The notes beneath the pieces were generated by a model, which was not told where the DNA came from, did no database searches, and saw only the letters and a program-made list of their open reading frames with translations. The translations under genes were made by a program, and so were the position numbers. A stretch of 64,000 nt of DNA from Candidatus Thiothrix sulfatifontis. Its GTDB lineage: Bacteria > Pseudomonadota > Gammaproteobacteria > Thiotrichales > Thiotrichaceae. The stretch is taken from contig CP094685.1 of NCBI GenBank assembly GCA_022828425.1, positions 3,016,046 through 3,080,045 on the forward strand, given 5' to 3'. Shown piece by piece: positions 1 through 64,000 of this stretch; positions within the stretch are counted from its first letter, which is position 1; every line of letters starts with the position of its first letter.

Positions 1-1961
1 CAATTCGGAATCAACGCCGCCTGAATCAAGCCATGCCCATCCTGATGCTGCAACCCCTCACCCGCCAGCGTAGTGCGCCCCGCCGTGCCGCCGATCAGGA
101 AACCCCGTGCGCGGCAATCGCCTGCTGCCCAGGCCAAATCCCCAATCCGCTGGAAACCAAACATCGAATAATAAATATAGAACGGCACCATATTCACACC
201 GTGGGTGCTGTATGCCGTTGCCGCCGCAATCCATGAGGAAAACGCGCCCGCTTCGTTAATGCCCTCTTCCAGAATTTGCCCAGTCTTGTCTTCTTTGTAG
301 AACATGACCTGATCTTTATCCTGCGGCTCGTACAATTGCCCGACCGAGGAATAAATCCCCATCTGGCGGAACATGCCTTCCATCCCGAAAGTACGCGCCT
401 CATCCGGCACAATCGGCACAACATTGCGCCCCATGTTTTTGTCACGCGCCAACAATGTCAGCAAGCGCACGAACACCATCGTGGTAGACATTTCACGGTC
501 GCCGGTGCTTTCCAGTAGCGGTTGGAAAATCGAAATATCCGGCACTTTCAGCGGGGTCGCGTGCGTTTGGCGTTGTGGCAAGAAACCACCCAAGGCTTTG
601 CGGCGTTCCAGCATGTACTGCATTTCTTCGCCGTTGGGGTCAGGGCGGTAATATTTGGCTTCTGCCGCATCCGCATCACTCAACGGGATATTGAAACGGT
701 TTTTGTAGGCAATCATTTCATCGCCGGAAAGCTTTTTCTGCGAGTGCGTGCGGTTCTGGCCTTCACCCGCTGAACCCATCCCGTAACCTTTGACGGTATG
801 CGCCAAGATAACGGTCGGTTGCCCGGTATGATTCACGGCAGCGTGGTAAGCAGCGTAAACTTTGTGCGGATCATGACCGCCACGGTTTAAACGCCAAATG
901 TCTGCGTCGCTCATTTTCGCAACCATTTCTTTCAGCTCTGGGTATTTGCCGAAGAAATTTTCGCGGATATACGCGCCATCTTTGGATTTGTAATTTTGGT
1001 ATTCACCATCGACAGCTTCCATCATGCGATCTTTGAGAATGCCGTCTTTGTCTTTAGCGAGGAGTGGATCCCAATACGAACCCCACAGCACTTTGATCAC
1101 ATTCCAACCTGCGCCACGGAATACCGCTTCGAGTTCCTGCACGATTTTGCCGTTGCCGCGCACCGGGCCGTCCAAGCGTTGCAGGTTGCAGTTGACCACC
1201 CACACCAGATTGTCGAGTTTTTCGCGCCCGCCGAGGGAAATCGCGCCGAGGGTTTCCGGCTCATCGGTTTCACCGTCGCCGACAAATGCCCACACCTTAC
1301 GATTAGCGGTTTCTGCCAACTTGCGGTCTTGCAGGTATTTCATGAAACGCGCTTGGTAGATCGACTTAATCGGCCCCAAGCCCATTGAAACGGTGGGGAA
1401 CTGCCAATAATCCGGCATCAACCACGGGTGCGGGTAAGACGACAAGCCGCCGCCATCGACTTCCTGGCGGAAACCATCAAGGTCTTCTTCGGTAAAACGC
1501 CCCTCAAGGAAGGAACGCGCATACATCCCCGGTGCAGCGTGACCCTGGATATACAGCAAGTCGCCGCCGTGTTGCGGGGAAGGCGCGTGCCAGAAATGGT
1601 TCATGCCCACGTCGTACAAGGTCGCGGCAGAGGCGAAGGTGGCAATATGCCCGCCCAATTCGGGGCTTTCGCGGTTGGCGCGTACCACCATGGCTGCCGC
1701 ATTCCAGCGAATGTAGGAGCGCAGGCGTGCCTCAATCGCGGGTTTGCCAGGGGTGTGGCTTTCTTTGTGCGGGGGAATCGTATTAATGTAAGCAGTATTG
1801 GCTGAATACGGCAGATTCGCACCGTTTTGACGGGCAGTCGCAATCATCTCTTGCAATAGAAAGTGCGCACGTTCCACACCTTCGGCTTCGATGACAGCCT
1901 CAAGTGACTCAATCCATTCGTGAGTTTCCTGAGAATCAACATCTTGTAATGATTTATTCAT
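1..1961 (-). CDS. aceE: Pyruvate dehydrogenase E1 component, 5-prime ~653 codons (gene continues past window start)
   Basis: Not in ORF track because it is open to the window edge. Manual minus-strand translation from ATG at 1961-1959 reads MNKSLQDVDSQETHEWIESLEAVIEAEGVERAHFLLQEMI...GGHIATFASAATLYDVGMNHFW...VGDGETDEPETLGAI, colinear with AceE. Confidence 0.9.
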   Translation of the reverse strand, partial: MNKSLQDVDSQETHEWIESLEAVIEAEGVERAHFLLQEMIATARQNGANLPYSANTAYINTIPPHKESHTPGKPAIEARLRSYIRWNAAAMVVRANRESPELGGHIATFASAATLYDVGMNHFWHAPSPQHGGDLLYIQGHAAPGMYARSFLEGRFTEEDLDGFRQEVDGGGLSSYPHPWLMPDYWQFPTVSMGLGPIKSIYQARFMKYLQDRKLAETANRKVWAFVGDGETDEPETLGAISLGGREKLDNLVWVVNCNLQRLDGPVRGNGKIVQELEAVFRGAGWNVIKVLWGSYWDPLLAKDKDGILKDRMMEAVDGEYQNYKSKDGAYIRENFFGKYPELKEMVAKMSDADIWRLNRGGHDPHKVYAAYHAAVNHTGQPTVILAHTVKGYGMGSAGEGQNRTHSQKKLSGDEMIAYKNRFNIPLSDADAAEAKYYRPDPNGEEMQYMLERRKALGGFLPQRQTHATPLKVPDISIFQPLLESTGDREMSTTMVFVRLLTLLARDKNMGRNVVPIVPDEARTFGMEGMFRQMGIYSSVGQLYEPQDKDQVMFYKEDKTGQILEEGINEAGAFSSWIAAATAYSTHGVNMVPFYIYYSMFGFQRIGDLAWAAGDCRARGFLIGGTAGRTTLAGEGLQHQDGHGLIQAALIPN

Positions 1962-2169
1962 TTTTCATCCTCTTTCTTCCAGCAGTAAATCTGGTAAGCC
2001 AAATGGCATGAACACTCCAGATGGACAAGAAAGATAGCACAGACCGACACACTTTTGAAGAAAAAGTTCACACAAAAAATTAAAGTTTAATTTTCAAATA
2101 CTTATGAGATTCAAATAATTTGTAAAATCTTTTGTAGGCATTTTCTATCAGTTCCGTTAAGCTCTCGTT

Positions 2170-2811
2170 ATGACAGATGATATAGATATAATTCCCATTG
2201 CCGGACGTTTCCGTGGCTTTCTCCCCGTGGTCGTGGATGTAGAAACGGGTGGCTTTGATTGCCGCAAGGATGCGTTGCTAGAATTGGCAGCCGTGGTGTT
2301 GCGCATCGACGAAAAAGGTGAGCTATCCCGCCACCGCACCTTTAATTGGCACATCGAACCTTTTCCCAATGCCAATATGGATCCCAAATCGCTGGAAGTG
2401 AACGGCATCAAGCCCTTCAGCCCACTGCGCATGGCAGTACCTGAGCCGAAAGCGATGGAAGAATTTTTCAAAGTGATCCGCAAAGAAGTGAAGGTCAACC
2501 GCTGCAACCGCGCCATTTTGGTGGGACATAACGCGCCGTTCGACTTGAATTTTATCCATGCCGCCTCTGAACGCATCAAAGCCACCCGCAACCCGTTCCA
2601 CCCGTTCAGCACTTTGGATACGGTTTCGCTGGGTGCGGTGATGTACGGGCAGACCGTGTTGGCACGTCTTTCGCAAGCCGCAGGCATGGGCTGGGATGCG
2701 GACTCCGCACACTCAGCCGTGTATGATGCTGAAAAGACAGCGGATTTATTTTGCCATTTCGTGAATACTTGGCAAACGCTGGATGCGGCGTTTAAAGCGG
2801 TCGAGAATTAA
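2170..2811 (+). CDS. rnt: Ribonuclease T
   Basis: 213-aa ORF. RFRGFLPVVVDVETGGF...HNAPFDLNF...HSAVYDAEKTADLF is colinear with E. coli Rnt (DEDDh exonuclease motifs). Confidence 0.9.
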   Translation: MTDDIDIIPIAGRFRGFLPVVVDVETGGFDCRKDALLELAAVVLRIDEKGELSRHRTFNWHIEPFPNANMDPKSLEVNGIKPFSPLRMAVPEPKAMEEFFKVIRKEVKVNRCNRAILVGHNAPFDLNFIHAASERIKATRNPFHPFSTLDTVSLGAVMYGQTVLARLSQAAGMGWDADSAHSAVYDAEKTADLFCHFVNTWQTLDAAFKAVEN

Positions 2812-2829
2812 AGAAACCCCTCACCCCAA

Positions 2830-2854
2830 CCCCTCTCCCGCAAGGGGCGAGGGG
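2830..2854. terminator. GC-rich REP-like hairpin between convergent rnt and potD
   Basis: CCCCTC-N13-GAGGGG stem with inner CCC/GGG pairing. Sits in the 55-nt gap between two convergent stop codons. Confidence 0.45.
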
Positions 2855-2866
2855 CTAAGAGATTGC

Positions 2867-3898
2867 TTACTTCCCCGTCTTCAATTTTTCCCAGTACCCG
2901 TCATACAACTTCATGGCGTCGCCAATGTCGTTCTGGAACTCGCCCTTGGCAACGTCTTCTGCTTTAGGGAAAATCACCGGGTTGCTGCTGGTGTCTTCAT
3001 CCAACAATTCTTTTACCGCGATATTCGGGGTGCTGTAGCCCAGCTCTTCTACCACTTGCTGCCCGACTTCGGGGCGTAACATGTAGTCGATGAATTTGTG
3101 GGCGTTATCGGCATTACTGGCACCTGCCGGAATCACAAAACTGTCCACCCAAAAACCTGCGCCTTCTTTCGGGAAAATGTATTCAATGTCGGGATTTTCC
3201 TGCTGCGCCATTGTGACTTCGCCGCTCCAGATCATGCCGAGATTCACATCACCTGCCAAAAACGGTTCACGGGGTGCATCCGCATTGAAGACCAACACAT
3301 TCGGCATTAGCTTTTGCAGGTCTTCGTAGGCGATTTTGATTTCATCCGGGTTAGTGGAATTGGTGGAAAAGCCGTTCTTTTTCAGCGCCATGTGGAAGAC
3401 TTCGCGCACATCATCGGTCAACAATAACTTGCCCTTCCACTTCTCATCCCACAAATCTGCCCACGAGGTGATGGTCGAGGAGTCGATTTCTTTACCGTTT
3501 ACGCCAATGCCGGTGCTGCCCCACAGGTAAGGAATGCTGTATTCGTTGCCGGGGTCATAGGGCTTATCCAGCAAGTCCGGTGACAAATTTTTCAGGTTAG
3601 TCAGCTTGGTTTTATCGAGTTTTTGCAACAAACCTTCGCGACTCATTTTCGCCACCAAATAACTGGATGGCACTACAATGTCGTAACCTTTACCCTGTTG
3701 CAGCTTCAATTTGGAATACATCACCTCGTTATTTTCGTAGGTGGAATACTCGACCTTGATGCCGGTTTCTTTCTCGAATTCTTCCAGCGCGGTTTCGGGG
3801 ATGTACTCTGCCCAGTTATACACCACAAGTTTTTCTTCAGCGTGCAGCGTGGTTGCCGCCAGCAGCAGCAAGGTTGCGAACAGGGAGGTTGATTTCAT
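2867..3898 (-). CDS. potD: Spermidine/putrescine ABC transporter periplasmic binding protein
   Basis: 343-aa ORF with signal peptide MKSTSLFATLLLLAATTLHA. Last gene of a potA-potB-potC-potD ordered operon. Confidence 0.85.
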   Translation of the reverse strand: MKSTSLFATLLLLAATTLHAEEKLVVYNWAEYIPETALEEFEKETGIKVEYSTYENNEVMYSKLKLQQGKGYDIVVPSSYLVAKMSREGLLQKLDKTKLTNLKNLSPDLLDKPYDPGNEYSIPYLWGSTGIGVNGKEIDSSTITSWADLWDEKWKGKLLLTDDVREVFHMALKKNGFSTNSTNPDEIKIAYEDLQKLMPNVLVFNADAPREPFLAGDVNLGMIWSGEVTMAQQENPDIEYIFPKEGAGFWVDSFVIPAGASNADNAHKFIDYMLRPEVGQQVVEELGYSTPNIAVKELLDEDTSSNPVIFPKAEDVAKGEFQNDIGDAMKLYDGYWEKLKTGK

Positions 3899-3899
3899 T

Positions 3900-4667
3900 T
3901 CAGTGTTTTCTCCTGAGCAATAAAGTAGATAACGTGACCAGACCCAGCGAAATCGCCAGTAACAAGGTCGCTAATACGTTCACTTCGGGTGACACCCCAA
4001 CTTTTACCATTGAAAACACCCGAATCGGTAAAATTTCAAAGCTAGGCCCCGTCACGAATGAACTGATGATTACATCATCAAGCGACAGGGTAAAGCTTAA
4101 TAACCACCCAGCCACAATTGCCGGAAATACCAAGGGCAAAATGATCAACCGAAAAATACGTCCTTCACTTGCGCCCAAGTCTTGCGCGGCTTCCAACAAA
4201 TATTTATCAAAGCCTTTGAGCTGCGCATACACCGTAATCACCACAAACGGCAGGCAAAACGTAATGTGCGCAATTAGCAACGACCAGAAACCCAATTGAA
4301 TCCCCAGCGCAATAAAAATCACCAGAAAGGTAATCGCCAACACAATATCCGGCGACATCATCACGATAAATAATAAGCCGCTGGCAATCGCTTTCAAGGG
4401 AAAACGGTAGCGGTGTAACGCCAATGCCATTAGCGTCCCGATGAACGTGGCAGCGGTTGCCGCCAGACTTGCCACTAGCAAGGAATTCAAAAAAGCTTGG
4501 GTAAGTGCTTCATTTTCAAATAACTTGCCATACCATTTCCACGTGAAGCCTTGCCATTCGTAGCCGTATTTGGAGGCGTTGAAGGAATTGATGACCAGAA
4601 TGACGATAGGTAAATACAGATAAGCGAAAATCGCCGCCATAAAACCCCACTTAAAGACCTTCATCAT
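3900..4667 (-). CDS. potC: Spermidine/putrescine ABC transporter permease
   Basis: ORF 3900-4739. Start placed at ATG 4667 (MMKVFKWGF..., G-rich RBS upstream), overlapping the potB stop. Multi-TM protein with permease signature [16 protein letters not shown]. Confidence 0.8.
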   Translation of the reverse strand: MMKVFKWGFMAAIFAYLYLPIVILVINSFNASKYGYEWQGFTWKWYGKLFENEALTQAFLNSLLVASLAATAATFIGTLMALALHRYRFPLKAIASGLLFIVMMSPDIVLAITFLVIFIALGIQLGFWSLLIAHITFCLPFVVITVYAQLKGFDKYLLEAAQDLGASEGRIFRLIILPLVFPAIVAGWLLSFTLSLDDVIISSFVTGPSFEILPIRVFSMVKVGVSPEVNVLATLLLAISLGLVTLSTLLLRRKH

Positions 4668-5517
4668 CCAACCCCCCTTGCCGATTAATGCGCCGATTTG
4701 CCAACACATACAACCACAATAAACCCGCCATAAGCACAATCAACGCCACGCTAAACGCTGCCCCAAACGGCCAATCGCGCACCACCAAAAACTGATTTTT
4801 AATAATATTCCCCAGCAATAAGTTTTTCGCGCCACCCAGCAAGTCCGCCACGTAAAACATGCCCATCGCAGGCAAAAACACCATCAAGCTACCCGCAATA
4901 ATTCCCGGCATGGTCAGCGGCACAATAATCAACCGAAACCGTGCCCAAAAACTCGCGCCCAAATCTTGCGCCGCCTCCAACAAAGTTCCATCCAACTTGC
5001 CGAAACTCGACACCAACGGCAACACCATAAACGGCAGCAACACGTAAACCAAACCAAACACCACCGCAAACGGCGTGTACAACAATTGCAACGGCTCATC
5101 AATCAGCCCCATGCTCATCAAGGTGCTGTTCACAATGCCTTTATTACCTAAAATCAATTTGATAGCGTAAGTCCGAATCAGGCTATTCGTCCAAAACGGC
5201 ACAATCATCAAAAACAGCAATACCCCGCGCCACACCGTCGGCAATTTCGCCAACAAGTACGCAAACGGATACCCCAACCCCAAGCAAATCAGCGTGGTCA
5301 ACGTCGACAGCCACAAACTGCGCCAAAATACCTCTGCATACACTGGCTCGAATAGCCGTTCCCACGAATTCAAAGTCAGTGGCCATACCGCCAAATGCTG
5401 CGCATCCGGCGACATCACACTGGTCAACAACACCAATACGTGCGGAACCAGCACAAACAAACCCAACCACACCAGCGTTAGCACAATGGCAAACTGCCTG
5501 AAATTCAACAGATTCAT
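4651..5517 (-). CDS. potB: Spermidine/putrescine ABC transporter permease
   Basis: 288-aa multi-TM ORF with permease motif [16 protein letters not shown]. Overlaps the potA stop by 4 nt. Confidence 0.85.
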
Positions 5518-6623
5518 GACTTACCCGCCCTTTCCGCCGGAATCACATGCTCCCAACCCGGAACCCAGTCCACCCCCACTTTTTGATTAATGCTGTAATC
5601 GAAATCGGGGTCATCTTCGTCGAAAAACTCATGCGCCATCACCGTCTGCCCGTTTTCCAGCAAAATATGCGAATTCAGGGTTTGTCCGGTGTAATTGCGC
5701 TCCAACACCACACCGGGGAAACCTTTACGTTCAGCCACTTCCGGGCGACAGTCGATGCGCAAATCTTCCGGGCGCAACATCACATGCACCTTATCACCCA
5801 CCGCAAAACGGTGATTGCCGCGAATTTCCCGTTCTACGCCATTAATCATGGCTTGGTACTGGTATTCGCCCAACGCATGGGTGATTTCGCCGTCAAACAC
5901 GTTGATTTCACCAATGAATTGCGCCACAAACAAGTTGAGTGGCGCTTCGTAAATTTCGCGGGGTGTACCGACTTGCTGCGCTTGCCCGTTGTGCATGACC
6001 AAAATCCGGTCAGACATCGACAACGCTTCCTCCTGATCGTGGGTGACGTACACAAAGGTAATCCCCAACTGACGTTGCAACTGCTTGAGTTCTAGCTGCA
6101 TTTGTTGACGTAACTTATAATCGAGTGCGCTAAGTGATTCATCCAGCAATAAAATTTTCGGACGATTCACCACCGCTCGCGCAATCGCCACGCGCTGCTT
6201 TTGCCCGCCCGAAAGCTGATGCGGTTTGCGCGTCGCAAACTCGGACAAGCGCACAATTGCCAGCGCATCCGCCACGCGCACCGCAATATCCTGCGGATCC
6301 ACGTTTGCCATTTTCAAACCAAACGCCACATTGTCGAACACGCTTAAATGCGGAAACAGCGCATAACTCTGGAAAACGGTATTCACCGGACGCTTTTCCG
6401 CTGGTATTCCGGCAATATCGTCATCATTTAGCAGAATTTGCCCCGCATTCGGCTGCTCAAACCCCGCAATCAGACGCAATACCGTGGTTTTACCGCAACC
6501 CGATGGGCCTAAAATCGTGAAAAATTCGCCGTCGTGGATAGTGAGGTTAAATTCAGAAAGCACTTCCTGAGCGGCAAAGCGTTTGCTGACATTGCTCAGG
6601 GTGAGGATCGGAGGTCGGTTCAA
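5514..6623 (-). CDS. potA: Spermidine/putrescine ABC transporter ATP-binding protein
   Basis: 369 aa. Walker [13 protein letters not shown] signature [14 protein letters not shown], Walker B ILLLDE, and a C-terminal regulatory domain. Confidence 0.9.
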
Positions 6624-6744
6624 TGGCTACTCCTAGCGTAAATTGCCTAGCGTGGCGGGGTGTCATCCATTATATTTCCCACACGCACAGATTCAATGGA
6701 TAATATCCTCGCTAACTGAAGGAATTGGAAGAACTCGACCACCC

Positions 6745-8244
6745 ATGAAAATTACCCGACGCTTACGCTGGCTACTGGCAGGCGGCATCTTATTAATGAC
6801 GCTGCTGTTTTTGCTGTTCCTGTTTTTTGCCACCAAAAATTTCCTCGATTTATGGGACAGGCTGCTATTACTTCCCACCTGGCTGTTTTATACCTACAGC
6901 ACGGTAATCGCAGCGGTCGTGCTCTTTAGCGGCTGGCTCATCGTGAAATTGTTATCGGGTGGGCGTTCAAGCGCAGCACTCAAGCGCCCTGCCCCCAAAC
7001 CTGTCACCGAAGCTTCGCTTGCCCAAGACATTGCGCAAATCAAGGCAGCGGGCATGAATACCGCAACATTAGAAATCGAAATCGCTGAATTACACGAGCG
7101 CAGGACGGCCGGAAACGTGCACATTGCCTTTTTCGGCGACATTAGTACCGGCAAATCGTCCATTATCAAAGCCCTGTTACCGGATGCGGGGGTGGAGATC
7201 AACCTGCGCGGCGGTTCAACCCGCGAGATTCGCGAATACACTTGGCAAACCCTAGCAGGCGATCACCTGTTGCTCACTGATTTACCGGGGCGCAATGAAG
7301 CCGAAGGCACACTCGATGCCGCCGCTCGCGATGAAGCAATTCGGGCGCACATTGTGGTGTACGTGACCGATTCCGATCTGAGCCGCACCCAATTTCAAGA
7401 CCTGCAAGAATTAGCTGCTTTCGGCAAACCGTTATTAATTGCCATCAACAAGCGCGACCAATACACCGCCGCAGAACAGGTACAACTTGCCACACGCATC
7501 CGTACACGCTTCGACGCCCACTCCGTGAAAGGCGTCTTACCGCCAGAAGTGCTATTCATCCAATCCGGTGGTACGGAAGAAATTGTGCGCGTCTACCCCG
7601 ACGGGCGTGAAGAAACCATACAACGCCCCCGCAAAACCGATATTTCCGCCCTCGCCACGCACTTGCAAACCGAAATCGACCAACGTCTGGAAAGCCTGAC
7701 ACAACAACGCGATACCAGCGTCTTGAATCTCGTGCAGGAAAAACTCGACACCACCCGTGAAGATTACCGGCGCACCCAAGCGGAAAAAATCGTGCGCAGT
7801 TCCACCCACAAAGCCATACTGGGCGCATTGGCTTCCGTCAGCCCCGGTACGGATCTGGTGATTCAGGGTGTAATCGGCACGCGCATGGTACAAGAACTCT
7901 GTAAACTGTATGACAGCCCGGTCAGCCAACTCGACATCGACCAATTCCTAAATTTTACGCAAGGGAAGTTGGGAAAAAGCATCCCGCTGCTGCTCGCCGT
8001 CGCCGGAAATGGCTTAAAAGCCTTCCCCGGTGTTGGCACGGTCGCGGGCGGTTTGGTACATGCCGTCGCTTATGGGCTAATTTTTGACGCGCTCGGCAAA
8101 TCCGTCGCGCACACCCTCGAACAACGTGGCGCACTCAACGCCGCGCCCGCCGCCGCAACATTTCAGGAGATGCTCAGTGGAAATCTGGAAGAACGTACAA
8201 AAACATTTGCCAGATTGGTTATTGAACAGTATCGGGGCAAGTAA
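6745..8244 (+). CDS. Membrane-anchored GTP-binding protein (GTPase plus DUF697-like C-terminal domain)
   Basis: ORF 6643-8244. Start set at ATG 6745 (MKITRRLRWLL..., followed by hydrophobic segments). G1 GDISTGKSS, G3 DLPG, G4 NKRD. Hydrophobic C-terminal domain. Confidence 0.6.
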   Translation: MKITRRLRWLLAGGILLMTLLFLLFLFFATKNFLDLWDRLLLLPTWLFYTYSTVIAAVVLFSGWLIVKLLSGGRSSAALKRPAPKPVTEASLAQDIAQIKAAGMNTATLEIEIAELHERRTAGNVHIAFFGDISTGKSSIIKALLPDAGVEINLRGGSTREIREYTWQTLAGDHLLLTDLPGRNEAEGTLDAAARDEAIRAHIVVYVTDSDLSRTQFQDLQELAAFGKPLLIAINKRDQYTAAEQVQLATRIRTRFDAHSVKGVLPPEVLFIQSGGTEEIVRVYPDGREETIQRPRKTDISALATHLQTEIDQRLESLTQQRDTSVLNLVQEKLDTTREDYRRTQAEKIVRSSTHKAILGALASVSPGTDLVIQGVIGTRMVQELCKLYDSPVSQLDIDQFLNFTQGKLGKSIPLLLAVAGNGLKAFPGVGTVAGGLVHAVAYGLIFDALGKSVAHTLEQRGALNAAPAAATFQEMLSGNLEERTKTFARLVIEQYRGK

Positions 8245-9595
8245 GGAAGAAGAAACCAACACCGCTGTCACCGTCATTGCGGACACGCCGCCACCGAGCA
8301 GTGGCGACACGCACTTGCAACTGGCCACCGAAAGCTTGCGGCAATTGCTTGACGACTCGCGCATCCCCGATGATGTGCGCGAAAGCTTACGCAATGACTA
8401 CACTCAAGTGCGCGGAATGCTCGACAAGCTGGAACACGGGCATGTCCACATTGCCGTCTTTGGGCGGGTCAGTGTGGGGAAATCCTCCTTACTGAATGCC
8501 TTACTGGGGCAGTCGGTGTTTAGCGTCAGCGTCTTGCATGGCGAAACCCGCAACGTCAACATGCAGCAATGGCAAGAATACAGCGATGGCGGTATTTTCC
8601 TCATCGACACCCCCGGCATTAACGAAATCGACGGCGAATCCCGCGAAAAAATGGCGCACGAAGTCGCCAGCCGCGCCGATTTGGTGTTATTCGTGGTGGA
8701 CGGCGATTTAACCGACGTGGAATTCCAAGCGCTTAAAACCGTGACCAGTTCGCACCGACCTACCCTGTTGATCGTGAACAAAGCCGACCGTTACACCGAA
8801 AAAGAGCAGCAGCAATTGCGCAGCATTCTGCGTACCCGCACCCAAGGCGTGATTGCCCCGGAAAACCTGATTTTCACCACCGCACAAGCCAGCCGCCAAA
8901 CCATTATTTACGTGGATGAGCACGGCGAAGAAATCGAAGGCATCCGCGAACGTCCGGTGAATATCAGCGCCCTCAAAACCCGTTTGTGGGACATTATCGA
9001 AGCCGAAGGCAAAACCCTTGCCGCCCTCAACGCCACCTTGTTTGCCGGACATCTCAGCAAAGAAGTCGGGCAACGCATTCTGGCCATTAAACGCGAACTC
9101 GGCGAAAAAACCATTAATTTGTATTGCATCGGCAAAGGCGTGGCAGTGGCATTCAACCCGATTCCGGTGGCGGATTTGCTGGCAGCCGCCGCGATTGATG
9201 CCAGCATGATCATTCACCTCTCGAAACTGTACGGCTTACCCATTTCGCGCAATGAAGCCAGCGATTTGATCCGTACCATACTGGGGCAAATGTTGTTACT
9301 CGCCGGAACCGTCTGGGCAGTGCATCTGGTCTCTTCCGCCATGAAATTGGGCACGGGTGGGATTTCTACGATTATCACCGGCGCAGCACAAGGCGCAGTC
9401 GCTTGGTACAGTACCTTAGTCGTTGGGCGGGTTGCCGAAGAATGGCTGGCAAACGGCAAATCATGGGGCGAAGTCGGCCCCAAACTCACGGTAGAACGCA
9501 TTCTGGAATCATTGGATCGGGATTCGGTATTAACCGAAGCGCGTGAAGAAATCCTCACGTACTTGCACAAAACGGTTAAAAATCCACAAAACTAA
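8177..9595 (+). CDS. GTP-binding protein, paralogue of upstream gene (GTPase plus DUF697-like domain)
   Basis: ORF 8084-9595. Best start is GTG 8177, with AGGAGA at 8165-8170. G1 GRVSVGKSS, G3 DTPG, G4 NKAD. C-terminal hydrophobic domain like the upstream gene. Confidence 0.55.
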   Translation: MEIWKNVQKHLPDWLLNSIGASKEEETNTAVTVIADTPPPSSGDTHLQLATESLRQLLDDSRIPDDVRESLRNDYTQVRGMLDKLEHGHVHIAVFGRVSVGKSSLLNALLGQSVFSVSVLHGETRNVNMQQWQEYSDGGIFLIDTPGINEIDGESREKMAHEVASRADLVLFVVDGDLTDVEFQALKTVTSSHRPTLLIVNKADRYTEKEQQQLRSILRTRTQGVIAPENLIFTTAQASRQTIIYVDEHGEEIEGIRERPVNISALKTRLWDIIEAEGKTLAALNATLFAGHLSKEVGQRILAIKRELGEKTINLYCIGKGVAVAFNPIPVADLLAAAAIDASMIIHLSKLYGLPISRNEASDLIRTILGQMLLLAGTVWAVHLVSSAMKLGTGGISTIITGAAQGAVAWYSTLVVGRVAEEWLANGKSWGEVGPKLTVERILESLDRDSVLTEAREEILTYLHKTVKNPQN

Positions 9596-9648
9596 CCCCA
9601 AACAAAAGGCGACCCTCAGGCCGCCTTTTTTCAAACCATCCGCACGAA

Positions 9649-10332
9649 TTAACGCAACAAGCCGAACGGTGACAGCAAGCCACCCACACCGCCGTAGTCT
9701 TGGATCGCTTCTTTGGTCGAAGAAGAATGCACTTGAATCTTGTCGCCCGCCATCACAATCGGGTCGGCGATTTTACCTTGATTCACGTCTTCCAAACGTA
9801 CCGTATACGGTTTGCCGTTGCGGAAAACGGTCACATTGTCCTTGATTGCCAAACGGTTTAAACCTTCTGCCAACGCAATTGCTTGAGTCACGGAAGTATC
9901 ACCCGCTAGTGAGTAAACACCGGGTTTATTCACCGCACCAGACACCGTGATTTTGCTGGCAGTCGCTTCTTTCACCAGCACATTCACTTGCGGGTTGTGC
10001 ATGTAGTCTTTTTCCAAACGGGTCGCAATCTGCTTTTCCAATTGGCTGGCGGATAAACCTTCCGCCCGCACCGTACCAATCAGTGCCAGCGTGATATTGC
10101 CGTTGTCATCGACACGCACTTCTTTGGACAAATCGGGTACTTTGAATACATCAATTTCCAGTAAATCTTGCGGTGCAATGCGGTCACTGCCCGACGTGCC
10201 GGTTGGCAAACTCGCTTCTGCCACACTCGTAGTAGAACCCGGTAACGCGGTGTGTTGCGGCGCATTGTTGGAACAAGCTGCCAACGTCAACGCCGCCAAG
10301 AGAGGAAACAGTAATTTCCAAGTCATTGTCAT
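9649..10332 (-). CDS. Polysaccharide export lipoprotein (Wza-like, Poly_export/SLBB type)
   Basis: ORF 9649-10362. Start at ATG 10332 (GGGAGA RBS). Lipobox LTLAAC. Body resembles polysaccharide biosynthesis/export proteins. Confidence 0.65.
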   Translation of the reverse strand: MTMTWKLLFPLLAALTLAACSNNAPQHTALPGSTTSVAEASLPTGTSGSDRIAPQDLLEIDVFKVPDLSKEVRVDDNGNITLALIGTVRAEGLSASQLEKQIATRLEKDYMHNPQVNVLVKEATASKITVSGAVNKPGVYSLAGDTSVTQAIALAEGLNRLAIKDNVTVFRNGKPYTVRLEDVNQGKIADPIVMAGDKIQVHSSSTKEAIQDYGGVGGLLSPFGLLR

Positions 10333-10525
10333 GAAAAATCTCCCTGGTAATATTTTTAACAATTAAGTGGGATAAGGGGTTAGCCTTGCTAATAAGCACT
10401 AAACCAAATGATAAATTTCCTGCGGCGCTTACGCTAATGCATTCTGAATGAACGTAAGCAATCCACAGACAACAGGAATATAGCCCAAATCAGCGGCGGC
10501 TATCGAAATTTATAACACACAAGAT

Positions 10526-11560
10526 TTAATGATAACCACGCGGGTTAGTGCTTTGCCAATGCCAAGTATCCCGACACATATCCACCAAATTCTTTTCAGC
10601 CTTCCAGTGAAGCAACTGTTCTGCTAACGCTGGGTCAGCGTAACAACTCGCAATATCGCCCGCCCGCCGCGCCACAATACGGTAAGGCACCTCGCGCTCG
10701 CTGGCAGCACTGAAGGCTTTGACCATATCCAATACCGAATAGCCCTGCCCAGTACCGAGATTCACGATCAATAAATTCGGTACGTCACCACGCTGGAAAG
10801 CTTCCAAGGCTTTCACATGCCCTTTCGCCAAATCCACCACATGGATGTAATCGCGCACCCCCGTGCCGTCATGCGTCGGGTAATCGCCACCGAACACTGA
10901 CAGATGCTCGTATTGACCGACCGCTACCCGTGCAATGTAAGGCATCAGATTATTGGGAACACCTTGCGGGTCTTCACCAATTTGCCCGCTGCTGTGCGCT
11001 CCCACCGGATTGAAATAACGCAGCAAGCCAATTTTCCACTCAGGATCAGCCTTGTAAAGATCGCCGAGAATTTCCTCAATCATTAACTTGGAACGCCCGT
11101 AAGGGTTCGTCGCAGACAAGGGGAAATTTTCCTGAATAGGGGTGGTATGCGGGTCGCCATACACCGTGGCCGAAGAGCTGAACACAATGTTTTTCACGCC
11201 GTGTTGTTGCATCGCTTGTAACAGTGTCACCGTGCCTGCGACATTATTATCGTAATACGCCAGCGGCTTTTCGACCGATTCACCCACCGCTTTCAATCCG
11301 GCGAAGTGAATCACGCTGTCAATCGGATACTCGTTAAAAATGCGCCCCAGCAGCGCCGCATCACGAATATCGCCCTCAAAAAAAGGAATGCTATCAATCC
11401 CAGCCAGTGCTGCTGCACGGCGTAACGCTTCGAGGGAGCTGTTACACAGATTATCCAACACCACCACCTGAAAACCGGCGGCAAGCAGCTCAATACACGT
11501 ATGTGAACCAATGTAACCCGCGCCACCCGTCACCAAAATATGTTTCGTCATTTGTTGCAT
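10526..11560 (-). CDS. galE: UDP-glucose 4-epimerase
   Basis: ORF 10526-11572. GGAGYIGSH NAD-binding motif and catalytic YGRSK. Start set at ATG 11560 (GAGGG upstream); 11572 or 11551 are also possible. Confidence 0.85.
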   Translation of the reverse strand: MQQMTKHILVTGGAGYIGSHTCIELLAAGFQVVVLDNLCNSSLEALRRAAALAGIDSIPFFEGDIRDAALLGRIFNEYPIDSVIHFAGLKAVGESVEKPLAYYDNNVAGTVTLLQAMQQHGVKNIVFSSSATVYGDPHTTPIQENFPLSATNPYGRSKLMIEEILGDLYKADPEWKIGLLRYFNPVGAHSSGQIGEDPQGVPNNLMPYIARVAVGQYEHLSVFGGDYPTHDGTGVRDYIHVVDLAKGHVKALEAFQRGDVPNLLIVNLGTGQGYSVLDMVKAFSAASEREVPYRIVARRAGDIASCYADPALAEQLLHWKAEKNLVDMCRDTWHWQSTNPRGYH

Positions 11561-11624
11561 GTTCGCCCTCATTAATCGTCAGGCGCAAATAACACTTGCG
11601 CCTGACGTAGGGTAACAAAATCGC

Positions 11625-12068
11625 TTAGGATTTATCAGCTTTTGCAGTAACTTTATCAGCAGCTTCGGCTTTTTCGTCTTTAACAGCGGTTTTATCCGCT
11701 TTAGCATCGGTTTTTTCGGCAGCCGTTTCCGCTTTGTCAGCTTTTGGCGCATCGGTTTTAGCTGCATCCGTTGTTTTTGCCGTTTTGTCGGTTGTAGCAG
11801 CATCGGCATCCGTCAACGCAACCTGATCCTTGATTTTATCGAACAGTTTATCACCAATACCGGAGACTTCTTTCAGGTCTTCCAAGGTCTTGAATTCACC
11901 GTGTTCGGTGCGGTAGGCCACAATCGCTTCGGCCTTTTTTTCACCAATACCGTCGAGTGTATCCAACGCAGCCGCGTCTGCGGTGTTGATGTTAACGGTT
12001 TCCGCCAACACTACTGGCGATACAAACAAAGAAAACAGCAAAGAGGTGATGGCAAGTGTTTTTTTCAT
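11625..12068 (-). CDS. ComEA-family helix-hairpin-helix DNA-binding protein with Lys/Ala/Asp/Thr-rich tail
   Basis: 147 aa. Signal peptide, then INTADAAALDTLDGIGEKKAEAIVAYRTEHGEFKTLEDLKEVSGIGDKLF (HhH repeats), then a ~65-aa low-complexity KAD/KTD tail. Confidence 0.7.
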   Translation of the reverse strand: MKKTLAITSLLFSLFVSPVVLAETVNINTADAAALDTLDGIGEKKAEAIVAYRTEHGEFKTLEDLKEVSGIGDKLFDKIKDQVALTDADAATTDKTAKTTDAAKTDAPKADKAETAAEKTDAKADKTAVKDEKAEAADKVTAKADKS

Positions 12069-12181
12069 GGTCGATCTCTCATTATCAATGAATTTTTATA
12101 ACTATTGTGTTGATAAGCTCAACCAGTACACTTTGCCACAGCGCATTTACTGAGACAGCCAACTTCTGACGAGTGACTATG

Positions 12182-13156
12182 CTATTGGTCGGAATCCTGA
12201 AAATGACACGCCACCCATCTGCCTTGCGTCACCTCCCGCAACGCTGGCACTTGCGCCCGACACTTCGCCTCTGCCTGTGGGCAGCGCGTATGAAACACAC
12301 ACCCCGACGGCGGATTCAACGGCGAAGGCAACTCCCCTGCCCCCACGCGAATCTGTGCCAATCGCGCCCGTTCCTGCTGTGGGTCAGTCAACGGAATTGC
12401 CGCCAACAACAGGCGCGTATAGGGGTGCAAGGGCGCAGCATACAAACGCGCGGTATCAGCGACTTCCATCATTCGCCCCAGATACAACACCAACACGCGC
12501 TGACTCAAAGTCCTGATCACCCGCAAATCGTGCGAAATAAATAGCAACGTCAGGTGACGCTCACGCCGCAAATCCGCCAGCAGTTTCACAATTTGCCCTT
12601 GAATCGACACATCCAGCGCACTCACCGGCTCATCGCACACGATTAATTGCGGTTCGACACTCAATGCCCGCGCAATCCCAATCCGCTGGCATTGCCCACC
12701 GGAAAATTCGTGCGGGTAACGGTTGTGCATCCCACTCTCCAAGCCTACCGCTTGCAGCAAATCAGCCGCACGTTGACGAATTGCCGCTTTACCCAATTCC
12801 GGGCGCAAGGCAAGGAGCGGTTCTTGCACACACTCCCCCACTGTCATACGCGGATTCAGCGCATCTAACGGGTCTTGAAAAATACATTGCACCGCCCGCC
12901 GATAGGCTTTCATGCTGGCTTTATCTTGCGGATTCAGCGTGTTACCTTGCCATTCGACCGTGCCTTGCGTGGGTGTCACCAATTGCAAGATAGTGCGGGC
13001 AAGCGTGGATTTGCCGCAGCCTGATTCGCCGACAATCCCCAAGGTTTCGCCTGCTGGCACGCTAAACGAAACGTCGGTGAGTGCCTGCAAGGTCTGTCCC
13101 GTTTTGAGCCGGAAACGCACGCTGAGGTTGCGCACTGCCAGTTGGGGCGCGGTCAT
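12182..13156 (-). CDS. ABC transporter ATP-binding protein, oligopeptide/dipeptide (OppF/DppF-like) family
   Basis: 324 aa. Walker A GESGCGKST, signature FSGGQCQRIGIARA, Walker B LIVCDEP. C-terminal PLHPYTRLLL and GCVFHTRCP motifs typical of the Opp/Dpp ATPase tail. Confidence 0.85.
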   Translation of the reverse strand: MTAPQLAVRNLSVRFRLKTGQTLQALTDVSFSVPAGETLGIVGESGCGKSTLARTILQLVTPTQGTVEWQGNTLNPQDKASMKAYRRAVQCIFQDPLDALNPRMTVGECVQEPLLALRPELGKAAIRQRAADLLQAVGLESGMHNRYPHEFSGGQCQRIGIARALSVEPQLIVCDEPVSALDVSIQGQIVKLLADLRRERHLTLLFISHDLRVIRTLSQRVLVLYLGRMMEVADTARLYAAPLHPYTRLLLAAIPLTDPQQERARLAQIRVGAGELPSPLNPPSGCVFHTRCPQAEAKCRAQVPALREVTQGRWVACHFQDSDQ

Positions 13157-13923
13157 TCAGCCATCCAAATCAGGGAAGCCATGCGCCCGGTTTGCCCGTC
13201 GCGGCGGTAGGAAAAAAAGCGTTCTGCATCCGTGTACGTGCAGAGGTCGCCGCCGAAAATGGCGTGAACCCCAACCGCATTCAAACGTTGTCGCGCCAGC
13301 CGGTAGATGTCTGCCAACCACTTGCCGTCATTGCCGGACGGTTGAAAGGCGTTGGCGGCGGCGGAGTCGTGCTGCATGAAAACCTCACGGACTTCTGCGC
13401 CAACTTCAAACGCCGTCGGCCCAATGGCAGGCCCTAGCCACGCCAGCACATCGGCAGGCGGGCATTGCAGAGATTCGACCGTGCGTTCCAATACACCGGC
13501 TTCCAGCCCGCGCCATCCGGCATGAGCGGCGGCAACCCGCGTCCCTGCGTTGTCGCAGAACAGCACGGGTAAGCAATCGGCGGTCATAATGACGCACACT
13601 TGCCCTTTGCCGAACGCGGTGGAGGCATCGCCGGTTGGGTAGCATTCACCCATGTCCATCCCGCAGACATCGACACCGTGGACTTGCTTGAGCCACAAGG
13701 GTTCGGAAGGCAGTTGTAGAGTATCGCCGACAATCATGCGGTTGCGGGCAACGGCGTAGGGATTGTCGCCGACGTGATCGCCGAGGTTGAGGCTGTCAAA
13801 CGGTGCTGCGCTTACGCCGCCGTGACGGGTGGTGCAAACGGCACGGATGTTGGCGGGGGCTGGCCACGCGGGAGTAAGCCACCCTTCGGCTGCGCTCAGG
13901 GTACGGTTCGGGTTCGGGATCAT
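13153..13923 (-). CDS. pgeF: YfiH/PgeF family (DUF152 laccase-domain) protein
   Basis: 256 aa with MTADCLPVLF and AAAHAGWRG motifs. Its stop overlaps the start of the downstream ABC ATPase (ATGA). Position next to rluD matches E. coli rluD-yfiH. Confidence 0.8.
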   Translation of the reverse strand: MIPNPNRTLSAAEGWLTPAWPAPANIRAVCTTRHGGVSAAPFDSLNLGDHVGDNPYAVARNRMIVGDTLQLPSEPLWLKQVHGVDVCGMDMGECYPTGDASTAFGKGQVCVIMTADCLPVLFCDNAGTRVAAAHAGWRGLEAGVLERTVESLQCPPADVLAWLGPAIGPTAFEVGAEVREVFMQHDSAAANAFQPSGNDGKWLADIYRLARQRLNAVGVHAIFGGDLCTYTDAERFFSYRRDGQTGRMASLIWMAE

Positions 13924-14072
13924 GTGTTGTTACGCGGCTCCGCTAAAATCTTGATGTGATCAAGAATAACAAACATTGTGAGTAGCCCCTAATACTGCAA
14001 TTGTACGGTTACATCTGAGCCGTTCATCGTAAACCATCATGGTATTTTGATCACATATGTTATTCTGCTACC

Positions 14073-14390
14073 ATGAAACAAAAGCAATCCAAAGCAGAGC
14101 GGCTCAGCTACTTCAAGATGCGTTATCCCGACGATGCCATTCTTGAGTATGTGGTCTGGAGACTGCCACATCCAACACGGGAAAGACCACATGGCTACAA
14201 ATACCGTTACTACTACGGCAAGAGCGGTGAACGCTTGGTGGGTTACGATAATGAAGCGGGCAAGGGCGACCACAAACACATTGAAGACCGTGAATACCCG
14301 TATGTGTTTGTCAGCCTTGAACAATTAACCCGCGATTTTCTTGCGGACGTACAGGCACACAGAGCCAAAGAGGTATCCGATGACGAATAA
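14073..14390 (+). CDS. TumE-like (DUF6516-type) putative toxin
   Basis: 105 aa. YKYRYYYGKSGERLVGYDNEAGKGDHKHIEDREYPY matches my recollection of the family annotated as TA-system TumE. Overlaps the next gene by 11 nt. Confidence 0.5.
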   Translation: MKQKQSKAERLSYFKMRYPDDAILEYVVWRLPHPTRERPHGYKYRYYYGKSGERLVGYDNEAGKGDHKHIEDREYPYVFVSLEQLTRDFLADVQAHRAKEVSDDE

Positions 14391-14748
14391 TACGCTGATC
14401 ATTACCGTGCTAGACCCTGAAGCCGCCATGCAGCAAATGTTGGCGGATGCCCAACGGCTTGACCAAGGCAAAGCATTGGCTGAACCTAACAAACTCGTTT
14501 TTAGCAGCATGGAACAATTGCTTTCCAACCTGACCCCCAAACGCTGGGAACTGGTGAACCGGCTGGCAAAAGAAGGGATGCTTTCCATCAAAAAACTGGC
14601 TGAATTGCTCAAGCGTGACTACAGCAATGTCCACAGTGATGTGCAGCGTTTGCGGGAAAATGGCTTGATTGAACTCAGTGACGAAGGCAGTGTTTTTGTG
14701 CCTTGGGATGATTTGGACATCAAGCTGCATCTCAAGCGTGCTGCTTAA
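14380..14748 (+). CDS. Winged-helix/HTH putative antitoxin or transcriptional regulator
   Basis: ATG 14380 with AAAGAGG 6 nt upstream (ORF track starts at 14341). 122 aa. KRWELVNRLAKEGMLSIKKLAELLKRDYSNVHSDVQRLRENGLIE looks like a MarR/ArsR-type wHTH. Confidence 0.5.
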   Translation: MTNNTLIITVLDPEAAMQQMLADAQRLDQGKALAEPNKLVFSSMEQLLSNLTPKRWELVNRLAKEGMLSIKKLAELLKRDYSNVHSDVQRLRENGLIELSDEGSVFVPWDDLDIKLHLKRAA

Positions 14749-14910
14749 TGCCCAAAAAAGGGTCATGGACACCCTAACGCACGCTCCGCCTGACCGTAGG
14801 CAGCCGGACTCTGGCAGCAGGGGCGGACTGGCTGAACGCAATACCCGAAATCCCACATTGTTGCCTCGGTAGTCGGTGTAGCTCCTGAAACGCGCGAGAG
14901 ACTGTAAGGA

Positions 14911-15870
14911 TTATGGCACAACAATTACCGATGCGCGAAACAACTCCAACAACGCTTCCATGTCTTCAGGCACAGGCACTTCCCACGCCATCGCCTCACC
15001 CGTTGCCGGATGCGTCAACCCCAAACGGGTCGCGTGCAACGCCTGACGCGGGAACGTCTGAATCGCCGTGCGCAATTCTTCCTTCACCCCCGCAGGCACA
15101 CGCGGACGCCCGCCGTAAGTTTGATCGCCCACAATCGGCATGTGCTTCCAGCTCAGATGCACGCGGATTTGGTGAGTACGCCCCGTTTCCAGCGACACGC
15201 GCAATAAGGTGTGATGCGGGAAACGCTCTTCCACCCGGTAATGCGTAATCGCTTCCTTGCCGCCATCGTGCACCGCTTGGCGCTTGCGGTCGATGTGGTG
15301 ACGCCCGATATTGCCCTCAATCGTTGTCCCCGCCACCACTTGCGCGGATACCAGCGCGAGGTATTCGCGGCTGACATCACGCTCCTGCAACTGTTCGACC
15401 AGTTTGCTGTGCGCATCCAAGGTTTTGGCGACGACCATCAAACCCGTGGTGTCTTTGTCGAGGCGATGCACAATCCCCGCTCGCGGCAACATTTCCAGCG
15501 AACGGTCATGGTGCAATAAGCCATTGACCAGCGTACCCGACCAATTGCCTGCACCGGGGTGGACGACCAGCCCAGCGGGTTTGTTGATAATGATAATGTC
15601 ATCATCTTCGTAGACGATATTGAGCGGAATGTCTTCCGGCTCGAATTCGGTTTGTGGCTCGTGAACGGTCTCTATGGAAATTTCCTCGCCGCCTATTAAG
15701 CGCTCCTTGGGTTTGAGGATTTTATCATCGACGCGCACGCAACCGGCTTTGATCCATTTCTGAATCTGGCTGCGCGAATATTGGGGGCATAAAGTAGCAA
15801 CAGCCTGATCCAGGCGCTGACCTTCCATATTGAGTGGAACTATGCTGACGATCTGTTGATTTAGGGGCAT
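14911..15870 (-). CDS. rluD: 23S rRNA pseudouridine synthase D
   Basis: 319 aa. S4-like N-terminus and catalytic HRLDKDTTGLMVVAK. Divergent from bamD, as in E. coli. Confidence 0.9.
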   Translation of the reverse strand: MPLNQQIVSIVPLNMEGQRLDQAVATLCPQYSRSQIQKWIKAGCVRVDDKILKPKERLIGGEEISIETVHEPQTEFEPEDIPLNIVYEDDDIIIINKPAGLVVHPGAGNWSGTLVNGLLHHDRSLEMLPRAGIVHRLDKDTTGLMVVAKTLDAHSKLVEQLQERDVSREYLALVSAQVVAGTTIEGNIGRHHIDRKRQAVHDGGKEAITHYRVEERFPHHTLLRVSLETGRTHQIRVHLSWKHMPIVGDQTYGGRPRVPAGVKEELRTAIQTFPRQALHATRLGLTHPATGEAMAWEVPVPEDMEALLELFRASVIVVP

Positions 15871-15933
15871 TCTTAATCCGGTTGAATACGCTATACTTGC
15901 AAACTCATTCTATCATCATGTGTTGTTAAGCAA

Positions 15934-16731
15934 ATGTCGATAAATACAAAAAGACGACGTGCCAGCGTTTATCTGGCAAGTGTATTGGTTATGTCGGCGG
16001 CGACCAGCGGCTGCTCGATCTTTTCCCAGACCGAAAAAGACCTTACGGAAGGTTGGTCAGCCAATAAAATTTATACCACTGCGCGTGAAGCAATGAACGC
16101 AGGCGACTACGAACGCGCCATTGGCCTGTACGAGTCACTGGAAGCGCGTTACCCCTTGGGGCGTTTCGCACAACAAGCGCAATTGGAAACCGCTTATGCG
16201 TACTACAAGTTCGATGAGCCGGATTCTGCTTTGGATGCGATTGACCGCTTCCTGCGCATGAACCCTAGCAGCGAAGATGCGGATTATGCCCTGTATTTGC
16301 GCGGCTTGGTAAACTTTAACCGTGGGCACAGCATCGTGGATAAATTATTCCCACGTAGCATTGCCGATTTGGACACAGTACGGCAGAAAGAATCGTTCCA
16401 AGACTTTTCACACCTGCTGACGCGCCACCCCGGTAGCAAATACGCCCCGGATGCCCAAGAACGCATCAAGCACTTGCGCAACAGTTTGGCACAATCCGAG
16501 TTGAATGTGGCGCAATACTACATGACACGCGGCGCATGGCTGGCGGCATTCAATCGTGCGGAATACGCGGTAAAACACTACCAAGGCTCACCCGCGATTG
16601 CGGATGCATTGGAAATCAAGGTCAAAGCCGCTCACAATCTCGGCAAACCGGATTTAGCCGCCGACAACCTGCGGGTATTAGAGCTGAACTTCCCGGAACG
16701 CGCTGCTGCGCTCAAAGCCCAACTGCGCTAA
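15934..16731 (+). CDS. bamD: Outer membrane protein assembly factor BamD
   Basis: 265 aa. Lipobox ATSGCS, TPR-like repeats, and conserved position divergent from rluD. Confidence 0.85.
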   Translation: MSINTKRRRASVYLASVLVMSAATSGCSIFSQTEKDLTEGWSANKIYTTAREAMNAGDYERAIGLYESLEARYPLGRFAQQAQLETAYAYYKFDEPDSALDAIDRFLRMNPSSEDADYALYLRGLVNFNRGHSIVDKLFPRSIADLDTVRQKESFQDFSHLLTRHPGSKYAPDAQERIKHLRNSLAQSELNVAQYYMTRGAWLAAFNRAEYAVKHYQGSPAIADALEIKVKAAHNLGKPDLAADNLRVLELNFPERAAALKAQLR

Positions 16732-16834
16732 GCCCCAAACGCCGATTATCGGTTAATACTGGCAGCTTGCCTGCCAGTCATTTACAGTCGTGATAAAAGC
16801 TACCCAGCAAAATAATAATATCGGGGCTACACAC

Positions 16835-17458
16835 ATGACGATTTCCAACACTGCCGCGCTTGCCGTGTGCCTATTCAGTGTACTGAGCAGTGCTGCGATG
16901 GCAGACAACAGCTCACCTTTTTCCAAAATCAAACCGATGTCACCCATTGGCATGAATTCCAACGCCAAAGCCCCTAATTATTTAGGCGCAAGCATCGGCA
17001 CGACCACCACCGATGGGTTTTGCGATCCACTTAGCGACTGTGACAACGGCGATAAAAGCTGGAAAGCCTTCGCCGGGGTGCGCATGAATGACAATATCGT
17101 GCTGGAAGCAGGCTATGTCGATTTTGGCAAACAAAGCGGCACGGCTACCACGGGCAACATTAGCCAACAAGCCAGCGCTTTCACCACCGCTGCCGTCGCG
17201 GGCATCCCCATGAATGACCAAATCGAACTGTTCGGCAAAGCGGGCATTGCACGCTGGACATTGGAACAAACCGATAGCAGCGGCACGGTAGACAATACCG
17301 GCACTGATGTATTGGTCGGGGTGGGTGCCGACTACAACCTCGGTGACAACATGGGCGTGCGTGCCGAATGGGAACGCTTTAAAGACGTGGGCGACACCGC
17401 TGCTCATGCCAATGACATTGACTTGCTGAGTCTTGGCTTTATTTTCTCATCGTTATAA
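16835..17458 (+). CDS. Outer-membrane beta-barrel protein (OmpA-like N-terminal/OMP_b-brl type), paralogue 1
   Basis: ORF 16790-17458. Start at ATG 16835 before the signal peptide. Alternating beta-strand pattern and C-terminal LLSLGFIFSSL. Confidence 0.65.
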   Translation: MTISNTAALAVCLFSVLSSAAMADNSSPFSKIKPMSPIGMNSNAKAPNYLGASIGTTTTDGFCDPLSDCDNGDKSWKAFAGVRMNDNIVLEAGYVDFGKQSGTATTGNISQQASAFTTAAVAGIPMNDQIELFGKAGIARWTLEQTDSSGTVDNTGTDVLVGVGADYNLGDNMGVRAEWERFKDVGDTAAHANDIDLLSLGFIFSSL

Positions 17459-17499
17459 TAATTCCCTCTTACGTAGAGGGCATACAGAAAGGGGCTTGT

Positions 17500-18192
17500 A
17501 TGAAAATTTTACTTTCCTGCTCAGTAGCAGGCTTGGCGCTATTGGCTAATAGTGTCCATGCGGGCGGTCTGGAAGGCTACGGCGCACCATCCAATGTTTC
17601 ACTATACGGCGGTTTGAGTGCAGGTCTAAGCAGTCATGATGGCGCTTGCGCAACCGACACCACTGACTGCAAAGACGGTGATACCGGGCGCAAAGCCTTT
17701 GTCGGTTTACGCGCTGATCCTAATCAAAATCCGAGCGAATTATGGGCAACGCCAGCCGGTGTCATGCCTGCATCGTCCCTGCCAACCATGGGCGTGGAAC
17801 TTGGTTACATGGATCTGGGCGAAAATACTGCAAAAGGTACCGCAGGGCGTGCCGGTATTTACGAGAGTGAACTCCAGAGCGAACTCTCCGCCAGTTATGT
17901 TGCGGGCGTAGGCTACGTTCCGGTTGCGCCACGCACGGAATTACTGGGCAAAGTCGGCGCCGCCTTTTGGAAACAAAATGGCAGCAAAACCGTCGCCGAA
18001 GATGCTGAACTGGATACCACCAGCACCAACAGCGGCGTTAGCATGTTATTGGGGGCTGGCGCACAAGTTAAGCTTAACCCTAATTTGTCATTGCGCGGCG
18101 AATATGAACGGGTGCTTGGCACCGCTGCTGATACCGATTACGAAGCTGATGCGAGCTTATTGAGCGTCGGTGCGGTTTTTTCCACCTTTTAA
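17500..18192 (+). CDS. Outer-membrane beta-barrel protein, paralogue 2
   Basis: 230 aa. Signal peptide MKILLSCSVAGLALLANSVHA, C-terminal LLSVGAVFSTF. Shares a Cys-x(n)-Cys loop followed by KAF-G with its neighbours. Confidence 0.65.
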   Translation: MKILLSCSVAGLALLANSVHAGGLEGYGAPSNVSLYGGLSAGLSSHDGACATDTTDCKDGDTGRKAFVGLRADPNQNPSELWATPAGVMPASSLPTMGVELGYMDLGENTAKGTAGRAGIYESELQSELSASYVAGVGYVPVAPRTELLGKVGAAFWKQNGSKTVAEDAELDTTSTNSGVSMLLGAGAQVKLNPNLSLRGEYERVLGTAADTDYEADASLLSVGAVFSTF

Positions 18193-18207
18193 ACACGAGG
18201 CAACAGG

Positions 18208-18822
18208 ATGAAACGTCAATTGGCATGGTGCTTGTGCATCGGTTTAATTAGCAATGTGCAAGCGGGTGATTCCATAATGGGCAGTGATTTTAGCAATGGC
18301 CCCAAATTGTATGTCGGCGGCAGTGCGGGCAGCGCTAAACAGGGTGATACCTGCAATGACCCGTTTTTCAGCGGCGAATGCGATAATCAAGCGTTTGCGT
18401 GGAAAGCCTTTGGTGGCGCACGCTTTAACCCGATGTTGGGAGCCGAAATCGGTTATTACGACCTCGGCGATAGCAATATGAATGGCACAACGGGTGGCAG
18501 CACCGCGAAATTAAGCAACAGCACCACCGGCAGTGTCGTGACCGGGGTGGGTTACGTGCCAATTTCCCCGCAGCTAGAGGCGTTTGGCAAAGCGGGAGCG
18601 ATGGCATGGGAAAGCAAGACCAGCAAAACCTCCGGCAGCCAAACCGAAGCAACGGAAAACAGCGGCACCAGCATTCTGGTAGGCGGCGGTGCACAATTCC
18701 AACTCAACAGCAATCTACACCTGCGCGGCGAATGGGAGCACATGCTCAATATTGGTGCCGACTCCGCTTACGAAACCGATGCGGATCTGTATTCACTGGG
18801 CGTGAGTTATTCCACACTCTGA
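18208..18822 (+). CDS. Outer-membrane beta-barrel protein, paralogue 3
   Basis: 204 aa. Signal peptide, C-terminal [11 protein letters not shown], and GEWEHML matching AEWERF and GEYERV in the paralogues. Confidence 0.65.
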
Positions 18823-18920
18823 AAACCTATCTCCCTCGGAAGGGCTGTATTAGCACAGCCTTTCCGGTAAAGTGGCAGCACTTTTGCCTTTTTGATCGCC
18901 ACGTTTTGAGGAGAATAGTT

Positions 18921-19619
18921 ATGGCACGTCAAGCCGATTTCATTGCACCATCCATCCTGTCTGCTGACTTTGCCCGTCTGGGTGAAGAAGTGGTTAACGT
19001 CTTAGCTTCCGGTGCGGACATTGTGCATTTCGACGTAATGGATAACCATTATGTTCCTAACCTAACCATTGGTCCTTTGGTATGCGAAGCGCTGCGCAAG
19101 CACGGCGTAACCGCACCGATTGATGTGCATTTGATGGTTAAGCCGGTTGACCGCATTATTCCTGACTTCGCCAAAGCGGGCGCGTCTTACATCACCTTCC
19201 ACCCGGAAGCGTCTGAACACGTTGACCGCACCCTGCAACTGATCCGCAACGAAGGCTGCAAAGCAGGTCTGGTATTCAACCCGGCTACACCGCTGAATAT
19301 CTTGGAATATTTGATGGACAAGGTGGACATGATCCTGCTGATGTCGGTCAACCCCGGCTTTGGTGGTCAGAGTTTCATCCCCTCCACGCTGACCAAATTG
19401 CGCCAAGTACGCAAGATGATTGACGATTCCGGTCTGGATATTCGTTTGGAAGTCGATGGCGGCGTTAAACCGGGCAATATTCGCGAAATCAAGGAAGCCG
19501 GTGCGGATGCATTCGTGGCAGGTTCTGCGATTTTCAACGTGGCTAACAAAGCTGACCCGAACCATTACAACACTGTTCTGGCTGAATTCCGTAAGGAACT
19601 GGCAGCAGCAAAGGTTTAA
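18921..19619 (+). CDS. rpe: Ribulose-phosphate 3-epimerase
   Basis: ORF track extends to 18606, but GAGGAG plus ATG at 18921 starts [24 protein letters not shown]..., the canonical Rpe N-terminus. Confidence 0.9.
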
Positions 19620-19625
19620 ATCCCC

Positions 19626-20297
19626 ATGTTCAAACCGAAAATGGTATTGATCGACGTGGACGGGACGCTGGTTGACAGCGTTCCCGATCTGACGTTTTGT
19701 GTCGATGAAATGATGCAGCAGTTAGGTATGCCAGCACGCGGCGAAGCGATGGTGCGCCAATGGGTCGGAAACGGGGTGCAACGTTTGGTAGAACGCGCCT
19801 TGACCAACGATTTGGAGGGCTACCCTGACGCAGAATTGTTTGCGCGTGCCATGCCAATTTTCATGGAACTGTACGCGGAAAACACCTCGAAACGCAGCCG
19901 CTTGTACGATGGCGTGCTGGAAGGGCTGGATTTTCTGCAAAGCTGTTCAGGTTTGAAGATTGGCTGTGTCACCAATAAAGCCGAGCAATTCACCCTGCCC
20001 TTGCTGACCGATCTGGGAATTATTGACCGCTTTGAAATCATTGTCAGCGGGGATTCTTTGCCAGAAAAGAAACCGCACCCGATGCCTTTGCTACACGCTG
20101 CCGAAAAGCTGGGTGTAAAACCGGAAGACTCGATGATGATCGGCGATTCCAAGTCTGATGTGAAAGCGGCACGAGCGGCAGGTTTCCAAATCATTTGCAT
20201 GACCTATGGCTACAATCACGGCGAAGACATTCGTAATTATTCGCCGGATGCGGTCATTGATTCCATGACCGAACTCGCCAGCTTGATTAGCGCCTAA
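19626..20297 (+). CDS. gph: Phosphoglycolate phosphatase (HAD family)
   Basis: 223 aa. HAD motif I LIDVDGTLVDS. Follows rpe, as in E. coli rpe-gph. Confidence 0.8.
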   Translation: MFKPKMVLIDVDGTLVDSVPDLTFCVDEMMQQLGMPARGEAMVRQWVGNGVQRLVERALTNDLEGYPDAELFARAMPIFMELYAENTSKRSRLYDGVLEGLDFLQSCSGLKIGCVTNKAEQFTLPLLTDLGIIDRFEIIVSGDSLPEKKPHPMPLLHAAEKLGVKPEDSMMIGDSKSDVKAARAAGFQIICMTYGYNHGEDIRNYSPDAVIDSMTELASLISA

Positions 20298-20320
20298 ACA
20301 CTGAAATCCACCTCTCAATT

Positions 20321-20340
20321 CCTCCCCTGATAAGGGGAGG
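20321..20340. terminator. Hairpin between convergent gph and lysS
   Basis: CCTCCCC-TGATAA-GGGGAGG perfect 7-bp stem. Confidence 0.45.
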
Positions 20341-20357
20341 TCAAGAGGGGTTTCTTC

Positions 20358-21863
20358 CTATTCCGGCCTCATGTGCGGAAAAAGTATCACGTCTCTTATC
20401 GACGGCGCATCCGTAAACAGCATCACCAAGCGATCAATCCCAATCCCCTCACCCGCTGTCGGCGGCATCCCGTATTCCAACGCACGAATGTAATCTGCAT
20501 CAAAATGCATCGCTTCATCGTCGCCCGCGTCTTTATCCGCGACTTGCTGCATGAAACGTTCCGCCTGATCTTCCGCGTCATTCAACTCGGAAAAACCATT
20601 GCCGATTTCACGCCCACCGACAAAGAACTCGAAACGGTCAGTGATGAACGGGTTAGCATCATTGCGCCGCGCCAACGGCGACACTTCCGCCGGGTATTCG
20701 GTGATAAACGTCGGTTGCAGCAAACGGTGTTCGACGGTTTTCTCGAAAATCTCGATTTGCACTTTGCCCAAACCGTAGCCATCTTTGAGCGGAATGCCAA
20801 GCTTGCGAGCCACTTCGCGTGCGCCTTCCAGCGTATCAAGCTGTTCGGCAGACAACTCCGGGTTGAAGTGCAGAATGGAACTGCGCACACTCATCCGCGC
20901 AAACGGTTTGTCGAAATCGAAAGTTTCGCCCTGATACGTAATCTCATGGCTACCGACAACATCGTTGGCAATGCCGCGCATCAAACTTTCGGTCAAATCC
21001 ATCAGATCGTGGTAAGTCGCATACGCCTGATAGAATTCGATCATGGTGAATTCAGGGTTATGCCGCGTGGAAAGCCCCTCGTTGCGAAAGTTGCGGTTGA
21101 TTTCAAACACCCGTTCAAACCCACCGACTACCAGCCGCTTGAGGAACAATTCCGGCGCAATCCGCAAGTACATCGGCAAATCCAGCGCGTTATGGTGCGT
21201 GATAAACGGACGTGCCACAGCACCACCCGGAATCACTTGCAACATCGGCGTTTCGACTTCCAGATAATCGCGTTGCATGAAGAAATTGCGGATATAACCC
21301 ACAATTTTGGAACGCATCACAAACGCTTCACGGCTTTCCTGATTCATAATCAAATCAATGTAACGTTGGCGGTAACGCTGTTCGTGATCGGTCAAGCCGT
21401 GGAATTTTTCCGGCAGCGGGCGCAGCGATTTGGTCAGCAAGCGGATTTCATGCACCTTGACCGACAATTCGCCGGTTTTGGTTTTGAACAACATGCCGGA
21501 TGCCCAAATAATGTCGCCCAAATCCCAATGGCAATAGTCATCGAAAATCTCATCGCCCAGCACGTTTTTCTGCGCGTATAACTGAATACGCCCGGACGCA
21601 TCCGAAATCGTCGCAAAACTCGCCTTGCCCATAATGCGCTGGAGCATCATGCGCCCCGCCACCGTGACGGGAATGGCGTGCTCTTCAAACCATTCCTTAT
21701 CATTTGCGCCGTATTCCTGCTGCAAATCCGCCGCTTTGTGTTCACGCACCACGTCGTTGGGAAACGCCTTGCCCTGTTCGCGCAGTTTTGCCAGCTTGTC
21801 GCGGCGTTGCGTGATCAGTTTATTCTCATCATGCTGGTCGTGATGGTTGTCGTGTTCGCTCAT
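20358..21863 (-). CDS. lysS: Lysine--tRNA ligase (class II)
   Basis: 501 aa, colinear with LysS (OB-fold N-terminus, class II motifs). Downstream of prfB, as in E. coli. Confidence 0.95.
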
Positions 21864-21876
21864 AACAGTCTCGCTT

Positions 21877-22972
21877 TTACAGCCCGCTTTTTAAGCTGGC
21901 TTCAATGAATTTGTCCAGATCGCCGTCCAACACCGCTTGAGTATTCGCCGTTTCCACACCCGTGCGCAAATCCTTGATGCGCGACTGGTCGAGAACATAC
22001 GACCGAATCTGACTGCCCCAACCAATGTCGGATTTGCTGTCTTCCAACGCCTGCTTTTCGACGTTGCGCTTTTGCATTTCCAGCTCGTAGAGTTTGGCAC
22101 GCAATTGCTTCATGGCATTGTCTTTGTTCTGGTGCTGGGAACGCCCGCTCTGGCATTGCACCACCGTATTGGTGGGCGTATGGGTAATCCGCACCGCCGA
22201 TTCGGTTTTGTTGATGTGCTGACCGCCCGCACCGGAAGCACGGTATACGTCGATGCGCAAATCCGCAGGGTTGATGTCGATTTCGATATTGTCATCGACT
22301 TCCGGCGACACGAAAACGCCGCTAAATGAAGTGTGGCGGCGGTTGCCAGAGTCGAACGGTGATTTGCGCACCAGTCGGTGTACGCCCGTTTCGGTACGTA
22401 ACCAGCCGAAAGCGTAAGGGCCTTCAAAGCTGATACTCGCGCCTTTAATGCCCGCCACGTCGCCAGGGCTGGCTTCGAGCAATTCGACTTTGAATCCTTT
22501 GGCTTCACCCCAACGCAAATACATGCGCAATAGGATTTCCGCCCAGTCTTGCGCTTCGGTACCGCCCGAACCGGCTTGGATGTCGAGGAAGGCGTTGTTG
22601 CGATCCATCGGCCCGGAGAACATGCGTTCAAATTCGAGTTGGGCGACGTGTTTGTCGATGCCATCGACATCAGCAATGACGGCATTGGCGCTGTCTTCGT
22701 CGTCTTCCATTTCGGCGAGTTCGAGCAATTCTTTCGCATCGGTAAGGCCGGAGCTGATCTTGTCAATGCCGCCAACAATGCCTTCGAGGATGGCGCGTTC
22801 TTTGCCGAGGTCTTGCGCCCGCTGCGCATTATCCCAGACTTTGGGGTCTTCGAGTTCGCGGCTAACTTCTTCTAAGCGTTCGCTTTTGACTTCGTAGTCA
22901 AAGATACCCCCGCAGAGCGTCCACGCGCCCTTGGAGATCTTTGATTTTGGTGTAGGTGGGGTTGAGTTCCAT
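21877..22972 (-). CDS. prfB: Peptide chain release factor 2, requires programmed +1 frameshift (join 22972..22901 with 22899..21877)
   Basis: Frame 0 is [24 protein letters not shown] followed by TGA. The +1 frame continues [12 protein letters not shown]..., with SPF and GGQ motifs. Confidence 0.9.
22897..22912 (-). promoter_or_regulatory. prfB +1 frameshift site (internal SD-like GGGGG, then CTT TGA C)
   Basis: Minus strand reads CGGGGGTATCTTTGAC, essentially the E. coli RF2 autoregulatory shift site. Confidence 0.85.
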
Positions 22973-23081
22973 GATATTTCGCTAGTACGAGAGAAAGCAG
23001 AGAATGATAGCAACCCCGGTTACAGATTCCTAGGGCGGTGTGCATGTGGAGTGAACGCGGTACTCTGATCCAACAGCGTGA

Positions 23082-23294
23082 ATTAACGCTGCTGCTTCGC
23101 GACTTCTTGCCGACGAACCCACCGCGCCGCTGGATGGCGAACGGGCATTGGCGGTGGTGAAAATCCTCAACGACATGGCGCAACAGCATCAAACCGCGAT
23201 TATTGTGGTCACGCATGATGAGAAGATCATTCCGACCTTTAAGCGGCTGTATCATATTCGCGATGGCAGGACGTATGAGGAAGCAGTTTCTTGA
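23082..23294 (+). pseudogene. 3-prime remnant of an ABC transporter ATP-binding gene (LolD/MacB-like)
   Basis: Translation gives ...RLLLADEPTAPLDGERALAVVKILNDMAQQHQTAIIVVTHDEKIIPTFKRLYHIRDGRTYEEAVS, i.e. Walker B onward only. No Walker A or signature region upstream, and a stop lies at 23079. Confidence 0.6.
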
Positions 23295-23345
23295 TTGTGA
23301 TCATGCTAAAATGACAGTGTTTTCAGGCAAAAAACAGGTGACATC

Positions 23346-23525
23346 GTGCTAACTAATGAACAAAAACTGCGCTATTTCCAAACGCATCGCAACAGCAATT
23401 ACCGTGCCAGCTTGCGTTTGGAGGGATTTAAAGTCGTGCCTGACAAGGAAGTCAACCTTGATACACTGACTCGCCAGCAAATTCTGCAACGAATCGAACG
23501 CATTACTGCCCACTATGCAGGATAA
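23346..23525 (+). CDS. yhfG: YhfG-like class I Fic antitoxin (59 aa)
   Basis: Below the ORF-track size cutoff. GTG 23346 follows AGGTG. MLTNEQKLRYFQTHRNSNYRASLRLEGFKV... contains the inhibitory S-x-x-x-E-G motif. Overlaps the fic start by 11 nt. Confidence 0.6.
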   Translation: MLTNEQKLRYFQTHRNSNYRASLRLEGFKVVPDKEVNLDTLTRQQILQRIERITAHYAG

Positions 23526-24102
23526 GTACGGTGTTGCACACGATCCGGCTTGCTACCCAAACAGCACGGTTTTAATCAATAAGCTCAATATCCGTGACGC
23601 AGAAGAACTTGCCGAAATCGAAAAAGCCTTGACCGAATCCAGAGCGGCATTGTTTGAACCCGATTTTTCAGTCTTTGATTTATCAGCCTTGTGTGGCATC
23701 CACCATTACTTATTTCAAGACATTTACCCGTGGGCGGGAGCGTTGCGAACGGTTGACATCAGTAAAGGTAGTACCCGTTTTTGTACCGCCACTTACGTTG
23801 AAAAAGAAGCCAACAAACTGTTATACAAATTGGCAGGTGAACATTATCTGGTCGGTTGTTCAACTTCCACAGTGGCACGACTGGCGGATTATTACTGCGA
23901 ATTGAATGTAATTCACCCCTTCCGTGAGGGTAACGGACGCACTCAACGCCTCTTTTTTGAACTGCTGGCTATCAACGCTGGGTACGGTTTGGATTGGTCA
24001 CAAGTGGAACAACATGAGTGGATTCAAGCCAACATTGCCGGTTATTTGGGTGATTTGCAGCCTTTAGAAACACTGTTTCAACGCATAATCAGCCGTATTT
24101 AG
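23515..24102 (+). CDS. fic: Fic family protein (adenylyltransferase-type toxin)
   Basis: 195 aa. Canonical HPFREGNGRTQR motif, colinear with E. coli Fic. Confidence 0.85.
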   Translation: MQDKYGVAHDPACYPNSTVLINKLNIRDAEELAEIEKALTESRAALFEPDFSVFDLSALCGIHHYLFQDIYPWAGALRTVDISKGSTRFCTATYVEKEANKLLYKLAGEHYLVGCSTSTVARLADYYCELNVIHPFREGNGRTQRLFFELLAINAGYGLDWSQVEQHEWIQANIAGYLGDLQPLETLFQRIISRI

Positions 24103-24112
24103 CAGCATTTAT

Positions 24113-24970
24113 TCAAGATTGCGATGCCCCTTGCTGCTTCGCCACCTCCCGCAAACCTTGCACCGCCTGTTCCAACACCATGCTCTCCGCTTTTTGCGGG
24201 TAAACCATGTACGCCGGATGGTCGTATTCCGGTGCACCCAACACCGGAAACAATTGCCCCGTCGTCAACAACGGCTGTGCCAAACGCACCGGCAAAAAAC
24301 AGCAGCCGCCATTCGCCAGCACCAGTTGGATTGCCAACCAGCCGATATTTGCCACCAACGCAGGCGTTTCCATCTGCGGGAAACTTTGGCGGTGTTGCGC
24401 ATGAAAACTTGCACCCCAATCAACGTGGACATAACCCGACCCCGGTTCGTGAACATCGGGGCGACTGCTGACCAGAATCAGACGTTCGTCAAACAAATGT
24501 TCAACGATTAAACCCGGCTGATGGCTGGGCGTGTACATCAAACCCATGTCGAGCGTGCCTTCAATCAAGCGGCGCATCAGGTCATCTTCAAAGCCGATTT
24601 CCGTGCGCATCGCCACATCGGGATTGGTGAGGCGCATCCACCCGACCCATTGCGGCAAAAAGCCTTCCCACAAGGCAATGCGCCCTCCGACACGCAGCAT
24701 GGCGCGGTAACGGCTGGATGAACCCACGTCGTGAATCGCCTGTTCAGCGGTGAATACCAGCCGTTTGGCGTATTCCAGAAAACGCCGTCCTGCGGGTGTC
24801 AGGCTCGCGCCGGAACGGTTGCGCACGAATAACCGCGCATTAAGGGTTTCCTCCAGCCGTTGAATCCGCGCACTCACGGTGGATTGCGTGAGGTGTAGCT
24901 GGCTGGCAGCGGCAATAAAACTGCCGTGGGCAGCAATCGCGAGGAAAGTACGGGCTTGTTCGGTATCCAT
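24113..24970 (-). CDS. LysR family transcriptional regulator
   Basis: 285 aa. N-terminal HTH FLAIAAHGSFIAAASQLHLTQSTVSARIQRLE plus a LysR substrate-binding body. Confidence 0.85.
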   Translation of the reverse strand: MDTEQARTFLAIAAHGSFIAAASQLHLTQSTVSARIQRLEETLNARLFVRNRSGASLTPAGRRFLEYAKRLVFTAEQAIHDVGSSSRYRAMLRVGGRIALWEGFLPQWVGWMRLTNPDVAMRTEIGFEDDLMRRLIEGTLDMGLMYTPSHQPGLIVEHLFDERLILVSSRPDVHEPGSGYVHVDWGASFHAQHRQSFPQMETPALVANIGWLAIQLVLANGGCCFLPVRLAQPLLTTGQLFPVLGAPEYDHPAYMVYPQKAESMVLEQAVQGLREVAKQQGASQS

Positions 24971-25088
24971 GCGGTACTCTTTATATCGACAACTCCGATA
25001 TTAGACAGCAAAAAATATCGTTATGTAAGGATTAAGGCTTATCGCTATGCTTGAATTTGAACGCTTTAGTAGGAAAAGGAGATGCACC

Positions 25089-25421
25089 ATGCCCACAGAA
25101 ATAAACGCTGAACGCGATGCCGAAGGCTATCTCGTCAACCCCGAAGACTGGAATCCAGACCTCGCCCACGTTTTAGCCGCCGAAGAAAACATCGCATTGA
25201 CCGATGCGTATTGGGTGGTGTTGAACTTCGTGCGCGATTCGTGGGGCGAGAACCAAATCACGCCCGACATTCGCCACGTCACTGATTTCATGGCAAAACA
25301 GCAAGGCATCGACAAAAAAGCAGCCAAGCAGCAATTGTTCCAGTTGTTCCCGTATGGCTATGTGAAACAAGTGTGCAAGATTGCCGGGATGCAACGCCCA
25401 CGTGCGTGGAGTACGGGCTAA
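25089..25421 (+). CDS. DsrC/TusE-family protein lacking the C-terminal active-site cysteine
   Basis: ATG 25089 after AGGAG (ORF track starts at 25047). 110 aa, colinear with E. coli TusE (EGYL..., LFPYGYVKQVCKIAG...) but ending QRPRAWSTG. Confidence 0.7.
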   Translation: MPTEINAERDAEGYLVNPEDWNPDLAHVLAAEENIALTDAYWVVLNFVRDSWGENQITPDIRHVTDFMAKQQGIDKKAAKQQLFQLFPYGYVKQVCKIAGMQRPRAWSTG

Positions 25422-25564
25422 TTGCAAGCGGCAGTTATACTGGACTTGGCGGCGAAATTTCCACTGTTGCAGTGGATTTCGCTGTTGATCGTGTGGGTGG
25501 CGCACATTATTCCGTCATTAAGCTTTTTTGCATGGCAAATAGGCTTTTGCTAGAGTGTTGTGCT

Positions 25565-25873
25565 ATGCGTAAACACATTATTTTGCTCTTGATTTTGCTC
25601 ATCACTGCCCTGCCCGTCTGGTCAGCGGTGTTGGTGTGCCATCATGTGCAAACGCAACCGATGCAGACGCAAATGCAGATGAGCGACCATCATTGTTGCC
25701 TCGATGAGCAAGCCGATACCTGCCATTGTGATCAACTTCAGCACGCGCAATTTATCCTAAGCTTGCCAACAACAGTGATTGCAGCACCGCGCAGCCACTT
25801 TATACCGCCTACTTTATCACCGCAACGCTTGCCAAAAGGCACTGACGTACCCTACCGCCCGCCCATCGTCTGA
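25565..25873 (+). CDS. Small secreted His/Cys/Met-rich protein (possible periplasmic metal binding)
   Basis: ATG 25565 inside ORF 25373-25873. Signal peptide MRKHIILLLILLITALPVWSA, then CHHVQTQPMQTQMQMSDHHCCLDEQADTCHCD. Confidence 0.4.
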   Translation: MRKHIILLLILLITALPVWSAVLVCHHVQTQPMQTQMQMSDHHCCLDEQADTCHCDQLQHAQFILSLPTTVIAAPRSHFIPPTLSPQRLPKGTDVPYRPPIV

Positions 25874-25930
25874 GCTTGTTCTCGTTATCTCACTTGAATT
25901 TTAACCTCTGAATTAACGGAAGATTTTTCT

Positions 25931-26545
25931 ATGAATAAGCATTTCTATTTTGGCGAAGTGGTGGATGGCTATGCCGTGCGTGTATTGAACGAACGCGAGG
26001 CGCGTGCCGCAGCAGGGTTGTTATTTGTGTTTGCGATCCTGTCGTTTTTGTATGCGTATCGCACGATGGATTTTCGCTACACCAGCATTTTTATCACGTT
26101 TTTTATGGTGGATTTTTTTATCCGCGTCTTAGTGAATCCCAAATACGCGCCCAGCCTGATTATTGGGCGTTTTTTTGTGTCACGGCAACAACCCGAATAC
26201 GTCGGGGCAGCGCAAAAGCGGTTTGCGTGGAGCATTGGCTTGGTGTTGTCGATCATTATGTTCTGGCTGGTAGTGATGGTGGAAATGATGACACCGATTA
26301 AGATCTACATTTGCGTCACTTGCTTGGTTTTGTTGTTTAGCGAAACCGCGTTTGGGATTTGCATTGGCTGTGTGCTGCACAATTGGATTCGCAAAACGCC
26401 GCCGACACTTTGCCCCGGCGGGGTGTGTGAAGTGCGGGAGAAAGCAGCCATTCAGCGCATTGATTGGCTGCAAAGCAGTATCGCGCTGGCAACATTAGCC
26501 GTGGTGGGCATGTTGAGCTATCAGTCATTTCATGCTATACAGTAG
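25931..26545 (+). CDS. DUF4395-like membrane protein
   Basis: 204 aa. N-terminal FGEVVDGYAVRVLNEREARAAAGLLF, 4-5 TM segments, C-terminal CPGGVCEV. Paralogue of 29890-30627. Confidence 0.5.
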   Translation: MNKHFYFGEVVDGYAVRVLNEREARAAAGLLFVFAILSFLYAYRTMDFRYTSIFITFFMVDFFIRVLVNPKYAPSLIIGRFFVSRQQPEYVGAAQKRFAWSIGLVLSIIMFWLVVMVEMMTPIKIYICVTCLVLLFSETAFGICIGCVLHNWIRKTPPTLCPGGVCEVREKAAIQRIDWLQSSIALATLAVVGMLSYQSFHAIQ

Positions 26546-26580
26546 TAACTTTTACAAATTTGTAATATATACTACTTTAT

Positions 26581-27519
26581 ATGAATTGGTTGCTCCTCAT
26601 TCTCTCGCTACCGACTGAAAATGCGACCGCACGGATGCGTATCTGGCGTGCCACCAAAGCTTTGGGGTGCGCCAGTTTGCGTGATGGCGTGTGGTTATTA
26701 CCCAACAGCGACCATACCCGTGTCCGTTTGGAACCCGTGGCGGACGATACCCGCAAATCTGGCGGCGAAGCGTGGGTGTTGGCGATTCAAAGTGACGCGC
26801 CACAAACCGACGTTTTTACGCGCTTATTTGACCGTGGCGTAGACTACAGCGCGTGGCTGGATGATTTGGCGCAATTTGACCCGCTGGCAACCGATCTTGC
26901 CACTACCCGCAAACAACTGAAAAACCTCAGTAAACGGCTCACCGCCATTACCGACACCGATTATTTCCCGCACCCGTTGCAAGCGACCGCACACGAACGC
27001 CTGCACACCGCAGAAACAGCGTTGCGCGGACGACTGCCGACTGCCGAACCCGCGTTCCAGCAAGGCGAACCCGAACGGCTTATCCTTGCCGATTTCCAAG
27101 GTAAAACGTGGGCAACCCGCCGCGATTTGTGGGTAGACCGCCTCGCTTCGGCATGGCTGATCCGGCGTTTTATCGACCTGCAAGCGCAGTTTTGCTGGTT
27201 GGAAAACGGGATGGATTGCCCCGCTGAGGCGCTCGGTTTCGATTTTGACGGGGCGCGTTTTAGCCACATTGGACGCTACGTGACGTTTGAAACCTTGCTG
27301 CACAGTTTCGGGCTGGCGCAAAATGTTGGGCTGCAACGCTTGGCGCATCTGGTGCATACACTGGATGTGGGTGGCAATGCGCCGGAAGCTGCTGGATTTG
27401 CGGTGCTGCTGAAAGGTTTAAAACACCGCGCCTTGAATGATGACGTGCTGCTGGCGGAAGGCGGGCAGCTCCTCGATGATCTTTATTGCGCTTTTTCCCT
27501 ACCGGAGGATTCCCTTTGA
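26581..27519 (+). CDS. chrB: Chromate resistance protein ChrB
   Basis: 312 aa. N-terminal WLLLILSLPTENATARMRIWRATKALGCASLRDGVWLLP is typical of ChrB. Its stop overlaps the chrA start. Confidence 0.75.
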   Translation: MNWLLLILSLPTENATARMRIWRATKALGCASLRDGVWLLPNSDHTRVRLEPVADDTRKSGGEAWVLAIQSDAPQTDVFTRLFDRGVDYSAWLDDLAQFDPLATDLATTRKQLKNLSKRLTAITDTDYFPHPLQATAHERLHTAETALRGRLPTAEPAFQQGEPERLILADFQGKTWATRRDLWVDRLASAWLIRRFIDLQAQFCWLENGMDCPAEALGFDFDGARFSHIGRYVTFETLLHSFGLAQNVGLQRLAHLVHTLDVGGNAPEAAGFAVLLKGLKHRALNDDVLLAEGGQLLDDLYCAFSLPEDSL

Positions 27520-28874
27520 GCGATACACCACAGACTGCACCACAAGCCCCAACCTTGGGTGAAGCATTTTTCTATTGGCTGAAACTCGGTTTCATCAGCT
27601 TTGGCGGCCCGATGGGGCAGATTGCGATGATGCACACCGATCTGGTGGAAAAGAAACGCTGGATTTCGGAACACCGTTTTTTACACGCGCTGAATTTCTG
27701 CATGATCTTGCCGGGGCCGGAAGCGATCCAGTTGGCGATTTACATTAGCTGGTTGATGCACGGCGTGACGGGGGCGGTGATGGCGGGGGTATTGTTCTTT
27801 ATGCCTGCGTTTTTGCTGCTATCGGTATTGGCGGGGGTGTATCTGGCGTGGGGCGATGTGCCGCTGATGCAAGGTTTGTTCTATGGCATAAAACCCGCAG
27901 TCGTGGCGATTGTGCTGTTTGCGGCGTGGCGAATTGGCTCGAAGGCACTGAAAAACAGCGTCCTATGGGGTATTGCAGCAGCGGCTTTTGTTGCCATTTT
28001 TGTGTTTGGGATTGGTTTCCCGTGGATTGTGTTGGCAGCCGCGTTGTTGGGTGTGATTGGCGGCAAAATCATGCCTGACAAGTTCAAAGGCGGCGGCGGG
28101 CATGGCGCATCTGACAAGCAACACGGCGCGGCGGTGATTGATGACCACACCCCAACGCCCGCACACGCCAAGTTTTCATGGGCAAAACTGGGTATCACTG
28201 TCGTCGCTTTTATCGGCATTTGGGCAGTCGCGATGTTCGCGCTGAGTGGCAATCAAGCCTTGAGTGAGATGGGTAACTTCTTCACTAAAGCAGCGTTTTT
28301 GACGATTGGCGGGGCGTATGCGGTGCTGCCGTATGTGTACCAAGGTGGAGTCGAGCAGTACGGCTGGCTGACGGGTGCGCAAATGATGGATGGTCTGGCA
28401 TTGGGTGAAACCACGCCGGGGCCGCTAATCATGGTCGTTACTTGGGTCGGCTATCTGGGCGGTGTGGCAAAAACAGTCGTAGCCAACCCGATTGCAGCAG
28501 GTTTTGCGGGGGCTGCCGTCGCCACCTTTTTCACGTTTTTACCGTCATTCCTGTTCATCCTCGCGGTGGGGCCAGTGGTGGAAAGCTCACGTAATGACCT
28601 CAAATTTACCGCACCTTTGACCGGCGTGACTGCGGCGGTGGTGGGTGTGATTATGAATCTGGCGGTGTTTTTCGCGTGGCATACGTTTTGGCCTAAAGCG
28701 ACGAATACGACCCCGTTTGTCGCACCGTTTGAATGGTTCGCCGTGGTGGTGGCTGTGGGTGCGTTTGTCGCGCTGTGGAAATACAAGGTGGATGTGATGA
28801 AGGTAATCGGCGTGTGTGCCGTGTTGGGATTAGGTTATACACTGGCTATGGGCGCAATAGTCGTCGCCAGATAA
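27516..28874 (+). CDS. chrA: Chromate ion transporter (CHR family)
   Basis: ORF 27486-28874. Likely TTG 27516, with GGAGGA 6 nt upstream and a TTGA overlap with the chrB stop. ~10-12 TM with duplicated CHR halves. Confidence 0.85.
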   Translation: MSDTPQTAPQAPTLGEAFFYWLKLGFISFGGPMGQIAMMHTDLVEKKRWISEHRFLHALNFCMILPGPEAIQLAIYISWLMHGVTGAVMAGVLFFMPAFLLLSVLAGVYLAWGDVPLMQGLFYGIKPAVVAIVLFAAWRIGSKALKNSVLWGIAAAAFVAIFVFGIGFPWIVLAAALLGVIGGKIMPDKFKGGGGHGASDKQHGAAVIDDHTPTPAHAKFSWAKLGITVVAFIGIWAVAMFALSGNQALSEMGNFFTKAAFLTIGGAYAVLPYVYQGGVEQYGWLTGAQMMDGLALGETTPGPLIMVVTWVGYLGGVAKTVVANPIAAGFAGAAVATFFTFLPSFLFILAVGPVVESSRNDLKFTAPLTGVTAAVVGVIMNLAVFFAWHTFWPKATNTTPFVAPFEWFAVVVAVGAFVALWKYKVDVMKVIGVCAVLGLGYTLAMGAIVVAR

Positions 28875-28929
28875 ACTAATGAACGGTGAAACATCAGGTA
28901 GCGCCTGATGTTTCACCTTCGCCTTATGC

Positions 28930-29862
28930 TTACTCCGCCTCTAGCTGCAAGTACGTCTGATGCACATTGCGCCCATGCAAGTCTTTGGACAATTTGAGGA
29001 AGCTGAATTTATCATCTGCTGACAAGCGTTTAACCGCATCGCCCAAATCTTCCATCGCCTCTAGCGACTTGCCGACCTCCGCGACCAGCCAATCGAGGTA
29101 ATCGCCGGTATTTTTCTGCGCGGTAGCCAAATCGCTGGGTGCGCCATGCCCCGCAATGACGTGATCGGGCTTGAGTTCCGCCATTTTCTTGAAGGTTGCT
29201 TGCCAGTGTTTGATCTTGGTAATCTCTGGCAATACACCCAGCATCCGCTCGTTGAACACCATATCACCCGTGAACACCACTTTTTCCTTGGGCAACCACA
29301 GCACTGCATCGCCGGGGAAATGCGCATCGCCAAGGTAACGCAACGCCATTTCCACGCCCCCGATGGTGAGGGTTTTTTCGTCGCTCTCAAAGGTTTCGCT
29401 GGCATATGCCACCTTCAGGTCTTCGGGCTTACCGCCAATCGCGCTGGACAGGCGCATCCGGTTCATGGGTTCTTGTTCGTGCTGGCTTGCCACCGTTTTG
29501 GCTAAGGCACTGACCGGGATTTTTTGCGCGAGGAAATGGCTATTGCCCATCCAGTGGTGGTCTTGCACGCCGATGTTCAGCACTTGCTTGATCGGTTTGT
29601 CGGTGACGCTTTTGACGGCGGCTTCGAGCATTTTTGCGCTGCCTGCGGTTGCGCCAGAACCGACCAATACTACCCTGTCGGCGGTAATAATAAAGCCGGT
29701 GGTATTGTTCAACCCTTGGTTTTCAGCACTGCGCTGATCGAGTTCGCCAATGATGGCGTACACGTTGTCCGTGACTTTTTGGGTGGTGGGTTCAAAAGCG
29801 TGAGCGAGTGGCGCGGCTAATAGCAGCAAGCCGATGAGTCCCGCTGAGAGTTTGCTTAACAT
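28930..29862 (-). CDS. Secreted metallo-beta-lactamase-fold protein
   Basis: 310 aa. Signal peptide. MBL-like layout (..VQDHHWMGN.., ..GDAHFPGD.., ..AGHG..). The first two His of HxHxDH are not evident. Confidence 0.55.
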   Translation of the reverse strand: MLSKLSAGLIGLLLLAAPLAHAFEPTTQKVTDNVYAIIGELDQRSAENQGLNNTTGFIITADRVVLVGSGATAGSAKMLEAAVKSVTDKPIKQVLNIGVQDHHWMGNSHFLAQKIPVSALAKTVASQHEQEPMNRMRLSSAIGGKPEDLKVAYASETFESDEKTLTIGGVEMALRYLGDAHFPGDAVLWLPKEKVVFTGDMVFNERMLGVLPEITKIKHWQATFKKMAELKPDHVIAGHGAPSDLATAQKNTGDYLDWLVAEVGKSLEAMEDLGDAVKRLSADDKFSFLKLSKDLHGRNVHQTYLQLEAE

Positions 29863-29889
29863 GGTGTAGTCCTAACGGTTTCGATTAAT

Positions 29890-30627
29890 TTATTTACAAT
29901 TGTGGTGCAGCTTCCACATCTCGGCATGTCCCATTTTCACGGCGAAATCGGGCGGCGTGCATTCATTGTTAGCCGCTCCATCACTAGCGGCTGCTTCATG
30001 ATACGTCATGGCAGCGGGTGTTGCGCCGTGAAGCTGTTGCCCCACCACGCCGATCAAGCCCAGAAATACCACAAGGCTGGCAACTTGCGCGATGCCAACT
30101 TTTTGGATGTCGTGGCGCGTATTGGCTTCGCACGCATCGCCGGGGCAGAGTTTAGCCTTTTCGCGGAAGAACAGGTTGTAAACCTTGCAGCCCAAGCAAA
30201 TACCAAAAGCCGCTTCAAAAAACATCAACATCATGCAGGCAGAACACACCAGCATATTGATCGGCCCGATCACCCGATTGAGCACCATCAGGTAAAACAT
30301 CAGCAGCGCCAAGGCAAACCCGATAATCCACGCAAAGCGTTTCTGGGGTGCACCGACGTATTCGGGGGTCTGATTGCGCACCGCCAAACGCCCCAGAATC
30401 ATGCTGGGGGCAAACTGCGGGTTGATAAACAGCCGAATCGTGAAATCCACCAAAAACGCGACAATAAACACCTGTGTCGGGTAGAAGTTACCCATCAAAA
30501 ACGCATTCATGAAGGTAATAATCGCGAAGAAAAACAGGATGCCTGCCGCCGCCCGTACTTCACGTTCGTTGAAGACAGGGACTTCGTAGCCCGCAATGGT
30601 TTCGCCGAAACGGAATAATTTGCTCAT
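29890..30627 (-). CDS. DUF4395-like membrane protein (paralogue of 25931-26545)
   Basis: 245 aa. FGETIAGYEVPVFNEREVRAAAGILF, TM segments, CPGDACEA. Confidence 0.5.
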   Translation of the reverse strand: MSKLFRFGETIAGYEVPVFNEREVRAAAGILFFFAIITFMNAFLMGNFYPTQVFIVAFLVDFTIRLFINPQFAPSMILGRLAVRNQTPEYVGAPQKRFAWIIGFALALLMFYLMVLNRVIGPINMLVCSACMMLMFFEAAFGICLGCKVYNLFFREKAKLCPGDACEANTRHDIQKVGIAQVASLVVFLGLIGVVGQQLHGATPAAMTYHEAAASDGAANNECTPPDFAVKMGHAEMWKLHHNCK

Positions 30628-30845
30628 GGTGTGGAGACTCGTTGCTATTGTGATTTCGCAATCTTGCCACGTCTGCCGGGCGTAAGGTAGCGATTATGCC
30701 GGAATCACGCAACATTCGACGCTCAACGCCTTGCACCTCATGTGCTCATGCAAATACTGGCGGATGCGGGTAGTAACGTTCGTGGAGCAACACAAATAAA
30801 AACAGCGAGCCGTTTCAAACGTAACTCGCTGCTTTCATTGCATTT

Positions 30846-30892
30846 ATTGGTGGGCCTACTAGGACTCGAACCTAGAACCAAAGGATTATGAG
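30846..30892 (-). repeat. attL: partial tRNA(CAT) copy (tRNA positions 32-76 plus 2 nt)
   Basis: 47/47 identity to 61338-61384. No 5-prime tRNA half is present. Confidence 0.9.
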
Positions 30893-31003
30893 AACTCGGA
30901 ACATTCAAACCCACAACCACGTAAAAACCCACTGGAAACCGACCGACACAGCACCCCCAAGCCCGCCAAACCCCGCCCAACCGCACCAGACCACGCGCCA
31001 GAA

Positions 31004-31035
31004 CATGACCCCGCGAAAATCGCAAACATGACCCC
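31004..31035 (+). promoter_or_regulatory. Putative integrase arm-type sites (2 x CATGACCCC, 23-bp spacing), element A int side
   Basis: CATGACCCC at 31004 and 31027. The same pair with the same spacing lies upstream of intB, and related pairs lie at both right ends. Confidence 0.5.
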
Positions 31036-31092
31036 GGCGGCGGTTTGCGCTACCATCAAAAACGAACCAAAACCAAACATTCAGGAGGCGGA

Positions 31093-32361
31093 ATGCCCGA
31101 AAAAATCAATTTCACCAAGACCGTGTTGGATGCGCTCGAACCACCCAACAATGGGCGACGTTACGTCTATGACGCAAAAGTGAATGGTTTGCTGCTGATG
31201 ATTACCCCGCCGGGTACGAAGTCGTTTCAAGTGCGGAAACACCTCGACGGCAAGGCGGCGCGTATCACCTTGGGGCGATTCCCTGACATGACCGTGACCC
31301 AAGCGCGGGAAAAAGCCCTAGCAGAACTCTCGCTGATAGCCACCACCCGCCAAACGAGTTACCAGCAAAAGCAAATCAGGGCAGAGGGGCAGCAATTCGC
31401 TAACATGACCTTGGGAAAGGTGTTCAAGGATTATTTGAAATCGCATAAGAATCTGAAGCCCGTCACGATTGCCGATTATGAGCGTGCTGTCAGCGTCGGT
31501 TTTTCCGACTGGGAGTCTCTGCCGTTGATCAGCATCACCCGTGACATGGTAGAGGAACGTCACCGCGAACGTAGCCAACACTCAGAGGCACGGGCAAATA
31601 ACGAGATGCGCGTGTTACGTTGCATCTTCAATTACGCTGCTGAGGAATACTTTGATGACAATCAGCAACCGCTGATCAAATCCAATCCGGTCAAGCGCCT
31701 CTCTCACAGCCGCGCATGGAATCGTGTCGACCGCAAACAGACCATTATCAAAAATGACGAACTCCCGATCTGGTACGAAGCCGTGAACTCACTCCCGGAA
31801 TGGTACGGCGGCGCACTGGCTGAGAAGGCGCGGGTCTATTTCCTGCTAACCCTGTTCAGTGGCTACCGGCGCACGGAGTCCAGCACCTTGCTGTGGGAAA
31901 ATATCGACCTGATCAACAACACGATCAGGCTAGAAGACACCAAAAACCACCAAGCGCACACACTGCCGCTCACCACCTACACCCGCGATCTGTTGACACA
32001 GTGGCAAGCCCGCAGTGGACAGGGCAGCGGCTTAGTATTCCGGGCGACTGACAACACCTCGCCACTGTCCAGCGTGGAGAAAACGATAAAGGCCATTCGC
32101 ACCAGGTCGGGTATTCACTGGGAAATGCACGACCTGAGACGCACGTTCGCAACCACTGCCGAAAACATCGGTATTCGCGGTTACACCCTGAAGCGCCTGA
32201 TCAACCACAAGACCGGCGCGGCGGATGTGACCGGCGGATATATCGTGACCGACGTGGAAAGTCTCAGAGAACCCATGCAAACCATTACCGACAAGCTCTT
32301 AAGCCTGACATCCGGTAAACTATCCGCATCCAAGACCGCACCGGCGGCAATCAATACCTGA
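31093..32361 (+). CDS. int: Tyrosine recombinase, P4-type phage integrase (element A)
   Basis: ATG 31093 after AGGAGG (ORF track starts at 31045). N-terminal arm-binding-like GLLLMITPPGTKSFQVRK. C-terminal HDLRRTFAT...LINHK...GGY catalytic residues. Confidence 0.85.
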   Translation: MPEKINFTKTVLDALEPPNNGRRYVYDAKVNGLLLMITPPGTKSFQVRKHLDGKAARITLGRFPDMTVTQAREKALAELSLIATTRQTSYQQKQIRAEGQQFANMTLGKVFKDYLKSHKNLKPVTIADYERAVSVGFSDWESLPLISITRDMVEERHRERSQHSEARANNEMRVLRCIFNYAAEEYFDDNQQPLIKSNPVKRLSHSRAWNRVDRKQTIIKNDELPIWYEAVNSLPEWYGGALAEKARVYFLLTLFSGYRRTESSTLLWENIDLINNTIRLEDTKNHQAHTLPLTTYTRDLLTQWQARSGQGSGLVFRATDNTSPLSSVEKTIKAIRTRSGIHWEMHDLRRTFATTAENIGIRGYTLKRLINHKTGAADVTGGYIVTDVESLREPMQTITDKLLSLTSGKLSASKTAPAAINT

Positions 32362-32370
32362 GAAGGAAGT

Positions 32371-32916
32371 TTGGACATGACCGACACCCCGAAAAAAACC
32401 TTAAGCATTACGCGCAAACCTGCCAACAGTGGCCCGGTAAATGCCACCGCTGGCACAATCCAACGCAGCGGCAAACGCATCATCAGGCGTGACGAACTGC
32501 CGCAAGTGCAGCGCATCCCCGCACCCAAACCCAAACCAGCCGCCAGCGCCAAACCCAAAAAGCCGCGCAAGCCACCCGCACCTAAGAAGCAAGTCACACC
32601 ACCGTCACAACTGAAAATCCGCGAATTGAACGACCGCCTAAACGCCTTCCGCGTCTGGTTCGACTTCCAACCGCTGGCAATCGGCATTGAAAAGGAAATT
32701 TTCCGACTGGTGAACGAGGAGCACTTCCCCGGCGCAAGCAAAAGGGTTGTGCAAAAGCTGCTGAGGATGCACGTTAATCACGGTGTCTACCTGCAAAACC
32801 TCAAACACGGCACAGACCGCTATCAGCTCGACGGCACACCCGACGGCACGATTGATGACTATCAGCGCCAGCTCGCAACGGACACCCTCACCAAACGACT
32901 ACAGGGCAAAAGCTGA
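32371..32916 (+). CDS. ProQ/FinO-domain RNA-binding protein with basic Lys/Pro-rich N-terminal region
   Basis: 181 aa. PLAIGIEKEIF...SKRVVQKLLRMHVNHGVYLQNLKHGTDRYQLDGTPDGTIDDYQRQLA aligns with E. coli ProQ PLKIGIFQDL...[47 protein letters not shown]. Confidence 0.7.
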   Translation: MDMTDTPKKTLSITRKPANSGPVNATAGTIQRSGKRIIRRDELPQVQRIPAPKPKPAASAKPKKPRKPPAPKKQVTPPSQLKIRELNDRLNAFRVWFDFQPLAIGIEKEIFRLVNEEHFPGASKRVVQKLLRMHVNHGVYLQNLKHGTDRYQLDGTPDGTIDDYQRQLATDTLTKRLQGKS

Positions 32917-33023
32917 ACACTTAGAGCCACCCGAACGCAAACGCCACAACATCCCAAACAATCAAACGCGGGGCGGGTTTTTCGTGTGTACCATACACAC
33001 AACGCAATACAGGAAGTGGGCGC

Positions 33024-33209
33024 ATGAATAGCCGTGAACTGATAAAACTGCTGAAGGCGCACGGCTGGGAACTGGCACGCACGCGGGGCAGTCACCACCA
33101 ATTCAAGCACCCAGACCACGGGCATACCGTCACCGTGCCACACCCAAAGAAAGACTTAGGAGCGGGCATTGTGAAAGCCATTAAACGGCAAGCCGGAATA
33201 GAGGATTAA
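33024..33209 (+). CDS. hicA: HicA mRNA-interferase toxin
   Basis: 61 aa with LIKLLKAHGWELARTRGSHHQFKHP...VPHPKKDLGAGIVKAIKRQAG. Confidence 0.85.
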   Translation: MNSRELIKLLKAHGWELARTRGSHHQFKHPDHGHTVTVPHPKKDLGAGIVKAIKRQAGIED

Positions 33210-33212
33210 GCC

Positions 33213-33620
33213 ATGTATTACCCAGTAGCCATAGAGCAAGGCGACGCTAACCACGCTTACGGCGTGATCGTTCCAGACATTCCGGGCTGTTTTTCAGCGG
33301 GGGATACCTTGGATGAAGCACTGATGCAGGCAGAGGATGCAATCCTATTGCAGCTTGAAGAGTATCTGGATAACGGGAAACCCTTCCCGCAACCCTCACC
33401 AATGGAAGCCTTGCGCCACCAGCAAGCCTATGAAGGGTTCATTTGGTCGATAACCAAAGTGGATGTGAGCAAACTATCAGGCAAGTCCACACGGGTGAAT
33501 ATCAGCCTGCCGGAACGTATCCTTCAACTCATAGACGCGGCGGCGGAACGTGACGGCGAAACCCGTTCAGGATTCATTGCTCGTGCTGCACTAGGGCATA
33601 TCCGGCAATCCGCACACTGA
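33213..33620 (+). CDS. hicB: HicB antitoxin (RHH C-terminus)
   Basis: 135 aa. HicB N-terminal fold motif YGVIVPDIPGCFSAGDTLDEAL and C-terminal RVNISLPERILQLIDAAAERDGETRSGFIA. Confidence 0.85.
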   Translation: MYYPVAIEQGDANHAYGVIVPDIPGCFSAGDTLDEALMQAEDAILLQLEEYLDNGKPFPQPSPMEALRHQQAYEGFIWSITKVDVSKLSGKSTRVNISLPERILQLIDAAAERDGETRSGFIARAALGHIRQSAH

Positions 33621-33639
33621 CACCAACGGAGGGCGCAAC

Positions 33640-34077
33640 ATGGGCGCAATTGCATACAAAACCGACTTTTACGAATGGACGCAAGAGCAAGCGCAACTCT
33701 TGAAAGAGCACCGTTTAGGTGAAATCGACTTGGCAAACCTGATAGAAGAGGTTGAAAGCATGGGCGCAAGTGAACGCAACGAATTCGCCCATCGTCTCGA
33801 AGTGCTGCTGATGCACATGCTCAAGTGGCAGTATCAAGTCGATTACCCCTATCGGCGTAGCTGGCAGCTAACCATTGTGGAGCAACGCAAACGACTAGCG
33901 GCAAGGCTGCGCAAAAGTCCAAGCCTAAAACACCATGCAGGTGAAGAGCTGGCAGACGCTTACGACGTGGCAAAGATCGGCGCGGAACGTGAAACGGGGC
34001 TACCTGAAAGCACCTTTCCAGAGGTTTGCCCGTGGAGCTTTGAGCAAGTGCTAGACCAAGAATTCATGCCAGCCTAA
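33640..34077 (+). CDS. DUF29 domain protein
   Basis: 145 aa. DFYEWTQEQAQLLKEHRLGEIDLANLIEEVESMGASERNEF...LLMHMLKWQYQ is typical of DUF29. Confidence 0.7.
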   Translation: MGAIAYKTDFYEWTQEQAQLLKEHRLGEIDLANLIEEVESMGASERNEFAHRLEVLLMHMLKWQYQVDYPYRRSWQLTIVEQRKRLAARLRKSPSLKHHAGEELADAYDVAKIGAERETGLPESTFPEVCPWSFEQVLDQEFMPA

Positions 34078-34170
34078 GAGCCGCACCTGATGCGGCTTTT
34101 TTGCGTCTTGGATTCTTCATGCCTGCTTGCGTGTCTGCGCATGACCGCACGCTTACAGTGTAAGTGCCGA
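34078..34170 (+). repeat. Cassette-junction repeat R1 (short form, includes intrinsic terminator AGCCGC-N7-GCGGCT-T6)
   Basis: Matches the two ends of R3 (49531-49587 and 49732-49767) but lacks its internal 144 bp. Confidence 0.7.
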
Positions 34171-34262
34171 TCATGAACGTCTTAATGTCCAAAAAAATCA
34201 AACACAGTTACATGATGCGCTTGCTATCCTGTACAACATCTTGAACAACAGGGGGATGGATA

Positions 34263-34385
34263 ATGCAAGCAGTAACCTACAGTGAGGCCAGAAACAACCT
34301 AGCAGCGATGTTAGATAAATTTGCTGAGTTCGCCAGTCAATGCAAAGCGCCTTTTGCAATCATTGGAGAACGTGCGCAAGGGTAA
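34263..34385 (+). pseudogene. Truncated Phd/YefM antitoxin (N-terminal ~19 aa recognisable)
   Basis: MQAVTYSEARNNLAAMLDK... then unrelated sequence and a stop after 40 aa. Confidence 0.55.
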
Positions 34386-34415
34386 GGAGTTGGTGAATAA
34401 AGAGTTGGTAGACGC

Positions 34416-34517
34416 ATGATCTGTTTTGAAGCGCAAGGCTGGGAGGATTACTTGCACTGGCAACAAAATTGGCAAAGCAACACGCGGCAAACAGCGAGAA
34501 GCGGTCAAGAGCACTAA
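34416..34517 (+). pseudogene. Truncated YoeB/Txe toxin (N-terminal fragment)
   Basis: MICFEAQGWEDYLHWQQN... parallels E. coli YoeB LIWSEESWDDYLYWQETDK, then diverges and stops at 33 aa. Confidence 0.55.
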
Positions 34518-34635
34518 CAGCCGCACGGCTCGCCCACTCGCTGCATTGCTGGCGAAATGCGATCCTGATGCACCTACGCCAGAAGAAGCCCGCGAATGGG
34601 AAAGCACACCACCTATCGGTAACGAAATCATCTAA
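34507..34635 (+). pseudogene. C-terminal fragment of a MazE/AbrB-type antitoxin
   Basis: ...KSTNSRTARPLAALLAKCDPDAPTPEEAREWESTPPIGNEII parallels the C-terminus of the intact MazE-like protein at 49838-50104 (KSATRRKKYKLADLLSKCDPSAPIPTAVTEWDNLPATGNEVW). Confidence 0.5.
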
Positions 34636-34639
34636 ACAA

Positions 34640-34835
34640 GAGCCGCACCTGATGCGGCTTTTTTGTGTCTGGGATTCCCCCGGCCTGCTTGCGTGTCAAG
34701 GTCGGGCGTAGCCCGTTCACTTTAACCTTGACTCGCTTTCTGAAAGTAAACTATTGCAAGGGGTACAACATGGTTGCACCCCACTAGCCTGGCGGCAATG
34801 AGCGACAAGAAGAGAAAAACGCCGGTTATCGTCAC
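34640..34835 (+). repeat. Cassette-junction repeat R2 (long form)
   Basis: Near-identical to R3 from the terminator hairpin through GGCGGCAATGAGCGACAA. Nested hairpin GTCAAGGT[CGGGC..GCCCG]..ACCTTGAC (34695-34732) and near-palindrome GGGGTACAAC-ATG-GTTGCACCCC (34760-34782). Confidence 0.7.
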
Positions 34836-34942
34836 CACTGCGCTGAGCCTTCGCAACCTGACCGTCGCAACCTGACCAGCGGCTTTTTTATGCCTGTCTT
34901 TCCTGTTACGTTGGGATTTTTGAAAAACACGGGTAAACCAAA

Positions 34943-35230
34943 GTGGAAGAAACCAAACGATCTAAACGCATAGCCCGCGCAATGTCGGGCGAACATTACG
35001 ACCATCGCGCACAACTGGCAGTTGAAAGACTTGCTGTTTACCATTCGCGGGAACTGGACAGAGGAGAACTACCCGTAGCCCTTTACTATTCCGGCAAAGT
35101 GTCTTTGTGCCTTACCCCGGAGTTACACGCACAAGCAGCAGCAGCGGCTAAGGCATCATCCCGAAGCCTGAATGGTTGGCTCGTTGAAATCATCAAGCGA
35201 GGCGTTGAAAACCCCATAGAAAAGTTATAA
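34943..35230 (+). CDS. Orphan RHH antitoxin-like protein (HicB C-terminal/CopG type)
   Basis: 95 aa. YSGKVSLCLTPELHAQAAAAAKASSRSLNGWLVEIIKRG resembles the YSGKFNLRLP...SLN RHH tail of HicB-family antitoxins. No partner toxin is adjacent. Start uncertain. Confidence 0.4.
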   Translation: MEETKRSKRIARAMSGEHYDHRAQLAVERLAVYHSRELDRGELPVALYYSGKVSLCLTPELHAQAAAAAKASSRSLNGWLVEIIKRGVENPIEKL

Positions 35231-35237
35231 ATAGGGT
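35226..35237 (-). repeat. 12-mer ACCCTATTTATA, inverted copy upstream of the recombinase gene
   Basis: Plus strand reads TATAAATAGGGT. Exact reverse complement of the copies at 36151 and 36201. Confidence 0.7.
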
Positions 35238-35312
35238 TTCTTTGTGGTTTTTTATAGGCTATTATTCTAAATATGTCTTAAGCCTATTTACATGAAACAC
35301 AACGGGGGAACT

Positions 35313-35864
35313 ATGGCACTGGTAGGATATGCACGGGTTAGCACACTTGACCAAGATCACACGGCGCAACTTGAACGCCTGACAGCGGCGGGATGTACCA
35401 AAGTATTCAGCGAGAAGAAAAGCGGCACAACTCAACAGGGCAGAGCCGCGCTTGATGAATGCCTTGGGTGGTTACGTGAAGGGGATACGCTGGTATTCAC
35501 CAAGATAGACCGGCTGGCACGTTCACAGCGTGACCTGCACAACATGGTTCACGACCTTGAAAAGCGCGGCGTGTCGATCATGGCGTTAGATCAAGCGATT
35601 GATACCCGCACGGCGGCGGGTAAGGCATTTCTCGGAATGCTGGCAGTATTCGCAGAGTTTGAAACCAACATCCGCAAAGAGCGGCAACTTGAAGGCATTG
35701 CTAAGGCAAAAACCGAAGGTGTCTACAAGGGGCGCAAGGCAACCGCCAAGGCAAAGCGGGCAGAGGTTGAAGCCTTGCTCACCCAAGGCATGACTAAGCC
35801 GAAGATTGCCGAAACCTTGGGGATCTCTGTTGCCAGCGTTTACAACGTACTGAAAGCCGCTTAA
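35313..35864 (+). CDS. Serine recombinase (resolvase/invertase, Hin/Pin-like)
   Basis: ATG 35313 (ORF track starts at 35292). MALVGYARVSTLDQ catalytic Ser motif and C-terminal HTH KPKIAETLGISVASVYNVLK. Confidence 0.85.
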   Translation: MALVGYARVSTLDQDHTAQLERLTAAGCTKVFSEKKSGTTQQGRAALDECLGWLREGDTLVFTKIDRLARSQRDLHNMVHDLEKRGVSIMALDQAIDTRTAAGKAFLGMLAVFAEFETNIRKERQLEGIAKAKTEGVYKGRKATAKAKRAEVEALLTQGMTKPKIAETLGISVASVYNVLKAA

Positions 35865-35883
35865 CCAATACATCAGCATTCAC

Positions 35884-35909
35884 AGCCCGCCACGATGCGG
35901 GCTTTTTTG
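35884..35909 (+). terminator. Intrinsic terminator after the recombinase gene
   Basis: AGCCCGC-CACGAT-GCGGGCT followed by a T-run. Confidence 0.7.
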
Positions 35910-35970
35910 TGCCTGATGCACGGGGGAAGGGCAAACTAACTTATTTAATCCCGCACTCCCTGAATCCTGA

Positions 35971-36212
35971 ACCCTAGTATCCACGGGGTTTTGAGGGGTT
36001 ATGAATGAGTTTATATAAATGCTTAAAAAACCGGCAATACAGAGGGGCTTAATAACTCAGTGTTTCAGCCATTGCCCACACGATACCCTATGAGCCACTA
36101 TAATTAGACTTAAGACCCTGTTATAAAACCCTCTATTAATTCATAAAACAACCCTATTTATAGGTTTTTTGATAGGTGTTTTGCTCTCTAGCATGGGTTT
36201 ACCCTATTTATA
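35971..36212 (+). repeat. Array of six direct ACCCT-(N)-TAT iterons, the last two exact 12-mers ACCCTATTTATA
   Basis: Copies start at 35971, 36085, 36115, 36128, 36151 and 36201. Copy 36151 lies in a 26-bp imperfect palindrome AAACAACCCTAT-TT-ATAGGTTTTTTG. Confidence 0.6.
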
Positions 36213-36476
36213 GTGGTTGTGGGTAGGGGTGGGGGTCGGCAGAGAAAGCGAATTGCTCTACAGCAAGGTGGGTACTTGGATGTCTGCATGAGTGCTATGC
36301 GGTTTTTCTGGGAATTCTTACCAGTGGCAATAAGAAAAAGATAGATAATCGGTAAATGATAAGATTTTATTATGTTTGTGGATTGCCCGCGAAGGGGTAA
36401 GCGTGGGTTGTTGAATGTCCCTACTGTCACACGATATGGGCTTACAGTGTGCTTTTTTAGGTACGGACTTATCACC

Positions 36477-37883
36477 ATGAGCATGAAACCACTAGATGAC
36501 ATTATCCGGGGCGCATTGCGCCAGACTAGCGCACATCACAACAAGCGTCTGATTGAACCCTCTGGCAGTGAAGGGGCTTTTGCTGCAATGGTCTTGGCAG
36601 AGTTTGACCGGGTTAATGCACAGGCTCTGGTGCGTGAATTCCGCATCTTATCGGGCGCTGAGACGGGCTTCAGCAATGTGGCATTGCCCGCCAGTTATCA
36701 ACGTGAGGTTATCCGCCAAGCCCTGACGGATTTGAATATTCTGAACTTGGTACGGGTCGCTACGGATTCGGCGGCAATGGCAACCACTGAAATTCCTTAC
36801 GAAGAGCGTTCAGCGGCTTCTATCCCGAATGACGGCATTGTGTACGAAGGTCAAGGCATCCCGTTTGCTGGCGTGGGTTTGAAGCGTGATACAGCCTATA
36901 TTCAAGCAATGAAGCTGGCGTTAAAGGTCACTAACGAAGTTATTCACTTCTCGCAGGCAAGCGGCATTAATTGGGATGCGTGGGGCGATAGCATCGCCAC
37001 GAATGCGCGGGTTATTCGCGAATTAATCAGTTTGCGGATTACCAATGAAATGCAGCGGGCGGCGGATTCCTTCAACGCGGTACACGTTACGGGTGAGGCG
37101 TTTACCGCTTCAGCAGATGGCGTGATCAAAACGGCACAATTCCCGATTGTGCGACCGCACCAAGCGCGTGATCTGCAAGGTAATGCCATCGGGAATCCTG
37201 AAAACCCGTTAGTGATCACGATCAATGGCACAGCGATTCCATATTTCATCAATAAGAAAGATTTACCGGCTGGTACTTACTGGACATTCAGCAACATTAA
37301 CCTTGGCTATATCCAGTTGGTTAACCAATTGGGGCAAGTGACGGGCGACGGGTCGGAAGGGACGATTAGCTACAGCACGGCAACCAATCTGTTTAAGTTC
37401 GACATTCAAGCGCCAGTCGGTACGAAATACACCCATCACCTGAATGACTTGCTAACCGCTATCGGTGATCGTAAGGCGGTGTTATCCGGGCAACGTTACG
37501 CACGTCCTGACTACGCTGTAATGTCTTACATGCTGAATAACGAAGTGACCAAGGCGGAGCAGTTCGTGGCATCCATGCGACGTGATGGCACGGCAACCAC
37601 CTTGCAAGGTGATTTGGACATGGTGAAGGGTTTGCCAGTGTTCGACACCAACGCACCGGGCGATTTTGGGGATATGCGTATTTTGCTGGGGCAACGTGGC
37701 TTAACGGGTTACACCATCGCCAAGCCCTACAGTATGGGCGCACCGTTTGAGGCAACCGATAGCAACGGTTATCCGACGGGAGAAAAGATTGCTTATGGTG
37801 AGGAATACAGCGCAATCCATACACCCAAGCCAGTACGCAACCGTTATACATCCGTTTTGGTTTATGACAGTACCACACGTTAA
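36477..37883 (+). CDS. Hypothetical 468-aa protein, tentatively HK97-fold major-capsid-like
   Basis: ORF 36372-37883 with start uncertain (ATG 36477 or 36483). The patterns LNILNLVRVATDS...EIPYEE, VYEGQGIPFAG...AMKLALKVTNEVIHFS and INWDAWGDSIATNARVIRELISLRITNEM recall Phage_capsid-type proteins. Not verified. Confidence 0.4.
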   Translation: MSMKPLDDIIRGALRQTSAHHNKRLIEPSGSEGAFAAMVLAEFDRVNAQALVREFRILSGAETGFSNVALPASYQREVIRQALTDLNILNLVRVATDSAAMATTEIPYEERSAASIPNDGIVYEGQGIPFAGVGLKRDTAYIQAMKLALKVTNEVIHFSQASGINWDAWGDSIATNARVIRELISLRITNEMQRAADSFNAVHVTGEAFTASADGVIKTAQFPIVRPHQARDLQGNAIGNPENPLVITINGTAIPYFINKKDLPAGTYWTFSNINLGYIQLVNQLGQVTGDGSEGTISYSTATNLFKFDIQAPVGTKYTHHLNDLLTAIGDRKAVLSGQRYARPDYAVMSYMLNNEVTKAEQFVASMRRDGTATTLQGDLDMVKGLPVFDTNAPGDFGDMRILLGQRGLTGYTIAKPYSMGAPFEATDSNGYPTGEKIAYGEEYSAIHTPKPVRNRYTSVLVYDSTTR

Positions 37884-37897
37884 TAGGAGGTGTTTCA

Positions 37898-38095
37898 ATG
37901 CCCGCAACGCAAGTTAAAACCAAAGTTGAATTCAAGATGACCAAAGTTCCATTCAAGCTTAATTTGCCTGAAGACATTCATGACTGGCTTGCAAAACGTG
38001 CTGAAGCTAATGGTCGGGCGCGTAGTTCTGAATTGGTGCAAATTCTGAAAGCCGTAAAAAGCCAAGATGCTGAAAACGTACCAAAGGTTTTGTAG
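37898..38095 (+). CDS. Arc/MetJ-type ribbon-helix-helix DNA-binding protein
   Basis: 65 aa with a strong AGGAGG RBS. FKLNLPEDIHDWLAKRAEANGRARSSELVQILK is a typical Arc-family RHH. Confidence 0.7.
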   Translation: MPATQVKTKVEFKMTKVPFKLNLPEDIHDWLAKRAEANGRARSSELVQILKAVKSQDAENVPKVL

Positions 38096-38102
38096 TTGGG
38101 AT

Positions 38103-38140
38103 GGCAAGGGGCTTATTGGTATCTGTTCACCCTTGCCTTT
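38103..38140 (+). terminator. Intrinsic terminator after the Arc-like gene
   Basis: GGCAAGGG-N19-CCCTTGCC followed by TTT. Confidence 0.55.
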
Positions 38141-38390
38141 AGTGGGTTATGTTTTTGAGTTGGAGCATAGCCCGCTCTTTTTATGCTTATGGAATTATGT
38201 ATAAATTCCAATGATTTAACGATTTTTTGTTGTGAGCCGCGCTTTTATACCCTGTGGCGTGGCATTCGGGCGGCGGGTAACGTCATGTGGTGCTAATGAC
38301 CTTAGCACGCAACCCGACCGCCTGCTTTTTATTCCCCATCTGTTGCAATCCCTAACCCCTTCGCATTACCGTCTGCTAAGCCGGGACAAT

Positions 38391-38470
38391 AAAAAAGGGG
38401 AAAGTTAGTGGCTTTCCCCTTTTGCGTGTTCCTGAGTAGAAGTTCTGACGATCTGACAGGAAGGTAAAGT
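38391..38470 (+). promoter_or_regulatory. Conserved hairpin plus leader preceding the element A cargo gene
   Basis: A-run, GGGGAAAG/CTTTCCCC hairpin, T-run, then TGACGATCTGACAGGAAGGTAAAGT-ATG. The counterpart at 52660-52738 has compensatory stem changes. Confidence 0.6.
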
Positions 38471-39133
38471 ATGGGCGAAGGCGCGGGTAACGACAAGAGC
38501 CATTATGTGATTGATGGTGAGGACTGGGCAAAGTGCAATAACCCATTCGATACGGTTATTGATGAACTCGCAGAACACGCGCCGCAACTGCTAGGAAACA
38601 CCGACCATGCAAAGCTAATACGCCAGTCTTTCAGGGCATTCGTGAAGCCAGAAGGCATTATATATTCAGGGATTTTTATTAGAGGAGGCTCGTGCTTTTG
38701 GCTGCATTTACTGAGAGCTGAATTGATGAACGAATTCAAGCACAAGACTGTAAAGACCAAGCCGCAAAGATGGTGTGAAATGAGCAAGGGCGTTAAGCGC
38801 GAACACTATAAAGACCTGCATAAGCAAGTGGTCAAGATGGTGGGTTCGCTGGAAAAAATGCGCCTAAGCGACGATGAACTATTGTTGTCAGCAATTACAA
38901 AAACAGCATCAGAAAACGACACTAGCATCATTGAATTGCTAACCGCGTTAGATGACCACATCAGCAAGTTATCACACCAAAGAAGCACCTTAGAGAAATA
39001 CATTGATAGCGATATTCGCAAGTCAAAGAAATACATTGATAGCGATATTCGCGGGTCAAAACCTGTAAGTTTGCCTGTTGACGTGCGGGTATTTGTTAAA
39101 GTGATGGCGCGGCGATTAGTAAATGGCGAATTC
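38471..39133 (+). pseudogene. Cargo gene of element A, 5-prime part (interrupted by IS30-family element)
   Basis: Reading frame continues in phase at 40244-40396 once the IS is removed (271 aa restored). Internal 33-bp tandem duplication (KYIDSDIR x2 at 38996-39052). No recognisable domain. Confidence 0.6.
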
Positions 39134-40243
39134 GTATCATAAGTGCATAACCCGTTAATCGAGACGGGGTGCGGCTTTCCTCATAAGGTCAGAGGCAAGA
39201 TGTGGTAAAAAGCATCCCGAAAAACCACTAACGGGAGAGCCTTATGGCATACGGACATCTTACCTCTGAAGAGAGGCATTATATCGAAACACGGCACAAG
39301 ATGGAGGATTCCACCACGGCAATAGCGTTAGCACTGGGACGCAGCCAATCGACGATTAGTCGTGAACTGGGTCGTAACCGAGGTCAACGTGGCTACCGTC
39401 ACAAGCAAGCGCACAACAATGCTCAGTGCCGCCATGCAGAGAAGCCGAAAGCGGTCAAGTTAACCCCGGCACTGACGCTCAGCATTGATAGCCTGCTGGA
39501 ACAGCAATGGAGTCCTGAACAGATCAGCGGCAGACTAAAAGGAGAAGGCAAGGTGTGTGTTTGCCATGAAGCCATTTACCAGCATGTCCTGAAGGACAAG
39601 CGTGCGGGCGGCAAGCTGTACCTGAACCTGCGCCGCCATGCGAAGACCTACCGTAAGCGTTATGGCAGCACCACGGGCAGTGTCAAAGGCATCCCCAACC
39701 GGGTGGACATTGACGAACGCCCAGAGGTGGTCAATCAGCGTGAACGGCTAGGCGACTGGGAAGCGGACACCATGATTGGCAAGGGACACCAAGGCGCATT
39801 AGTGACACTGGACGAACGCAAATCCAAGCTACGTCTGGCGTTCCCAGTAGCGAACAAGACTGCTGAAGCGGTGACGTGCAGCATTATCACCTTGCTGTCC
39901 GGCTTCAAGGAGTGGGTACACACGCTCACCTTCGATAACGGCAAAGAGTTTGCCAAACATGAGCAAGTTGCCCAAGCCATTGGGTGCAAAACGTATTTCG
40001 CCAAGCCCTACCATTCGTGGGAGCGCGGGCAAAATGAGAACGCCAATGGGCTGTTACGCCAATACTTCCCCAAAGCAATGGGATTGTTGGACGTGACGAC
40101 TCGACAGGTGTTGGAGGCTGTACATAAACTCAACAACAGACCAAGGAAATGTCTGGGGTTCAAGACACCTTACGAGGTGTTCCGCGAGCTATCCGGCATG
40201 GATGCTGAAAAGTTGGTGGGTTATGCACTTATTACTTGAATTC
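39128..40243 (+). mobile_element. IS30-family insertion sequence
   Basis: Terminal inverted repeats GAATTCGTATCATAAGTGCATAACC (39128-39152) and its partner at 40219-40243 (21/25 match). The transposase stop lies inside the right IR. Confidence 0.8.
39244..40239 (+). CDS. IS30-family transposase
   Basis: 331 aa. N-terminal HTH (LTSEERHYIE...GRSQSTISRELGRN) and DDE region (WEADTM...TFDNGKEF...NENANGLLRQYFPK). Confidence 0.9.
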   Translation: MAYGHLTSEERHYIETRHKMEDSTTAIALALGRSQSTISRELGRNRGQRGYRHKQAHNNAQCRHAEKPKAVKLTPALTLSIDSLLEQQWSPEQISGRLKGEGKVCVCHEAIYQHVLKDKRAGGKLYLNLRRHAKTYRKRYGSTTGSVKGIPNRVDIDERPEVVNQRERLGDWEADTMIGKGHQGALVTLDERKSKLRLAFPVANKTAEAVTCSIITLLSGFKEWVHTLTFDNGKEFAKHEQVAQAIGCKTYFAKPYHSWERGQNENANGLLRQYFPKAMGLLDVTTRQVLEAVHKLNNRPRKCLGFKTPYEVFRELSGMDAEKLVGYALIT

Positions 40244-40396
40244 ACCAATCATTTTTCCCTTGATCGTGTGCCAAACCGTTTGATAGCCAGTATTGCCAGC
40301 CTAAAATATGAAAAATGGCAAGGTGAGGCTGTGGTGATAACAGAGAAACACGTTGAGGATTTAACAATAAATCAAGACCTTAACGCACCTTTTTAG
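40244..40396 (+). pseudogene. Cargo gene of element A, 3-prime part
   Basis: TNHFSLDRVPNRLIASIASLKYEKWQGEAVVITEKHVEDLTINQDLNAPF, in frame with 38471-39127 across the IS. Confidence 0.55.
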
Positions 40397-40639
40397 CCAA
40401 TACCGGATAGACCCCCCTAAAAAACTTGCACTCTATCCGGTCGGTAGAATCGGGGTTGTGTTGTTCAATGTTCCGTGGAGAACGCCAATCGAAACGATAG
40501 GCGAAAAAAAACCCCGAAACCGTATGAAGCGGCGGCGGGGTAGAAACAATTTTACGGAAGCAATTTTATGATACTCACCAGACACACACAACCAAAACCG
40601 AATGATTCCTCGAAATCATCCCAAAAAACAAAACACACC

Positions 40640-40684
40640 TTATCCGCTGATAAGTTGACCGAATCCCCGACTTTCCCCCATACT
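40640..40684 (+). promoter_or_regulatory. Conserved sigma70-like promoter with adjacent TTATC-N4-GATAA inverted repeat (element A)
   Basis: TTATCCGCTGATAA (40640-40653), -35 TTGACC (40655-40660), 18-nt spacer, -10 CATACT (40679-40684). Identical block at 53752-53796. Confidence 0.5.
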
Positions 40685-40690
40685 GCCCCT

Positions 40691-40784
40691 GTCGATGCAA
40701 AGCACCGGCAAACAGCAAAATTCTGGGACTATCATCCCTATATCTGGCGGCAAACCCGCCTTGACGACGCAGCGGGATTTTTTA
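40691..40784 (+). ncRNA. Candidate ~90-nt leader or small RNA ending in an intrinsic terminator with a competing upstream hairpin (element A)
   Basis: Hairpin 1 is GGCGG(40746-50)/CCGCC(40756-60). Hairpin 2 is CCCGC(40755-59)/GCGGG(40772-76) plus T6. The two share bases, so they are mutually exclusive. Confidence 0.4.
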
Positions 40785-40936
40785 TGCCCGTAGACTTCGC
40801 ACACAGCGGCTTTATGCCGGGTATGCGTGGAATACAACATGGTGTAAACCGAAACAAGCGCGTCGTGCTCCAGATAGACGATGATAGTACCCGGCAATTT
40901 TTGCCAAATATCAAAACTAAATCTGGAGCGGTCATC

Positions 40937-41284
40937 ATGACAGCAATCACTATGGGCAACACTGCCCGCACTCTATCGGCGTACCTGCCACACCTCCCTA
41001 TTGCACTGCCCAAAGCAGGCAAAAAACGCACCCCGATCACCGACCTTGTGTATGAGTCGACGCAAACCGGCCTGATCGTGTATCAGGACAACATCCCCGT
41101 CGCATGGGTATACCCCGGATACCACAAAGGTCAAATCGCCAACCAACCCGCAACGTGCAACTTTGTCGACGTCGCCTTTCACCGTCGCACCGAACACGGG
41201 GTGAACCTCGAAACACACGATTTTCTCACCCTGCAAGAAGCCCTCGACTTCGTGCGCACCACCTTCGGCGGAGGTGTGCAATGA
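40937..41284 (+). CDS. Conserved hypothetical protein (115 aa)
   Basis: ATG 40937 after GGAG. ORF track extends to 40568 across the promoter/terminator region. 5 differences from the B copy over 115 aa. Confidence 0.5.
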   Translation: MTAITMGNTARTLSAYLPHLPIALPKAGKKRTPITDLVYESTQTGLIVYQDNIPVAWVYPGYHKGQIANQPATCNFVDVAFHRRTEHGVNLETHDFLTLQEALDFVRTTFGGGVQ

Positions 41285-41514
41285 TCAGTTCGATAGACCG
41301 TGTTATCAGCATTGGGAAAGTGTACGAAGACCTCGAAAACCTACACAACGTGATGCAAGTGTGTGTGGATTCGATGCAATACCACAACGTCCTAGAGCTG
41401 GACAGTGTTAAGCAGGTGTTGATCAGCGCAACCGAAAAAGCCTATGCCGCCTACAACGCCGCGAAAGAAATTCATGATGAGATGCTGGCGGAATTAAAGG
41501 ACGGTGAAAAATGA
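41281..41514 (+). CDS. Hypothetical protein (77 aa), element A specific
   Basis: ATG overlaps the upstream stop (ATGA), with a GGAGGTG RBS. Position equivalent to the non-homologous 54390-54620. Confidence 0.45.
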   Translation: MISSIDRVISIGKVYEDLENLHNVMQVCVDSMQYHNVLELDSVKQVLISATEKAYAAYNAAKEIHDEMLAELKDGEK

Positions 41515-41822
41515 GCACGAAACTCGACACCAGCCCCAACCGCGCAACCCGTCGCATCCGTCGCAACCGTGACGCCATCCGCCGGGCGCAAATCATTGAG
41601 CAAATCCCGTCCTACACCGTCAACGGCGATCCGCTGCTAACCGAAAAAGAGTCGGCGGCCTATCTCGCAGTCGGCGCCCGCACGCTCGAAGCATGGCGTC
41701 ACCGCCACCCCGACCGCCTGCCCCACATCCGTGTCGGGCGCAACGTGCGTTATCGCCGCTCGGTGCTCGATAACTACCTGCAAGCCCAAACCGTCACCGA
41801 CGGGCGCGGGGTACGCAAATGA
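41511..41822 (+). CDS. AlpA/excisionase-type HTH DNA-binding protein with basic N-terminal extension
   Basis: 103 aa. LLTEKESAAYLAVGARTLEAWRHRHPDRLPHIRVGRNVRYRRSVLDNYL is an HTH_17/AlpA-like pattern. 4 substitutions from the B copy. Confidence 0.7.
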   Translation: MSTKLDTSPNRATRRIRRNRDAIRRAQIIEQIPSYTVNGDPLLTEKESAAYLAVGARTLEAWRHRHPDRLPHIRVGRNVRYRRSVLDNYLQAQTVTDGRGVRK

Positions 41823-42022
41823 GCCACCCACAAACCAACCTGACCCCGGCACTCGATTTGCACCCCGATCACATCGCCCTGACAGATGCGGAATGGATAG
41901 AGCGCCTAAGCAAAACCCATGCAGAAATCAAGCGCCGCCAGCAACTGGCGCAACCCGACAACAGTTATGCATTTTCTGCATACCACTATGTGCGTTGGAT
42001 TAACCGGAGCGTAGGACTATGA
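41819..42022 (+). CDS. Hypothetical protein (67 aa), homologue of 54925-55128
   Basis: Translationally coupled. Shared motifs include KRRQQLA-PDN-Y-FSA and RWINRSV. Confidence 0.45.
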   Translation: MSHPQTNLTPALDLHPDHIALTDAEWIERLSKTHAEIKRRQQLAQPDNSYAFSAYHYVRWINRSVGL

Positions 42023-42363
42023 ACGAACCAACATTATCACTAGTCAAGCTCGCACAAGAGCTTTGCAACAGCGGGCGCACCCCACAAGAGGCCGTCAGTG
42101 GTTTGCTGGTGGCAGCGCTCAATAATAAGAGCCTCGAATACCTGCAAGGTGCAGACGTTAATCAAGCCATTGCGGAACTGGAGCGCCGTTTCAGCGGCTA
42201 CCTGATCAAGCCATGGGAAAGCGCTCTACAAGAATTAGGCTATGCCCTCGAATGCATCCGCCAATTAGTAGCACTGGCAGAAGAGCACGAAACCGACGCG
42301 GCGGTGTGTGTACGCGTCGCGCAACGTTTCTTGAAAAAGTTTGAGGGCAACAACCATGGCTAA
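42019..42363 (+). CDS. Hypothetical protein (114 aa)
   Basis: Coupled ORF between the 67-aa gene and rep. Its stop overlaps the rep start. Confidence 0.4.
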   Translation: MNEPTLSLVKLAQELCNSGRTPQEAVSGLLVAALNNKSLEYLQGADVNQAIAELERRFSGYLIKPWESALQELGYALECIRQLVALAEEHETDAAVCVRVAQRFLKKFEGNNHG

Positions 42364-43639
42364 GCGTTTCGACCGTGACGAATGGGAAGATTCCCTCACC
42401 CGCATTAACCGCATTCTGGCAGAGAAACACGCCCGCGAAAGCGGCGCGTTTTCCGCTGTTTCTGGCGACGCTGGCGGCGCTGAATATCCCCCGTACTGTA
42501 ATACGGGGGGTTATGACGATTCCCACAAAATCAGCAAGTTACAAAAAACCGAAAAATCCTATGACCTGAATGTGACGGCTGTTGACTGGTTGCGCCTAAC
42601 CACTACCGACCTTGATGCATACGCGCAAACCATGGGCGATTTGCTGGCAGATGGCGGCCTTTTCAACCATGCCGATATGGATGTTAAATGGACAGATAAA
42701 GGAATGCACGGCTATGACTCTTCAGCCGCTATCCTGATATGGAAGGACAACGACTACCTGACAGTAGGCCACATTGCCAAGGCTGAATCAGGCCGCAATA
42801 AAGGCGGATTGCTGGAGCTAACCGGAACAGGTTGCAAAGTGCTGCAACTCGAACACCCTGCTTTGTGGCTGGAATTGTTCAACTTGTTGCAGTACCACGA
42901 CTGGCGAATTTCCCGCGTTGACGTGGCGTTAGACCTGCATGGCGAATACGCCCGCGAAATGGGCTACACCGTGCCAAGCCTGCTACTGCAAGCCAAGAAT
43001 AGCGGCCTGTTCCAGTCCGACCGCCTACGCAATCCCAACATGAAGCAATCATTTAGCATGGCGGGCGATTGGTCGGATTTAGCCATTGGCAACATTACCC
43101 CGCACACCTATGACCCGTTAGAGCATTGCCCGGCGGGTTTGACTGCCTATGTCGGCAACCGTAAAACAGCCGATGATTTTTTTCGGGTATACGAAAAAGG
43201 CAAAGAGCTATTAGGTGGCATGGCGGAACCCGAAAGCATAGATCGGGGCTGGATCCGCATTGAGCACGAAATGAGCCGCAAAGCCACCGGGCGCAATATC
43301 CCGCTTGAAGTCATGTTACGGCCTGATGCGTACTTTTGTGAAAGCCGATCAGGTGTGCGCACAATTCTCGATGCAGTCCGTGAACGCCAGTCATTAGAGG
43401 CCGCGCTTCAGTACCAGCGTGAACAATTCAAACGTGAGAAAGGCTTGCTGCTATTCAAAAAGCTGCATTGGGCGCGTCATTCTTACGGGCGCTTAGTGCG
43501 CACGCTGGTTGAACAAGGCATGGAAGCGAGCGAAATTGTCGATATGCTTTCTCGCATCAGCGGCTTAAAAGAATTCGTATTCGATCTGGCAGACCCACCA
43601 CAAGAATACGCGCGGTTTCGGGTAGAGGTGGCTGTATGA
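42356..43639 (+). CDS. Rolling-circle replication initiation protein, Rep_trans-like family
   Basis: ATG 42356. VDWLRLTT, HGYDSS, LELTGTGC, ISRVDVALD, GLTAYVGNRKTADDFFRVYEKGKE and WIRIEHEMSRKA fit the replication initiation factor (pT181 RepC/CTX RstA-type) pattern. Confidence 0.7.
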   Translation: MAKRFDRDEWEDSLTRINRILAEKHARESGAFSAVSGDAGGAEYPPYCNTGGYDDSHKISKLQKTEKSYDLNVTAVDWLRLTTTDLDAYAQTMGDLLADGGLFNHADMDVKWTDKGMHGYDSSAAILIWKDNDYLTVGHIAKAESGRNKGGLLELTGTGCKVLQLEHPALWLELFNLLQYHDWRISRVDVALDLHGEYAREMGYTVPSLLLQAKNSGLFQSDRLRNPNMKQSFSMAGDWSDLAIGNITPHTYDPLEHCPAGLTAYVGNRKTADDFFRVYEKGKELLGGMAEPESIDRGWIRIEHEMSRKATGRNIPLEVMLRPDAYFCESRSGVRTILDAVRERQSLEAALQYQREQFKREKGLLLFKKLHWARHSYGRLVRTLVEQGMEASEIVDMLSRISGLKEFVFDLADPPQEYARFRVEVAV

Positions 43640-43712
43640 GCAAGATATTAAAATTTACCTTTAGACTCGTTGGAACAACTTCCCACGCTCAAAAAACCGG
43701 AGGTGATGCGGT

Positions 43713-43925
43713 ATGAAAACCGATTATTACATCAACCTAGATAACGAAGTTGTACAGGTAGAAATGCTCGAATGGCTCGAAGATGGTACGTACTTTGACG
43801 AAGATCAAAACGATGATGAAAGCATTCTTGTGGAACTGCCATGTTCTCGTTATTGCATTGGTGATGAAGATGGCGACGGCATCAGCGTATGGCTAAATGA
43901 GGATATGCAGGAGGTGATTCTGTGA
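43713..43925 (+). CDS. Hyper-acidic 70-aa protein
   Basis: 21 Asp/Glu versus 2 Lys/Arg. GGAGGTGAT RBS. 10 differences from the B copy at 57643-57855. Confidence 0.55.
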   Translation: MKTDYYINLDNEVVQVEMLEWLEDGTYFDEDQNDDESILVELPCSRYCIGDEDGDGISVWLNEDMQEVIL

Positions 43926-44305
43926 ATCCACTACTTTCACCCGCTGAGCAAACGCACCTCGACACCGTGCGCAACCGTCAGCACTTCCCTGATGACCTTG
44001 ACCGCACCCCGGCAAAAGCAGGCGTAAGCGATTTTGCCCACTGGTTAGCGCGTCTCGATTATCACGCGGCGTTTGTCCGTGTGGTGCAATTGCTGGTGCT
44101 GCTGAGCATCGCTTTCGCCATCTATAAGCTGGTGCTGATCTGGGCTGAATACCCCGGCGTCGCATTCCTGCCATTCCTCAATATGCACACCCCGCTGATG
44201 ATTTTCAGCGGATTATTCACAGCAACTTACATTCAGCATCGGGAATCCGAAGTTGTGGCAATTATCGCCCTGCTTTCCACGATGATGAATTCATTACTGG
44301 TTTAA
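43922..44305 (+). CDS. Small membrane protein (127 aa)
   Basis: GTG start after AGGAGG. 2-3 TM segments. N-terminus NPLLSPAEQTHLDTVR is homologous to 58067-58423 (NPLLTPREQAHVASVR). Confidence 0.5.
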   Translation: MNPLLSPAEQTHLDTVRNRQHFPDDLDRTPAKAGVSDFAHWLARLDYHAAFVRVVQLLVLLSIAFAIYKLVLIWAEYPGVAFLPFLNMHTPLMIFSGLFTATYIQHRESEVVAIIALLSTMMNSLLV

Positions 44306-44315
44306 GGAGAAGATC

Positions 44316-46014
44316 ATGAGACAACAGCAAAATCGAAGCCAAGAAAAAGAAATCATGGAAAAGCAATTAGAAGTACACAAAAAGCAAGACCGGCGCGGCG
44401 GTATGCTGCTGAGTTTGGGCGGTGTGTTGACCGCGTTAATGTACTTCATGTTCGAGAAGCACCTGTTTTTGGGTGAAGCAATCACGTGGTCGGCCTATTT
44501 CAACGAATGGCATTCGGCACTGGATTTTATCCTGATGTTTGTCATCGTGGTGATGAGCGCAATATTTTTGGCATGGGTAAAACATCATGCATACCTGCAC
44601 TTCGGTCTATACGGTTCCATCGGCCTGATCGTGTTCACCGTCATCGGGTTTGCCCTGTTCGCGGAATTCTTCAGTAGCAGCGCCAGCCAAGACACCAAAA
44701 GCCGGGTACTGCTGCAAAATGATCAAGCCTATCAGTCGACGCTCGCACCCGTCGCCAGCATCGCCCCTGCCCTGCCCACTGAGCAGCAACGCGGCGGCAA
44801 TTGCCAAGGCCGAACAGATGTATGCTCGCTGCATGGCGAACCTAGGCAAGCCGGGTTACAAGCATTGCGATGGCGACAAAGCCACCTTGAGCAGCCTCAA
44901 AGCCTCTGATGCAGCGGCGCTACAGGCAGCAAAAGAAATTGCAATACAGACCAACGCCGCCACCACCAAAATGAACCACGACCGTCAGGACAAGCTCAAA
45001 GCCGATTCATACAACGCGGTCATCGTCTCGATTGCGCAAGCGATCGGCTCACTCACTGTCACCGACTACAAGGACAACATCAAAGCCGCAACCGTGCTCA
45101 CCATGTTGATCGTGGCAATTGCTTTTGAAATCCTCCACCACTTCTTAGCTCACGCGAAAGAACGCGCTCAAAATGCCGTCTATGCAATTGAACTAGAACT
45201 AGCCAAGTACGAAGGCTCGGCACTGCCCCCAACATCCGACAACGTGACACCTGACAATGACGGCGCATTCAAACAGACCGGCGTCGGGTTCACTGCCAAC
45301 CTCGGCAAATCGCCAGCCGCGAACCACTCACCTACCCCGGCGGAAACGGACAAGCCCCTGTTCAAATACCAGCAAAAACCACCAGCCGATCACAGTGGTT
45401 TCGTTGGCTTCGTTAATACCAACAACCTGAAAAAATCCGCCAGTGACGAACGCCCATTCTACGGATTCAAGGATGCAAAAAAGCAATCAGCACTCGATGT
45501 GCTTAACCTTGCTCACGGATCCGAAGACCGGAAAACCCGCGAAAATCGCACCGTCAACAAAGAGCACTTGCCTACCCTGCCAGCCACTCAGAAAACAGGT
45601 TTGACCGGCATCAGAAATCCGGCATTAGGCAAAAATGAAGCGGTTTATGAGCTACCTCTCGCTGCTGAAAATCCACGTGTAATTACACGTGTACCGGATG
45701 GCGAAACCACGCTCGATAACGGCCTACAGGCGGCGCAAAAAGCACGTGTAATTACACGTGTACCCGACAACGAATCCACACTCGATAGCGACCTGTACGA
45801 AGAACTGAAAGCACGTGTAATTACACGTGAAATCAGTCCAACATTCAGACCTATCATTCAGTGGTTAGCGGGTAAGGCCGTCGGCAAAAACACCCAGCAT
45901 CGGCAACTGCTGGCAGCGGCGGCGCTCGACCGGATGCACCGTGAAAACGTGTTGACCCTGAACCCAGCGAACGACGGTTCGGGCATCAAAAAAGCCAAGT
46001 ACATTGTGGTCTAG
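44316..46014 (+). pseudogene. Large membrane-anchored protein, apparent +1 frameshift near 44778 (homologue of 58435-60744)
   Basis: ORFs 44316-44909 and 44650-46014 together are colinear with the intact B protein. The frame switch falls within about 44700-44790, with the single base A at 44778 the best-fitting point. Confidence 0.6.
45674..45829. repeat. Three perfect 18-bp palindromes CACGTGTAATTACACGTG at 69-bp period inside the coding sequence
   Basis: Copies at 45674-45691, 45743-45760 and 45812-45829. Each encodes RVITR within a 23-aa protein repeat. Confidence 0.9.
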
Positions 46015-46028
46015 CCGCAATCACCAGA

Positions 46029-46053
46029 GCGGGCAGGGTAGCACCTGACCCGC
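46029..46053 (+). other. Conserved strong hairpin GCGGGCAGG-GTAGCA-CCTGACCCGC downstream of the large gene
   Basis: The same 25 nt occur at 60753-60777 while the flanks differ. No T-run follows directly. Confidence 0.6.
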
Positions 46054-46137
46054 TCCAACCTGACCACCAATCGAACCGGGCAAGCCCCGGTTTTTTCATG
46101 CCAGAATAGGCAACAACTCACCAACGGAGAAAACGAC

Positions 46138-46344
46138 GTGTATCAAGACTGGAAACAATGGGCGCGGCTAACCTATGCCGCGATTCTGCTGCTATTGGTG
46201 TGGAATCTGCTACAGCCGGAAATGATTCAGCAAGCATTGCACTGGGAAGGCCAGCGCGAAATGGGAAAGAATGCCGCGATGTTTCAGACCATCGTGCTAG
46301 TGGTAGCGGCTGGCTTGATGATACCCAAAGGCAAAGCGACTTGA
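46138..46344 (+). CDS. Small membrane protein, probably truncated relative to 60860-61156
   Basis: GTG start after GGAG. YQDWKQWAR... is homologous to the B copy, but a stop comes after 68 aa. The tail IIGFTIAML is recoverable in another frame. Confidence 0.35.
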   Translation: MYQDWKQWARLTYAAILLLLVWNLLQPEMIQQALHWEGQREMGKNAAMFQTIVLVVAAGLMIPKGKAT

Positions 46345-46474
46345 ACCGCTCGACACTGACAAACCGCTTAATGATTCTATGCAGTTCGCGCTCGGACTGG
46401 TTGTGTCGATAATCGGGTTCACCATCGCCATGCTGTGATGTTTCCGCATCGCGAATCAAAACCTGATCAAGCAA

Positions 46475-46502
46475 AGCCGTGTCATCTGATGCGGCTTTTT
46501 TT
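46475..46502 (+). terminator. Intrinsic terminator near the element A right end
   Basis: AGCCG-N11-GCGGCT followed by T7. Same family as the terminators at 34079, 34641, 49532 and 61181. Confidence 0.65.
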
Positions 46503-46556
46503 GCCCATAGGGTAGGGCGGTAATCTCTTGCGGCTTGTCCCTGCAAAAATCGCAGG

Positions 46557-46576
46557 GATGACCCCAACATGACCCC
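46557..46576 (+). promoter_or_regulatory. Putative arm-type sites (GATGACCCC, CATGACCCC), element A right end
   Basis: Two motifs 11 bp apart, 57 bp before the tRNA-Leu-like core. Same geometry at 61264-61283 before the tRNA(CAT). Confidence 0.5.
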
Positions 46577-46633
46577 GACCAAAACGGGCAAAAATAATGC
46601 AGCGGGTAAAATGGCGTAACGCCTTGAAAGAAT

Positions 46634-46689
46634 TGGTGCCCGGAGCCGGACTCGAACCGGCACGCTGTTACCAGCGAGAGATTTTAAGG
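46634..46689 (-). other. 3-prime fragment of a tRNA-Leu(TAA)-like gene (anticodon loop to CCA), candidate attP core at the A/B junction
   Basis: Minus strand reads CCTTAAAATCTCTCGCTGGTAACAGCGTGCCGGTTCGAGTCCGGCTCCGGGCACCA: long variable arm, T arm, acceptor 3-prime strand. No 5-prime half is present. Confidence 0.75.
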
Positions 46690-46809
46690 GCATAAGTAGA
46701 CTGATAACCGCATAGAACCCATATATTAACTCGCTGAAAGCCAGATCGAGACCAGCCAAGCACCAAACCCGCTACACCCCGACCAACACCGCAAAAGTAC
46801 GCGCCACAA

Positions 46810-46841
46810 CATGACCCCGAAAAAAACGCAAACATGACCCC
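46810..46841 (+). promoter_or_regulatory. Putative integrase arm-type sites (2 x CATGACCCC, 23-bp spacing), element B int side
   Basis: CATGACCCC at 46810 and 46833, same arrangement as 31004-31035. Confidence 0.5.
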
Positions 46842-46898
46842 GGCGGCGGTTTGCGCTACCATCAAAACCGAACCAAAACCAAACATTCAGGAATTAGC

Positions 46899-48180
46899 AT
46901 GGCTAAAAAAACGGCTGAAAAAATCAACTTCACCAAGACAGTGCTAGATGCGCTCGAACCACCCAGCAATGGGCGACGTTACGTATACGACTCAAAAGTG
47001 AATGGTTTGCTGCTGATGATCACCCCACCGGGTACAAAATCGTTTCAGGTGCGGAAACACCTCGAAGGCAGGGCGGCGCGTATCACCTTTGGGCGGTTCC
47101 CTGACATGACCGTGACGCAAGCGCGGGAAAAAGCCCTCGCAGAACTCTCGCTGATAGCCACCACCCGCCAAACCAGTTACCAGCAAAAGCAGGGCAGGGC
47201 AGAGGTACAGCAATTCGCCAACATGACATTGGGGAAAGTGTTCAAGGACTATCTCACCTCACACAAGAATCTGAAGCCCGCTACCATTGCCGATTATGAG
47301 CGTTCTATCCGCGTCGGCTTTCCCGACTGGGAGTCACTGCCGCTGAACAGCATCAGCCGCGATATGGTCGAAGAGCGTCACCGCGAACGCAGCCAACACT
47401 CCGAAGCACGGGCGAATAACGAAATGCGCGTGTTACGTAGCATTTTCAATTATGCCGCTGAGGAATACTTTGATGACAGCGGGCAACCGCTGATTAAGTC
47501 CAACCCGGTCAAGCGCCTCTCGCATAGCCGCGCATGGAACCGGGTAGACCGCAAACAGACCATTATCAAAAATGACGAACTCCCGATCTGGTACGAAGCC
47601 GTGAACTCACTCCCGGAATGGTACGGCGGCGCACTGGCTGAGAAGGCGCGGGTCTATTTCCTGCTAACCCTGTTCAGTGGCTACCGGCGCACGCGAGTCC
47701 AGCACCTTGCTGTGGGAAAATATCGACCTGATCAACAACACGATCAGGCTGGAAGACACCAAAAACCACCAAGCGCACACACTGCCGCTCACCACCTACA
47801 CCCGCGATCTGTTGACACAGTGGCAAGCCCGCAGCGGGCAGGGCAGCGGCTTAGTATTCCGGGCGACTGACAACACCTCGCCCCTGTCCAGCGTGGAAGA
47901 AGTGATTAAAGCCATCCGTGCCAGGACAAACATTCAATGGGCAATGCACGACCTGCGGCGCACGTTCGCCACCACTGCCGAAAACATCGGTGTTCGCGGT
48001 TACACCCTGAAGCGCCTGATCAACCACAAGACCGGCGCGGCGGACGTGACCGGCGGTTACATCGTGACCGACGTGGAAAGCCTCAGAGAACCCATGCAAA
48101 CCATCACCGACAAGCTCTTAAGCCTGACATCCGGTAAACTATCCGCATCCAAGACCGCACCGGCGGCAATCAATACCTGA
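46899..48180 (+). pseudogene. int: P4-type tyrosine integrase with a 1-nt insertion (about 47694)
   Basis: ORFs 46851-47870 and 47677-48180 are together colinear with intA. B reads GCGCACGCGAGTCC where A reads GCGCACGGAGTCC. Confidence 0.75.
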
Positions 48181-48189
48181 AAAGGAAGT

Positions 48190-48735
48190 TTGGAAATGAC
48201 CGACACCCCGAAAAAAACCTTAAGCATTACGCGCAAACCTGCTAACAGTGGCCCGGTAAATGCCACCGCTGGCACAATCCAACGCAGCGGCAAACGCATC
48301 ATCAGGCGTGACGAACTGCCGCAAGTGCAGCGCATCCCCGCACCCAAACCCAAACCAGCCGCCACCGCCAAACCCAAAAAGCCGCGCAAGCCACCCGCAC
48401 CTAAGAAGCAAGTCACACCACCGTCACAACTGAAAATCCGCGAATTGAACGACCGCCTAAACGCCTTCCGCGTCTGGTTCGACTTCCAACCGCTGGCAAT
48501 CGGCATTGAAAAGGAAATTTTCCGACTGGTGAACGAGGAGCACTTCCCCGGCGCAAGCAAAAGGGTTGTGCAAAAGCTGCTGAGGATGCACGTTAATCAC
48601 GGTGTCTACCTGCAAAACCTCAAACACGGCACAGACCGCTATCAGCTCGACGGCACACCCGACGGCACGATTGATGACTATCAGCGCCAGCTCGCAACCG
48701 ACACCCTGACAACACGCTTGCAGGGTAAGTGCTGA
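48190..48735 (+). CDS. ProQ/FinO-domain RNA-binding protein (element B copy)
   Basis: 181 aa, 4 substitutions relative to 32371-32916. Confidence 0.7.
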   Translation: MEMTDTPKKTLSITRKPANSGPVNATAGTIQRSGKRIIRRDELPQVQRIPAPKPKPAATAKPKKPRKPPAPKKQVTPPSQLKIRELNDRLNAFRVWFDFQPLAIGIEKEIFRLVNEEHFPGASKRVVQKLLRMHVNHGVYLQNLKHGTDRYQLDGTPDGTIDDYQRQLATDTLTTRLQGKC

Positions 48736-48804
48736 ATATTGATTGTTGACAGATTCAGGATAACGGCGCGTAATGTGCATACTGAATACATACAAGGCGA
48801 ACGT

Positions 48805-49095
48805 ATGAGCGTTGAATGGGACAAGGAAAAGACGAATAAGAACAACAAGGAAAAGTTGAATGAAGCCAAACACAGCATCAGGTTGTCAGATGTTGAACCC
48901 GTGCTGTATGACCCCATGGGCGTTACATCCGAAGACGTGACGGCTGAGGGAGAGCATCGCTTTATTACTGTAGGTGCTGATATGTTTGGACGTGTATTGA
49001 CAGTTGTTTACACATGGCGCGGCGACAACATCCGGCTTATATCGGCACGTAAAGCAACCAACAAGGAGAAACGACATTATGAAAGCGGAATATGA
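48805..49095 (+). CDS. brnT: BrnT-like (DUF497) toxin
   Basis: ATG 48805 within ORF 48739-49095. VEWDKEK...NEAKHSIRLSDVEPVLYD...RFITVG...VLTVVYTWRGDNIRLISARKATNKEKRHY fits the BrnT pattern. Confidence 0.65.
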   Translation: MSVEWDKEKTNKNNKEKLNEAKHSIRLSDVEPVLYDPMGVTSEDVTAEGEHRFITVGADMFGRVLTVVYTWRGDNIRLISARKATNKEKRHYESGI

Positions 49096-49342
49096 TTTAA
49101 CAGACGGCAAACGCGGCGCGGTGATTCCCGCGAACGGAAAAACACGCATCACCATTTGGATTGATGACGATATTATCGAAGCATTCCGCCAACGTGCTGA
49201 AGAGGAGGGTATAGGGTATCAGACGCTAGTGAATCAAACCCTGAGAGCCAGCATGACCACGGGTAAGGCACTGGATGAAGTTGTTTTGCGTCGTATCATT
49301 CGTGAAGAGATGCAGGCAGGGAACTTGCAACACGCGGCATAG
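49079..49342 (+). CDS. brnA: BrnA-like antitoxin
   Basis: ATG 49079 overlaps the brnT end by 17 nt. KTRITIWIDDDIIEAFRQRAEEEGIGYQTLVNQTLR is the typical BrnA motif. Confidence 0.7.
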   Translation: MKAEYDLTDGKRGAVIPANGKTRITIWIDDDIIEAFRQRAEEEGIGYQTLVNQTLRASMTTGKALDEVVLRRIIREEMQAGNLQHAA

Positions 49343-49353
49343 GTTAGGTAACG

Positions 49354-49677
49354 ATGAGCCTAGACAAAGCCGTTAAGCACGGCAAAGAGCGACGCAAGCC
49401 GCATACAGGCGGCAAACTCATTGCTAATTCATGCAGGAATCACGGCGGTTGTCCGTGGTGCGAAGGCAACCGCCTACACAAGCACAAGCGCCGCGAACCC
49501 ATACCAGACGATCACATCATTGACCCCGAAGAGCCGCACCTGATGCGGCTTTTTTTTGCCTGCTATTCCCCGGCCTGCTTGCGTGTCAAGGTCGGGCGAA
49601 GCCCGTTCACTTTAACCTTGACTCGCTTTCTGAAAGTAAACTACTGCAAGGGGTGCAACATGGTTGCACCCCACTAG
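49354..49677 (+). CDS. Small Cys-rich basic protein whose 3-prime end reads into repeat R3
   Basis: N-terminal 55-60 aa (KHGKERRKPHTGGKLIANSCRNHGGCPWCEGNRLHKHKRRE) look genuine. From 49531 the ORF translates the terminator hairpin and repeat. Confidence 0.4.
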   Translation: MSLDKAVKHGKERRKPHTGGKLIANSCRNHGGCPWCEGNRLHKHKRREPIPDDHIIDPEEPHLMRLFFACYSPACLRVKVGRSPFTLTLTRFLKVNYCKGCNMVAPH

Positions 49678-49767
49678 CCTAGCGGCAATGAGCGACAAAA
49701 AGAACACTGCCGATTATCGTTGCCCAAGATATGCGCATGACCGCACGGTTACAGGGCAAGTGCTGAA
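49531..49767 (+). repeat. Cassette-junction repeat R3 (long form)
   Basis: Terminator AGCCGC-N7-GCGGCT-T8, nested hairpin 49585-49622, and perfect palindrome GGGGTGCAAC-ATG-GTTGCACCCC at 49650-49672. Its ends match R1. Confidence 0.7.
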
Positions 49768-49837
49768 TGAAATAGAATTTTCTTTATGGAAAATACAACT
49801 ATAATGGATGCTATCAACCCACTAAGGAGGATGCAGA

Positions 49838-50104
49838 ATGACCACCGCAACATTACGCACCGTCGGTAATTCCGTCGCTGTGGTAATCCCTAAGCAATGG
49901 CTATCCATGTTAGGGCTGGAAGCAGGCGCAAAAGTAGAAATGAGCATCGAAGGCGGCAAGCTCACATTACAGCCAAAATCAGCGACTAGACGCAAAAAAT
50001 ACAAATTAGCAGACCTGCTAAGTAAGTGTGACCCATCCGCACCTATCCCAACAGCCGTAACCGAATGGGACAACCTACCAGCGACGGGGAATGAAGTATG
50101 GTAA
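49838..50104 (+). CDS. MazE/ChpBI-like AbrB-fold antitoxin
   Basis: 88 aa with an AAGGAGG RBS. LRTVGNSVAVVIPKQWLSMLGLEAGAKVEMSIEGGKLTLQP is a SpoVT/AbrB swapped-hairpin motif. Confidence 0.75.
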   Translation: MTTATLRTVGNSVAVVIPKQWLSMLGLEAGAKVEMSIEGGKLTLQPKSATRRKKYKLADLLSKCDPSAPIPTAVTEWDNLPATGNEVW

Positions 50105-50449
50105 AGCGCGGCGGGTTTGAGCGTGGCGATATTGTGAGGGTGAGTTTTAACCCAACTGTGGGGCGTGAGATGCAAGGCGATATGCGCCCCGCATTGGTGC
50201 TTTCGACCCGTGAGTTCAATAACACTGTCGGAACTGCTTTCGTTGCCGATTACCCAAGGCGGCAATCTTGCACGGGTAGCAGGGTTCGCCGTGCCATTAA
50301 TGGGCAGTGGAACGGAAACACAAGGCGTTATTCTGGTTAGCGCAGTAAGAACCCTTGATCTAGTGGGCAGAGGGGCGAAACGAATAGAAATCGCACCTGA
50401 TAGCATTGTCGATGAAGTGCTTGAAATACTCGCCGGTATCATCGAATAA
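50098..50449 (+). pseudogene. MazF/ChpBK-like toxin with a frameshift near 50245
   Basis: ORFs 50098-50340 and 50165-50449 together are colinear with E. coli ChpB (MVKRGGFERGDIVRVSFNP...RPALVLS... / ...PITQGGNLARVAGFAVPL...). One base is missing around GTTGCCGATT. Confidence 0.75.
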
Positions 50450-50591
50450 ATATGACAAAAGCCGCCAACATGCTGATCAGGCAGAACTGATGCACAAGTT
50501 GACGAAGGTATTACAAGCCCGCTTTGACACCTAATGTGAGGCGACAAGAGGCGGCATGTTATCCACTCGCTGAATAGTAAAACCTGAACAG

Positions 50592-50619
50592 AAAAAAGCC
50601 GGAGTTTATCCGGCTTTTT
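50592..50619. terminator. Bidirectional intrinsic terminator
   Basis: A6-GCCGG-AGTTTAT-CCGGC-T5. Confidence 0.7.
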
Positions 50620-50644
50620 GTTCTGTCAGTGGTCAGAAAATAGC

Positions 50645-50869
50645 TTATAAAAAGCCGCGTTTTCTGTTCGTGTCGGGGTGTGAAACCATTTTATTAGCAG
50701 TATTGCCCCGGAATTTCATGGATTCGGTTTTTCCGTCTACCAAGTGCTTTATGTCGGTAAGCAATTCTATGGCGGATTTCTCAGAGCAGCGGGTATGCAT
50801 CTGGATGATCTGCAACAGTTCAGTTTCTTGGTTGTTAAAGGTGTGTGTTGTCATTTTGGAAGATGGCAC
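50645..50869 (-). CDS. Small hypothetical protein (74 aa), copy 1 of a tandem duplication
   Basis: GTG 50869 after GGAG (an ATG 15 nt downstream is also possible). Predicted helical. No recognised domain. Confidence 0.4.
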   Translation of the reverse strand: MPSSKMTTHTFNNQETELLQIIQMHTRCSEKSAIELLTDIKHLVDGKTESMKFRGNTANKMVSHPDTNRKRGFL

Positions 50870-51149
50870 GTTATATGCTCCTGTTTTGGTTGAGTTGACA
50901 GTTAAAAAAAGCCACAGTCTTTCTGTCCGTGTCGGGGTGTGAAACCATTTTATTAGCAGTATTGCCTCGGAATTTCATGGATTCGGTTTTTCCGTCTACC
51001 AAGTGCTTTATGTCGGTAAGCAATTCTATGGCGGATTTCTCAGAGCAGCGGGTATGCATCTGGATGATCTGCAACAGTTCAGTTTCTTGGTTGTTAAAGG
51101 TGTGTGTTGTCATTTTGGAAGATGGCACGTTATATGCTCCTGTTTTGGT
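50649..51149. repeat. Tandem direct duplication, ~243-bp units with 259-bp period
   Basis: 50672-50890 matches 50931-51149, and I saw only one mismatch by eye (CCCCGG versus CCTCGG). Confidence 0.85.
50871..51128 (-). CDS. Small hypothetical protein (85 aa), copy 2 of a tandem duplication
   Basis: Identical to copy 1 over the first 67 aa except N68D, then a different tail. A perfect TATAAT lies upstream on the minus strand at 51160-51165. Confidence 0.4.
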   Translation of the reverse strand: MPSSKMTTHTFNNQETELLQIIQMHTRCSEKSAIELLTDIKHLVDGKTESMKFRGNTANKMVSHPDTDRKTVAFFNCQLNQNRSI

Positions 51150-51196
51150 TAAGGTTTTTATTATATCGCTTATTGTTAATAATGGATATGAATCTA

Positions 51197-51228
51197 ATTA
51201 GTGATATAATAAAATCTTTATAACTAAT
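51197..51228 (+). promoter_or_regulatory. Extended -10 promoter (TGATATAAT, 51202-51210) embedded in an imperfect inverted repeat, upstream of the 325-aa gene
   Basis: ATTAGTGATATAA...TTATAACTAAT arms. Lies in the 112-bp AT-rich divergent intergenic region. Confidence 0.45.
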
Positions 51229-51240
51229 GGATTTTAAACA

Positions 51241-52218
51241 ATGGAAAGGCTACAAGATTCTATCAATCTGATTGAAGAAAAAATTATCGGCATGGCGCAT
51301 ATTCAAGAATTGCCTCATGATTTATTTAGGAACGAAGGTGAGTTTTCAGTTATTAAGCGTGGGTTGATAATCTCAAACCATCCAGAGCTTGCAATACTTA
51401 ACAAAGAATTGGATAAAGCGGAGGTGGTGGCTATGGGCATATTCAGCAAAGCCGATAACAAACCGGCGGCTTATCAGTTTATAGCGGCATGTATAACAAA
51501 AGCAGAAATGCAAATCAAAAAAGCGGAAAATGCACGGCATGAAGCAGAGTTGGATATAAAGCGCAATGAAGCAGCGTATCAGGAAACCATAAGAAATCAC
51601 TCAGTTGCATTGTTAAGTGATTTTGAAATGAATGTGCAAGATATTGACCTTGCCGCGATCAACCAAACCGCAGCCCAGCAACGCCTAAAAAATGCGATTA
51701 ATGCCGTTAGCTTGCTAACGCTTAAGCTCAATATGTTTAAGAAGATCAAAGCAACAATATTCAAACAGGCATTAAAAGATTACTACGCTGAATTGTATGG
51801 CGAAGTAGAAGCAGAATTGAAGGTTTTCTCTGCAAGGTTTGATCAACTCAAAGCGGCGGCATTGTTGGCATTTCCCCAAGCATCAGCATTAGATGGTGGC
51901 GCACGGATTAACAGCGAAGTCGCTAACATGGTGGAAAGCCTACGCCATTTCCCCCCAAGTGATTACAAAACTATCTTGAATCGTACCATTGCGGAAAGCC
52001 TGACATCTGATCCTGATGAAAACGCTTTGCTTGACAAGATCGGCATCACCTACCAAGCCAAGTTGGATGAATGGAACACTAGCGGTCGTGAAGAACCAGC
52101 GAGTGACAATTTCCCAACGGCACAACAACGGGCGAAAGCGGAAAAGGTGAGTTCTGAAATACGTCAACAGAAGTACGGTGCAGACGCTCCACTGAGTCCA
52201 AGACCTTACGGCATTTAA
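51241..52218 (+). CDS. Hypothetical 325-aa protein, predicted largely alpha-helical/coiled-coil
   Basis: Long AT-rich ORF with heptad-like Ala/Lys/Glu-rich stretches. No domain recognised. Confidence 0.5.
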   Translation: MERLQDSINLIEEKIIGMAHIQELPHDLFRNEGEFSVIKRGLIISNHPELAILNKELDKAEVVAMGIFSKADNKPAAYQFIAACITKAEMQIKKAENARHEAELDIKRNEAAYQETIRNHSVALLSDFEMNVQDIDLAAINQTAAQQRLKNAINAVSLLTLKLNMFKKIKATIFKQALKDYYAELYGEVEAELKVFSARFDQLKAAALLAFPQASALDGGARINSEVANMVESLRHFPPSDYKTILNRTIAESLTSDPDENALLDKIGITYQAKLDEWNTSGREEPASDNFPTAQQRAKAEKVSSEIRQQKYGADAPLSPRPYGI

Positions 52219-52272
52219 CGCGGTTAGCGACTGCCTGACAGCTTGAAAATCATCCTGATTCACCGTCATCTG

Positions 52273-52303
52273 ACCGGCTTGCACGTACCAAGCCGGTTTT
52301 TTT
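52273..52303 (+). terminator. Intrinsic terminator after the 325-aa gene
   Basis: ACCGGCTTG-CACGTAC-CAAGCCGGT followed by T7. Confidence 0.75.
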
Positions 52304-52659
52304 GCTTTTGCAAGTAGCTGCATGGTTTTGCATAGAAACTGCAAGTGACAAAAACCGCATCCAGCCCTATACCGACAAGGGCTAGGGGTGCGTGACCCAG
52401 TGCATATTTTTCGTATAGACAATTTACGCGGGTGCGGTGGGGCAAGTGGGCGACGGTGCGGCGGGGAACATAACGGGGGGAAATGGGGAATGTTCACGGT
52501 ATTGAGAGGCGGAGTTCATCATTCAGAGCACGCTGGTTCATACATCGTGCAACCGATGACCCCAAGCAACCAGGTTGAGCGGATATTAAGCCCCGTTCAA
52601 ATCAACGGGCGACTTGATCTATACAGCCGATTGACAGACAGTCGACAACCTAGCGGCAT

Positions 52660-52738
52660 AAAAAAAGGGGAACTGTTGAGAGTTCCCCTTTTTACTTGTC
52701 CCCGTGGATGTTATGACGATCTGACAGGAGATAGAAGT
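52660..52738 (+). promoter_or_regulatory. Conserved hairpin plus leader preceding the element B cargo gene
   Basis: A-run, GGGGAAC/GTTCCCC hairpin, T-run, then TGACGATCTGACAGGAGATAGAAGT-ATG. Counterpart of 38391-38470. Confidence 0.6.
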
Positions 52739-53542
52739 ATGGTGCAACAGCAAGCAGGGTGCAACCAATGGGGTGGAGAACTTGGAGCAAAAGAGCGTGA
52801 GGATTTTCTAACGCTCCCCGAATGGCATAGAAAAATGTTTTTAAACTTTCCTTGTCCTTTGGATACAACAAATATAGAGCGAATCAGAAAAAGCTTGTCT
52901 GCTATGAACAATGGCAATGATGAAGCTAATATTTTATGGTCAAGAGCAATTCTTGCACGTCGGAACGCTTCAGAAGAAATGAGTATATTAATGCTTGCCT
53001 GCATGGTTTTTCCGATGCTCGAATATAGTGAGAGTAGGGTTACATTTGAGCATAACTTGTTGGAATCTTTAGGCGTTGAGTTAGTAATTTGGCAAGAAGA
53101 GCATCCGTACTTTGTCTTTGCATTTTCAGACGAAGAGTACGAACAAATAATTAGGAAACCGGTAAATGTAAACGATGTAAATAAGTTTGCCGAAACAAGA
53201 CCGCAAGGCTATGAAATTATTTTGGGTCTTACCGTGTGGCAAAATTATATTAAGGAAAGAAAAGAGGAATCAGAAAAATATAGGAAGTATTTATTAGGTG
53301 AGATTTTTGGAGACGATCAACAGTTATCACCCGAACTGCTACCAGAGCCAGCACCAGCAGCACCACCACAAAAAAAGAGCGCCTACCAACTCGAAAAAGA
53401 AAAATATCGCAGAGCTGTTTATCAGGAAGTAATGAACGAAATGGGCGTTTCAACCAAGAAAGGCATATTGGTAGAGGAGGCGGCGAAACGTGCGGAATGT
53501 AGCGAGAAAATGATTAGAGAAGCGCTAAAAGCTGGTGAGTAA
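52739..53542 (+). CDS. Cargo gene of element B: hypothetical 267-aa protein with C-terminal HTH-like segment
   Basis: ATG 52739 after AGGAG. ORF track extends to 52388 through a terminator hairpin. C-terminus GILVEEAAKRAECSEKMIREALKAGE resembles an excisionase/MerR-type HTH. Confidence 0.55.
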   Translation: MVQQQAGCNQWGGELGAKEREDFLTLPEWHRKMFLNFPCPLDTTNIERIRKSLSAMNNGNDEANILWSRAILARRNASEEMSILMLACMVFPMLEYSESRVTFEHNLLESLGVELVIWQEEHPYFVFAFSDEEYEQIIRKPVNVNDVNKFAETRPQGYEIILGLTVWQNYIKERKEESEKYRKYLLGEIFGDDQQLSPELLPEPAPAAPPQKKSAYQLEKEKYRRAVYQEVMNEMGVSTKKGILVEEAAKRAECSEKMIREALKAGE

Positions 53543-53751
53543 TCGTTTGGAGGTTTTTGGTAATTTTTGGTAGTTTTTGGTGATTTACGCGACTATAAGT
53601 AAAAAATCGGCACAATAAAAAAAGGCCAGCAATGCCGCTGGCCTTGGAAAAAAGTACAGCCGATATGATAACCAGACACCAACAAGCATTCAATCACCAA
53701 AACACGAAACCGAATGATTCCTCGAAATCATCCAAAAAAACCAAACACATC

Positions 53752-53796
53752 TTATCCGCTGATAAGTTGACCGAATCCCCGACTTTCCCCCATACT
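53752..53796 (+). promoter_or_regulatory. Conserved sigma70-like promoter with TTATC-N4-GATAA repeat (element B)
   Basis: Same 45-bp block as 40640-40684. Confidence 0.5.
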
Positions 53797-53802
53797 GTCC
53801 CT

Positions 53803-53896
53803 GTCGATGCAAATCATCGGCAAACAGCAAAATTCTGGGACTCTTATCCCGACACTAGGCGGCAACACCGCCAACACGATGCAGGCGGTTTTTTTT
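53803..53896 (+). ncRNA. Candidate ~90-nt leader or small RNA with competing hairpins and terminator (element B)
   Basis: GGCGG(53858-62)/CCGCC(53868-72) versus CCGCC(53868-72)/GGCGG(53884-88) plus T8. Confidence 0.4.
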
Positions 53897-54045
53897 CGTC
53901 TGTAGACTACGCAAGCGGTTTTATGCCGGGTATGCGTGGACTACCAGAGGAAGCAATTCCGAATAAGCGCGTCGTGTTCCTAGTGAGCGATAAGAGTACC
54001 CGGCAATTTTTGCCAAATCTTAAAACTCAATTAGGAGCGGTCAAC

Positions 54046-54393
54046 ATGACAGCACTCACTATGGGCAACACTGCCCGCACTCTATCGGCGTACTTGCCAC
54101 ACCTCCCTATTGCACTGCCCAAAGCAGGCAAAAAACGCACCCCGATCACCGACCTTGTGTATGAGTCGACGCAAACCGGCCTGATCGTGTATCAGGACAA
54201 CACCCCTGTTGCATGGGTTTATCCCGGATACCACCAAGGCCAAATCGCCAACCAACCCGCAACGTGCAACTTTGTCGACGTCGCCTTTCACCGTCGCACT
54301 GAGCACGGCGTGAACCTCGAAACACACGATTTTCTCACCCTGCAAGAAGCCCTCGACTTCGTGCGCACCACCTTCGGCGGAGGTGCAAAATGA
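54046..54393 (+). CDS. Conserved hypothetical protein (115 aa), B copy
   Basis: ATG 54046 after AGGAG. ORF track extends to 53632. Confidence 0.5.
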   Translation: MTALTMGNTARTLSAYLPHLPIALPKAGKKRTPITDLVYESTQTGLIVYQDNTPVAWVYPGYHQGQIANQPATCNFVDVAFHRRTEHGVNLETHDFLTLQEALDFVRTTFGGGAK

Positions 54394-54620
54394 TCAGCCT
54401 GCAAGACACTATCCTAGGCACAAGCAAGGAACTGTGGGCGCTGCAATGCCTTGCCAGCATTGGCAAAAAGGCCGCGTTTGACGAATGCGAACCCGCAGAA
54501 CTGGCACACCTGTTTGAAGCCATCGAGAAGCGCCTCGAAGCCGTGCAAACCACCATGTATAACCTCGGTTATTCCGATCTGATCAAGGCCGCAACTGCCA
54601 TGCAAGGCGGTGCTGCATGA
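54390..54620 (+). CDS. Hypothetical protein (76 aa), element B specific
   Basis: ATGA-coupled ORF, not homologous to 41281-41514. Confidence 0.45.
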   Translation: MISLQDTILGTSKELWALQCLASIGKKAAFDECEPAELAHLFEAIEKRLEAVQTTMYNLGYSDLIKAATAMQGGAA

Positions 54621-54928
54621 GCATGAAAGTCGACACCAGCCCCAACCGCGCAACCCGTCGCATCCGTCGCAACCGTGACGCCATCCGCCGGGCGCAAATC
54701 ATTGAGCAAATCCCGTCCTACACCATCAACGGCGACCCGCTGCTAACCGAAAAAGAGTCGGCGGCCTATCTCGCAGTCGGCGCTCGAACGCTCGAAGCAT
54801 GGCGTCACCGCCACCCCGACCGCCTGCCCCACATCCGTGTCGGGCGCAACGTGCGCTATCGCCGCTCGGTGCTCGATAACTACCTGCAAGCCCAAACCGT
54901 CACCGACGGGCGCGGGGTGAAAAAATGA
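54617..54928 (+). CDS. AlpA/excisionase-type HTH DNA-binding protein (B copy)
   Basis: 103 aa, 4 substitutions from 41511-41822. Confidence 0.7.
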   Translation: MSMKVDTSPNRATRRIRRNRDAIRRAQIIEQIPSYTINGDPLLTEKESAAYLAVGARTLEAWRHRHPDRLPHIRVGRNVRYRRSVLDNYLQAQTVTDGRGVKK

Positions 54929-55128
54929 TGTTCCCTAACGCAATTGTCGTGGATGGGCTAACCCTCCACCGCGATCACATCACCCTGATAGACCCCGACT
55001 GGATAGCGCGTCTTCCAAAAACAGATGCAGAGGTAAAGCGCCGCCAACAACTGGCGAAACCCGACAACACCTATGAGTTTTCAGCCGCGCAGTGGATGCG
55101 GTGGATTAACCGGAGCGTAAGTCTATGA
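54925..55128 (+). CDS. Hypothetical protein (67 aa), homologue of 41819-42022
   Basis: Coupled ORF with shared C-terminal motifs. Confidence 0.45.
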   Translation: MMFPNAIVVDGLTLHRDHITLIDPDWIARLPKTDAEVKRRQQLAKPDNTYEFSAAQWMRWINRSVSL

Positions 55129-55331
55129 GTCAGCAAATTATCGCCCTATTAGCGCAACTGAAAGGAAGTGGCGCGTCATCGTTGAATGTATTCGCCAAGT
55201 GCGCCACCGACGATTACAGCACCGATCTACGCAAGCAAGACATGCTCACCACCATCATGCTGATCTTGGATGAACTCGATGAAATCCGCACCGGCCTGAA
55301 ACGCGAAACGGAGGGTAGCACTCATGGCTAA
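55125..55331 (+). CDS. Hypothetical protein (68 aa)
   Basis: Coupled ORF. Its stop overlaps the rep start exactly as in element A (..CATGGCTAAG..). Confidence 0.4.
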   Translation: MSQQIIALLAQLKGSGASSLNVFAKCATDDYSTDLRKQDMLTTIMLILDELDEIRTGLKRETEGSTHG

Positions 55332-57519
55332 GCAAAACGTCAATGGCTATACGCTCGACTGCGACAAGCTGGACACTGCCACCATCGGTTACAAGATCAT
55401 GGGCTTGCCCTTCGTTATGCGCGATCTGGTAGCGTCGCAATACTCCAACCTGTACCGCACCACCCTCACCACCTATCCCGAAACCGTCGGTGATGACAAT
55501 CCGGTGATTCAACGCCTCGCCAAAATCGAAGCGCGTACCCGTGCGAATACCTACCTCGCCAGCGTCATGCAGCAAGTCAAAGATCACGTCGGCAAAGAAA
55601 CCTATCTCGAAACCCACGACCGCCTCAAACTGCAATTTCTGATGCTGTGGGAACAGCACGCGCCAGATTCTATTCTGCTGGACAAAGAGCAAGACGGAGC
55701 GCTCGACGACGAATCAGCCAAGGAACTGAAGCGCCAACGACTGGCACGTCGTAACGCGATCAAAGCATTTTTAGCGGCTGAGAACATCACCTACCCCGGC
55801 GGCACGAACGACGATAAAAACGGCAATGGCAGCCGCTACAATCGCCTTGTGAATCGCAAATGGTTGCAAGATCAAGTGCGGGTTCGCGGTGGGCGTAGCA
55901 CCTACGAACGCGCCAGACAAGCCGGGCGCATCGGCAAACACAAACAAGCCGAACTCTACATAACCGAAGAGGATTATCAAAAGTACCTAGACAGCAAAGC
56001 CAGTGCCATGCAGTACATGAAGGACACCGTTTTCATCTCGCACGAAGATGACGAAGTGGAAATGCTCGATGTGTACAACAGCACCACCGCCAACCCTCGC
56101 AACCGCAAAACCCAACTCATGACTCAAGTAGCGGGCATGGTCAAATATGCCGACAAACACGGCTACGCTTTCGTCATGATCACCCCCACGGCGGCAAGTG
56201 AGCACCACCCCGCCCCACGGCTGGAAGATGGCGAAATCCGCGTGAATCCGCGTTATCTCGCTGTAAAACCCAACTGGACAGCCAAAAAAACCCACGAACA
56301 CCTTAACGCCATTGCTGAGCGCGTATTCAGTGCGCTTGATCGTGAAGGCGTGGAATTTTACGGATTCAAAGGCATTGAGGCACACAAGGACGGCACACCT
56401 CACCATCACTATGGATTTTTCTATAAGGACGTACCCGGCAATAAGCGCAAAGTTCACAGCGCGTTTGCATGGTATTTTCAAGAACTCGACAAGGTAGTCA
56501 GTGACGGCGTGGTGTTGGGCGACGTTGGCAAATACAAGCACCGTCGCAAAATGTCCCGCGAACAGCAAGCCGCGATCAAGCAGCATTTGCACGACACCCA
56601 GCCCGGCGCGTTAAAAGTTCGCGTCACCTTCGTGTATCCAGATACGGCAATAAGCAAGTTAAGCACTTACATCCTAAAAAGCCTGCTGAACTACGTGGTC
56701 AAGGACGTTGCTGATAAAGATGCAGACGGTGATGCAATCGACCTCACCGAAAAGCAGCAAGAGGCGGCGGCGCGTCAACAGCGCATTGCAGCATGGGCGT
56801 CGCTGAACGGCATCCGCCAATTCTCGACCATCCGCACCGGGGCAAGCATGGGTGTCTATCAGGAATTGCGGCGCATCCACTCCCCTGTGGAAGGCTCGAC
56901 GCAACTCGAACAAGAGCGCCTCGCTTGCGTGGGCAGTTACGGCACGGAACAGCACGAAGACCCGGAAACCCGCCTCAATGCCGATTTTTGCCGTTACATG
57001 GAATTACGCCGGAATCCGCTCGACGATGCAGAACCCGTAGAACTCTGGAAAGTGACCGACACCGAAAGCGACAACATCACCATTAAATTCAATGAATTCA
57101 GTGATGAAGTTGGGCGCGTACAGGGCGTGCGCTGCAACGAAGATGCAAACACCCTCCTCGAAATCAATACCCGCCCCATCAGATGGCGTGCAATCAACCT
57201 GCCCATGCTGATTGATGACCTCGCAGAAACGGAGTTACCCCCAACCCAACCGGGCGACCTGATCGACCCCGATTACCGCGCAGCGGTTACGAAAGTATGG
57301 TCGGACATCGTGACCACCGCTCGCACTGACAAAACGGTTCACGAACTGGCGCGTGGTGTCTATCACCACCCACTCTCCCCCGCCGTAGGCGTCTCTTTTC
57401 GTGATCGGGCGAAGCCCATCACCACTTGGAAGATTAGAAATAATCCCACGGTTTCCGGCGAACGCTCAAAAAATGGGCAAATGCAGCAAGGAGGCGATCA
57501 TGTTCAGGTCACAGCCTAA
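55324..57519 (+). CDS. HUH replication endonuclease, phage P2 gpA-like
   Basis: 731 aa. GYAFVMITPT...YGFKGIEAHKDGTPHHHYGFFY parallels the P2 A-protein pattern ..TLT...GfRvaEPHhDGtPHwH.. . Tyr-containing STYILKSLLNYVVKD lies downstream. Confidence 0.65.
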   Translation: MAKQNVNGYTLDCDKLDTATIGYKIMGLPFVMRDLVASQYSNLYRTTLTTYPETVGDDNPVIQRLAKIEARTRANTYLASVMQQVKDHVGKETYLETHDRLKLQFLMLWEQHAPDSILLDKEQDGALDDESAKELKRQRLARRNAIKAFLAAENITYPGGTNDDKNGNGSRYNRLVNRKWLQDQVRVRGGRSTYERARQAGRIGKHKQAELYITEEDYQKYLDSKASAMQYMKDTVFISHEDDEVEMLDVYNSTTANPRNRKTQLMTQVAGMVKYADKHGYAFVMITPTAASEHHPAPRLEDGEIRVNPRYLAVKPNWTAKKTHEHLNAIAERVFSALDREGVEFYGFKGIEAHKDGTPHHHYGFFYKDVPGNKRKVHSAFAWYFQELDKVVSDGVVLGDVGKYKHRRKMSREQQAAIKQHLHDTQPGALKVRVTFVYPDTAISKLSTYILKSLLNYVVKDVADKDADGDAIDLTEKQQEAAARQQRIAAWASLNGIRQFSTIRTGASMGVYQELRRIHSPVEGSTQLEQERLACVGSYGTEQHEDPETRLNADFCRYMELRRNPLDDAEPVELWKVTDTESDNITIKFNEFSDEVGRVQGVRCNEDANTLLEINTRPIRWRAINLPMLIDDLAETELPPTQPGDLIDPDYRAAVTKVWSDIVTTARTDKTVHELARGVYHHPLSPAVGVSFRDRAKPITTWKIRNNPTVSGERSKNGQMQQGGDHVQVTA

Positions 57520-57642
57520 CAATCGACAATTTGACCGCCCAAAAATGGAAAAAATGGGTTTTTCACGGGAAACGTCTATGCAGATGAAACTCGGACTCGT
57601 TGGAGCAACTTCCCACGCCCAAAAAACCGGAGGTGATGCGGT

Positions 57643-57855
57643 ATGAACACAAACTATTACACCGACCTGAGCGGCGAAATCGTGCAAGTGGAAATGCTCG
57701 AATGGCTCGAAGATGGTACGTACTTTGACGAAGATCAAAACGATGATGAAAGCATTCTTGTGGAACTGCCATGTTCTCGTTATTGCATTGGTCACGAAGA
57801 TGGCGACGGCATCAGCGTATGGCTAAATGAGGATATGCAGGAGGTGGAGGCATGA
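57643..57855 (+). CDS. Hyper-acidic 70-aa protein (B copy)
   Basis: Homologue of 43713-43925 with the same conserved upstream leader and RBS. Confidence 0.55.
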   Translation: MNTNYYTDLSGEIVQVEMLEWLEDGTYFDEDQNDDESILVELPCSRYCIGHEDGDGISVWLNEDMQEVEA

Positions 57856-58070
57856 GCAATAAATACACCATCGAAAGCCGTTATGCCAGTGACCTAATGA
57901 TAGTTGTCCGTAATCTTGAAGGGGTTTCAAGCGGTTACGATATTGTTCCGGCGCATTGGGGGCAAGCGTACCGTTTCACCAATCGCAAGCAGGCGGAAAT
58001 GCTCCTGTTCACCCTGAAAAAGAAGCACGACCTACACGGCGGTTTCAAGATTCATGAGGTGCAGTCATGA
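57852..58070 (+). CDS. Hypothetical protein (72 aa), B specific
   Basis: Coupled ORF inserted between the acidic protein and the membrane protein. No counterpart in A. Confidence 0.4.
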   Translation: MSNKYTIESRYASDLMIVVRNLEGVSSGYDIVPAHWGQAYRFTNRKQAEMLLFTLKKKHDLHGGFKIHEVQS

Positions 58071-58423
58071 GCAACCCACTACTGACACCCCGCGAACAAG
58101 CGCATGTTGCCTCTGTGAGAGCGTTACAGCACTTTGACACCCCTACGCTATCCGATAGCACCCCGAACAACTGGGAACGCCTCCACGCACTCATTCCGTG
58201 GATGGCCTTTCTATTTGCCGTGATCGTGTGGGCAATGTTCCTGCTGATTCCGACGGCATTCGGCCTGCATTACGCGGGCATGTTCCCCGCTGCAAACAAT
58301 TGGCTATACGTGCTAATGGGCTTGACGCTCTGCATGGCCTGTTTCGTCGCTGCACAAGTCAAACACGGCGCACGGGCTATCCTGTTCGCATTTGCCGTAC
58401 TCCTTTTAAGCTATTGGTTCTGA
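58067..58423 (+). CDS. Small membrane protein (118 aa)
   Basis: 3 TM segments. N-terminus homologous to 43922-44305. Confidence 0.5.
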   Translation: MSNPLLTPREQAHVASVRALQHFDTPTLSDSTPNNWERLHALIPWMAFLFAVIVWAMFLLIPTAFGLHYAGMFPAANNWLYVLMGLTLCMACFVAAQVKHGARAILFAFAVLLLSYWF

Positions 58424-58434
58424 GGTAAAAGATT

Positions 58435-60744
58435 ATGAAAAACGACAACAACTTCAACGCGGGTTTGGCCTACAGCGATTACAAAACCCGCAAACTGTTC
58501 TACATGCTGGCGGCCTTTGTCGCTTTTGCCATGAGTTCCTACTTTGTGGTCGGCTACCTTGCCGGGCATTTGCGCGTATTAGAATGGGATGGCTCGCAGT
58601 GGATGAATGGCTTAGTTGCCATTGGCATTACAGCGGTTATGACCGGCTACCAATTTATCCTTTACGGCGCGGGCAACGTCGCAGGCGGCAAAAAAGCGAC
58701 CATTCTAGCGGTCGTGGTGGCGGTGTCCTTCTCAATGCTCTCTGAGGTCGGGCAAGGCATGGAACGCGACAACATTCGCATGGAAACCAAAAGCCAAGAA
58801 TCCCCGACCTACAAGGCGATTGTGGGCGCGATTAGTACCCCTGCCGGTGCAAACCCCTATTCGGCTGATATGCAAGCCGCTGAAGTGAAGTTAGCGCAAT
58901 GCGAAACCCGCTTAGCGCAAGGCAAGGAAAAGCACTGTGAGGGCAGCAAAGCGCGTGTGGAGGCCGTCAATAAAATGATAGCCAACCATGCAGCGACCAG
59001 CCAACAGCAAGCCCTAGCCCTCGCTGCAACCGCTAAAACCATGGAAAAGGACGAAAGCAACTACCATCCCCTAGTGAACCTGTTACGCGAAACCTTCGGC
59101 GCATCCGGTACAGTTGGCTCGTTTCTGGTTTCCCTCACCCTGATAGCCTTTTTCGAGTACGCGTTTCACTATCTGGGTGGGCAGTTCGCGGCGGCGCGTG
59201 AATACCTCATGGCACATGGCTATGACGTTACCCGCAACCTACGCCAACCACCGCGCAAATTTGATGGCAGCATCAGCACCTACTCCGATAAATCCGAATC
59301 CGCACCCATGGCAGCGCTTAACGGAGCCGCGAACTCTGCCAAACAAACCGTGGGCGAATACGCAGCGAAAATTGAGGAAGGTTTAAAGGCATCCCCTGAA
59401 GTCATCGCCACCGAGTATGCGCGTGCGCAACATGCCCGCGAACAATCAGCCGCAATGATGGGCGACAAATTGCAGGCCGTTGGGGACAAGATCGAAGCCG
59501 CGATTAACCCGCAAGTCAGCTTTTTAAAACTGCTGATTGCCGAAAATCAAGCGCGTGTTAATCACGGCATGGAAGCAAATCATGAGAATGTGAGAAATAC
59601 GATTGAATATGTATTAAAACGTCACCAACAAACAACTGGCAACGATACCAGTCATGCCGACGTAAACAAACTGACTGATTTAGTCATGAAGCACTTGAAG
59701 CCGTCAAAACCTGAAGTTGCTGAACGTCATCACCTGTATTGCACGCTGGCAAATGGGCGAAAAATGGATAAAGTTTTTAAAGCACACGAAGCCGATGCAG
59801 CGCTCAAAGAATGGCAGCGTTTAAATAAAACTGGCATTGGTGAAGATGGCAACCCCATAACCATGCTGGGATTACATCAAACCCATTTTGAAACTGAAAA
59901 GGAGGCTGAAGCGTTTGAAAAAAAGATCGAAGCCGAGAATCTAAAATGGCAATCCGACGCGCCAGTGATTAAATCGGTAACAGGCTTTAAACAATCAGCC
60001 GATCAAGCCGCGAATGTCAGCCGATTGTATCAGGCAGAAACGGCAAAGCATGAAGCGGGCGAAGTATTTAACCAATCCCCTACCCCGGCAATCAAGCGCC
60101 AGTCCGTGGCGGAAACTATCCATGCGCTAGTGGATGCGGTTAAAAAATCCGGCGCAACAACTGAGGCCGATATTCAGGCGGCGGTATTCGATGGCTATTC
60201 AAAGCTCTTTAATCCGGCTGACTTGGATGATGGCGACTTGCTCAAAGTAGCGGCTAAGATTGCCAAGAGTTCGGCATCTGCTACCCCTGCCCCGGTCATG
60301 CCATTGCAGCAACGCACTGGTGCAACTGGCCTGCACAACCCCGCGTTAGGCACGGCTGAAGCGGTCTACCCGCTACCATTGCCAACTGCCCTACACGCGC
60401 GTGTAGAGGGGTTACACGCACCCAACACGCAACCCTTGCCAACTGCCCTACACGCGCGTGTAGAGGGGTTACACGCACCCAACACGCAACCCGTGTTACA
60501 CGCACCACACGCGCGTGTGGGGGGTGAAGTAGGGCGGTTTGAAGTGGGCAGTATCGAAGCCTATGAAGCGGCGGATTCTGCCAATATAGGAAGTCGTGTA
60601 GGTTGCCCACAGTGTGGTGCTGAGTTCGTTAAGCGCAATCAACAACACCGTTTTTGCTGCAAAGATCACCGTTTTGCATGGCACAACGAACGCGACCCGA
60701 AACGGCAAGAGTTCATTAACAGTCGCAAGCCGAAAGCGATATAA
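58435..60744 (+). CDS. Large membrane-anchored protein (769 aa) with coiled-coil middle, 19-aa repeats and C-terminal Cys-rich zinc-ribbon-like tail
   Basis: N-terminal TM cluster. Region TG-TG..NPALG..EAVY-LPL is shared with the A homologue. C-terminus CPQCGAEFVKRNQQHRFCCKDHRFAWHNE. Confidence 0.55.
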   Translation: MKNDNNFNAGLAYSDYKTRKLFYMLAAFVAFAMSSYFVVGYLAGHLRVLEWDGSQWMNGLVAIGITAVMTGYQFILYGAGNVAGGKKATILAVVVAVSFSMLSEVGQGMERDNIRMETKSQESPTYKAIVGAISTPAGANPYSADMQAAEVKLAQCETRLAQGKEKHCEGSKARVEAVNKMIANHAATSQQQALALAATAKTMEKDESNYHPLVNLLRETFGASGTVGSFLVSLTLIAFFEYAFHYLGGQFAAAREYLMAHGYDVTRNLRQPPRKFDGSISTYSDKSESAPMAALNGAANSAKQTVGEYAAKIEEGLKASPEVIATEYARAQHAREQSAAMMGDKLQAVGDKIEAAINPQVSFLKLLIAENQARVNHGMEANHENVRNTIEYVLKRHQQTTGNDTSHADVNKLTDLVMKHLKPSKPEVAERHHLYCTLANGRKMDKVFKAHEADAALKEWQRLNKTGIGEDGNPITMLGLHQTHFETEKEAEAFEKKIEAENLKWQSDAPVIKSVTGFKQSADQAANVSRLYQAETAKHEAGEVFNQSPTPAIKRQSVAETIHALVDAVKKSGATTEADIQAAVFDGYSKLFNPADLDDGDLLKVAAKIAKSSASATPAPVMPLQQRTGATGLHNPALGTAEAVYPLPLPTALHARVEGLHAPNTQPLPTALHARVEGLHAPNTQPVLHAPHARVGGEVGRFEVGSIEAYEAADSANIGSRVGCPQCGAEFVKRNQQHRFCCKDHRFAWHNERDPKRQEFINSRKPKAI
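60379..60520. repeat. 2.5 x 57-bp in-frame repeats carrying three perfect 16-bp palindromes (CTACACGCGCGTGTAG x2, CCACACGCGCGTGTGG)
   Basis: Palindromes at 60391-60406, 60448-60463 and 60505-60520. Additional ACACG motifs occur in each unit. Confidence 0.9.
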
Positions 60745-60752
60745 TTGATCAA

Positions 60753-60777
60753 GCGGGCAGGGTAGCACCTGACCCGC
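60753..60777 (+). other. Conserved strong hairpin, identical to 46029-46053
   Basis: GCGGGCAGGGTAGCACCTGACCCGC. Confidence 0.6.
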
Positions 60778-60859
60778 ATTAGTGACCATCAAAGAGCCGG
60801 GATTATTCTCGGCTTTTTTGTATTAGCATTTTTATTAATCTGTCAGTGAGGTAACTATT

Positions 60860-61156
60860 TTGTATCAAGACTGGAAGCAATGGGCACGGGCGGTTTATGC
60901 CATTCTCATTTTATTAATGGTGGCGTGGCTGATAAAACCTGAGCAACTAATACAGTTTGCCTCTTGGCAAGAGATAAACAATTTAGGTGAGAGCATAGGT
61001 TTTGTTCAAGTCGTTATGTTTACCGTATCCGCTGGGTTGATATTCCCAAAAGCAAAGAAATTTGAGGAGGGTTTTTGTAACGTTGGTGATGATTTTTGGC
61101 AGTTCATTATCGGAATGTTACTAGCAGGGGTTGCATGGTTCATCGCCATACTCTAG
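60860..61156 (+). CDS. Small membrane protein (98 aa)
   Basis: TTG start after GAGG. 3 TM segments. Full-length version of 46138-46344. Confidence 0.45.
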   Translation: MYQDWKQWARAVYAILILLMVAWLIKPEQLIQFASWQEINNLGESIGFVQVVMFTVSAGLIFPKAKKFEEGFCNVGDDFWQFIIGMLLAGVAWFIAIL

Positions 61157-61180
61157 GGCGCATCAAAACCTGATCAGCAA

Positions 61181-61209
61181 AGCCGTGTCATCTGATGCGG
61201 CTTTTTTTT
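61181..61209 (+). terminator. Intrinsic terminator near the element B right end
   Basis: AGCCG-N11-GCGGCT followed by T8. Confidence 0.65.
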
Positions 61210-61263
61210 GACCATAGGGTAGGGTGCTAATCCCTTGCGACTTGTCCCGGCAAAAATCGCAGG

Positions 61264-61283
61264 GATGACCCTATCATGACCCC
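61264..61283 (+). promoter_or_regulatory. Putative arm-type sites (GATGACCCT, CATGACCCC), element B right end
   Basis: Same spacing and same distance to the tRNA 3-prime end as 46557-46576. Confidence 0.5.
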
Positions 61284-61337
61284 GACCAAAACGGTGGGGA
61301 ATCATCGGGCGGCAAAACAACGCAACACCTTGATAAA

Positions 61338-61384
61338 ATTGGTGGGCCTACTAGGACTCGAACCTAGAACCAAAGGATTATGAG
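61338..61384 (-). repeat. attR: direct-repeat copy within the intact tRNA(CAT)
   Basis: Identical to 30846-30892. Confidence 0.9.
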
Positions 61385-61415
61385 TCCTCTGCGCTAACCA
61401 TTGCGCCATAGGCCC
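61340..61415 (-). tRNA. tRNA with anticodon CAT: probably tRNA-Ile2 (ileX-like), alternatively elongator tRNA-Met
   Basis: 76-nt cloverleaf: acceptor GGGCCTA/TAGGCCC, D arm GCGC-AATGGTTA-GCGC, anticodon arm GAGGA-CTCATAA-TCCTT, T arm CTAGG-TTCGAGT-CCTAG, encoded CCA. G1-C72 excludes an initiator. Confidence 0.9.
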
Positions 61416-61429
61416 TAAAAGCGCTACGC

Positions 61430-63304
61430 TCAGTTTGTCGGTAAGACACCCGGCTCGTATTCTAAGAAGCTGCGAAGCATATCCGAACGGCTCGGATGAC
61501 GCAACTTGCGCAAGGCTTTGGCTTCAATCTGACGGATACGTTCACGGGTTACGTCAAACTGCTTGCCCACTTCTTCCAGCGTATGGTCGGTGTTCATGTC
61601 GATACCAAAACGCATCCGCAACACTTTAGCTTCGCGGGAAGTCAAACTGGACAAAACATCGCGAGTGACTTCCGACAAACTGGATGTGGTCGCAGACTCA
61701 ATAGGTGACAAAATATTGCCATCTTCGATAAAGTCACCCAAGTGCGAATCTTCATCGTCACCGATCGGCGTTTCCATCGAAATCGGCTCTTTGGCAATTT
61801 TCAGCACTTTACGAATTTTATCTTCCGGCATATCCATTGCTTCAGCCAATTCTTCCGGCGTGGCCTCGCGACCTTTTTCCTGCAACAGTTTGCGCGAAAT
61901 GCGGTTAAGCTTGTTGATGGTTTCGATCATATGTACCGGAATGCGGATAGTGCGTGCCTGATCCGCAATCGAACGGGTAATCGCCTGACGTATCCACCAA
62001 GTGGCATAAGTCGAGAACTTGTAACCACGGCGGTATTCAAACTTGTCCACCGCTTTCATCAAACCGATATTACCTTCCTGAATCAAATCAAGGAATTGCA
62101 AACCACGGTTGGTGTACTTCTTCGCAATGGAAATCACCAAACGCAGGTTGGCTTCGACCATTTCTTTTTTCGCCCGTCGCGCCTTGGCTTCACCGACTGA
62201 CATGCTGCGGTTAATGTCTTTGATTTGCGAAATGGATAAATTACAGTCGCGTTGAATGACTAATAATTCTTGCTGGGCTTCGTGAATTTTTGGCAAGAAG
62301 CTCTTCAAACGGGTATGGTCGCCGCGTTTATCGACACAATAACGGTCTAACCAAGTCAAATCGGTTTCATTTTGCGGGAAACTGTCGATGAAATCCTGAC
62401 GCGCCATGCCGCCTTTTTGGACGCACAATTTCATAATGTGGCGTTCATTTTGGCGAATCTGATCCACGATTTCATTTAACTGCACCGTCAACTGTTCGAT
62501 GATCGGTTGCGCTAAACGGAATTCCATGAATTTGAGTGCCACCGCCTCACGCGCCGCTGTGTAAGCCGCTTGGTTATTGCTGGCGCAAGCTGTTTTGGAC
62601 GCTTCGTACAATTCGCGCAGTTCAGCAAACTTAATCCGCGCTTCTTCAGGATCAGGGCCGGTATCGACCGGATCAGCCGCGTCTTCGTCATCTTCTTCTT
62701 CGACGACCGCTACCGCCTCTTCTTCCGCAATAGCGGCTTCTTCTAACTCTTCCGGCACGGCAACCTGAAACGCTGTTAGATCTTCATCCGGGTTCACAAA
62801 ACCGTTAATGATGTCGGTTAAACGAATTTCTTCGGAATCAATCAAGCTGGCTTTTTCCAACAACACTTCTGTCGACGCTGGGTATTGCGCCAATGCTCGC
62901 AAAATTTCGTTTAAACCCTCTTCAATGCGAATCGCAATCTGGATTTCGCCTTCACGGGTCAACAGCTCCACCGTCCCCATTTCACGCATGTACATGCGCA
63001 CCGGGTCAGTGGTGCGCCCGAAATCGCCATCCACATTGGCTAAGGCGGCAGCGGCTTCTTCTGCGGCTTCATCGTCGGCCTGCACCGCTTCATCGTTTAG
63101 CAACAGGGAATCGGCATCCGGGGCATGTTCATACACCGTTATACCCATATCGTTGATCATCGCAACAATATCTTCAATCTGCTCCGGGTCAACGATGGTA
63201 TCGGGAAGGTGGTCGTTGACCTCAGCATAGGTGAGGTAGCCCTGCTCCTTACCTTTGGCAATTAACTCTTTCAAGCTGGACTGCTGCTGCTCTTCTTGAC
63301 TCAT
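61430..63304 (-). CDS. rpoD: RNA polymerase sigma factor RpoD (sigma70)
   Basis: 624 aa. Acidic region 1, [12 protein letters not shown] (region 2) and [32 protein letters not shown] (region 4.2). Confidence 0.95.
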
Positions 63305-63372
63305 GCCCTAAAACTCTCTGGAAAAAAGGTCAATAACTATATCACATTTTTCTAAAATGCAACCCTATGCGC

Positions 63373-64000
63373 TCACTCACGCCCCGGACTTTTGTAGTCT
63401 TGGAGCAGTAAATAAGCTAAATCACTGCGCTCTTGCTCGCTCAAGGCGTGGGTTTGACCCCGATGCAACAAAGCTTCAAGCTGGTTTTGACGCACCTGCC
63501 GCCTGATTTGTTGCAGACAGTCGGCAAATTCACGCCGTATAACGGTTTCATCGTCCGTTTCGGGTCGCCAATTGGTGAGGCGTTGGATAACAGCCTCGTG
63601 TTCGGTCTGGCGAAAGCGTTCTAGCAAACCCGCCAAATGTATATGGGGGTTCTCCTCGATGTTTTCAATGATAGCTGCCAGCAATGCGGTACCGGGCAGG
63701 TCATAGCCAAGAATCTGTTCAGAACTGCCAGCAATTTCCACCAATGCCGGGTGATGCAATAACAGCGCAATCGCGTGCCGGATAGGGGTGCGCCGCACGT
63801 CTTGGTCGCCCAAGCGCGTTTGATTATAGGCGAGTGGCGCATCACCCGTTGAACTTTTTTTCAGGTGACGGCGCACCAGCTCCAAAGGCGTGTTGGTAAG
63901 TGTAGACAATTCTCCGAGAATTTGCTCGCGCAGCAAAATAACCGGCATGGTCACGAGTAATTTCACCCCGTCATTTAACAAGCGCGACTTGCCTTCCTTG
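63373..64000 (-). CDS. dnaG: DNA primase, C-terminal part (gene continues past window end)
   Basis: ORF is open to the window edge. The C-terminal helicase-interaction-type sequence and the position upstream of rpoD match the rpsU-dnaG-rpoD operon. Confidence 0.8.
   Translation of the reverse strand, partial: KEGKSRLLNDGVKLLVTMPVILLREQILGELSTLTNTPLELVRRHLKKSSTGDAPLAYNQTRLGDQDVRRTPIRHAIALLLHHPALVEIAGSSEQILGYDLPGTALLAAIIENIEENPHIHLAGLLERFRQTEHEAVIQRLTNWRPETDDETVIRREFADCLQQIRRQVRQNQLEALLHRGQTHALSEQERSDLAYLLLQDYKSPGRE

Follow-up and report, generated by a model that had tools for sequence, protein, structure and literature searches.

A probable homologous co-integrate of two related satellite-like elements, with an attP-type site for tRNA-Leu(TAA) inside a tRNA(CAT) island of Candidatus Thiothrix sulfatifontis

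Here we describe a 30.5-kb genomic island of Candidatus Thiothrix sulfatifontis that occupies a tRNA(CAT) gene and holds two elements head to tail, A (approximately 30893–46633) and B (approximately 46689–61339), with part of a different tRNA gene at the seam. Comparison with relatives confirmed the A/B junction as an attP-type site for tRNA-Leu(TAA), with element DNA on both sides. The island is probably a co-integrate of a CAT-type and a Leu-type element that were joined by homologous crossover, as judged from the sequences of the two elements and their relatives. Positions throughout are those of the window, i.e., the whole 64-kb stretch of DNA that was analyzed, and the claims of a preliminary description of the same DNA are taken up where the results bear on them.

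The outer limits of the island are set by a repeat of 45 nt. A full tRNA(CAT) gene, regenerated within attL, lies on the minus strand at 61340–61415 (ARAGORN; Rfam, 73.9 bits) directly downstream of rpoD and is the sole complete tRNA in the window. Its displaced 45-nt 3' fragment at 30848–30892 (minus strand), identical to 61340–61384 inside the full gene, forms the left outer att core as part of attR; the earlier statement that the outer ends use a tRNA(CAT) core thus holds. In a related MAG contig (L004, GCA_974336385.1), rpoD, the tRNA and the window's left flank are contiguous and the CAT site is empty, with the host terminator and left flank directly continuous with the tRNA. The RpoD protein of this contig is identical to that of the window, its DNA is 95–96% identical, and its two alignments to the window overlap only in the CAT core. 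Metagenome X10 also has an empty CAT site, and the two empty sites together define an insertion of 30,492 bp at tRNA(CAT). The two arms of a CAT-type attP lie just inside the outer cores: the A-proximal arm (P arm, 30893–31036, plus strand), with a 111-nt spacer and arm sites at 31004–31013 and 31027–31036, and the B-distal arm-type sites (P' arm, 61264–61284, plus strand), GATGACCCTA and CATGACCCCG, at −76 and −65 from the CAT core. Island finders that pair a tRNA with its displaced fragment read this array as one island with two integrases.

The coding content of both elements is that of small integrative elements, and all genes given here with coordinates lie on the plus strand. Element A includes intA (31093–32361), which encodes an intact tyrosine integrase of 422 residues with the Pfam domains Arm-DNA-bind_3 and Phage_integrase, together with a proQ-like gene, HicB, DUF29, a serine recombinase, an IS30-type transposase, an AlpA/Xis-like HTH_17 gene (41511–41822) and a replication initiator of the Rep_trans type (42341–43639; PF02486, phrog_453). 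Element B includes the Leu-type integrase gene intB (46899–48180, covered by ORFs 46851–47870 and 47677–48180), a proQ-like gene, low-GC cargo without an assigned role, an AlpA/Xis-like HTH_17 gene (54617–54928) that is 96% identical to the A copy, and a replication initiator that is a P2 GPA-type nickase (55324–57519; PF05840, phrog_91). Six homologous blocks are common to the two elements. Alignment with intA shows one extra base (+1) in intB at 47694, which falls in the codons for the catalytic Arg box (YRRTE) and disrupts the gene, splitting it into the two ORFs; this frameshift may be a real mutation or an assembly error. PADLOC and PHROGs searches of the cargo ORFs gave no matches. In relatives of A and B, with lengths of 12–15 kb, P2-type genes for scaffold, capsid and small terminase accompany int, an AlpA-like gene and a GPA-type nickase; of this satellite gene set, A and B have int, HTH_17 and Rep, the capsid, scaffold and terS genes being confined to the relatives. 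This gene content suggests that the relatives form a phage-satellite family and that A and B are satellite-like. With int, AlpA-like, GPA-type nickase and capsid genes, the relatives resemble capsid-encoding satellites (cf-PICI-like, P4-like), from which A and B themselves differ, since no recognisable capsid or terminase genes were found among the window ORFs with Pfam and PHROGs.

On the plus strand, the A/B junction consists of distal arm motifs, a 56-nt spacer, the Leu core, a 121-nt spacer, proximal arm motifs and intB, in that order. All the parts named in the preliminary description are therefore present, with the spacer corrected from 57 to 56 nt and the tRNA fragment from 56 to 55 nt. 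The A-distal arm-type sites (P' arm of a Leu-type attP; 46557–46577, plus strand) are GATGACCCCA at 46557–46566 and CATGACCCCG at 46568–46577, at −77 and −66 from the Leu core. Their geometry is that of the attL sites beside full tRNA-Leu in three relatives (L006, L008 and L009), in which the complete tRNA-Leu(TAA) is followed by a distal arm homologous to 46454–46633 with arm sites at −76 and −65. The core itself (46634–46688, minus strand) is the 3' 55 nt of tRNA-Leu(TAA), from anticodon loop to CCA; read on the plus strand, it is the reverse complement of the 3' part of a class II tRNA, and it spans the CUUAAAA anticodon loop, the long variable arm, the T arm and ACCA. The B-proximal arm (P arm of a Leu-type attP; 46689–46842, plus strand) comprises the 121-nt spacer and two arm sites, 46810–46819 and 46833–46842, both of which are CATGACCCCG, and intB starts at 46899. 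Exact CATGACCCCG occurs in six copies in the 64-kb window, all within the three att regions; with one mismatch allowed, 13 matches were counted vs. 4.2 expected, and none of 100 shuffles reached 13.

The origin of the core was examined by scoring and by comparison. The Rfam tRNA model scored the fragment below threshold when it was read in its context, and likewise when the half-tRNA was taken alone in 5'-truncated mode (13.4 bits, E = 1.2). The 55-mer has eight exact matches in GTDB representative genomes, all in Thiothrix, of which four lie inside tRNA-Leu(TAA) genes called by ARAGORN and four are fragments upstream of related integrases. The tRNA-Leu(TAA) genes of T. caldifontis, T. fructosivorans, Ca. 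T. namsaraevi and a Thiothrix MAG are 100% identical to the core over 55/55 nt, and this identity ends exactly at the 5' edge of the anticodon loop. Because the exact matches fall inside called tRNA-Leu(TAA) genes, the junction fragment is truly derived from tRNA-Leu(TAA), in agreement with the preliminary description. Neither the exact Leu core nor the exact CAT core has a match in viral_contigs. The two cores do share TGGTG and GGACTCGAACC, as had been pointed out; TGGTG is the discriminator plus CCA end and GGACTCGAACC belongs to the T arm, so these are generic tRNA features, and their sharing is uninformative about this particular site.

The flanks of the core are both of element type. The left flank is homologous to the distal arms that adjoin tRNA-Leu and tRNA(CAT), and the right flank to the proximal arms upstream of int, which bears out the earlier reading of the junction as attP-like rather than attL or attR. 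A second Leu fragment flanking one element, named in the preliminary description as the sign of an ordinary attL/attR pair, was looked for in the 64-kb window with up to three mismatches allowed, and none was found. The description of the attP as intact is qualified in two respects: the integrase gene beside it is frameshifted, so the site has no intact cognate integrase as its neighbor, and the proximal spacer measures 121 nt, vs. 111 nt in 13 of 13 other sites examined, a difference of 10 nt, or about one helical turn. On the P' side, the positions of −77 and −66 agree with those in all the attL sites compared. No CAT fragment was found at the A/B junction, and the array thus departs from accretion by repeated integration, in which the same fragment recurs throughout. 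With a tRNA-Leu core at the junction and tRNA(CAT) cores outside, the junction cannot stem from two integrations into tRNA(CAT), and the earlier argument against two sequential integrations at one site is upheld.

Elements of this family usually target tRNA-Leu(TAA). IntA falls in a 90%-identity cluster of 19 proteins, and in all members with a readable left end a Leu core lies upstream, with exactly 111 nt between it and the first proximal arm site. Such members were found in T. winogradskyi (L022) and T. subterranea (L023, L024 and L028), and further ones in Logan contigs (L020, L021, L027 and L030) and in a sister MAG (L031); their Leu cores adjoin a PfkB gene wherever the contig reaches that far. 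The distance is also 111 nt in four distant relatives (L005, L010, L011 and L012), even though spacer identity there is only about 50%, and likewise in the A-proximal spacer of the window, leaving the junction as the only site with 121 nt. Integrase relatives in IMG/VR start at int, without an upstream att, and a scan of metagenome_contigs gave distant relatives only. A tRNA-Leu "array" in T. fructosivorans (L012, L010 and L009) was considered as a parallel to the window and set aside, as it is a 2.4-kb duplication with a host-type flank and no attP-type junction.

The evidence for a homologous crossover comes from the sequence just downstream of the integrase genes and from the arrangement of relatives. 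A proQ/finO-like tract is present in both elements in the same orientation (32425–32879 in A and 48244–48698 in B, both on the plus strand), with one mismatch in 455 nt, and a further 287-nt tract is identical in intA and intB apart from the extra base; the latter shows either exchange between the copies or parents that were already mosaic. Both parental arrangements were found separately, one in CAT-site elements (L025 and L029) and the other in Leu-site elements (L020, L022, L030 and L031). The CAT-site element L025 is of the intA type up to 32424 and B-like from 32546, after which it continues into sequence matching 48737–49707 (93%) and the B-distal arm beside tRNA(CAT); in L020, L022 and L030, a Leu-type int is followed by an A-like HicAB-DUF29 module (89–96%). 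The near-identity of the proQ tracts and the existence of both parental arrangements among relatives point to homologous crossover, not site-specific integration, as the process that built the array. The cargo of B at 49348–54115 is 94–97% identical to that of the Leu-site element L023. Modules are heavily reshuffled. A parent can be assigned only for the 1–2 kb around the joint, and L025 is not a fully independent "parent" since it could be a deletion product of such a tandem.

On this evidence, the parents may be sketched as follows. The CAT-type parent, carrying intA, would have had an attP made up of the B-distal arm, the 45-nt tRNA(CAT) core and the A-proximal arm, with its modules in the order A-proximal arm, intA, proQ, B-side genes and B-distal arm; the Leu-type parent, carrying intB, would have had an attP made up of the A-distal arm, the 55-nt tRNA-Leu(TAA) core and the B-proximal arm, with its modules in the order B-proximal arm, intB, proQ, A-side genes and A-distal arm. 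A single RecA-type crossover, most likely in the 455-nt proQ-like tract just downstream of int, would join them. Either a circular Leu-type element recombined into a resident CAT-type element or, equally, the two elements met as circles and IntA inserted the product of their fusion at tRNA(CAT). The Leu attP would survive whole at the A/B junction because it was unused in the event. The event, its position and its order are reconstructed from comparison rather than observed.

Two other accounts of the array retain some probability, and the first concerns the assembly. The genome of Ca. Thiothrix sulfatifontis KT is a circular MAG of 3,692,320 bp, obtained from MinION reads with Flye and Pilon polishing (PMC9319827) and closed by hand from the assembly graph (PMC9319827). 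As a hand-closed Nanopore MAG, it leaves the tandem path and the intB frameshift subject to read-level confirmation, and among the public sequencing runs searched, none holds the window above about one-third of sampled words. On paper, an assembly artefact gives the same result as a homologous crossover. In such a case, the chromosome would hold one CAT-type element, and a free Leu-type circle, excised or replicating, would have been threaded into it through the int-proQ repeat at the manual closure of the Flye assembly; the junction is exactly as a circular form would show it, and the frameshift lies in the tract identical to intA, where polishing is unreliable. However, the ambiguous repeat is only about 455 nt long and is bracketed by copy-specific differences that match independent relatives, so that reads of several kb should resolve it; moreover, the two int-proQ copies were not collapsed, and the chromosomal genes in the window look intact. 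We consider an artefact unlikely, and even under it the junction would be a genuine attP(Leu).

The second account adds a step to the history of the island: an ordinary tandem of two CAT-type elements, with attP(CAT) between them, would have come first, and a Leu-type donor would then have overwritten its junction, by gene conversion or a double crossover, over a stretch reaching from the distal arm across the 5' part of int. Homology is indeed present on both sides of the core, with 46451–46587 and 61158–61294 being 92% identical and the int genes lying on the other side, and the mosaic identity of the int genes, including the 287-nt tract identical between intA and intB, would be in keeping with such an exchange. 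Yet patch replacement requires an earlier tandem and two crossovers with a third element, and it leaves unexplained why, after proQ, A continues like the Leu-site relatives and B like the CAT-site element of T. subterranea. Its probability is, in our estimate, low.

The preliminary description had also offered relaxed core recognition as an alternative to homologous recombination, and the assignment of arms to cores separates the two. If homologous crossover built the array, the Leu core and its flanks form one native attP and the two outer arms of the island the other (H-HR). If a Leu-type circle (A) instead entered a resident CAT-type element (B) by recombination of attP(Leu) with attR(CAT) in the anticodon-loop overlap, then A-distal with A-proximal, and B-distal with B-proximal, are the native pairs (H-SSR). 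A crossover at the edge of the anticodon loop would, by reasoning, yield the observed order with pure cores; the two overlaps compared (TTTTAAG in the Leu core and TTATGAG in the CAT core) match at five of seven positions; the constant 111 nt from the anticodon-loop end suggests that end as the crossover region; and the A-proximal arm is 70–76% identical to the proximal arms of most Leu-site relatives. This alternative predicts, however, that the A-proximal arm and intA are of Leu type and the B-proximal arm and intB of CAT type, and the opposite was observed. L031, a true Leu-site element in a sister MAG with an empty CAT site, has a B-type proximal arm (79% identical to B-proximal vs. 71% to A-proximal), and the distal spacer of L025 beside its tRNA(CAT) is nearly identical to B-distal.

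Contigs from metagenomes give the same assignment. In X1 and X2, contigs join the Leu core to a B-type proximal arm and int. A contig from X2 (382 nt, depth 18) and another from X16 (679 nt, depth 11.6) join the B-distal arm, the CAT core and the A-proximal arm, with 61179–61384 (96–97% identity) running straight into 30893–31068 or 30893–31353 (97%). As read from this order of parts, the two contigs are attP(CAT), and they carry A-proximal, not B-proximal, contrary to what relaxed recognition would require. Their source may be a tandem junction or a composite that was excised, instead of a single CAT-type element. The A-distal arm was not found beside the Leu core in X2, and so X2 does not hold the same composite as the window.

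The integrases themselves provide a further test. IntA and the frameshift-corrected IntB differ at 28 of 422 residues and are thus 93% identical, which agrees with their earlier characterization as close homologues. At 11 positions, IntA agrees with P0121 and P0133, the integrases of the T. subterranea elements at the rpoD-tRNA(CAT) site (L025 and L029), and differs from IntB and eight close relatives (P0122, P0127–P0132 and P0134), six of which were confirmed beside a Leu core or PfkB flank. The CAT-type residues form two patches: residues 124–138 in the core-binding domain (V124, A132, V133, S134 and S138), and residues 330–344 just before HDLRRT (K330, T331, S339, G340, H342 and E344). IntB carries both patches in the form of Leu-site integrases, and IntA carries the CAT-site form, again the reverse of the relaxed-recognition prediction. 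The DNA sites that discriminate A from B give the A-like state for L025 and the B-like state for L031, in each case in both patches. The CAT-site element of T. subterranea (L025 and L029) is decayed and its integrase truncated at the 5' end; in two variable stretches, its int gene is 92–98% identical to intA vs. 82–91% to intB, and in these stretches intB is nearer to the Leu-site relatives. The two patches may set core specificity, but the three CAT-site integrases are possibly one lineage, in which case patch and specificity are linked by what amounts to a single case (effective n of 1). A sequence search of the PDB yielded no alignment to lambda Int good enough to map the patches.

Taken together, the four tests (the int gene of the CAT-site element, the protein patches, L031 and the X2/X16 contigs) all favor the pairing expected from homologous crossover (H-HR) and contradict the other (H-SSR). 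The two mismatches in the 7-bp overlap also count against relaxed recognition, since tyrosine recombinases are normally blocked by two mismatches in an overlap of this length. As an alternative, relaxed core recognition is unnecessary and mildly disfavored; as a full account of the array, we regard it as very improbable. The suggestion that a Leu-targeting element entered a CAT-integrated relative by homologous recombination is supported, in turn, by four independent lines, namely the Int signatures, the B-type arm of L031, the metagenomic attP(CAT) contigs, and the parental arrangements that switch inside the 455-nt tract. A crossover between the cores in the T loop, where they have GGACTCGAACC in common, was rejected, as all three cores are pure and no Leu/CAT chimeras are present.

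If the island did arise by homologous crossover between the two elements, several consequences would follow. The CAT sites could allow IntA, together with an AlpA-like factor, to excise all 30.5 kb as one unit, and a Leu-type circle could be set free by recombination between the proQ repeats, with one CAT-type element staying behind. The frameshift, if real, would leave the Leu attP without a working cognate integrase, and it may have made the Leu-type element reliant on homology to be maintained. No other integrase of the family (identity down to approximately 64%) from the source chromosome appeared among the cluster matches listed, which leave out six members, and this hints that the tRNA-Leu site of the source genome is not occupied by a close relative. 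A bolder extension, which we offer tentatively and think rather doubtful, is that the island moves as a composite carrying two orthogonal attachment sites, attP(CAT) when excised and attP(Leu) internally, that homologous recombination between its repeats interconverts the tandem with a single CAT element plus a Leu circle, and that IntA and IntB are a natural minimal specificity switch, in which approximately 11 residues in two patches redirect one integrase scaffold from tRNA-Leu(TAA) to tRNA(CAT) with arm sites and intasome geometry unchanged. Were this true, int-defective satellites would gain a RecA-dependent route to maintenance and release.

Tandem arrays of genomic islands at tRNA genes, built by repeated site-specific integration and defined by a repeated fragment of the same gene, are common; they are catalogued in Islander (PMC4383910) and documented for SGI1 (PMC2297512). 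The island is like these accretion arrays in that a single tRNA gene is occupied by two related elements in head-to-tail order, each bearing an integrase gene, with the complete tRNA regenerated at one end and its displaced 3' fragment at the far one. Accretion arrays have the same tRNA fragment inside, whereas the junction in the window holds the 3' part of a different tRNA, with both arms intact. A rule of the Islander type, by which each member has its own fragment and its own integrase, would call the array a single island, and island finders based on fragment pairing would miss a foreign attP inside such an array.

A further parallel to the proposed event comes from the classical genetics of phage lambda, in which int- or att-defective phages form double lysogens by general recombination with a resident prophage. 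As in these lysogens, a Campbell-type single crossover in shared sequence would have left an attP whole within a tandem, and the lambda case also illustrates how a defective integrase makes homology the sole route of entry. In contrast to lambda, the partners in the window differ in attachment specificity, so that the product has two kinds of att, and the event is read from comparative sequence rather than from genetics. The island is of a known kind, that of co-integrates or tandem islands, and what is new is the difference in site specificity between its partners. As a well-documented example, it leaves current understanding unchanged and brings no new principle. The array shows that composite islands can form without site-specific accretion, and that related satellites with different targets can fuse by homology into a unit with two attachment specificities; such fusion may be what lets an element persist once its integrase is dead.

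The integrase pair also has a known counterpart. The integrases of lambda and HK022 are near-identical, heterobivalent proteins that use the same arm sites and whose core specificity is switched by a few residues (PMC10863862), including N99 in the core-binding domain and H329 (PMC10863862). IntA and IntB are similarly 93% identical, with the same arm motif and geometry, and with differences concentrated in the core-binding domain and, within the catalytic domain, just before the HxxR box. Unlike the targets of lambda and HK022, those of IntA and IntB are two tRNA genes with unrelated anticodon arms. As a natural pair with shared arm sites and spacing, two tRNA genes as targets and differences in two short patches, IntA and IntB offer a compact starting point for studies of tyrosine integrase retargeting, with practical interest for genome engineering.

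In domain architecture and in the use of a tRNA 3' part as target, both integrases resemble P4/CP4-type integrases (Arm-DNA-bind_3, DUF4102). P4 itself has a short core at the T loop and 3' end, whereas the crossover position in the window is deduced from the identity block and the constant 111-nt spacing. The identity block, which runs from the anticodon loop to CCA, matches the anticodon-centred class of att sites (PMC4383910; PMC100330, Williams, 2002, as cited there), and anticodon-centred crossover is the larger of the two Islander classes (PMC4383910). The constant distance of 111 nt from the anticodon loop likewise fits an anticodon-centred crossover: the proximal arm sites lie 111 nt from the anticodon-loop end in both the Leu and CAT site types, the junction excepted, and the distal arm sites lie approximately 65 nt from the tRNA 3' end in both. 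From the inner distal to the first proximal arm site, start to start, the distance is 221 nt in CAT sites, 231 nt in Leu sites and 242 nt at the junction, in steps of approximately one helical turn.

The proximal spacer, which runs from the anticodon-loop end of the core to the first arm site on the integrase side, was compared among att sites in the window and at the related loci L005, L010–L012, L020–L024, L027, L030, and L031. In 13 sites it measures exactly 111 nt, with sequence identity among these spacers falling as low as 50%, and a 121-nt spacer was seen only at the window's A/B junction. Across these sites, the proximal spacer is strictly constrained in length and free in sequence. 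Downstream of this junction, intB (46899–48180), the Leu-type integrase gene of element B, is split by one additional base at position 47694, in the YRRTE catalytic box. The insertion falls inside a 287-nt tract that is otherwise identical in intA (31093–32361) and intB, and in a Nanopore assembly short-read polishing is unreliable in a tract shared in this way; the extra base may be either a true mutation or an assembly error.

In the closest available genome (GCA_974336385.1), site occupancy is the opposite of that observed in the window: the tRNA(CAT) site is empty (L004), whereas the PfkB-tRNA-Leu site holds a Leu-type element with an arm like that of element B (L031). Thiothrix fructosivorans carries two Leu fragments, each with an integrase (L010 and L012; NZ_JAFMPM010000008.1, approximately 1.393 and 1.427 Mb). 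The 2.4 kb common to both loci at 97% identity takes in 356 nt of non-element left flank; the pair is not an ordinary tandem and reflects either a segmental duplication or a problem in the assembly.

The outer target, called tRNA-Met(CAT) (61340–61415, minus strand), lies directly downstream of rpoD, a position shared by ileX of E. coli. It contains the pairs C4-G69, C5-G68, and G27.U43, which are hallmarks of lysidine-modified tRNA-Ile2, and the gene probably encodes tRNA-Ile(CAU). With this identity it would likely be single-copy and essential, which would explain why the element restores the full 45 nt of the tRNA(CAT) core.

Among the relatives, three Logan contigs (L020, L027, and L030), T. 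winogradskyi (L022), and two T. subterranea loci (L025 and L029) encode a P2-type GPO scaffold, a major capsid protein, and a small terminase (in L030, a ClpP-type protease instead), located between alpA and a toxin-antitoxin module. This gene content points to a family of capsid-encoding satellites in Thiothrix, for which we know of no described helper. In element B, the cargo at 50000–53600 is low in GC (43–45% versus approximately 52%), recurs at 94–97% identity in a T. subterranea element at the Leu site (L023), and contains a 234-nt tandem duplication (50661–50894 and 50920–51153, 99%) as well as three ORFs (241–384 aa) without a match in Pfam, PHROG, or PADLOC. Element A carries a serine recombinase gene (35292–35864) flanked by 46-nt imperfect inverted repeats (region 35220–36168) and an IS30-type transposase gene (39244–40239) with 30-nt inverted repeats (region 39124–40247). 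The terminator-like hairpin GCCGCAnCTGATGCGGCTTTTTT occurs in five copies (34071, 34633, 46470, 49524, and 61176), all at borders of exchangeable modules, and may mark preferred recombination points.

Two further repeats were observed. The 18-nt perfect palindrome CACGTGTAATTACACGTG is present in element A in three copies at 69-nt spacing (45661–45848), within 69-nt tandem repeats inside an ORF (44650–46014) downstream of the Rep_trans gene; these repeats are candidate iterons or a candidate origin. In element B, the hairpin-forming 30-mer AACTGCCCTACACGCGCGTGTAGAGGGGTT occurs twice (60384–60470, starts 57 nt apart) close to the 3' end of a 769-aa ORF, and the pair may represent a nick site or origin of this element's GPA-type initiator.

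Follow-up and report, generated by a model that had tools for sequence, protein, structure and literature searches.

The interval from about 50.6 to 52.5 kb of the window (the whole stretch of 64,000 nucleotides that was analysed) is best read as a self-contained, horizontally exchanged accessory cassette, in which a small putative repressor gates the divergent gene of a 325-aa coiled-coil protein, and the latter would bind a partner in the conflict between phages and their satellites. We give this reading a probability of roughly 0.4. The cassette rides a small integrative element that resembles a phage satellite, in the slot that P2-type head genes fill in sister elements. The small protein, acting as a dimer or higher oligomer, most likely binds palindromes that overlap both -10 boxes, which would curb its own synthesis and would also silence the 325-aa gene by closing its strong extended -10 promoter. 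The 325-aa product may be a non-enzymatic, elongated coiled-coil hairpin which, once made, most likely binds a phage, satellite or host protein, and the outcome of the binding would be either interference with the phage or manipulation of the helper.

Organization of the cassette and its control region

The features of the cassette are collected in Table 1. The preliminary description had reported a 112-bp intergenic region between the divergent genes and, within it, an extended -10 embedded in an inverted repeat, and both were confirmed. The extended -10 of the 325-aa gene, TGATATAAT, is embedded in a 25-nt inverted repeat, the arms of which are complementary at 21 of 25 positions. When the 112 bp were shuffled 1000 times with dinucleotides preserved, no palindrome of 21 matches was reached, the largest obtained having 16, while TGnTATAAT by itself arose in 215 of 5000 shuffles. 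Exact copies of the arm motif GATATAATAAAANCNTTA occur, genome-wide, in these two arms only. A second inverted repeat (51197-51206 / 51219-51228, 90%) flanks the same -10 box, and the TGGATA that forms the -35 of the 325-aa gene is the complement of TATCCA, a candidate -35 on the minus strand. Both -10 boxes sit in a statistically significant palindrome, which is a candidate operator.

Table 1. Features of the cassette, with positions in the window.
Feature	Position	Strand	Remarks
Hairpin between A-run and T-run	50594..50620		-24.4 (+) / -23.4 (-) kcal/mol, z -6.2 / -7.6
Distal small gene	50645..50869	-	74 aa, GTG start, AGGAG 8 nt upstream
Promoter-proximal small gene	50871..51128	-	85 aa in window, 2-bp insertion alters last residues
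259-bp tandem duplication	50645..51150		unit comprises ORF and ribosome site, without promoter
Divergent control region	51129..51240		112 bp, 22% G+C
Inverted repeat, left arm	51150..51174		contains, by inspection, candidate minus-strand TATAAT (51165 to 51160) for small genes
Promoter-like site of 325-aa gene	51183..51210	+	TGGATA-16-TATAAT, TG before -10, 10/12 matches
Inverted repeat, right arm	51196..51220		spans -10 and likely start site of 325-aa gene
Gene for 325-aa all-helical coiled-coil protein	51241..52218	+	patches at aa 28-69 and aa 213-229 vary between alleles; helical by model
Intrinsic-terminator-like hairpin 3' of 325-aa gene	52272..52298	+	z -3.6
Non-coding tail	52299..52530		accompanies cassette in other samples

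The small gene is present in two tandem copies. The duplication had been described as having a period of 259 bp and a single mismatch; the duplication itself stood, and the single mismatch is true of its 234-nt core only. TRF reported a tandem repeat of period 259 with 2.0 copies and 97% matches over 50645-51150, and a repeat search aligned 234-nt copies at 50661-50894 and 50920-51153 that are 99% alike. Alignment of the small-gene copies indicates that their 3' ends diverge: the proximal copy carries a 2-bp insertion plus substitutions, as a result of which its ORF encodes 85 aa with an altered C-terminus, while the distal protein keeps the intact C-terminus (...RKRGFL) and the promoter-proximal copy of a second genome, G104, encodes 74 aa. 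The junction of the duplication is marked by a 12-nt filler. Since the gene was duplicated without a promoter and no hairpin separates the copies, the two small genes are probably co-transcribed, sharing one two-cistron transcript.

The cassette has divergent promoters of its own, hairpins at both ends and a G+C content below that of its flanks. The hairpin at the small-gene end was found by folding and is absent from the list of the consensus terminator scan; with an A-run on one side and a T-run on the other, it can serve as a two-way terminator, for mazF on the plus strand and for the small-gene operon on the minus strand. The G+C content is 0.37-0.44 at 50.5-52.0 kb and at 52.5-53.75 kb, about 0.51 at 52.0-52.75 kb, and 0.49-0.60 in the flanks. 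The AT-richness formerly ascribed to the entire stretch from 50.64 to 53.6 kb is thus found in its outer parts and not at 52.0-52.75 kb.

A putative repressor and a predicted coiled-coil protein

Both protein families are tiny, each numbering four to six relatives among billions of proteins. The relatives of the small protein (P0005-P0008) share 70-97% identity, and a profile search of a 5.8-billion collection yielded no new member. Neither protein has a match in Pfam, PHROGs, NCBIfam or PADLOC, and no family of PADLOC-DB 2.0 matches either of them at E values up to 0.01. The statement of the preliminary description that neither protein resembles anything therefore holds at the sequence level, in these databases and in the profile searches.

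The AF2 model of the small protein (pLDDT 72) consists of an extended N-terminus followed by helices at residues 13-26 and 30-44, and its C-terminal tail is basic and conserved across the relatives. In the VIA wide search, ribbon-helix-helix domains make up 13 of the 50 rows listed, with 42-48 residues aligned and low Z-scores of 2.9-3.3. These are rows that we take to represent this fold, namely TraM, ArtA, SvtR, AmrZ, PutA, NikR, Arc, CdbA, MazE6/9 and Rv0298, the fold being named in the title of PutA only. Foldseek placed Arc at rank 2, with a weak E value of 5.1. The ribbon-helix-helix families of Pfam matched none of the six small-protein members at E values up to 10, a sequence-profile search of the PDB gave one irrelevant match (E 0.76), and an Atlas search returned nothing. 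The small protein is probably the repressor of the cassette and may be a DNA-binding protein of the ribbon-helix-helix type, an assignment that the low Z-scores leave tentative. The model of the small protein and the two -10 boxes within the significant palindrome agree with the layout of a regulator plus a regulated gene that had been proposed for the locus.

The 325-aa protein, previously described as helical, is modelled entirely as helix, with a coiled-coil hairpin formed by helices 74-126 and 133-210. Neither the model nor the fold searches revealed an enzymatic or membrane feature, and inspection of the 32 columns that are invariant in the family picked out no motif of a polar, catalytic type. 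The best PDB match in Foldseek is an F-BAR domain (E 0.098), that in BFVD is generic (E 0.024), and the matches in VIA wide, all of them coiled-coil hairpins, reach a top Z of 8.7, which is under the tool's bar for helical proteins. The best Atlas score is 0.80, and a sequence-profile search of the PDB gave no matches. Since the fold searches return generic coiled coils only, to call the protein a binder is an argument from absence. Complex prediction for the small and the 325-aa proteins gave a score of 0.01, which lies below the method's mark and is evidence neither way. A proposed role of the two genes as a defence or abortive-infection pair found no backing, there being neither a PADLOC match nor an enzymatic or membrane feature in the larger protein.

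The 325-aa protein is under purifying selection outside two allele-variable patches, one at aa 28-69 and the other at aa 213-229. In the conserved parts of the gene, pN/pS is about 0.16 (10 synonymous and 6 non-synonymous changes), while aa 28-69 show a pN of 0.33 and a pS of 0.28. All four combinations of the two patches are present among four close sequences. Judging from the helix lengths, both patches are predicted to lie at one end of the coiled-coil hairpin.

A mobile cargo of a phage-satellite-like element

Copies of a 52-bp direct repeat of the end of a tRNA-Met gene lie at 30846 and 61338 and are 96% identical; the stretch of about 30.5 kb between them comprises two tandem elements, each having int, ProQ, an HTH_17 gene and a rolling-circle replicase. 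The element of the cassette contains a Phage_GPA replicase, int and the HTH_17 gene, and no tail or lysis families were detected among the ORFs scanned. With its integrase, its AlpA-type regulator and its own replicase, on an island that is small and linked to a tRNA gene, the host element is phage-satellite-like, of the PICI or P4-like kind; its mobilization by a helper is putative. In an Rfam scan of 46-62 kb only the tRNA exceeded the gathering score. BrnT/BrnA and MazE/MazF lie immediately upstream of the cassette, within the integrated element, in keeping with the toxin-antitoxin-rich setting that had been noted. The element is decaying in the genome of the window (G000), where int and mazF are frameshifted, and in G104 the 325-aa gene is interrupted by an insertion while both small genes are intact, which suggests that the cassette may be dispensable or costly.

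In six of nine sister elements the interval between the toxin-antitoxin genes and the conserved block is occupied by Phage_cap_P2 and Phage_term_smal, accompanied in five of the nine by the scaffold gene Phage_GPO. Homology to the sister elements ends at 50449 and returns at about 52626 or 53606; capsid and small-terminase genes are absent from the element of the window, and tblastn detected no remnant of them. The comparison also exposes a group of satellites, widespread in Thiothrix, in which the P2-type head is represented by its scaffold, capsid and small-terminase genes alone. A survey of neighbourhoods had been suggested as a way to reveal enrichment in defence islands. It did not do so: phage head genes are held by the six sister loci mentioned above, and defence-type genes lie near only two of the nine, at loci where the element borders are undefined. 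Housekeeping contexts were also looked for among the homologues, and the three contexts seen (G000, G104 and G106) are all integrated satellite-like elements.

The cassette is exchanged as a unit. Metagenome contigs match 50940/50970-52530 only, the sequence on either side being unlike, and in contigs from three runs (X1, X2 and X4) the match ends at 52530. The non-coding tail that travels with the genes contains short TGCA-containing repeats at about 52306-52350, followed by a G-rich stretch; it is 96% identical in G104, where 124 extra bases are inserted after the position equivalent to 52530 (L004 9316-9439). Over 49348-52925 the identity between the window and G104 is 96-97%, compared with 87% in int-ProQ, a sign of recent swapping. 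In G106 a 265-aa homologue of the larger protein (E 2.8e-26) is divergent from an HTH_17 gene, behind which lie two small paralogues in tandem (E 1.2e-6 and 5e-5). There, in a different satellite backbone and in the opposite orientation, the pair is flanked by toxin-antitoxin genes on one side and by the same hairpin-leader unit on the other, and the pair thus moves between two satellite backbones. Additional copies of the small gene arose at least twice (G000/G104 and G106), and two metagenome contigs have a single copy.

Beyond these cases the cassette is rare. Searches of genome, viral and metagenome contigs gave no homologous loci, nothing matched by tblastn in the phage and plasmid collections, and in a class-level sample of 400 genomes only G000 itself was found. 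When every ORF of the window and of 11 loci, the G106 locus not being among them, was searched by hmmsearch with the two profiles, only G000 and G104 were detected. No terminal repeats bounding the cassette were found.

The position of the cassette, between the integrase and the regulatory/replication module, is that reported for the accessory genes of PICIs (PMC10085698). P4 likewise carries gop-beta-cII beside int. The cassette further resembles satellite cargo in its foreign base composition, its own promoter and its own terminators; unlike such cargo, it matches no known defence or virulence family, and in the sister elements its interval is taken up by head genes, not by cargo.

What the coiled-coil protein may do

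In its layout the cassette is reminiscent of the immI region of phage P22, annotated (NC_002371) as mnt (83 aa) divergent from arc (53 aa) and ant (300 aa). In both, a small gene for a repressor, a putative one in the cassette, points away from the strong promoter that serves a protein of about 300 aa, operators (candidates in the cassette) overlap the promoters, two small repressor genes are present and terminators lie at both ends. The cassette may accordingly be viewed as an antirepressor-type module, the larger protein of which binds and inactivates a repressor, encoded by either a helper prophage or the satellite itself, and so leads to induction, an explanation that we consider unlikely. 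It would accommodate the recurrence of two small genes in G000, G104 and G106, the allele-variable patches, which would suit fast-evolving targets, and the location of the cassette directly upstream of the leader/regulator slot of the element in both backbones. The resemblance does not, however, extend to sequence: hhalign gave a probability of 0.1 for the 325-aa family profile against Ant, and of 11 and 0.2 for the small-protein profile against Mnt and Arc, respectively, and no antirepressor family of Pfam or PHROGs matched any of nine members. The small genes of the cassette, unlike those of immI, are tandem copies on one side, so placed that none separates the 325-aa gene from its promoter; an antisense RNA is not evident, and the large protein, unlike Ant, is a predicted coiled-coil hairpin. 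Moreover, no P2-family capsid gene is present in G000, so that no resident P2-like helper is evident.

Many type II antitoxins are built as a ribbon-helix-helix domain plus a conserved basic tail, which raises the less probable alternative of an addiction pair, whereby the small protein represses transcription and its conserved, disordered tail neutralises a growth-inhibiting 325-aa protein. The predicted strand-helix-helix DNA binder with its conserved C-terminal basic tail would fit such a role, as would its probable autoregulation through the palindrome and the neighbouring toxin-antitoxin pairs, and several antitoxin domains are among the VIA rows listed. The repeated gain of small-gene copies and the state of G104, with its larger gene knocked out next to two intact small ones, point in the same direction. 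In spite of these similarities, the genes of the cassette are on opposite strands, without co-transcription, and the 325-aa protein is three times the usual size of a toxin and lacks any toxin family, fold or catalytic motif (Pfam, NCBIfam, PADLOC and fold searches). In G106, furthermore, the small genes are part of a longer operon behind the HTH_17 gene.

The use of the slot for head genes in the sister elements suggests a further role, in which the larger protein would hijack the capsid of a helper, as an external scaffold or a size determinant like Sid of P4, and so replace the lost head genes. Like Sid and Psu of P4, it is an all-helical, satellite-encoded protein found where relatives carry head functions, and it is long and scaffold-like. 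Faint leads to Psu came from Atlas (feature score 0.79) and Foldseek (3rx6, rank 18, E 0.45), yet by the tools' own notes both scores are at chance level. The Psu family of Pfam matches none of nine members, and hhalign probabilities of 0.1 for Psu and 0.3 for Sid, like that for Ant, speak against kinship. The near-consensus promoter and the private putative repressor also differ from the late-gene control to be expected of a head function, and in the G106 element the pair sits in a different backbone; we therefore hold this role to be improbable. Ribbon-helix-helix proteins also act as centromere binders in plasmid partition, but a system that segregates or stabilises the element once it is excised and replicating, with the coiled-coil protein as partner of a binder on adjacent short repeats, is the least probable of these explanations, for although the element encodes its own replicase and candidate iterated motifs, read by inspection, lie 3' of the large gene in both backbones (TGCA-type at 52306-52350 and three TGCGTAA after L026 10589), these repeats are short, the cassette has no NTPase and no partition family was matched.

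On a bolder view, the cassette may represent an undescribed satellite module, in which one or two ribbon-helix-helix repressors gate a coiled coil with a variable tip that recognises a phage protein, acting either as a non-enzymatic anti-phage or helper-interference effector or as an inducer-sensing switch, and which was adopted by satellites that had lost their head genes.

As a source of genes that determine how a phage infection ends, phage satellites are rich and still poorly charted, and neither protein family of this cassette has an annotated relative. With a promoter, a palindromic operator, a putative repressor and one effector, the cassette offers a clean, compact and testable unit. 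Should the coiled-coil protein sense or block a phage protein, the known repertoire would gain a non-enzymatic type of effector; if it does not, the cassette would still be a tidy case of module replacement in a satellite.

Anatomy and control region of the cassette

The duplicated small gene and the divergent gene for a 325-aa protein lie in the second of two related elements, which are enclosed by repeats of the tRNA-Met 3' end and share paralogous blocks that are 78-96% identical. The preliminary description had the anatomy of the pair right: Tandem Repeats Finder reports a single array at 50645-51150 (period 259, 2.0 copies, 97% matches), the open reading frames are confirmed, and the divergent genes are separated by 112 bp with a G+C content of 22%. 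The core copies (50661-50894 and 50920-51153) align without gaps at 99% identity, and each 259-bp unit holds one minus-strand ORF with its AGGAG ribosome site, without a promoter, the junction being a 12-nt filler. The copies diverge at the 3' end, where 2 bp have been inserted and a few bases substituted in the proximal copy, whose conserved ending ...RKRGF(L/F) is replaced by a longer, unrelated tail. Because the unit lacks a promoter and no hairpin was found between the copies (z 0.6; 140 of 200 shuffles fold equally well), both should share one common transcript, which would terminate at the two-way hairpin beyond the distal copy.

Features of the second element, with some of the first
Feature	Position	Strand	Remarks
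52-bp direct repeat of the tRNA-Met 3' end	30846-30897 and 61338-61389		96% identity; first 28 bases exact
First element	~30.85-46.7 kb		
First element int	31045-32361		single 438-aa ORF
Second element	~46.7-61.4 kb		
1, int	46851-48180		frameshifted into two overlapping ORFs
2, ProQ/FinO			
3, BrnT/BrnA			
4, 107-aa ORF			
5, MazE and MazF			
mazF	50098-50449		frameshift; two overlapping ORFs matching two halves of PemK
6, cassette			
Strong two-way hairpin	50594-50620	both	z -6.2 and -7.6
Distal small ORF	50645-50869	minus	74 aa
Promoter-proximal small ORF	50871-51128	minus	85 aa
25-nt inverted-repeat arms	51150-51174 / 51196-51220		21/25 complementary
Perfect TATAAT, 17 bp from TATCCA	51165 to 51160	minus	our own reading of the minus strand
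Promoter-like TGGATA-16-TATAAT, TG before the -10	51183-51210	plus	motif scan
Smaller inverted repeat flanking the plus-strand -10	51197-51206 / 51219-51228		repeat search
325-aa ORF	51241-52218	plus	ORF call
Terminator-like hairpin after the 325-aa gene	52272-52298	plus	hairpin prediction
7, AT-rich 267-aa gene			behind a hairpin-leader
8, 253-aa and 76-aa ORFs			
9, HTH_17 gene			
10, Phage_GPA-type replicase			
11, 118-aa and 769-aa ORFs			
End, tRNA-Met, then rpoD			

The spacer contains a divergent promoter together with a palindrome. The minus-strand TATCCA complements the plus-strand -35 hexamer, and the two promoters thus mirror each other about position 51185. Each 25-nt arm spans one -10 box together with the probable start site, and the 21 matches between the arms were attained in none of 1000 dinucleotide shuffles of the spacer, for which the maximum was 16. 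Exact copies of the arm motif GATATAATAAAANCNTTA are confined to the two arms across the 3.69-Mb genome; at 2 mismatches its three genome-wide matches equal the control count of three. The earlier reading of the pair as regulator and effector is reasonable. Promoter and palindrome are shown, and repression via that palindrome is what we infer.

Downstream of the 325-aa gene, short TGCA-type repeats and then a G-rich stretch occupy 52299-52530, a tail that other samples also carry together with the cassette. Directly past the 267-aa gene, at 53554-53586, TTTTTGGTAA is repeated in tandem (10 bp, 3.3 copies).

The two encoded proteins

Both proteins of the cassette are unannotated orphans. Searches of Pfam, PHROGs, NCBIfam and PADLOC gave no match for the small protein, and a search of 5.8 billion clusters returned four relatives, at 70-97% identity. 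Its model (pLDDT 72) comprises an extended N-terminus, helices 13-26 and 30-44, and a disordered C-terminal tail with conserved basic residues. Foldseek found nothing significant for this model, with Arc at rank 2 (E 5.1). An independent fold search placed ribbon-helix-helix domains in 13 of the 50 rows listed, with near-full-length alignments and low Z-scores, as is to be expected for 45-residue domains. Among them are TraM (Z 3.3, rmsd 3.0, 43/50 residues), PutA (Z 3.2, 44/44 residues) and Arc (Z 3.1, 48/53 residues); the rows other than PutA we take to be members of this fold. The model thus probably represents a ribbon-helix-helix protein.

The 325-aa protein matches no family in any library searched. 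A word-indexed search recovered four relatives and an exhaustive phmmer search of 1.84 billion representatives six, one of which, a 665-aa protein aligned to residues 199-265 only, is probably coiled-coil noise; a profile search with the family added no further relative. The model (pLDDT 74, pTM 0.63) consists entirely of helices, of which 74-126 and 133-210 form a long hairpin, and every structural search returned generic coiled-coil or helical-bundle matches only. Conservation peaks at IDLAAINQTAAQQRLKNA.NAVSLLTLK, adjoining the hairpin turn, and in the 32 invariant columns we saw nothing that resembles a catalytic motif. One distant homologue (P0017, 412 aa) bears a 112-residue N-terminal extension that resembles read-through across the upstream spacer and may conceal a divergent small gene on the opposite strand.

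Compared with its copy in G104, a genome of the same genus, the conserved parts of the 325-aa gene differ by 10 synonymous and 6 non-synonymous changes (pS ~0.066, pN ~0.011), as against a pN of 0.33 and a pS of 0.28 in residues 28-69. Among four close sequences the variation clusters at residues 28-69 and 213-229, and the two types of each patch occur in all four combinations, which points to recombination between alleles. Judged from the helix lengths in the model, the two patches may share one end of the rod.

Host elements and distribution of the pair

The ProQ-type anchor has relatives in 23 of the 28 genomes of the genus. Ten of the best anchor places were taken, and 57 ORFs were annotated from nine of them, the tenth being too short. 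Between the toxin-antitoxin genes and the conserved 253-aa block, six of the nine sister loci carry Phage_cap_P2 and Phage_term_smal, and five of the nine also Phage_GPO. Their homology to the window ends at the end of mazF (50449) and restarts at ~52626 or at 53606, no head-gene remnant was found in the window, and thus the cassette fills the interval that houses a head module in the sister elements. No P2-family capsid gene was found anywhere in the genome. By gene content these elements are phage-satellite-like. In the portion of the PICI literature used for comparison (PMC10085698), the stretch that separates the integrase from the regulatory or replication module is where accessory genes lie, and the cassette has that position here; judged against the same portion, PICI-type core functions are present in these elements.

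Small integrative elements of this kind, with int, ProQ, toxin-antitoxin pairs, an AlpA-type gene and a rolling-circle replicase, are common in the genus (loci L008-L011, L014 and L016, in G106, G084, G085, G083, G088 and G098; window 30846-61415). Their P2-type head part consists of scaffold, capsid and small terminase only, the parts scanned having neither a portal nor a large terminase, and its bearers may be an undescribed satellite type. Downstream of ProQ, locus L012 (G083) has TnpB, a CorA-like protein and a fragment of a reverse transcriptase, and locus L013 (G080) has PDC-S70 proteins and a subunit of a type I restriction system. In the window, the first element has a different cargo (33213-37883: YlcI/YnfO-like 135-aa, serine-recombinase-like 190-aa and family-less 503-aa proteins). 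Terminator-plus-flank units recur at cargo-gene borders in both elements (34071-34170, 34633-34813, 48701-48735, 49524-49766), and metagenome contigs join 48730 to ~50457-50543 and then return to 49348, which suggests that cargo units have been shuffled at such junctions. At 47694, in int, one base is missing from the contigs of two runs, and mazF is intact (117 aa) in G104 and the sister loci.

The cassette region of G104 is 96-97% identical to that of the window, as against only 87% for int-ProQ. Both of its small-gene copies encode 74 aa, and since the proximal and distal copies are each orthologous between the genomes, the duplication is older than their split. Its 325-aa gene is interrupted by a ~1.4-kb segment with a 319-aa ORF (L004 10055-11477; the blastn pieces overlap by 14 bp) and its 267-aa gene by another insertion (L004 7666-8923), a two-ORF unit (98 and 289 aa) also present at L004 3477-4639. 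Four metagenome runs, belonging to four studies, have contigs that match from 50940 or 50970 to 52530 only, at 80% or above. Two of these contigs reach 329 and 387 bases further left, with no match there within 47-55 kb, and thus have a single small-gene copy and another left neighbour.

A broader profile search found a 265-aa homologue of the large protein in G106 (E 2.8e-26). Across a spacer with a 23-nt inverted repeat, its gene is divergent from an HTH_17 gene, behind which come two small genes in tandem (67 and 70 aa). These score E 1.2e-6 and 5e-5 against the small-protein profile and share 41.5% identity with each other. The locus is a different element from the window's. Its pair, inverted relative to a P4-type integrase, is accompanied by TumE-type and DUF433/DUF5615 pairs, by the hairpin-leader unit seen at window 38340-38456 and by a slot gene, with a Toprim primase at a greater distance. 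Accordingly, the gene pair is a conserved unit that occurs in two satellite backbones, and on at least two occasions a second small gene has arisen or been retained, which suggests selection for more small protein, or for two kinds. The large gene in G106 is followed by an iterated TGCGTAA (three copies, L026 10590-10720), and a JetD (Wadjet) gene lies at L026 18701-19891, ~5 kb past the integrase.

Possible role of the cassette

The reading we tentatively prefer, with a probability of about 0.4, is that of a repressor-gated accessory cassette. The ribbon-helix-helix small protein would bind the palindromic arms, restrain its own operon and keep the 325-aa gene's strong promoter closed, and the coiled-coil product would work through binding a partner in conflict between phage, satellite and host. 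It is preferred over its rivals because of the autonomy and foreign composition of the cassette, its exchange between backbones, its location in the accessory zone, and the variable patches of a protein that is otherwise constrained and lacks a motif. The more specific proposal of a defence pair stays unproven, neither protein having a match in PADLOC.

The closest layout known to us is the immI control region of phage P22 (mnt/arc/ant), although its proteins have no sequence relation to those of the cassette; an antirepressor role of that type, inseparable from interference or defence on present evidence, is unlikely, if the best placed of the rivals. Some other function, or a cassette without function, is also unlikely. 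An addiction pair is less probable again, a capsid hijacker would be surprising, and a partition-like system more surprising still.

No paper in the collection searched has the accession of the G104 fragment, and the matches listed for Thiothrix with islands or satellites showed nothing on such elements. Regulated cargo units are a known kind of thing in satellites; the parts of this cassette, and their exchange for a head module, appear to be new.
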